Virus record (IMG/VR): IMGVR_UViG_2690316225_000008
Source of the DNA: a virus
Taxonomy: Duplodnaviria > Heunggongvirae > Uroviricota > Caudoviricetes
DNA length: 23,859 nucleotides
Strand: one strand, 5' to 3'
Part shown: positions 1 through 23,859 of the stretch, one piece after another
Layout of the letters: each line of letters opens with the position of its first letter
Numbering within the stretch: position 1 is the stretch's first letter
The notes under the pieces: model-generated
The model's database searches: none
The model's input: the letters and a program-made list of their open reading frames with translations, nothing else
Told to the model about the DNA's origin: nothing
Translations under genes and position numbers: made by a program

Positions 1-253
1 GCAGCCGCCGGTCGGCCTCGCTCAGCCAGGGCAGACCACCGGGATGACTGTGGACCAGTGCCACAATCTCCCCCTGCATCTCTGCCCGCAGCCAGTCTTC
101 CGGTGCAATACGAAAATACGCCTCCGGCTCTGTAGAGATATTCACACAAGGGATATACCGCTCCCCCTCCGGCGTTCTCACCACGAAGCCGCACGACTCC
201 GCAGGCGCACACCACCGGGCATGCGCCAGAATCGCTGATTCAGTCTGTGTCAT
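1..253 (-). CDS. K: Tail assembly protein K, N-terminal fragment (runs off window start)
   Basis: Start codon at 251-253; translation begins MTQTES...; near-identical at nucleotide level to K copies at 905-1358 and 1804-2257; resembles lambda gpK N-terminus. Confidence 0.7.
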   Translation of the reverse strand, partial: MTQTESAILAHARWCAPAESCGFVVRTPEGERYIPCVNISTEPEAYFRIAPEDWLRAEMQGEIVALVHSHPGGLPWLSEADRRL

Positions 254-263
254 AAACCGGGAT

Positions 264-859
264 TTACTGCGAAAGTTTATTAATGGAAAGGAAACCGCCA
301 AAATTAGCCACCATGCCGCGCATCTCACACCCGCGCATGCACTTGCTGCATCTGTCCTTACGGATATCGGTGGTGGGTTTATCGAACTCATCCGCCACAG
401 CCCCGCCCGTGTAACCACACTCATCAGAGCGGTAGGTCCACATACAGGTATTCGCCAGCATAATGCGACCGGGAAACAGCGCTCCGTCCGTCTCCGTCGG
501 TGTTGCCAGCACAAACGAGGCTGTCATGGCCGTCAGCTCTGACATCTGCTCCACCACCCAGCGGTCGCTCAGCTCCTGCTCCGGGTCCGCTTCCGGATTG
601 CCCGCCACAAAATTCACCGCATCCAGAAAACGGGCATACACCCGGCGGCGGACCACCGTGGCCCCCACCAGGCTCTGCAGGTCCTCCGCCATCCCGGTGA
701 CCAGACCAAACAGATTCGACACCGTCAGCGACGGTCTGGCACTGCTGCCCTTCCCGTTCATCTCAAAGCCGCTGCCCTCAATCGGGTACGCCTGATATTC
801 ACGCCCCTGCCAGGTAACCGGCTCCCTTTTTCATTCAGCTCATTGCAGAAAAAATACCG
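264..859 (-). pseudogene. L: Minor tail protein L, 3' portion; carries 1-bp C-run difference that breaks frame; cut by N at 860
   Basis: TAA stop at 264-266; C-terminal 165 aa match lambda gpL (…VGNFGGFLSINKLSQ); same C-run length change near 825 as copy 2268-2965 relative to in-frame copy at 5463-6145. Confidence 0.6.
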
Positions 860-860
860 N
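860..860. other. Assembly gap (single N)
   Basis: Literal n in sequence; flanking sequence changes identity abruptly. Confidence 0.95.
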
Positions 861-904
861 GGTGGTGTGCCGGGAGTGGAGCGTCACGGATAACGCCAGG
901 TACA
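861..904. repeat. 44-bp inverted copy of 3002-3045 (fragment of M' gene) abutting K
   Basis: 861-904 is the exact reverse complement of 3002-3045; it sits between an N and the K breakpoint. Confidence 0.85.
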
Positions 905-1358
905 GGTTCTGACCGTTGCGCCACCAGTCATCCTCACGCTCAAAATCCGGCATATCAATTCCCGCCAGATGGTAGGCATCCCGGAACAGCGTGTAACAGT
1001 CCGTCACCCCGTGCTCAAAGCGCCGTCCTGTCAGATGTGGCACACAGCGGAATTTATGAATTTCCCCCCGGCAGACCAGCCACCAGGACAGTGCACTTTT
1101 TATCTGCAGCCGCCGGTCGGCCTCGCTCAGCCAGGGCAGACCACCGGGATGACTGTGGACCAGTGCCACAATCTCCCCCTGCATCTCTGCCCGCAGCCAG
1201 TCTTCCGGTGCAATACGAAAATACGCCTCCGGCTCTGCAGAGATATTCACACAAGGGATATACCGCTCCCCCTCCGGCGTTCTCACCACGAAGCCGCACG
1301 ACTCCGCAGGCACACACCGCCGGGCATGCGCCAGAATCGCTGATTCTGTCTGTGTCAT
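905..1358 (-). CDS. K: Tail assembly protein K, N-terminal ~151 codons (3' end missing)
   Basis: Start at 1356-1358 (MTQTESAILAHARRCVPAESCGFVV…); JAMM/MPN-type motif HSHPGGLPWLSEAD; matches lambda gpK until …DDWWRNGQN, then sequence becomes the inverted M' fragment. Confidence 0.7.
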
Positions 1359-1363
1359 TGGAT

Positions 1364-1792
1364 TTACTGCGAAAGTTTGTTAATGGAAAGGAAACCGCCA
1401 AAATTAGCCACCATGCCGCGCATCTCACACCCGCGCATGCACTTGCTGCATCTGTCCTTACGGATATCGGTGGTGGGTTTATCGAACTCATCCGCCACCG
1501 CAGGACCGTTATACCCGCATTCATCTCCCCGGTAATCCCACATACAGGTGTTCGCCAGCATGATGCGACCGGGAAACAGCGCTCCGTCCGTCTCCGTCGG
1601 TGTTGCCAGCACAAACGAGGCTGTCATGGCCGTCAGCTCTGACATCTGCTCCACCACCCAGCGGTCGCTCAGCTCCTGCTCCGGGTCCGCTTCCGGATTG
1701 CCCGCCACAAAATTCACCGCATCCAGAAAACGGGCATACACCCGGCGGCGGACCACCGTGGCCCCCACCAGGCTCTGCAGGTCCTCCGCCAT
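1364..1792 (-). CDS. L: Minor tail protein L, 3' fragment (142 codons), truncated by N run
   Basis: TAA stop at 1364-1366; protein MAEDLQSLVG…CMWDYRGDECGYNGPAVADEF…INKLSQ is the same allele as 5463-6145. Confidence 0.7.
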   Translation of the reverse strand: MAEDLQSLVGATVVRRRVYARFLDAVNFVAGNPEADPEQELSDRWVVEQMSELTAMTASFVLATPTETDGALFPGRIMLANTCMWDYRGDECGYNGPAVADEFDKPTTDIRKDRCSKCMRGCEMRGMVANFGGFLSINKLSQ

Positions 1793-1803
1793 NNNNNNNN
1801 NNN
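1793..1803. other. Assembly gap (11 N)
   Basis: Run of n; K sequence resumes at exactly the same K breakpoint as at 905. Confidence 0.95.
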
Positions 1804-2257
1804 GGTTCTGACCGTTGCGCCACCAGTCATCCTCACGCTCAAAATCCGGCATATCAATTCCCGCCAGATGGTAGGCATCCCGGAACAGCGTGTAACAGTC
1901 CGTCACCCCGTGCTCAAAGCGCCGTCCTGTCAGATGTGGCACACAGCGGAATTTATGAATTTCCCCCCGGCAGACCAGCCACCAGGACAGTGCACTTTTT
2001 ATCTGCAGCCGCCGGTCGGCCTCGCTCAGCCAGGGCAGACCACCGGGATGACTGTGGACCAGTGCCACAATCTCCCCCTGCATCTCTGCCCGCAGCCAGT
2101 CTTCCGGTGCAATACGAAAATACGCCTCCGGCTCTGCAGAGATATTCACACAAGGGATATACCGCTCCCCCTCCGGCGTTCTCACCACGAAGCCGCACGA
2201 CTCCGCAGGCGCACACCACCGGGCATGCGCCAGAATCGCTGATTCAGTCTGTGTCAT
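1804..2257 (-). CDS. K: Tail assembly protein K, N-terminal ~151 codons (3' end missing at gap)
   Basis: Start codon at 2255-2257; MTQTESAILAHARWCAPAESCGFVV… allele (differs from 905-1358 copy at a few residues). Confidence 0.7.
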
Positions 2258-2267
2258 AAACCGGGAT

Positions 2268-2965
2268 TTACTGCGAAAGTTTATTAATGGAAAGGAAACC
2301 GCCAAAATTAGCCACCATGCCGCGCATCTCACACCCGCGCATGCACTTGCTGCATCTGTCCTTACGGATATCGGTGGTGGGTTTATCGAACTCATCCGCC
2401 ACAGCCCCGCCCGTGTAACCACACTCATCAGAGCGGTAGGTCCACATACAGGTATTCGCCAGCATAATGCGACCGGGAAACAGCGCTCCGTCCGTCTCCG
2501 TCGGTGTTGCCAGCACAAACGAGGCTGTCATGGCCGTCAGCTCTGACATCTGCTCCACCACCCAGCGGTCGCTCAGCTCCTGCTCCGGGTCCGCTTCCGG
2601 ATTGCCCGCCACAAAATTCACCGCATCCAGAAAACGGGCATACACCCGGCGGCGGACCACCGTGGCCCCCACCAGGCTCTGCAGGTCCTCCGCCATCCCG
2701 GTGACCAGACCAAACAGATTCGACACCGTCAGCGACGGTCTGGCACTGCTGCCCTTCCCGTTCATCTCAAAGCCGCTGCCCTCAATCGGGTACGCCTGAT
2801 ATTCACGCCCCTGCCAGGTAACCGGCTCCCTTTTTCATTCAGCTCATTGCAGAAAAAATACCGCTCACCACCCTGTACCGTCAGGTCGATTTCCCAGAGT
2901 ACCACCCGCGGTGACTGCTCTGATTTAACCGACTCGTTCAGACTTTCTTCGTGAATATCCTGCAT
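2268..2965 (-). pseudogene. L: Minor tail protein L, full length but with 1-bp deletion in a C-run (frame break near 2825); may be sequencing error
   Basis: 698 bp instead of 699; N-terminal 46 aa (MQDIHEESLNESVKSEQSPRVVLWEIDL…NEKG) then frame loss; C-terminal 165 aa in another frame match gpL. Compare ggctccc (2824-2830) with gcctcccc (6003-6010). Confidence 0.6.
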
Positions 2966-3306
2966 CAGTTCACCACCTGCTCAATCGTACAGCTGAAATC
3001 ACTGTACCTGGCGTTATCCGTGACGCTCCACTCCCGGCACACCACCCTCACCGTCCGGTTATGTTTCGGTGGTCGCCACAAAAAGGCACGGTAACCACCA
3101 TGCCAGGATAAAAATTCATCCAGCCAGCGCCGGGTTGACTCATCCGTCACCCGGAACACCACCTGAAACGTCTTCAGTTGAGGATTCAGTCCTGTGGGGC
3201 GACGCTGTTCATAACCGTCACCAAACCGCACCCTCACCACCGACGGCTTCTCACTCACCTGCATCCCTTCACGCGGGACCAGATGCAGCGTTTTTATCTC
3301 AGCCAC
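2965..3306 (-). CDS. M: Minor tail protein M, divergent allele (M')
   Basis: 113 aa; …VRFGDGYEQR…FLWRPP…VVCREW… shares the lambda gpM core motifs (VRFGDGYSQR, FLWTPP) but is clearly a different allele from 6145-6474; stop overlaps L start (ATGA-type coupling). Confidence 0.8.
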   Translation of the reverse strand: MAEIKTLHLVPREGMQVSEKPSVVRVRFGDGYEQRRPTGLNPQLKTFQVVFRVTDESTRRWLDEFLSWHGGYRAFLWRPPKHNRTVRVVCREWSVTDNARYSDFSCTIEQVVN

Positions 3307-5460
3307 TCAGTATTCCTCCGTCACGTCGCATGGACAGCATCACCGCCTGCACCCGCTGGTCAATCAGTTGCACAAGGCTGCCCGCAGCTTCCGGCCCTAT
3401 CTGGCCATTAGTCCCGTCATTCTGAATGGCGATATGGTAGACCGGGGAATACACCAGACCTGCACTGCCGTTCATACTGCCCACCGCTCGCACACCCAGC
3501 GAGCCATCCGCCGCCCGGGTCAGGGGCATAATGGCTTCAGGACCGGCCTCCCCCATCAGTCCCGCCCCTTTTGCAAAGGCAAAGTACGTGGGCGTATCCA
3601 CAATGCTGTTGCTGTACGCACTCAGGTTTGCCGAGGTATACACGCCGCCTTTTGCATTGGCCACCGCACCGCCCAGCCAGTCACCAATGCTGCCAATAAA
3701 TCCTCCCGCACCGGACATACCGTTTGCCGCCGTCTTAATTCCGTTGACAATCGCGGCATTCATAAGAACTTTTGAGATTTCCTGCAGTACGGATGAGGCC
3801 CAGTTGCGCCATTCCACTTTGTTTCCGTTCAGCATCTCCGTGATGTTATTCACCATCCCTGAGATACCCTCCGTCGCAAGCTGTGCTGCCTGTGAAGCGT
3901 AATCGGATGCATTGTCCACCCAGTTACTGAGCCCCTCCTGCAAGCCTTTCTGCCAGTCCGCACGCTGCGCATCCGATTCGGCATAAAAGGCTGCCTGGTC
4001 CTTAAGGCGTTCGCTCAGATACTGCGCGTTCTGTGCCCGTGCCTGTCTGTAAAAATCCTCACTGATATCCCCGGTCTGATACTGAGACTGAAGGTCCGCA
4101 TCCTTCTGGCGGAAGCTGTCGCGGATCTGCTGCAACTCCCGCATGCGTTCCCTGGCTCGTTCTCCCTGCTCGTATCCCAGCAGTTCGGCTTCATTTGATG
4201 CACGCGCAGCCACATTATCATTCTTCAGGGTCTCTTCCCGGGATCGCAACTGTTCCCGGATTTTTTGCTGGTCAATCAGGGCCGCGTTACGCAGCTGTTC
4301 CTGCTTCTGCATCTCCGTCAGGGTTTTCAGTTCGCCCTGCGCAGTCTGGTACTTCAGCTTCGCCAGCTCTGTATTCTGACCCGCCAGTGCCAGTTGCTCT
4401 TTCTGCTGCTTCAGTAGCCGGGAAAAACTGTCTTCCGCTTTTTCCGTCTCTGATTTTCCACCCCGGGATTTAGGTTTGTTCGCCTCGTTATTACGCCAGG
4501 CTTCCAGAGCATTACTGATATAACGCTGTCTCGCCTCCTGATACGAATCCCCCACAAAACCAAGGTCATCCGCCGCATACCCCAGCCGGGCACGCTCTTT
4601 TTCCTCCCCCTTCAGTCGGGACAGGGCCAGCTCACGTTCTGTTTTTGTCAGGGCGCTCTGCTGTTTATCATCCAGGGTGGCCTGCGGCAGCCGTAACGGT
4701 ACATTCACCAGTCCCTGACGCTGCTGAAGCAGTTCATTCCCCAGCCCCAGCAGACGGTTGAATTCCGTATGCTGACCGTTCATAACCAGCATGGACTGGT
4801 ACACCTTATTCTGCTCTGCCGCCTGCTGACGAATTAACGCCACACGACGGTCTTCCAGCCCGGCAAGCACATCCTGAATGGACTGCGCTTTTTCCTGCAT
4901 CTGTGCCAGACGGGACTGCTCAACGGCAAGCTGCTCTGTTGCCTGAGAAAGCCCTTCCGTTACGGTCTTCACCGATGTCAGATGGTTTATCATGAATCCG
5001 TCACCGGTTGTCCAGCCAGGGTTAGCCAGAACATACTGATATCCAGCGATTTTTTCCTGCAGGGATTTCACCCGGCTGGCCTGTTCATCAATCAGCCGGT
5101 TCTGCTCTGCCAGCGCCGCCCGTGTTCGTCCTTCATTATCTGAGGCTTCAGGCAAAGACATTGACGGCGTTTTATGCGCGATTTCATCTATCGTCAGTGC
5201 ATACTGGCGCGCTGACTCCCTGGCCTGCTCCTGATTCTGGTACAGCGTATACCATGCTGCTGCCCCCAGCATCACCAGTCCGGGTACGCCACCAACCAGT
5301 CCCAACGCACCAGTCATCAGACGTGAGCCCACCGCCGTTGTACTGTTCAGCGCATTCTGGGCTGCGGTTCTGGCAGCAATATTTCTGTTCAGGCGTTCCT
5401 GTGTGGCCGCCAGACGGGCTTCTGCAGCAATCTGCATCTCCGTCCCGCGGGCTGCCGCCA
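3299..5460 (-). CDS. H: Tail tape measure protein, second allele (H'), C-terminal ~720 codons; 5' end lost at N 5462
   Basis: Long coiled-coil-rich ORF; C-terminus (…IQNDGTNGQIGPEAAGSLVQLIDQRVQAVMLSMRRDGGILSG) parallels gpH C-terminus at 6471; followed by M' and L as in lambda. Confidence 0.75.
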
Positions 5461-5461
5461 C

Positions 5462-5462
5462 N
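5462..5462. other. Assembly gap (single N) joining L 3' end to tape-measure interior
   Basis: Literal n; produces an artefactual 948-aa fused ORF (3299-6145) in the track. Confidence 0.95.
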
Positions 5463-6145
5463 TTAATGGAAAGGAAACCGCCAAAATTAGCCACCATGCC
5501 GCGCATCTCACACCCGCGCATGCACTTGCTGCATCTGTCCTTACGGATATCGGTGGTGGGTTTATCGAACTCATCCGCCACCGCAGGACCGTTATACCCG
5601 CATTCATCTCCCCGGTAATCCCACATACAGGTGTTCGCCAGCATGATGCGACCGGGAAACAGCGCTCCGTCCGTCTCCGTCGGTGTTGCCAGCACAAACG
5701 AGGCTGTCATGGCCGTCAGCTCTGACATCTGCTCCACCACCCAGCGGTCGCTCAGCTCCTGCTCCGGGTCCGCTTCCGGATTGCCCGCCACAAAATTCAC
5801 CGCATCCAGAAAACGGGCATACACCCGGCGGCGGACCACCGTGGCCCCCACCAGGCTCTGCAGGTCCTCCGCCATTCCGGTGACCAGACCGAACAGATTG
5901 GACACCGTCAGCGACGGGCGGGCACTGCTGCCCTTCCCGTTCATCTCAAAGCCACTGCCGTCAATCGGGTATGCCTGATATTGCCGCCCCTGCCAGGTAA
6001 CCGCCTCCCCTTTTTCATTCAGCTCATTGCAGAAAAAATACCGCTCACCACCCTGTACCGTCAGGTCGATTTCCCAGAGTACCACCCGCGGTGACTGCTC
6101 TGATTTAACCGACTCGTTCAGACTTTCTTCGTGAATATCCTGCAT
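5463..6145 (-). CDS. L: Minor tail protein L (227 codons; last ~5 codons lost at gap)
   Basis: MQDIHEESLNESVKSEQSPRVVLWEIDLTVQGGERYFFCNELNEKGEAVTWQGRQYQAYPIDGSGFEMNGKG… collinear with lambda gpL; start overlaps M stop. Confidence 0.85.
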
Positions 6146-6474
6146 CAGTTCACCACCTGCTTAAACTCCGCGCTGAATTCAACCCGCAGCATGCGAACCC
6201 GTGATGACCAGGCGGCACAGGTCACCTTTATCTGCCGCCAGGCATAAGGCGGTGTCCACAGAAACGCCTTCCAGCCACCGTGCTCTGCCAGGAATGCCTC
6301 CAGATGTCGGGCCTCCTCCCGGGTCACGGAAAGCGTCACACGGTATGTTTTCAGGTCAGCATTCAGCCCCGCCGCCATACGCTGCGAATACCCGTCACCA
6401 AAACGCACTTCACGCACCGATGGCTGCGAGTTCACCTCCATATCCGGCTTCACTTTCCAGCGAAATGTTTTCAT
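6145..6474 (-). CDS. M: Minor tail protein M
   Basis: 109 aa, MKTFRWKVKP…VRFGDGYSQR…FLWTPPYAWRQIKVTCAAWSSRV…VEFSAEFKQVVN; near-identical in length and sequence to lambda gpM. Confidence 0.92.
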   Translation of the reverse strand: MKTFRWKVKPDMEVNSQPSVREVRFGDGYSQRMAAGLNADLKTYRVTLSVTREEARHLEAFLAEHGGWKAFLWTPPYAWRQIKVTCAAWSSRVRMLRVEFSAEFKQVVN

Positions 6475-9050
6475 CGCCTGCCTCCGGAAAAGACGCCGCC
6501 ATCACGCATCTGCGCCTGAATCTCATCCTGCGCCCCCTTGCGGGCCATGTCATACACCGCCTTCATCAGCTGCGGCCCCGCCTGTCCGTTGGTGCCGTCG
6601 TTCTGAATCACCACGTGATTGTTCTGATTAAAACTAATGCCTTCCGCCCGCCGCATCTGCGCCGGACTTCCGGCACCGCCCACATAACCACCTTCCGCAT
6701 ACCCGCGCATCAGACGATACAGGTTGCCGACGCCAATCCGGCTGGTTGCCTCCTTCGTGAAGACAAACTCCCCGCGGTGGACAATACCGGCAGGTTCGTA
6801 TTTGCCACCGGTTCCCGTAAATCCTCCGGTCGCGAAATGGAAGTTCGCCGCCGCAGCCTGAATGGCCGTCCCCGTGGAGGCAGACGCCCCACCACCGAAA
6901 GCACCACCCATGGCGCTGCCAATACTCCCGACAATCCCCACCATGGCCTGCTTCAGAAAAATCTCTGTCAGCATGGAGAGCACAGAACGGGTGAAACCAC
7001 GCCAGCTCTGTTCGCTGCCGGTCAGCATCGCTGCCATATTCTGTGCAATACCGTCAAAGGTCTGCGTGGCCACGCTTTTAACCTGCGAAAAACTGTCCGT
7101 CGCACTTTCTGCCCACTCGCCCCAGCCGGACTTCAGACCGGCCATCCAGCTTCCACGAAGCTGCTCCTCCGCAGACCAGGTGTTCTTCAGTGCAGATGTG
7201 GCCTTCGCCAGCGCATCCGGATTATCACCGTACACGTCACGAAGGCGCTGCGATTCCGACTCCCGCTGTGCCTGACGGTCCGTCAGCCCCCGGGCTTTTG
7301 CGCTGATTGCAGCCTGCTTCGCACTCTGCTGCTGTTCAAACCGCACAGCCTGATTTGCCAGCTCATTCAGCCGTTTCTGGTATTCAACCTTGTCACCCAG
7401 GTCAGCCAGCTGGCGTTTGTACTCCAGCGTCTCTTGCTCATGGGCCAGCAGGGATTTCTCCTGTGCAGACAGCTGGCGACGTTGCGCCGCCTCCTCCAGT
7501 ACCGCGAACTGACTCTCCGCCTTCCACAAATCCCGGCGCTGCTGGCTGATTTTCTCATTCGCTCCGCTGTGCTTCTCCAGCGTCCGGAGCTCGGTTTCAA
7601 GCGCCAGCAGCGCCGCATGCGTCAGGTCTTCCTGACGCTCACCGGCTGACACTTTAACACCTGACGACTTCGGCTTTTTCAGCGTCGATTCATAATCCTT
7701 TTTCGCCGCCGCCATCAGCGTGTTGTAATCCGCCTGCAGGATTTTCCCGTCTTTCAGGGCCTTATTCAGCTCTTCCTGCCGGTTAGTATATTTCTCCAGC
7801 GGCGTCAGCAGACGCTCATACGCCTTCTGCGCCTCTCCGGTATACTTCAGCTGTGATGCGTCCCGTTCGGCCCGGTCCCTGGTAGCCAGTTCACCGGCTT
7901 TTTCCATATCCGACTGCAGCGTGGCCGCTGCCAGCCCCAGACGGGCATTTTCCCGGTCATTCCATGCGCCCTGAAGGTTGGCCCGGAAAGAAGAGGTTTT
8001 ACCGCGGCGCTGGCTCCGGCTCTGGTACCACTGCCATTTTTTATCCGCCTCATCAAATGCCTTCTGCGCACTGGCGAGCATATCCGCTGAGGACTCAGGA
8101 CGACCGATATCCAGAATGGCATCCCACATCGATTTGAATGCCTTCCCGGTTTTATCCGCCCAGGTCTCCAGTGTCCCCATGTTTTCTTTCAGGCGACGGG
8201 TCTGCTCATCAAAGCCTTTCGTGGCGATATCGTTCGCCGCCTGTAAGGCCCCGGCCTCATCACCGGAACGCTGCAGCTGCGCAACATACGCAATCTGCTC
8301 TGCCGTCACGTTACGGAACTGGCGCGCCATCGCAATCAGCCCCGACGTAGAGTCGGTGGTCAGTTTTCCGAAAGCCTCTGCAACCTTGTCCACCTCCACA
8401 CCGGATGCAGAAGCAAAACGCGCGACACTCTGGTTGATGGCATCAAACTGTTCACCACCACGCACACCGGCATTCACCAGGGCTGCCAGTGACTCACTCG
8501 CCTGGTTAAACGTCAGCCCTGCGGCCTGTCCGGCTCTGGAGAGCGTCAGCATGCGATCGGCAGTCAGTCCGGACTGATTACCGGAAAGAACCAGGGTTTT
8601 ATTAAACGCTGAAAGCGTGGAATCCCCCTGGTACCAGGCGTACGCCAGCGCACCTGTCGCCACCGCCAGCGAGGTGACCCCGACCATCGGCAGGGTGATC
8701 GCACCGGCAAGCCCCCTGAACATGGGGATCATCCCGCCGAAGGAGTCCTTCACCTGACCGCCCTGTTGCAGCAGGATCAGCCAGGGATTCTGACCACCGG
8801 CAAGCTGCGTGGCGATATCCGTAAACTGTGCGGGCAGGGTTCGCATGGCCGCTTTATACTGCCCGACGGAAATCCCGGCTTTTTGTGCAGCCAGCGCCTG
8901 GCGGCTCAGGCCCTGTTCAACAGCACTGGCGGTTTTTCTGGCGTCAGTCTCCAGTCCGGAAAAATGACGCCTTACCCGGCTCATCTGCTCATCGAAACGG
9001 ACCGCATCCAGACTCAGATCAATAACAAGATCACCAACCGGCTGGGACAT
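6471..9050 (-). CDS. H: Tail tape measure protein H
   Basis: 859 aa; MSQPVGDLVIDLSLDAVRFDEQMSRVRRHFSG… collinear with lambda gpH (853 aa) through to …QMRDGGVFSGGRR. Confidence 0.93.
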   Translation of the reverse strand: MSQPVGDLVIDLSLDAVRFDEQMSRVRRHFSGLETDARKTASAVEQGLSRQALAAQKAGISVGQYKAAMRTLPAQFTDIATQLAGGQNPWLILLQQGGQVKDSFGGMIPMFRGLAGAITLPMVGVTSLAVATGALAYAWYQGDSTLSAFNKTLVLSGNQSGLTADRMLTLSRAGQAAGLTFNQASESLAALVNAGVRGGEQFDAINQSVARFASASGVEVDKVAEAFGKLTTDSTSGLIAMARQFRNVTAEQIAYVAQLQRSGDEAGALQAANDIATKGFDEQTRRLKENMGTLETWADKTGKAFKSMWDAILDIGRPESSADMLASAQKAFDEADKKWQWYQSRSQRRGKTSSFRANLQGAWNDRENARLGLAAATLQSDMEKAGELATRDRAERDASQLKYTGEAQKAYERLLTPLEKYTNRQEELNKALKDGKILQADYNTLMAAAKKDYESTLKKPKSSGVKVSAGERQEDLTHAALLALETELRTLEKHSGANEKISQQRRDLWKAESQFAVLEEAAQRRQLSAQEKSLLAHEQETLEYKRQLADLGDKVEYQKRLNELANQAVRFEQQQSAKQAAISAKARGLTDRQAQRESESQRLRDVYGDNPDALAKATSALKNTWSAEEQLRGSWMAGLKSGWGEWAESATDSFSQVKSVATQTFDGIAQNMAAMLTGSEQSWRGFTRSVLSMLTEIFLKQAMVGIVGSIGSAMGGAFGGGASASTGTAIQAAAANFHFATGGFTGTGGKYEPAGIVHRGEFVFTKEATSRIGVGNLYRLMRGYAEGGYVGGAGSPAQMRRAEGISFNQNNHVVIQNDGTNGQAGPQLMKAVYDMARKGAQDEIQAQMRDGGVFSGGRR

Positions 9051-9902
9051 ATCTCACACCTCCCGGAATCCCCGCTGAAGCCATCATTAATGCGACATCA
9101 TCCTCGCTGACATCCGCCACATCCGCAGACGATAAAATCTCACGCCCTCCGTCCCCACCAAACCGTACGCCTCCGGCAAGTCCTGCCGCTTTCTGCATCA
9201 GCATTTTTTCCTCATCCGGCATCTCCGTCTGCGCTTTCTCACGCCGGGGGGCAAGCAGACTGAAATCAGAGGGATGCATATCCGGATCGCAAAAAAACAG
9301 GCTGAGTACAGCGTACGTCAGCCCGGAAAAATGCATATCCAGCTGGGTATCGTGAAAATAATGCATGCGGTAAAAATGTCGCCAGTCGGCATATTCGGTG
9401 GATGTCATCCCGGCAAGCATGGCGCGCCAGTCAGGCCTCCCCATCTCACGCGCCAGTCTGAGGGCAAAATTCAGCTCGCCGTCGAAGACTTTCCCGCAGA
9501 AAAATCATCATCAGTCAGCGCGTTATTTTTCGCCACTTCGGTAATATCCGTATCCACATGAACAGGCCCGCTCATCCCGGACAGACGCAACACCACATCT
9601 TCCGCCCGGGCAATGGCATCAGCAGGCCAGGTGGTCAGGACTTCCTGCTCAATCTGCATCACAGCCTCATTCATTGACGGTGACCCCGTTTTCTGCGGAT
9701 GGTTATGCCACAGGGACATCGCCACCAGAAACGCGCCGGTTCTGACGAGATCTTCCACGCTTACCTGCAGGTTGCCGCTGGATTCTGCCTGTTCTGCACG
9801 CCGTTTCAGGAGGGCAAGATGCTCAATACGCTGCAGCGCAGACAATTCGGAAAGCGTGACAGACACACCGTTATATTCAAATTGTTCTGTTTTCAGAAAC
9901 AT
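9031..9902 (-). CDS. T: Tail assembly chaperone G-T fusion made by programmed -1 frameshift (T part 9031-9495)
   Basis: After GGGAAAG (complement of 9489-9495) the -1 frame reads VFDGELNFALRLAREMGRPDWRAMLAGMTSTEYADW… = lambda gpT; T frame has no own RBS-proximal start. Confidence 0.85.
9471..9902 (-). CDS. G: Tail assembly chaperone G
   Basis: 143 aa ending …DDDFSAGKSSTAS, as lambda gpG; contains slippery heptamer near its 3' end. Confidence 0.9.
   Translation of the reverse strand: MFLKTEQFEYNGVSVTLSELSALQRIEHLALLKRRAEQAESSGNLQVSVEDLVRTGAFLVAMSLWHNHPQKTGSPSMNEAVMQIEQEVLTTWPADAIARAEDVVLRLSGMSGPVHVDTDITEVAKNNALTDDDFSAGKSSTAS
9489..9495 (-). promoter_or_regulatory. Slippery heptamer G GGA AAG for G/T -1 ribosomal frameshift
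   Basis: Plus-strand ctttccc = minus-strand GGGAAAG located 6 codons before G stop, same motif and position as lambda. Confidence 0.8.
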
Positions 9903-9915
9903 GTATGACCTCCGT

Positions 9916-10668
9916 TTACCCTGCAGCGCCTGCTTCAGTAACGGTGACTTCAGCTACCGTGGCAAACTGACCATTACCGGAAATCACGGGGATACTCACT
10001 TTTCCAGCCTTAACCCCCGTCACAGTGATCACCATATCTTTCACAGCAATGGTTCCCGTTGACGGATCGGCGGAAACCGCTCTGAACGTCTTGTCGGTTG
10101 CACTTTCCGGCTCAAAAGAAACAGTCAGGGTGGTTGTTTTTCCTTTTTCCACGGTACCGGATGTCGGTGTCACCTTAATTGCAGTGGCCGGCGTAATTTC
10201 GCTGCGTTCTTCCGCCACGGAAGGTTTACCCACGTTGGTCACTTTCACCGTACGGGTGATCACTTCCTTCGCCGTTACGGCCTTACCGATACTGCTGACC
10301 CAGCCACGGAACACATCCACCGTGCCGTTCGGGAAACGGATTTTATAGGCCCGCACATCCCCGCTTTCAAACCAGCCTATAAGCCCTTTCTGACCTTCTT
10401 CTCCCGGTTTCCAGGCCAGCGTAAAACTGGTATCTCCTGCAGACTTCTGCCCCTGCCCGGTCGCGCTCCAGTCCGCGTCTTCATCATCCAGGTAGTTATC
10501 ATCGTAGGATTCTGCCGTCATCTCGCCCGGCGTCAGATCCTTCACCTTAGCCAGTCGCTGCCAGTCATCATCTGACAACGGGTTTGCATAAGCATCACCC
10601 TTGCCGGTGTAAACCCACAGAGTGGTACCGGCACCTTTTACCGGCGCCAGGGGATTTGGTGTTGGCAT
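9916..10668 (-). CDS. V: Major tail protein V with C-terminal Ig-like domain
   Basis: 250 aa; N-terminal part matches lambda gpV; C-terminal ~90 aa beta-rich T/V/S segment typical of the gpV Ig-like domain. Confidence 0.9.
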
Positions 10669-10675
10669 ATCGTCC

Positions 10676-11071
10676 TCACATCTCGTATGTAATGGAATAA
10701 GTCAAATCTGCAGAGCTCCATAACGCCATATCGTCATCACGACGATAGTCATAGCCCTGCTGAACCATCGTGGTAATCATCCCTGCCAGTGCAGGGATCG
10801 CGGACATCGCCGGATAAATCCGGGACTCCATCCACGAATCCAGCTCTGAATCCGGCACCTGAGCAGGCAGGAAAACTTCAATATGCAGTGTGGCCCGCCA
10901 GGTATCCGCATCCAGCTCTTCACCGGTATACTCTGCATCCGTCAGATAAACCGCGACCGCGGGAAAATCCTCTTCGTCAAAAACAACGGGGCGACCATCA
11001 AACAGCGTCGCCCCGTGTTCATGCAGCTCCAGTGCATCCAGCACTGCAGCACGGATATCAGTATGTTTCAT
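10676..11071 (-). CDS. U: Tail terminator protein U
   Basis: 131 aa, same length as lambda gpU; overlaps Z stop. Confidence 0.88.
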
Positions 11072-11643
11072 CGTTTTATCGCAATCCTCAGTTGTTGTTT
11101 CAGCGCATATGCCAGTTCTCCGGGCAGGCGTTCACGCCGGATACGGTCAACGTTTTCATCAAACGCCTGTTTCAGTGGGGCCGCCATCGGAATTTTAACC
11201 ACCTGAATGGGAAGACGATTACGCTTTTTCCTTCCTTTATCGTCATTGCCCTTCGCATACCGGGCTTCTGGCAAACGTTGCATAACATGCCAGCGCCCAT
11301 TATTTAATCGCTGGATGAATGCCCGCTGATAACGATGCTGACCGGCTTTAAGTATGCTGTTCGGACGATGACCAAGCATCCTGATCCCCAGCTTAATAGC
11401 AGGGAGATCACCGCGGTTAACGATAATTCTGGCATTCGGATTTCTGACCGTCGCCCGTTTCAGTCTGGACCGTTCCTTTACCAGTTTCCGGCTCACCCTG
11501 GTCTCCCGGGCAACCTGTGATGAAGACTGATTAATCGCCGTTGTAGCCACGCGGTTAATAGCCATTGCTGAAGCCGACGGAATGGCGTTTTTACGAACCC
11601 GGCTCAGATTTTCAATCGCCTGATCAAGCCCTTTTATCGCCAT
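11068..11643 (-). CDS. Z: Minor tail protein Z (tail completion)
   Basis: 191 aa; MAIKGLDQAIENLSR…ARETRVSRKLVKERSRLKRATV…ERIRRERLP… matches lambda gpZ. Confidence 0.9.
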   Translation of the reverse strand: MAIKGLDQAIENLSRVRKNAIPSASAMAINRVATTAINQSSSQVARETRVSRKLVKERSRLKRATVRNPNARIIVNRGDLPAIKLGIRMLGHRPNSILKAGQHRYQRAFIQRLNNGRWHVMQRLPEARYAKGNDDKGRKKRNRLPIQVVKIPMAAPLKQAFDENVDRIRRERLPGELAYALKQQLRIAIKR

Positions 11644-11657
11644 AATTCACCCTGCGT

Positions 11658-12011
11658 TTATCGTCGCCGGTTAACTGCGGGTGGTTGCCCACGGTTCAGC
11701 CAGAGATAACAACTGCCCCCGTCATCCGGAGAAACACGATCCACCCAGAACGTCTCACCATTAATGGTCAACGTGTCACCACGCCGCACGGCACGAACCG
11801 TATCCGTCCGCACAAATAATGACGGGCTGCTTCCTTCAATACGGATCCCACTACTGGCAAACCCCAGCGACTCCGGATCGTCAAAAACCCCCTGAACTTC
11901 GCCGCCACGCTGTGCACCGGAGGTGAACTGCGCACTGATGCCCATCACTTCAACAATCGTACTGTCCACCCCGGCAAGGGCGGCATCAAAGGCATTCTGA
12001 AAATCACGCAT
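11658..12011 (-). CDS. FII: Head-tail connector protein FII
   Basis: Start at internal ATG 12009-12011 (MRDFQNAFDAAL…) gives 117 aa as in lambda; …GVFDDPES…SSPSLFVRTD…RRGDTLTI…FWVDRVSPDDGGSCYLWL…PPAVNRRR; start overlaps FI stop (ATGCGTGA). Confidence 0.88.
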   Translation of the reverse strand: MRDFQNAFDAALAGVDSTIVEVMGISAQFTSGAQRGGEVQGVFDDPESLGFASSGIRIEGSSPSLFVRTDTVRAVRRGDTLTINGETFWVDRVSPDDGGSCYLWLNRGQPPAVNRRR

Positions 12012-12378
12012 AAACAGCCATTCCACCATCAACGTGTGTTTTTGCATCTGAGGACATAATCAGAATCACCCGACCAACATCCGCAAGCTCAACGGATTCC
12101 CCCGTTTCACCATCAACGCCACAGAGATGGAGGCAGGTCAGAACTCTGATGCGCGTTAACGCGCCGGATGTTTCCTCACGAACATCATGAGCCGCGTTTT
12201 CCCTCTCCCGGATATCCATATTCATAACCTGTACATCATCGCCGGATGACTGCATTTCCTCTTCCCATTCTGCCACCCGCTGCGCTATCTCTGCGGCACT
12301 CCCGGATATATCCGGCTCACGCCCCAGAATCAGGGCCAGTTCATCAAGCCGTTTCAGATTTTGCTCTTTCGTTGCCAT
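12004..12378 (-). CDS. FI: DNA packaging protein FI (alternative upstream start at 12426)
   Basis: Position between E and FII; acidic protein; preferred start MATKEQ at 12376-12378 has GGGGGA Shine-Dalgarno 5 nt upstream. Sequence is divergent from lambda gpFI, call mostly by synteny. Confidence 0.7.
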   Translation of the reverse strand: MATKEQNLKRLDELALILGREPDISGSAAEIAQRVAEWEEEMQSSGDDVQVMNMDIRERENAAHDVREETSGALTRIRVLTCLHLCGVDGETGESVELADVGRVILIMSSDAKTHVDGGMAVYA

Positions 12379-12429
12379 ATCATCCCCCTGTGAAAAAAGA
12401 CACGGGGGCATTTCGCCCCCGCTCACGGA

Positions 12430-13458
12430 TTATTTCACCTGTACCACCACAAACTCATCCGGGTCCGGCAACACCATCAGCGGCGCGGACTGCGTCATGG
12501 TAAATTCACGGGCGGGATCCCCCACCGTCAGCCAGTGTTTCGGATAACGGGAAGAGGCCACCACACCTTCGGACAACGCCTGCGCATCCTGAATGGCACC
12601 ATAGCAACGAATGCCCTCTGCTGCCGTATTCCCCAGGACCAGCGAGCCCTCAGGCAGATAACGTTTTTCGGTACCGTCCTCTGCCACATAAGACGTTTTT
12701 GCCACCACAATGGCCAGATCGCCGTAATACCCTTTGAAGGACACCACCGCGCCCAGGTCTTTCACCGCTGTTTCGAGTTGAGAATTTGAACCGCGACGGG
12801 TATCCAGTTTTTCGCGGAACAATTTAAAGCCATTCAGCAGACGCCAGACGGTACCGTCCATAATGGCAATATTCACAAGACCGCTGGCCTGGTCGCAGTA
12901 GAGGTCAAGATCATGTGTAGGATCGAACGTGTCACGATCCTGTTTTGACCACTCCTTACCACTACCCTGAGTGATGTTATTCTTCGTCGACCTGCCAAAA
13001 TCGACCTCAATTTTCTCGAACTGGTCTCCTTCCATCGTGTATTTGCCATACAGCACGGCATTCACCGCCTGCATTTCTTCCACCTGGACAATGGCGTGCT
13101 CTTCCTGTTTGAGGTTATCAGTGATGATACGCAGACGACGGTAGGCCGGGTCGTTCAGCTGAGCCGGATCTTCACCGGGAAGACGCTCAACCGCCTGCTG
13201 GTAATTAAATTCGTGTTTCGGCTTGACGTAGCCCGGACGTAACACGCGGGTTTCACCACCACGATGACGCAGCACTTTTCCTTCAACAACCGGGGAAACA
13301 TAGGCCGCCACCGGCGTTTTTCCGGTAATTTTGTCCAGCATCACCTCTTCGGTATGGAAATTCACCGTACGGCGGAAAAACAGCTCCAGAAACAGCGCAC
13401 GAAATTTCACTTTTTGTTCGGTATAACCGAGTAACTGGCGGGTCGTAAACAATCCCAT
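12430..13458 (-). CDS. E: Major capsid protein E
   Basis: 342 aa; …PGYVKPKHE…DPAYRRLRII…QVEEMQAV…KYTM…DTRRGSNSQLETAVKDLG…TGDPAREFTMTQSAPLMVLPDPDEFV matches lambda gpE (341 aa). Confidence 0.93.
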   Translation of the reverse strand: MGLFTTRQLLGYTEQKVKFRALFLELFFRRTVNFHTEEVMLDKITGKTPVAAYVSPVVEGKVLRHRGGETRVLRPGYVKPKHEFNYQQAVERLPGEDPAQLNDPAYRRLRIITDNLKQEEHAIVQVEEMQAVNAVLYGKYTMEGDQFEKIEVDFGRSTKNNITQGSGKEWSKQDRDTFDPTHDLDLYCDQASGLVNIAIMDGTVWRLLNGFKLFREKLDTRRGSNSQLETAVKDLGAVVSFKGYYGDLAIVVAKTSYVAEDGTEKRYLPEGSLVLGNTAAEGIRCYGAIQDAQALSEGVVASSRYPKHWLTVGDPAREFTMTQSAPLMVLPDPDEFVVVQVK

Positions 13459-13515
13459 AAATCAGTTCCTTTCATTCAGAAATCAGTCAGGCCACCGCGG
13501 TGGCCTGATAACGTG

Positions 13516-13863
13516 TTACGGCAGCGCCGCGTGACTCAGGGCACTGCCGGCAAAGGCATTTGCCTTTTTGTGTTCATCCACACTGTCAGGCCAGCGGATT
13601 GCCTCCGTCGCAAAGGTCCCCGACTTGTAATACGTCAGTACCGTCTCTGTGCCTTCAAGCGGCAGTACCAGTATGCCAACCGCACTACCGGCTTTCTGTC
13701 CGTCCCAGACCACCAGTTTCCCGGTAGCTTCATCCAGCATCAGGGGCGTCAGTGCCGGTGTTGCCGAGGAAATCCCGCTGCTGCCTGTGGCGGTATGAGC
13801 CGGATCATTACCGGCAAAAATACGTACTTCCGCACGCTGTTCAGTGATGGTTTTCGTTACCAT
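13516..13863 (-). CDS. D: Head decoration protein D
   Basis: 115 aa; …DPAHTAT…TPLMLD…KLVVWDG…AVGIL…YYKSGTF…FAG matches lambda gpD. Confidence 0.9.
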   Translation of the reverse strand: MVTKTITEQRAEVRIFAGNDPAHTATGSSGISSATPALTPLMLDEATGKLVVWDGQKAGSAVGILVLPLEGTETVLTYYKSGTFATEAIRWPDSVDEHKKANAFAGSALSHAALP

Positions 13864-13899
13864 ATTGTAAAAACCTCCTGTTGATGGTCAGCACTGACT

Positions 13900-15405
13900 T
13901 CATGGCATAGCCATGAGCATTTTCACGTCCGCATCACCGTCTGCTGACGTCTGTGGCACGCCACCCTGTACCGCTGCCGGTGAATGGTTCGCCATGATGC
14001 GTTCAAACAGGGCGGTTGTGGATGCAGAGACCGGTTCTGCCTTACCTGATCCCGCAGCCAGCACAGCCCGGGCGCTCTCCACAGTTATTCCCGGGCAGGC
14101 AGCCAGCTGTTCAGCCTGCGCCTCAGCCCCTTTTGCCTCATCCAGTGCCATGATCTGATCACGGAGTGAGGGTCCGGCATCCGCCTGCGGTGAAGCAGCC
14201 AGGATCGGGCGGGCTTTTTCCACCGTCATCTCCGGCATCGCCGCCAGCGTTGCCGCCAGTTGTTCACGACCTTTCGCTTCTTCACACGCCATAATGCGAT
14301 CGGCTTCACTCTGCGCGGATGCCACCGGCTGCTGTGGTGCCGCCGCGGCCAGAATCGCCCGGGCCTGTTCAACGCTCATGCCCTGTTGTCCTGCCAGCAT
14401 CGTGGCAAGCTGTTCACGTCCTTTCGCTTCCTGGCATGTCAGGATCCCCATCACTCGCTGGTTCTCCTGCGCGGCGGCTTCCGTTGCAGTTAATTGCGGC
14501 ATAGTGCCTCCTCTGACATTACTGTTCAGCGCCGTGGCCATCACACTGATGGCATCCGACGCATTGATTAATTCATCCGCCAGCCCGGCCTCAATGCCGG
14601 ACTGACCTTCAAAAACGGCGGCCTCTGTTCCCGTGACAGCATCAACAGACAGACCGGTATACATCGCTACTTTTTCAGCAAACATCCGGCGCGCCGCATC
14701 AATGCGCTGTTGCATGTCCTGGCGAACCTCTGCCGGCAACGCTTCAAACTGATTGCCATCCACCTTGTGCGCCCCTGAGTAAATCAGCGTGATATCAACA
14801 CCGGCCTGCGCCAGATGACCGGCATAGCTGACATGGCTCATCATCACGCCAATGGAGCCGATACGGGATGTCTGGGTAACCAGCCGTCGGGAGCAGGCCG
14901 ACGCCAGCAGCATGGCTGCAGAGCAGGCCGTGTCATTGCACAGTGCCCAGACCGGCTTCTGCTGACGGAGGCGGTAAATCATGTCAGCGCAGTCAAACGC
15001 GCCGGCGGCCTGCCCGCCCGGACTGTCAATGTCCAGCAGTACGCCCCGCACCTGGCTATCCGCCATTGCCTGCTGAAGACAGGCGACAATGCCGTCATAG
15101 CCTGTCATTCCGGAAAATGGCCGCATACCCCCCAGCCGGTGCACCAGCGTGCCGGTCACCGGCAGTACAGCAATACCGTTCACCACCCGGTAAACACGGG
15201 CCGGTCGTTTACCTCCGGCCATGTACTCGTCCGTTTCAGCCAGCATTCCGGGAGCATCAAACTGTACCTGCTGTTGTGGTACCGAAAGACTTGATGCCCC
15301 CATCTCGCGCCCGAGCGCGCAAAAGAAAACCCGCGCATAGGCGGGCTCCAGAAGCAGCGGTTCATTGAATGCTGCGGCAATAATGTGTGAAAGATTACGT
15401 CTCAC
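13900..15405 (-). CDS. C: Head maturation protease C (S49/ClpP-like) with C-terminal scaffold (Nu3-like) region
   Basis: 501 aa; N-terminal two-thirds has S49 peptidase-like core (…VLLDIDSPGG…NDTACSAAMLLASA…); C-terminal third is Ala/Glu-rich with three repeats, consistent with an in-frame nested scaffold. Confidence 0.85.
   Translation of the reverse strand: MRRNLSHIIAAAFNEPLLLEPAYARVFFCALGREMGASSLSVPQQQVQFDAPGMLAETDEYMAGGKRPARVYRVVNGIAVLPVTGTLVHRLGGMRPFSGMTGYDGIVACLQQAMADSQVRGVLLDIDSPGGQAAGAFDCADMIYRLRQQKPVWALCNDTACSAAMLLASACSRRLVTQTSRIGSIGVMMSHVSYAGHLAQAGVDITLIYSGAHKVDGNQFEALPAEVRQDMQQRIDAARRMFAEKVAMYTGLSVDAVTGTEAAVFEGQSGIEAGLADELINASDAISVMATALNSNVRGGTMPQLTATEAAAQENQRVMGILTCQEAKGREQLATMLAGQQGMSVEQARAILAAAAPQQPVASAQSEADRIMACEEAKGREQLAATLAAMPEMTVEKARPILAASPQADAGPSLRDQIMALDEAKGAEAQAEQLAACPGITVESARAVLAAGSGKAEPVSASTTALFERIMANHSPAAVQGGVPQTSADGDADVKMLMAMP
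14050..14454 (-). repeat. Three in-frame tandem repeats (~50 codons, ~148 bp period) in the C-terminal region of gene C
   Basis: Protein repeats …QEAKGREQLATMLAG…SVEQARAILAA / …EEAKGREQLAATLAA…TVEKARPILAA / …DEAKGAEAQAEQLAA…TVESARAVLAA; DNA repeat visible e.g. gttcacgacctttcgcttc (14262) vs gttcacgtcctttcgcttc (14411). Confidence 0.75.
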
Positions 15406-16987
15406 GTGGTGTTGTCTCCTCTTCCGGCCTGCGACTCTCCGCTATCTGCTGCTCATACGCCTGCGCTATCCACACCGGACGTGAGAGTCCGGCTTTTTGT
15501 CGCTCAGCAGATTCCCTGACCTGCTGGCGGAAAATGTCCTGATAATCCTCGCCCATCAGCGCCAGCTCTTTCTCATACGTGCTCAGTCCGGCCTCAATGC
15601 GCATCACTGATTCCTGGACTTCCTTGAGCCCGTCAATGGCCATTCTTCCGGCTCCAATCCACTCAGCCCGTGACCAGGCTGATCGCGCCTGATAAAAATC
15701 AAAACGCGCCCGTGGCGGACGAATAATCCCCCGAAGAAGTGCCTCTTCCAGCCAGCAGGAAAACATCTGCGTGGCCAGCCGGGACGCAATAAATTTTCGT
15801 CGTCCCATAAAATAGCGCCACGACTCATTGGCGGAGGCGCGGGCACTTGAATAACTGACCTTCGAGTAATCCCGGGACAACTGTTCGTAGGAAACGCCAA
15901 GACCGGCGGCGATATACCGCAGCAGCGCCTGTTCAAGCGCCGAAAATCCATTGTCTGAATCCTGCGCAGTCTGCAGTTTCAGATCATCACCGGGGAAAAG
16001 GTGCGGAATTTTGACACCGCCCAGCGTCACGTTATTCGTGTCATACCAGGTGGAGAACTTATCCAGAATATTAATAAGCGGATTATCCTTCTGCCCCTGC
16101 GGCGCACCGGCGATATATTCAAAGGCCTTTTCGGTATCAAGTTCACTTTCAATCGTCGCTGCATACATGGCTTTCACAATGGCCGACTGAAGCTGTGTTG
16201 CCTGCAGGGAATCCAGCATCTTCAGCCGTTCCATGACGCTGTAAAACTGATTAGCCCCACGGGTCTGCCCGTCCTCCACCGGCTCGAAAATATGCAGCAT
16301 GGCCGGACGCCCGGTGGGTAGTTCACGCGGGATCCGTTCCCATCGTCCACTACCAGAGAACGGAAAATCATCCTCACAGATATGGTACGCAACGGCACGG
16401 CCATATCGATCGACCTCCACCCCGGCCCGCAGAAAACGGTTCCCCATACCGTGTCCTGGCGTGTCCACCCGTTTCGGACTCACGGCTTTAAAACGCGTAC
16501 GAAACAGTTGCGTGCTCTCCGTATCCCAGACCGGCTGCACAAAGATTTCGCCGTTAAACGCATGAACGCCCACACCTTCACGAATAAATTCCGTAAACGT
16601 GCGTTTCTCTTCCACGTCGATCTCGCCAGACATCCCTTCGGCGTATTCCGACCAGGCCGCCTCCACCTCATCGACAAAACTTTTTGCCGCAGTCTCCCGC
16701 ATCCCCAGCCAGCGCCAGTTCGGACGGTAGCTGATCAGAAACATATGCCCGACAATATGATCCTTATGCAGGGCCACCGCATTGGCCGCTATCCCGTTAT
16801 TGCGCACCAGATCATCTGCCCGGGCATTCCCCAGACGCAACGCAGGCAGCAGGGCTGCATCGGCACTCTGCGCCGGTGGCAACCACTCCGCCATTTGCCC
16901 GCCAAATCCTGCGCCGCCCCCGTTGTAGCTGAGACTCTCACGAAGCGGAACGCCGTTCACATCAATCAGGACAGGCGTTCGTTTCAT
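15395..16987 (-). CDS. B: Portal protein B
   Basis: 530 aa (lambda gpB 533 aa); position between W and C; overlaps both neighbours. Confidence 0.92.
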   Translation of the reverse strand: MKRTPVLIDVNGVPLRESLSYNGGGAGFGGQMAEWLPPAQSADAALLPALRLGNARADDLVRNNGIAANAVALHKDHIVGHMFLISYRPNWRWLGMRETAAKSFVDEVEAAWSEYAEGMSGEIDVEEKRTFTEFIREGVGVHAFNGEIFVQPVWDTESTQLFRTRFKAVSPKRVDTPGHGMGNRFLRAGVEVDRYGRAVAYHICEDDFPFSGSGRWERIPRELPTGRPAMLHIFEPVEDGQTRGANQFYSVMERLKMLDSLQATQLQSAIVKAMYAATIESELDTEKAFEYIAGAPQGQKDNPLINILDKFSTWYDTNNVTLGGVKIPHLFPGDDLKLQTAQDSDNGFSALEQALLRYIAAGLGVSYEQLSRDYSKVSYSSARASANESWRYFMGRRKFIASRLATQMFSCWLEEALLRGIIRPPRARFDFYQARSAWSRAEWIGAGRMAIDGLKEVQESVMRIEAGLSTYEKELALMGEDYQDIFRQQVRESAERQKAGLSRPVWIAQAYEQQIAESRRPEEETTPRET

Positions 16988-17190
16988 AACCTCACTCCCA
17001 GCGGACGACGGCGACGTCGGGTTGTCCCCAGTACCGACTCCGCATCATTGATCGCCCGGTTAAGCTCATCCAGAGAAGCCGCCGTATATTCAATTCTGCG
17101 ACCATCTTTCTGGACAGACACCACCCGTTTACCGGTTAATAAATCAAGGCGCGCCTGACGTAGCGCCTGTAGTTCAGCGACTGTAACCAT
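16984..17190 (-). CDS. W: Head-tail joining protein W
   Basis: 68 aa, same length as lambda gpW; …LLTGKRVVSVQKDGRRIEYTAASLDEL… matches gpW core. Confidence 0.88.
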   Translation of the reverse strand: MVTVAELQALRQARLDLLTGKRVVSVQKDGRRIEYTAASLDELNRAINDAESVLGTTRRRRRPLGVRL

Positions 17191-19072
17191 TCACTCCTCC
17201 GGACAGCTTCGCTGCCAGTTCTTTCAGGGTTGGCCGGGTCGTCTCTTCTTCCCGGGATTTTGCCAGTACAGCCAGATCAAGCTGCCAGCGTTGCACGGAC
17301 ACACGTAATGCCGCGTAGGCATACACCAGGCAGTCCAGCGCTTCGTTACGCCGCTTTTTGTTATCCCACAGCAGACGCATCTTTCCTTTTTCCCACTTCT
17401 CCACAAGCTCTTCCGCGACCAGTTGCTGCGCCTCTGTCTGCGAAAAAATCTCCGGATCATCAGGAAAACGGATGGCATACGACGTGGCTTCATCCGCAGG
17501 AGTGGGATCGGCTTTCATACGGGCATAGAGAATTTCTTTTGCGGTGTCCGTCCCCACTTCACACAGATACACGCCCCGCTGATTGCGGGTTTTCGGCATG
17601 GTGATCACCGGCTTGCCATAGACAGATGCGCCTTTTACCGGCAGCACCCGGAAAACACCGTGTTTTTTTGACCTCTGATAGACAATTTCACCATCGATCC
17701 CCCCGGTGTCCCAGCAGACACGGGAAATGGTCATTTCGGTTCCGTCTGCATGGCAGTATTTTTTGTTGATCGCCGCATCCACACGTAACAGCGTCTCTTC
17801 CTCATCGGGACGGCCCATAATGATGATTTTATCCACCAGAAAGGCTTCCTCTCCCTGTGCCCATCCCCAGACATACATCTCAAAACGGTTTCGCTGCGAG
17901 TCAATGCCCGCCGTCAGATAAACCACCCGAGCAGGCACCGCCGCCGTGTAACGCACCACCTTATCCATCAGTACCTGGTGATCGAGTTTTTCGCCCACGG
18001 CCTCTTCCCAGGTCTCGCCCAGCGTGGTGTTCACAAAGGTTTTCAGGCCGTTGGGATCTTTCAGTGCATCCAGCCAGTCATAGACTATCTGTATCCAGGT
18101 GGTGAACGGACTGTACGCCGTCCAGATATGGAACGTGATGGAGCGCGGCGGCGGAATTTCATCCCCCCGGGCGCTGAAAAACATCAGGCCGTCACGGGTC
18201 CACATACCCGTGTTTTCACAGATCCAGCGCCCGTTACTCTGGTCAAGCTCAGACTGATGGATCACGCAGCCATGATGTTCACAGAGGTAGAAAACGCTTT
18301 CGGGGCTGTCCTTCTCCCATTTAAGGCCAAAAGGCGTGGATTCATCGCCAAATTTCAGATACTGCGCCTCCCCACAGTGCGGGCAGGGCACATAGAAACG
18401 CATGAAATGCGCCGACTCGTTGGCCGCTTTTTCGATCTGGCAGGTACCTTTGATTTTAGGCGTCGAGCCGCGAATGGATTTTGGCCATACAGAGCCCTCA
18501 ATACGCTTATCCCCCAGCAGGGTTGGCGAGCCCTCTTTTTCGACATCCGGCTCGAACGAGGAAAGCTCGTCATAGCAGACCACGTCCACGGATTTTTCAC
18601 GGTAGTTTTTGGCGGCTGCACCGCCCAGGCACCAGAAACCGACGCCCGATGAAAAGCGTTTCAGCGTGAGAGTATTGTCACGATGTTTACGACCCAGCCA
18701 TGGGGAAAGGTCTTTCAGGCATGGCACGTTCCGAATCGTCGCCTCCACGTGAGACTTCATAAAATCTTCAGCGGCAGAATCCGTGGGCTGAAAAAGCAGA
18801 CTGTTTCGGGATTTATGCTCAATAAAATACCCGACCACCCCCAGCAACATCTTTGTATAGCCAACACGGGCAGATTTAATCAGGTTAACCGTGCGAACCT
18901 GGTCGTTACCCATACAGTTCATAATGGCGATCTGGAATGGCAGCGTTTTCCATTCTCCCTCACCATATGAAGATTCTTTAGGCAGATAATAATTTTGATC
19001 AGCCCATTCAACTGCCGTCATTGGTACAACCCTGACCAGAGGCTGCAGCGCAACCGAAACGGCAGCCATCAT
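17174..19072 (-). CDS. A: Terminase large subunit A
   Basis: 632 aa; …TAVEWADQNYYLPKESSYGEGEWKTLPFQ…KNYREKSVDV…YDELS… collinear with lambda gpA (641 aa). Confidence 0.93.
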   Translation of the reverse strand: MMAAVSVALQPLVRVVPMTAVEWADQNYYLPKESSYGEGEWKTLPFQIAIMNCMGNDQVRTVNLIKSARVGYTKMLLGVVGYFIEHKSRNSLLFQPTDSAAEDFMKSHVEATIRNVPCLKDLSPWLGRKHRDNTLTLKRFSSGVGFWCLGGAAAKNYREKSVDVVCYDELSSFEPDVEKEGSPTLLGDKRIEGSVWPKSIRGSTPKIKGTCQIEKAANESAHFMRFYVPCPHCGEAQYLKFGDESTPFGLKWEKDSPESVFYLCEHHGCVIHQSELDQSNGRWICENTGMWTRDGLMFFSARGDEIPPPRSITFHIWTAYSPFTTWIQIVYDWLDALKDPNGLKTFVNTTLGETWEEAVGEKLDHQVLMDKVVRYTAAVPARVVYLTAGIDSQRNRFEMYVWGWAQGEEAFLVDKIIIMGRPDEEETLLRVDAAINKKYCHADGTEMTISRVCWDTGGIDGEIVYQRSKKHGVFRVLPVKGASVYGKPVITMPKTRNQRGVYLCEVGTDTAKEILYARMKADPTPADEATSYAIRFPDDPEIFSQTEAQQLVAEELVEKWEKGKMRLLWDNKKRRNEALDCLVYAYAALRVSVQRWQLDLAVLAKSREEETTRPTLKELAAKLSGGVNGYSR

Positions 19073-19073
19073 A

Positions 19074-19583
19074 TTATTCAGTTGTTACTCTGATATATTC
19101 ATCGAGTAAATCCGGTAATTTATCCCCTGCCCGCGCACACTGATTTGCCCCCTTAGCAATAAGGGTTTTCAGATGGTCAAGATGGCGCGGTGTTAAATCA
19201 GGAAACTGTCGCTGCATGGATAAAGGGATGGAATCAAGCGTACTGGATAACGCCATTGCCAGCTTACTGAGGGCAAAAATACAGAACCCGGTGTCAATAA
19301 GTTTTCCTTTTGACACCTCATTTTTTAACTGCTGTGTAACAGCCTGTTCTGCTGTCAGTTCCCATCTGGCAATAAGCAATTTCTCCTCATAGTCGTCTTC
19401 GCTATCGCCATCAGGCACATCGTTTTTACTTCTCCTCAGATACGATATGTAAAAATCGCGCCAGGCATCCAGATCCAGTTGCCCTCGCTTATTCGATATC
19501 GGGGCACCCGGCAATTTCTGCAATCTGCGAAGCTGGCGATCGGTCAGACTTAAATGCCTGGCAACTTCAGTCTGCGTAGCCAC
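19074..19583 (-). CDS. Nu1: Terminase small subunit Nu1 (C-terminal half lambda-like, N-terminal DNA-binding domain divergent)
   Basis: 169 aa; C-terminal …FCIFALSKLAMALSSTLDSIPLSMQRQFPDLTPRHLDHL… resembles lambda gpNu1; apparent GTG start at 19581-19583 preceded by GAGGTGAGGAG; stop overlaps A start. Confidence 0.85.
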   Translation of the reverse strand: MATQTEVARHLSLTDRQLRRLQKLPGAPISNKRGQLDLDAWRDFYISYLRRSKNDVPDGDSEDDYEEKLLIARWELTAEQAVTQQLKNEVSKGKLIDTGFCIFALSKLAMALSSTLDSIPLSMQRQFPDLTPRHLDHLKTLIAKGANQCARAGDKLPDLLDEYIRVTTE

Positions 19584-19630
19584 TCCTCACCTCGCAAAAA
19601 CTCTCACCTCACAATCACAACAAAACCGGT

Positions 19631-19730
19631 CATGTCCGGTTTACATGTCTGTTTTTTGTTCATGTCCGGTTCACAGAAGACCTGTTTTTATATTTTTCAT
19701 ATAGTTAACTTGAAGAGAAACCGGACATGG
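19631..19730. promoter_or_regulatory. cosB-like terminase binding region: three CATGTCCGGTT repeats (two direct, one inverted) flanking an A/T-rich segment
   Basis: CATGTCCGGTT at 19631-19641 and 19661-19671; inverted copy (AACCGGACATG) at 19720-19730; A/T-rich 19681-19715 between them; lies between cosN and Nu1 as lambda cosB does. Confidence 0.65.
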
Positions 19731-19766
19731 ATCCCGGAAAATTTTCATAAATAGCGAAAACCCGCG

Positions 19767-19778
19767 AGGTCGCCGCCC
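19767..19778 (-). promoter_or_regulatory. cosN cohesive-end site (12-nt, identical to lambda GGGCGGCGACCT)
   Basis: Plus strand aggtcgccgccc = complement of GGGCGGCGACCT; about 45 nt of flank toward Nu1 and about 25 nt on the other side also match the lambda genome ends as I remember them. Confidence 0.85.

Positions 19779-23859: not shown

What the first reader, a model, noticed from the sequence alone, without database searches (positions are those of the whole stretch)
1..6145. Left 6.1 kb is a chain of repeated K/L/M/tape-measure fragments joined at N runs: probable scaffold chimera
N characters occur at 860, 1793-1803 and 5462, and each sits exactly where gene identity switches (L to K, K to L, tape measure to L). 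K is cut at the same codon (after …WWRNGQN) in both internal copies, and 861-904 is an exact inverted copy of 3002-3045. The track therefore shows artefactual fused ORFs (3299-6145, 948 aa; 1364-2518, 384 aa). 1-859 is near-identical to 2005-2863. This is what a collapsed or mis-scaffolded multi-copy prophage tail region looks like; the order K-L-K-L-K-L-M'-H'-L-M-H is unlikely to be real.
Basis: seen in the sequence. Interest (0 to 1): 0.5.

Follow-up and report, generated by a model that had tools for sequence, protein, structure and literature searches.

The report
Mis-scaffolded prophage tail gene fragments
The repeated tail-gene chain at the left end of this E. coli draft contig is an assembly artefact: pieces of two or three near-identical prophage tail regions were strung together at gap characters, so it is not a real gene arrangement.

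Summary
The window is the whole draft record CYBB01000043.1 (E. coli, GCA_001283265.1). N characters at 860, 1793-1803 and 5462 split the left 6 kb into four blocks.

- **Block D (5463-23859)** is 100% identical, in one piece, to a lambda-like prophage of complete genome NZ_CP142915.1.
- **Block B (896-1792)** is the natural leftward continuation of D in that genome. It overlaps D by 413 identical bases.
- **Block C (1804-5461)** is 99.9% colinear with a different, HK97-like prophage. In complete genomes that hold both prophages it lies about 450-500 kb away.
- **Block A (1-859)** repeats 2005-2863 of C with one mismatch.

None of the three N junctions, nor the N-free K/antisense-M' join at 896-905, has both flanks adjacent in any of 5,426 complete E. 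coli genomes. The join's 47-mer is also absent from three contig collections.

Three block edges stop exactly at bases that differ between the two prophage types. The N-free join rests on a 10-base overlap. Both features fit the published GapFiller rules, though the software used for this assembly is not known.

The 948-aa and 384-aa ORFs are fusion artefacts. Interest is low; this is not a real feature.

The parts
1..859 (-). Block A: 5' 84 codons of K' (253..2, cut by the record end) plus L' lacking its first ~118 nt (859..264). Type 2 (HK97-like prophage) allele. Repeats 2005-2863.
   Evidence: 99.88% to 2005-2863. 99.9% to L002 9202-10061. Pfam Prok-JAB and Phage_tail_L. All type-distinguishing sites carry the type 2 allele.
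860..860 (.). Single N: residual scaffold gap between blocks A and B.
   Evidence: The flanks are adjacent in 0 of 5,426 complete genomes.
861..905 (+). 45-nt exact inverted copy of 3002-3046 (antisense of M'). Its last 10 nt (896-905, CCAGGTACAG) are also genuine K sequence, so this is a false join on a 10-nt overlap.
   Evidence: The join is in 0 of 5,426 genomes. The 47-mer across it is absent from viral, genome and metagenome contig collections.
896..1792 (-). Block B: type 1 K truncated after ...WWRNGQNLYL (1358..896) and the 3' 143 codons of type 1 L (1792..1364). It is the true leftward continuation of block D, and 1380-1792 duplicates 5463-5875.
   Evidence: 100% to L001 8001-8897, while D = L001 8485-12122. 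1380-1792 = 5463-5875 at 100%. The right edge stops one base before a T/C type difference.
1793..1803 (.). 11-N gap. Read from block C it covers one A/G type difference plus 10 bases (TCCAGGTACA). Read from block B its first position is a T/C type difference.
   Evidence: The flanks are adjacent in 0 of 5,426 genomes.
1804..5461 (-). Block C: contiguous piece of a type 2 prophage. K' truncated after WWRNGQN (2257..1804); L' with a 1-nt frameshift at 2828-2830 (2965..2268); M' (3306..2965); the C-terminal ~720 codons of an HK97-type tape measure (5461..3299).
   Evidence: 99.9% colinear in one piece with NZ_CM129889.1 and NZ_CM132280.1. Pfam. Indel and mismatches listed.
5462..5462 (.). Single N between C and D. 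It sits on the position of a G/A type difference (= 1379 / 2283).
   Evidence: The flanks are adjacent in 0 of 5,426 genomes.
5463..23859 (-). Block D: ordinary lambda-like (type 1) prophage from L (6145..5463, lacking its last 5 codons and its stop), M (6474..6145) and tape measure (9050..6471) through tail, head, portal, terminase and lysis genes to a cut SASA-family esterase gene at the record end.
   Evidence: 100.0% identity in one piece to NZ_CP142915.1 2017154-2035550. Annotation.
3299..6145 (-). Artefactual 948-aa ORF: type 1 L fused through N 5462 to the type 2 tape measure C-terminus.
1364..2518 (-). Artefactual 384-aa ORF: K' fused through the 11-N run to the type 1 L C-terminal part.

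Best explanation
The left 5.46 kb of this draft E. coli record is a false duplication made during short-read assembly.

**What the genome really holds (shown by comparison).** The source genome carries at least two lambdoid prophages whose K-L tail genes are 95-97% identical. Their M, tape-measure and head genes are unrelated. Type 1 is lambda-like with an 859-aa tape measure. Type 2 is HK97-like with a tape measure of about 1,080 aa. The real type 1 locus is D followed by B, then the rest of K, then I and J. C belongs to a distant locus. A is either a redundant copy of C's locus or a piece of a third near-identical prophage.

**How the artefact arose (inferred).**
1. The assembler broke contigs inside the shared K-L repeat.
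2. A read-pair scaffolder chained the fragments in the order A-B-C-D, leaving N gaps.
3. A gap closer extended each edge base by base until the next base was ambiguous between the two prophage copies. This left 1 or 11 N.
4. The gap closer closed one gap falsely on a 10-base overlap, which joined K to an antisense stub of M'.

Nothing here functions biologically. The fused ORFs are not genes.
For: 1. Every block is ordinary colinear prophage DNA in complete genomes. D is 100% over 18,397 nt. B is 100% over 897 nt and overlaps D by 413 nt in the same genome. C is 99.9% over 3,658 nt in another prophage.
2. In the three complete genomes that hold both prophage types at high identity, the two lie about 450-500 kb apart on the same strand (coordinates).
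3. Zero of 5,426 complete genomes have the flanks of any of the four junctions adjacent. No genome covers 80% or more of 1-9100 in one place. No phage record does. The junction 47-mer is absent from three contig collections.
4. N characters lie at three of the four junctions with 0 offset.
5. Edges coincide with type-distinguishing bases: B's right edge, D's left edge (N 5462 is on the G/A site), and C's left edge plus exactly 10 nt.
6. The window is a whole draft WGS record. Another ENA draft, LM996033.1, has the same kind of single-N-joined L-K / M'-L'-K' duplication.
7. The published GapFiller rules match the anatomy: trim 10 nt at gap edges, extend one base at a time and stop on ambiguous overhangs, close a gap on an overlap of at least 10 nt (PMC3446322). 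The authors of a Velvet+SSPACE+GapFiller pipeline state that these greedy tools can make false joins (PMC5320598).
8. The pattern matches the 'duplicated contained contig' and 'duplicated overlapping contig' classes of Kelley & Salzberg (PMC2864568).
Against: - No reads were available, so coverage and pairing across the junctions were not checked.
- The assembler, scaffolder and gap closer used for GCA_001283265.1 are not known to me. The SSPACE/GapFiller attribution is inference from anatomy only.
- Three edges (A right at 859, B left at 861, C right at 5461) do not fall on a type 1/type 2 difference and are unexplained.
- How a 35-nt antisense-M' stub came to lie between two gaps is not explained in detail.
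- A differs from C at one base (133 T vs 2137 C). Both alleles occur naturally, so A may not be a simple duplicate of C.
Confidence: 0.95

Rival explanations
1. This is a real rearrangement. Recombination between co-resident prophages produced genuine tandem partial K-L duplications and a K/M' inversion junction, and the N characters are merely ambiguous base calls.
For: Lambdoid prophages in E. coli are paralogous and numerous (median 3 places per genome, up to 14), so there is ample substrate for recombination. N 5462 does sit on a polymorphic site, so it could be read as an ambiguity code.
Against: All junctions are absent from 5,426 complete genomes and from three contig collections. Three of the four junctions carry N, one of them 11 N long. 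Genes are cut mid-codon with no coherent product. B and D overlap as one locus does in a complete genome. The only N-free junction rests on 10 nt of homology in inverted orientation and is followed 35 nt later by another gap.
Confidence: 0.02
2. It is the same artefact made a different way. Contigs were ordered against a reference genome, or simply concatenated, and joined with N, rather than linked by read pairs and gap-filled.
For: All four blocks have the same orientation. Their order (A, B, C, D) equals the order of their left ends when projected on a single K-L-M-H reference locus: B starts at L001 8001, C at 8010, D at 8485. C's right edge lies in unique tape-measure sequence, which read pairs should have linked to the rest of that tape measure and not to D.
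Against: The gap lengths (1, 11, 1) and the edges stopping on paralog differences, plus the exact +10 nt, fit a gap closer better. The 10-nt false join is not explained by plain concatenation.
Confidence: 0.15
3. Blocks A and C come from two different type 2-like prophages, so the source genome has at least three K-L copies. A is then a mis-placed fragment and not a redundant copy of C.
For: The only A/C difference (133 T vs 2137 C) is a natural polymorphism. T is found in NZ_CM129889.1, and C in three independent assemblies that carry the same L' frameshift. Genomes of this kind often hold many such prophages.
Against: A and C match at 858 of 859 bases and share the rare C3 frameshift. One base could be a consensus error or a mixed-copy call.
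Confidence: 0.35
4. The K/antisense-M' join at 896-905 comes from a chimeric template-switch molecule (library or amplification artefact) that extended a contig end, and not from a gap closer's overlap rule.
For: The join is in inverted orientation, rests on short microhomology, and links sites about 1.2 kb apart in the type 2 prophage (L002 ~9000 vs 10200-10244). From my own knowledge, this is typical of polymerase template-switch chimeras.
Against: The K side is the type 1 allele further in, while the stub is type 2 M'. The overlap is exactly the 10-nt default of GapFiller.
Confidence: 0.2

Closest known systems
False segmental duplications from mis-assembly (Kelley & Salzberg 2010, PMC2864568): duplicated contained contigs and duplicated overlapping contigs
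   Same: Near-identical sequence was assembled twice and placed at adjacent positions in one scaffold, separated by gaps. A is contained in C. B and D overlap right up to their ends. Another contig lies between the overlapping pair.
   Different: There the two copies are diploid haplotypes. Here they are paralogous prophage modules of a haploid bacterium, and blocks from different loci are interleaved.
False joins by greedy scaffolding and gap closing (SSPACE / GapFiller, as used in the Velvet-based pipeline of Page et al. 2016, PMC5320598; GapFiller, PMC3446322)
   Same: Residual N gaps, edges that stop where the next base is ambiguous between copies, an 11-N run equal to 1 + 10 trimmed bases, and a closure on a 10-nt overlap.
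   Different: I could not establish that these programs were used for GCA_001283265.1. Three edges are not explained by the rules.
Lambda-type tail tip module H-M-L-K-I-J of lambdoid prophages
   Same: Blocks D+B and C each show the canonical order, overlapping start/stop codons and Pfam families.
   Different: The window's chain K-L-K-L-K-L-M'-H'-L-M-H is not a variant of this module. It is a concatenation of truncated pieces.
Short-read assembly failure at paralogous prophages of pathogenic E. coli (Shaaban et al. 2016, PMC5359411)
   Same: That paper states that short reads cannot resolve the repetitive and paralogous features of prophages. The K-L repeat here is such a feature.
   Different: That paper describes fragmentation in general, not this specific false duplication.

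Membership tests
Assembly false duplication (Kelley & Salzberg classes) | A contig is wholly contained, at near identity, in a nearby contig of the same scaffold. | tested here: met
   1-859 = 2005-2863, 858/859 identical. Both map to the same L002 interval.
Assembly false duplication (Kelley & Salzberg classes) | Two nearby contigs overlap, with the alignment reaching the contig ends. | tested here: met
   1380-1792 (right end of B) = 5463-5875 (left end of D), 413/413, 0 nt from both ends. The two are contiguous in NZ_CP142915.1.
Assembly false duplication (Kelley & Salzberg classes) | Gap characters separate the duplicated pieces. | tested here: met
   N at 860, 1793-1803 and 5462, exactly at block edges.
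Assembly false duplication (Kelley & Salzberg classes) | Mate-pair and read-depth evidence shows the copies derive from one locus. | not testable with these tools
Genuine structural rearrangement or tandem duplication | Uninterrupted sequence across the junctions. | tested here: not met
   Three of the four junctions are N. The fourth is a 10-nt overlap followed by a gap 35 nt further on.
Genuine structural rearrangement or tandem duplication | The junction is seen in independent genomes or assemblies. | tested here: not met
   0 of 5,426 complete genomes for each junction. 0 matches in the viral, genome and metagenome contig collections. 0 phage records.
Lambda-like tail module (H-M-L-K) | Gene order H, M, L, K on one strand, with Pfam tape measure, Phage_min_tail, Phage_tail_L, and JAB/NlpC-P60 K. 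| tested here: met
   Met separately for D+B and for C. The chain as a whole does not meet it.
SSPACE/GapFiller product | Documented use of these programs for this assembly. | not testable with these tools
   Only the anatomy agrees with the published rules. No assembly metadata was available.

The most novel reading that the evidence does not exclude
The source isolate really carries a scrambled prophage in which illegitimate and homologous recombination between two co-resident lambdoid prophages produced tandem truncated K-L units and a K/antisense-M' junction. On this reading the N characters are only low-quality base calls.
Probability: 0.02. Interest if true: 0.25.

Novelty: not a real feature. 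Interest (0 to 1): 0.04.

Why it matters
It matters only as quality control.

- The 948-aa, 384-aa and 172-aa ORFs, and the apparent three to four copies of K and L, should not enter protein databases, pangenomes, prophage counts or gene-copy analyses as real.
- The gene calls on record for this contig already include the 948-aa and 172-aa fused products.
- A second ENA draft shows the same pattern. Single-N junctions inside lambdoid tail genes may therefore be a recurrent, easily screened artefact in short-read E. coli assemblies.

Tried and rejected
- **Real tandem duplication or inversion.** Rejected: all four junctions are absent from 5,426 complete genomes, from phage records and from three contig collections.
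- **A loose end.** A 150-nt query over 861-1010 gave 2 genomes with at least 80% coverage. The tighter 80-nt junction query gave none. I read the two as K alignments running a few bases further, not as the junction. They were not listed, so I did not inspect them.
- **An RNA or tRNA feature explaining the repeats.** None found.
- **All six gap-side edges falling on type 1/type 2 differences.** Only three do. The edges at 859, 861 and 5461 remain unexplained.
- **Finding the study or assembly method.** A literature search for the accession found only a paper that lists CYBB01000052.1 as E. coli.
- **A as a strict duplicate of C.** Weakened, which shows the single difference is a natural polymorphism.
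Full report
**What the sequence shows.** The window has 13 N characters: one at 860, eleven at 1793-1803 and one at 5462. They delimit four blocks: A 1-859, B 861-1792, C 1804-5461 and D 5463 onward. All genes are on the minus strand.

Self-comparison gives:
- A = 2005-2863 of C (858/859 identical)
- B 905-1792 ~ C 1804-2696 (96.8%)
- B 1380-1792 = D 5463-5875 (413/413)
- C 2284-2981 ~ D 5463-6161 (95.6%)
- an exact 45-nt inverted repeat, 861-905 against 3002-3046

The inverted copy is 45 nt, not 44. In block B the genuine K sequence runs 9 nt beyond ...WWRNGQN (to NLYL, position 896), so the 'same codon' cut is really a 10-nt stretch, CCAGGTACAG, shared by K and antisense M'.

**Where the blocks belong.** Block D to the end of the window (18,397 nt) is 100.0% identical, in one piece, to a lambda-like prophage of the complete genome NZ_CP142915.1 (annotation). 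In that genome the sequence left of D is exactly block B (896-1792 = L001 8001-8897, 100%). It overlaps D by 413 nt and continues into the rest of K, I, sodC and J. Block C is 99.9% identical and colinear with a different prophage in NZ_CM129889.1 and NZ_CM132280.1. That prophage has a 1,080-aa HK97-type tape measure and an HK97-like head module. Block A maps inside the same interval as C.

I call the two prophages type 1 (D, B) and type 2 (C, A). A site-by-site table shows B and D are purely type 1, A is purely type 2, and C is type 2 at every site except 2137. In the three complete genomes that hold both types at high identity, the two lie about 450-500 kb apart on the same strand (coordinates).

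**Are the junctions real?** For each of the three N junctions and the N-free K/antisense-M' join, I searched a short query centred on the junction against 5,426 complete E. coli genomes. Thousands of genomes match one flank or the other, but none has both flanks adjacent. No genome covers 80% or more of 1-9100 in one place; the best hits cover 72% of the query by folding it onto a single 4.1-kb H-M-L-K locus. No phage record has the arrangement. The 47-mer across the N-free join is absent from the viral, genome and metagenome contig collections.

**Where the window comes from.** A look-up of the truncated L' product found that the window is the entire 23,859-bp record CYBB01000043.1 of assembly GCA_001283265.1. 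This is a draft E. coli WGS set (CYBB01000052.1 is cited as E. coli in PMC7315355). The gene calls on record for this contig already include the 948-aa and 172-aa fused products. Another ENA draft, LM996033.1, shows the same kind of structure: H-M-L-K(partial), a single N, then M'(3' part)-L'-K'-I', a single N, then a tape-measure fragment. Its two L-K copies are 97.5% identical.

**How it most likely arose.** Three of the six edges that face a gap coincide with bases that differ between type 1 and type 2.
- B ends at 1792, one base before a T/C difference.
- N 5462 occupies a G/A difference, and D starts right after it.
- Read as the extension of C, the 11-N run is exactly one A/G difference plus ten bases, TCCAGGTACA.

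The GapFiller paper describes matching rules (PMC3446322). It trims 10 nt at each gap edge. It extends one base at a time and applies a majority-ratio rule to ambiguous overhangs. It closes a gap when the two extensions overlap by at least 10 nt. The false join at 896-905 is a 10-nt overlap. A widely used Velvet+SSPACE+GapFiller pipeline states that these greedy tools can make false joins and that N gaps mark read-pair joins (PMC5320598).

I therefore infer four steps:
1. Contigs broke in the 95-97% identical K-L repeat.
2. A scaffolder chained the fragments.
3. A gap closer extended edges until it met paralog differences.
4. The gap closer closed one gap wrongly.

The artefact itself is well supported. 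The attribution to these particular programs is inference, because I have no assembly metadata. A reference-guided ordering of contigs would give the same block order, since the blocks are sorted by their left ends on a single K-L-M-H locus.

The result corresponds to the 'duplicated contained contig' (A in C) and 'duplicated overlapping contig' (B/D) classes of false duplication described by Kelley & Salzberg (PMC2864568). It also illustrates the stated inability of short reads to resolve paralogous prophage features (PMC5359411).

**What remains open.** The edges at 859, 861 and 5461 do not fall on a type 1/type 2 difference. They might reflect further prophage copies in the source genome. 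The origin of the 35-nt antisense-M' stub between two gaps is not explained in detail; a chimeric template-switch molecule is an alternative. The single A/C difference (133 T vs 2137 C) is a natural polymorphism: T occurs in NZ_CM129889.1 and C in three independent assemblies with the same L' frameshift. A may therefore be a fragment of a third near-identical prophage rather than a redundant copy of C. In either case it is mis-joined.

**Verdict.** This is not a biological feature. The scaffold interleaves truncated pieces of at least two prophage tail modules: type 1 is D+B, and type 2 is C with or without A. It creates false extra copies of K and L and three fused ORFs. Interest is very low except as a quality-control flag. 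The only novel reading not strictly excluded is a real scrambled prophage, which I put at about 2%.

Noticed in passing
window 2828-2830 (= 824-826): L' of the type 2 prophage has a C4-to-C3 run (G4-to-G3 on the coding strand...AATGAAAAAGGGAGC...). This frameshifts L after about 46 codons into a 67-aa ORF and a 165-aa ORF. The same 165-aa product is encoded on 14 contigs, including Logan assemblies of unrelated runs and other NCBI drafts. It is therefore probably a real allele (a defective or cryptic prophage) and not an error of this assembly. The complete genome NZ_CM129889.1 has the intact C4 form.
   Followed up: partly
window 133 vs 2137: This is the only difference between blocks A and C (T vs C; Thr vs Ala in K'). 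Both alleles occur naturally in type 2-like prophages, which hints at a third K-L copy in the source genome.
   Followed up: partly
L008 (LM996033.1 of GCA_000951915.2) 4221-7218, N at 5659 and 8383: A second ENA draft has two L-K copies (97.5% identical) joined at a single N, and a further single N followed by a tape-measure fragment. This is the same class of artefact, which suggests it recurs in short-read E. coli assemblies.
   Followed up: partly
window 2982/6162 and leftward: There is a sharp mosaic boundary. The two prophages are 95-97% identical through K and L, but they lose all detectable nucleotide similarity at the L start / M stop. M, the tape measure and the head genes are unrelated (lambda-like vs HK97-like). 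This is ordinary lambdoid mosaicism, and it is the cause of the assembly problem.
   Followed up: yes
window 23750-23859 (right end of the record): The record ends inside a SASA-family carbohydrate esterase gene, downstream of the holin/lysozyme/Rz1 lysis genes of the type 1 prophage. The left end (position 1) is inside K'. Both record ends therefore lie in prophage genes.
   Followed up: no
window 861-1010 (query): Two complete genomes gave at least 80% coverage of this 150-nt query, but none did for the tighter 80-nt junction query. They were not listed, so I could not inspect them. Most likely they are K alignments that run a few bases further.
   Followed up: no
window 2867-2875 and 3040-3048; 2874-2880 and 3002-3008: Short direct motifs (CACCACCCT, CTGTACC) recur in L' and M' next to the ends of the 45-nt inverted piece and next to the true continuation of block A. 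They may have helped spurious short overlaps, or they may be coincidence. I saw this by reading the sequence.
   Followed up: no
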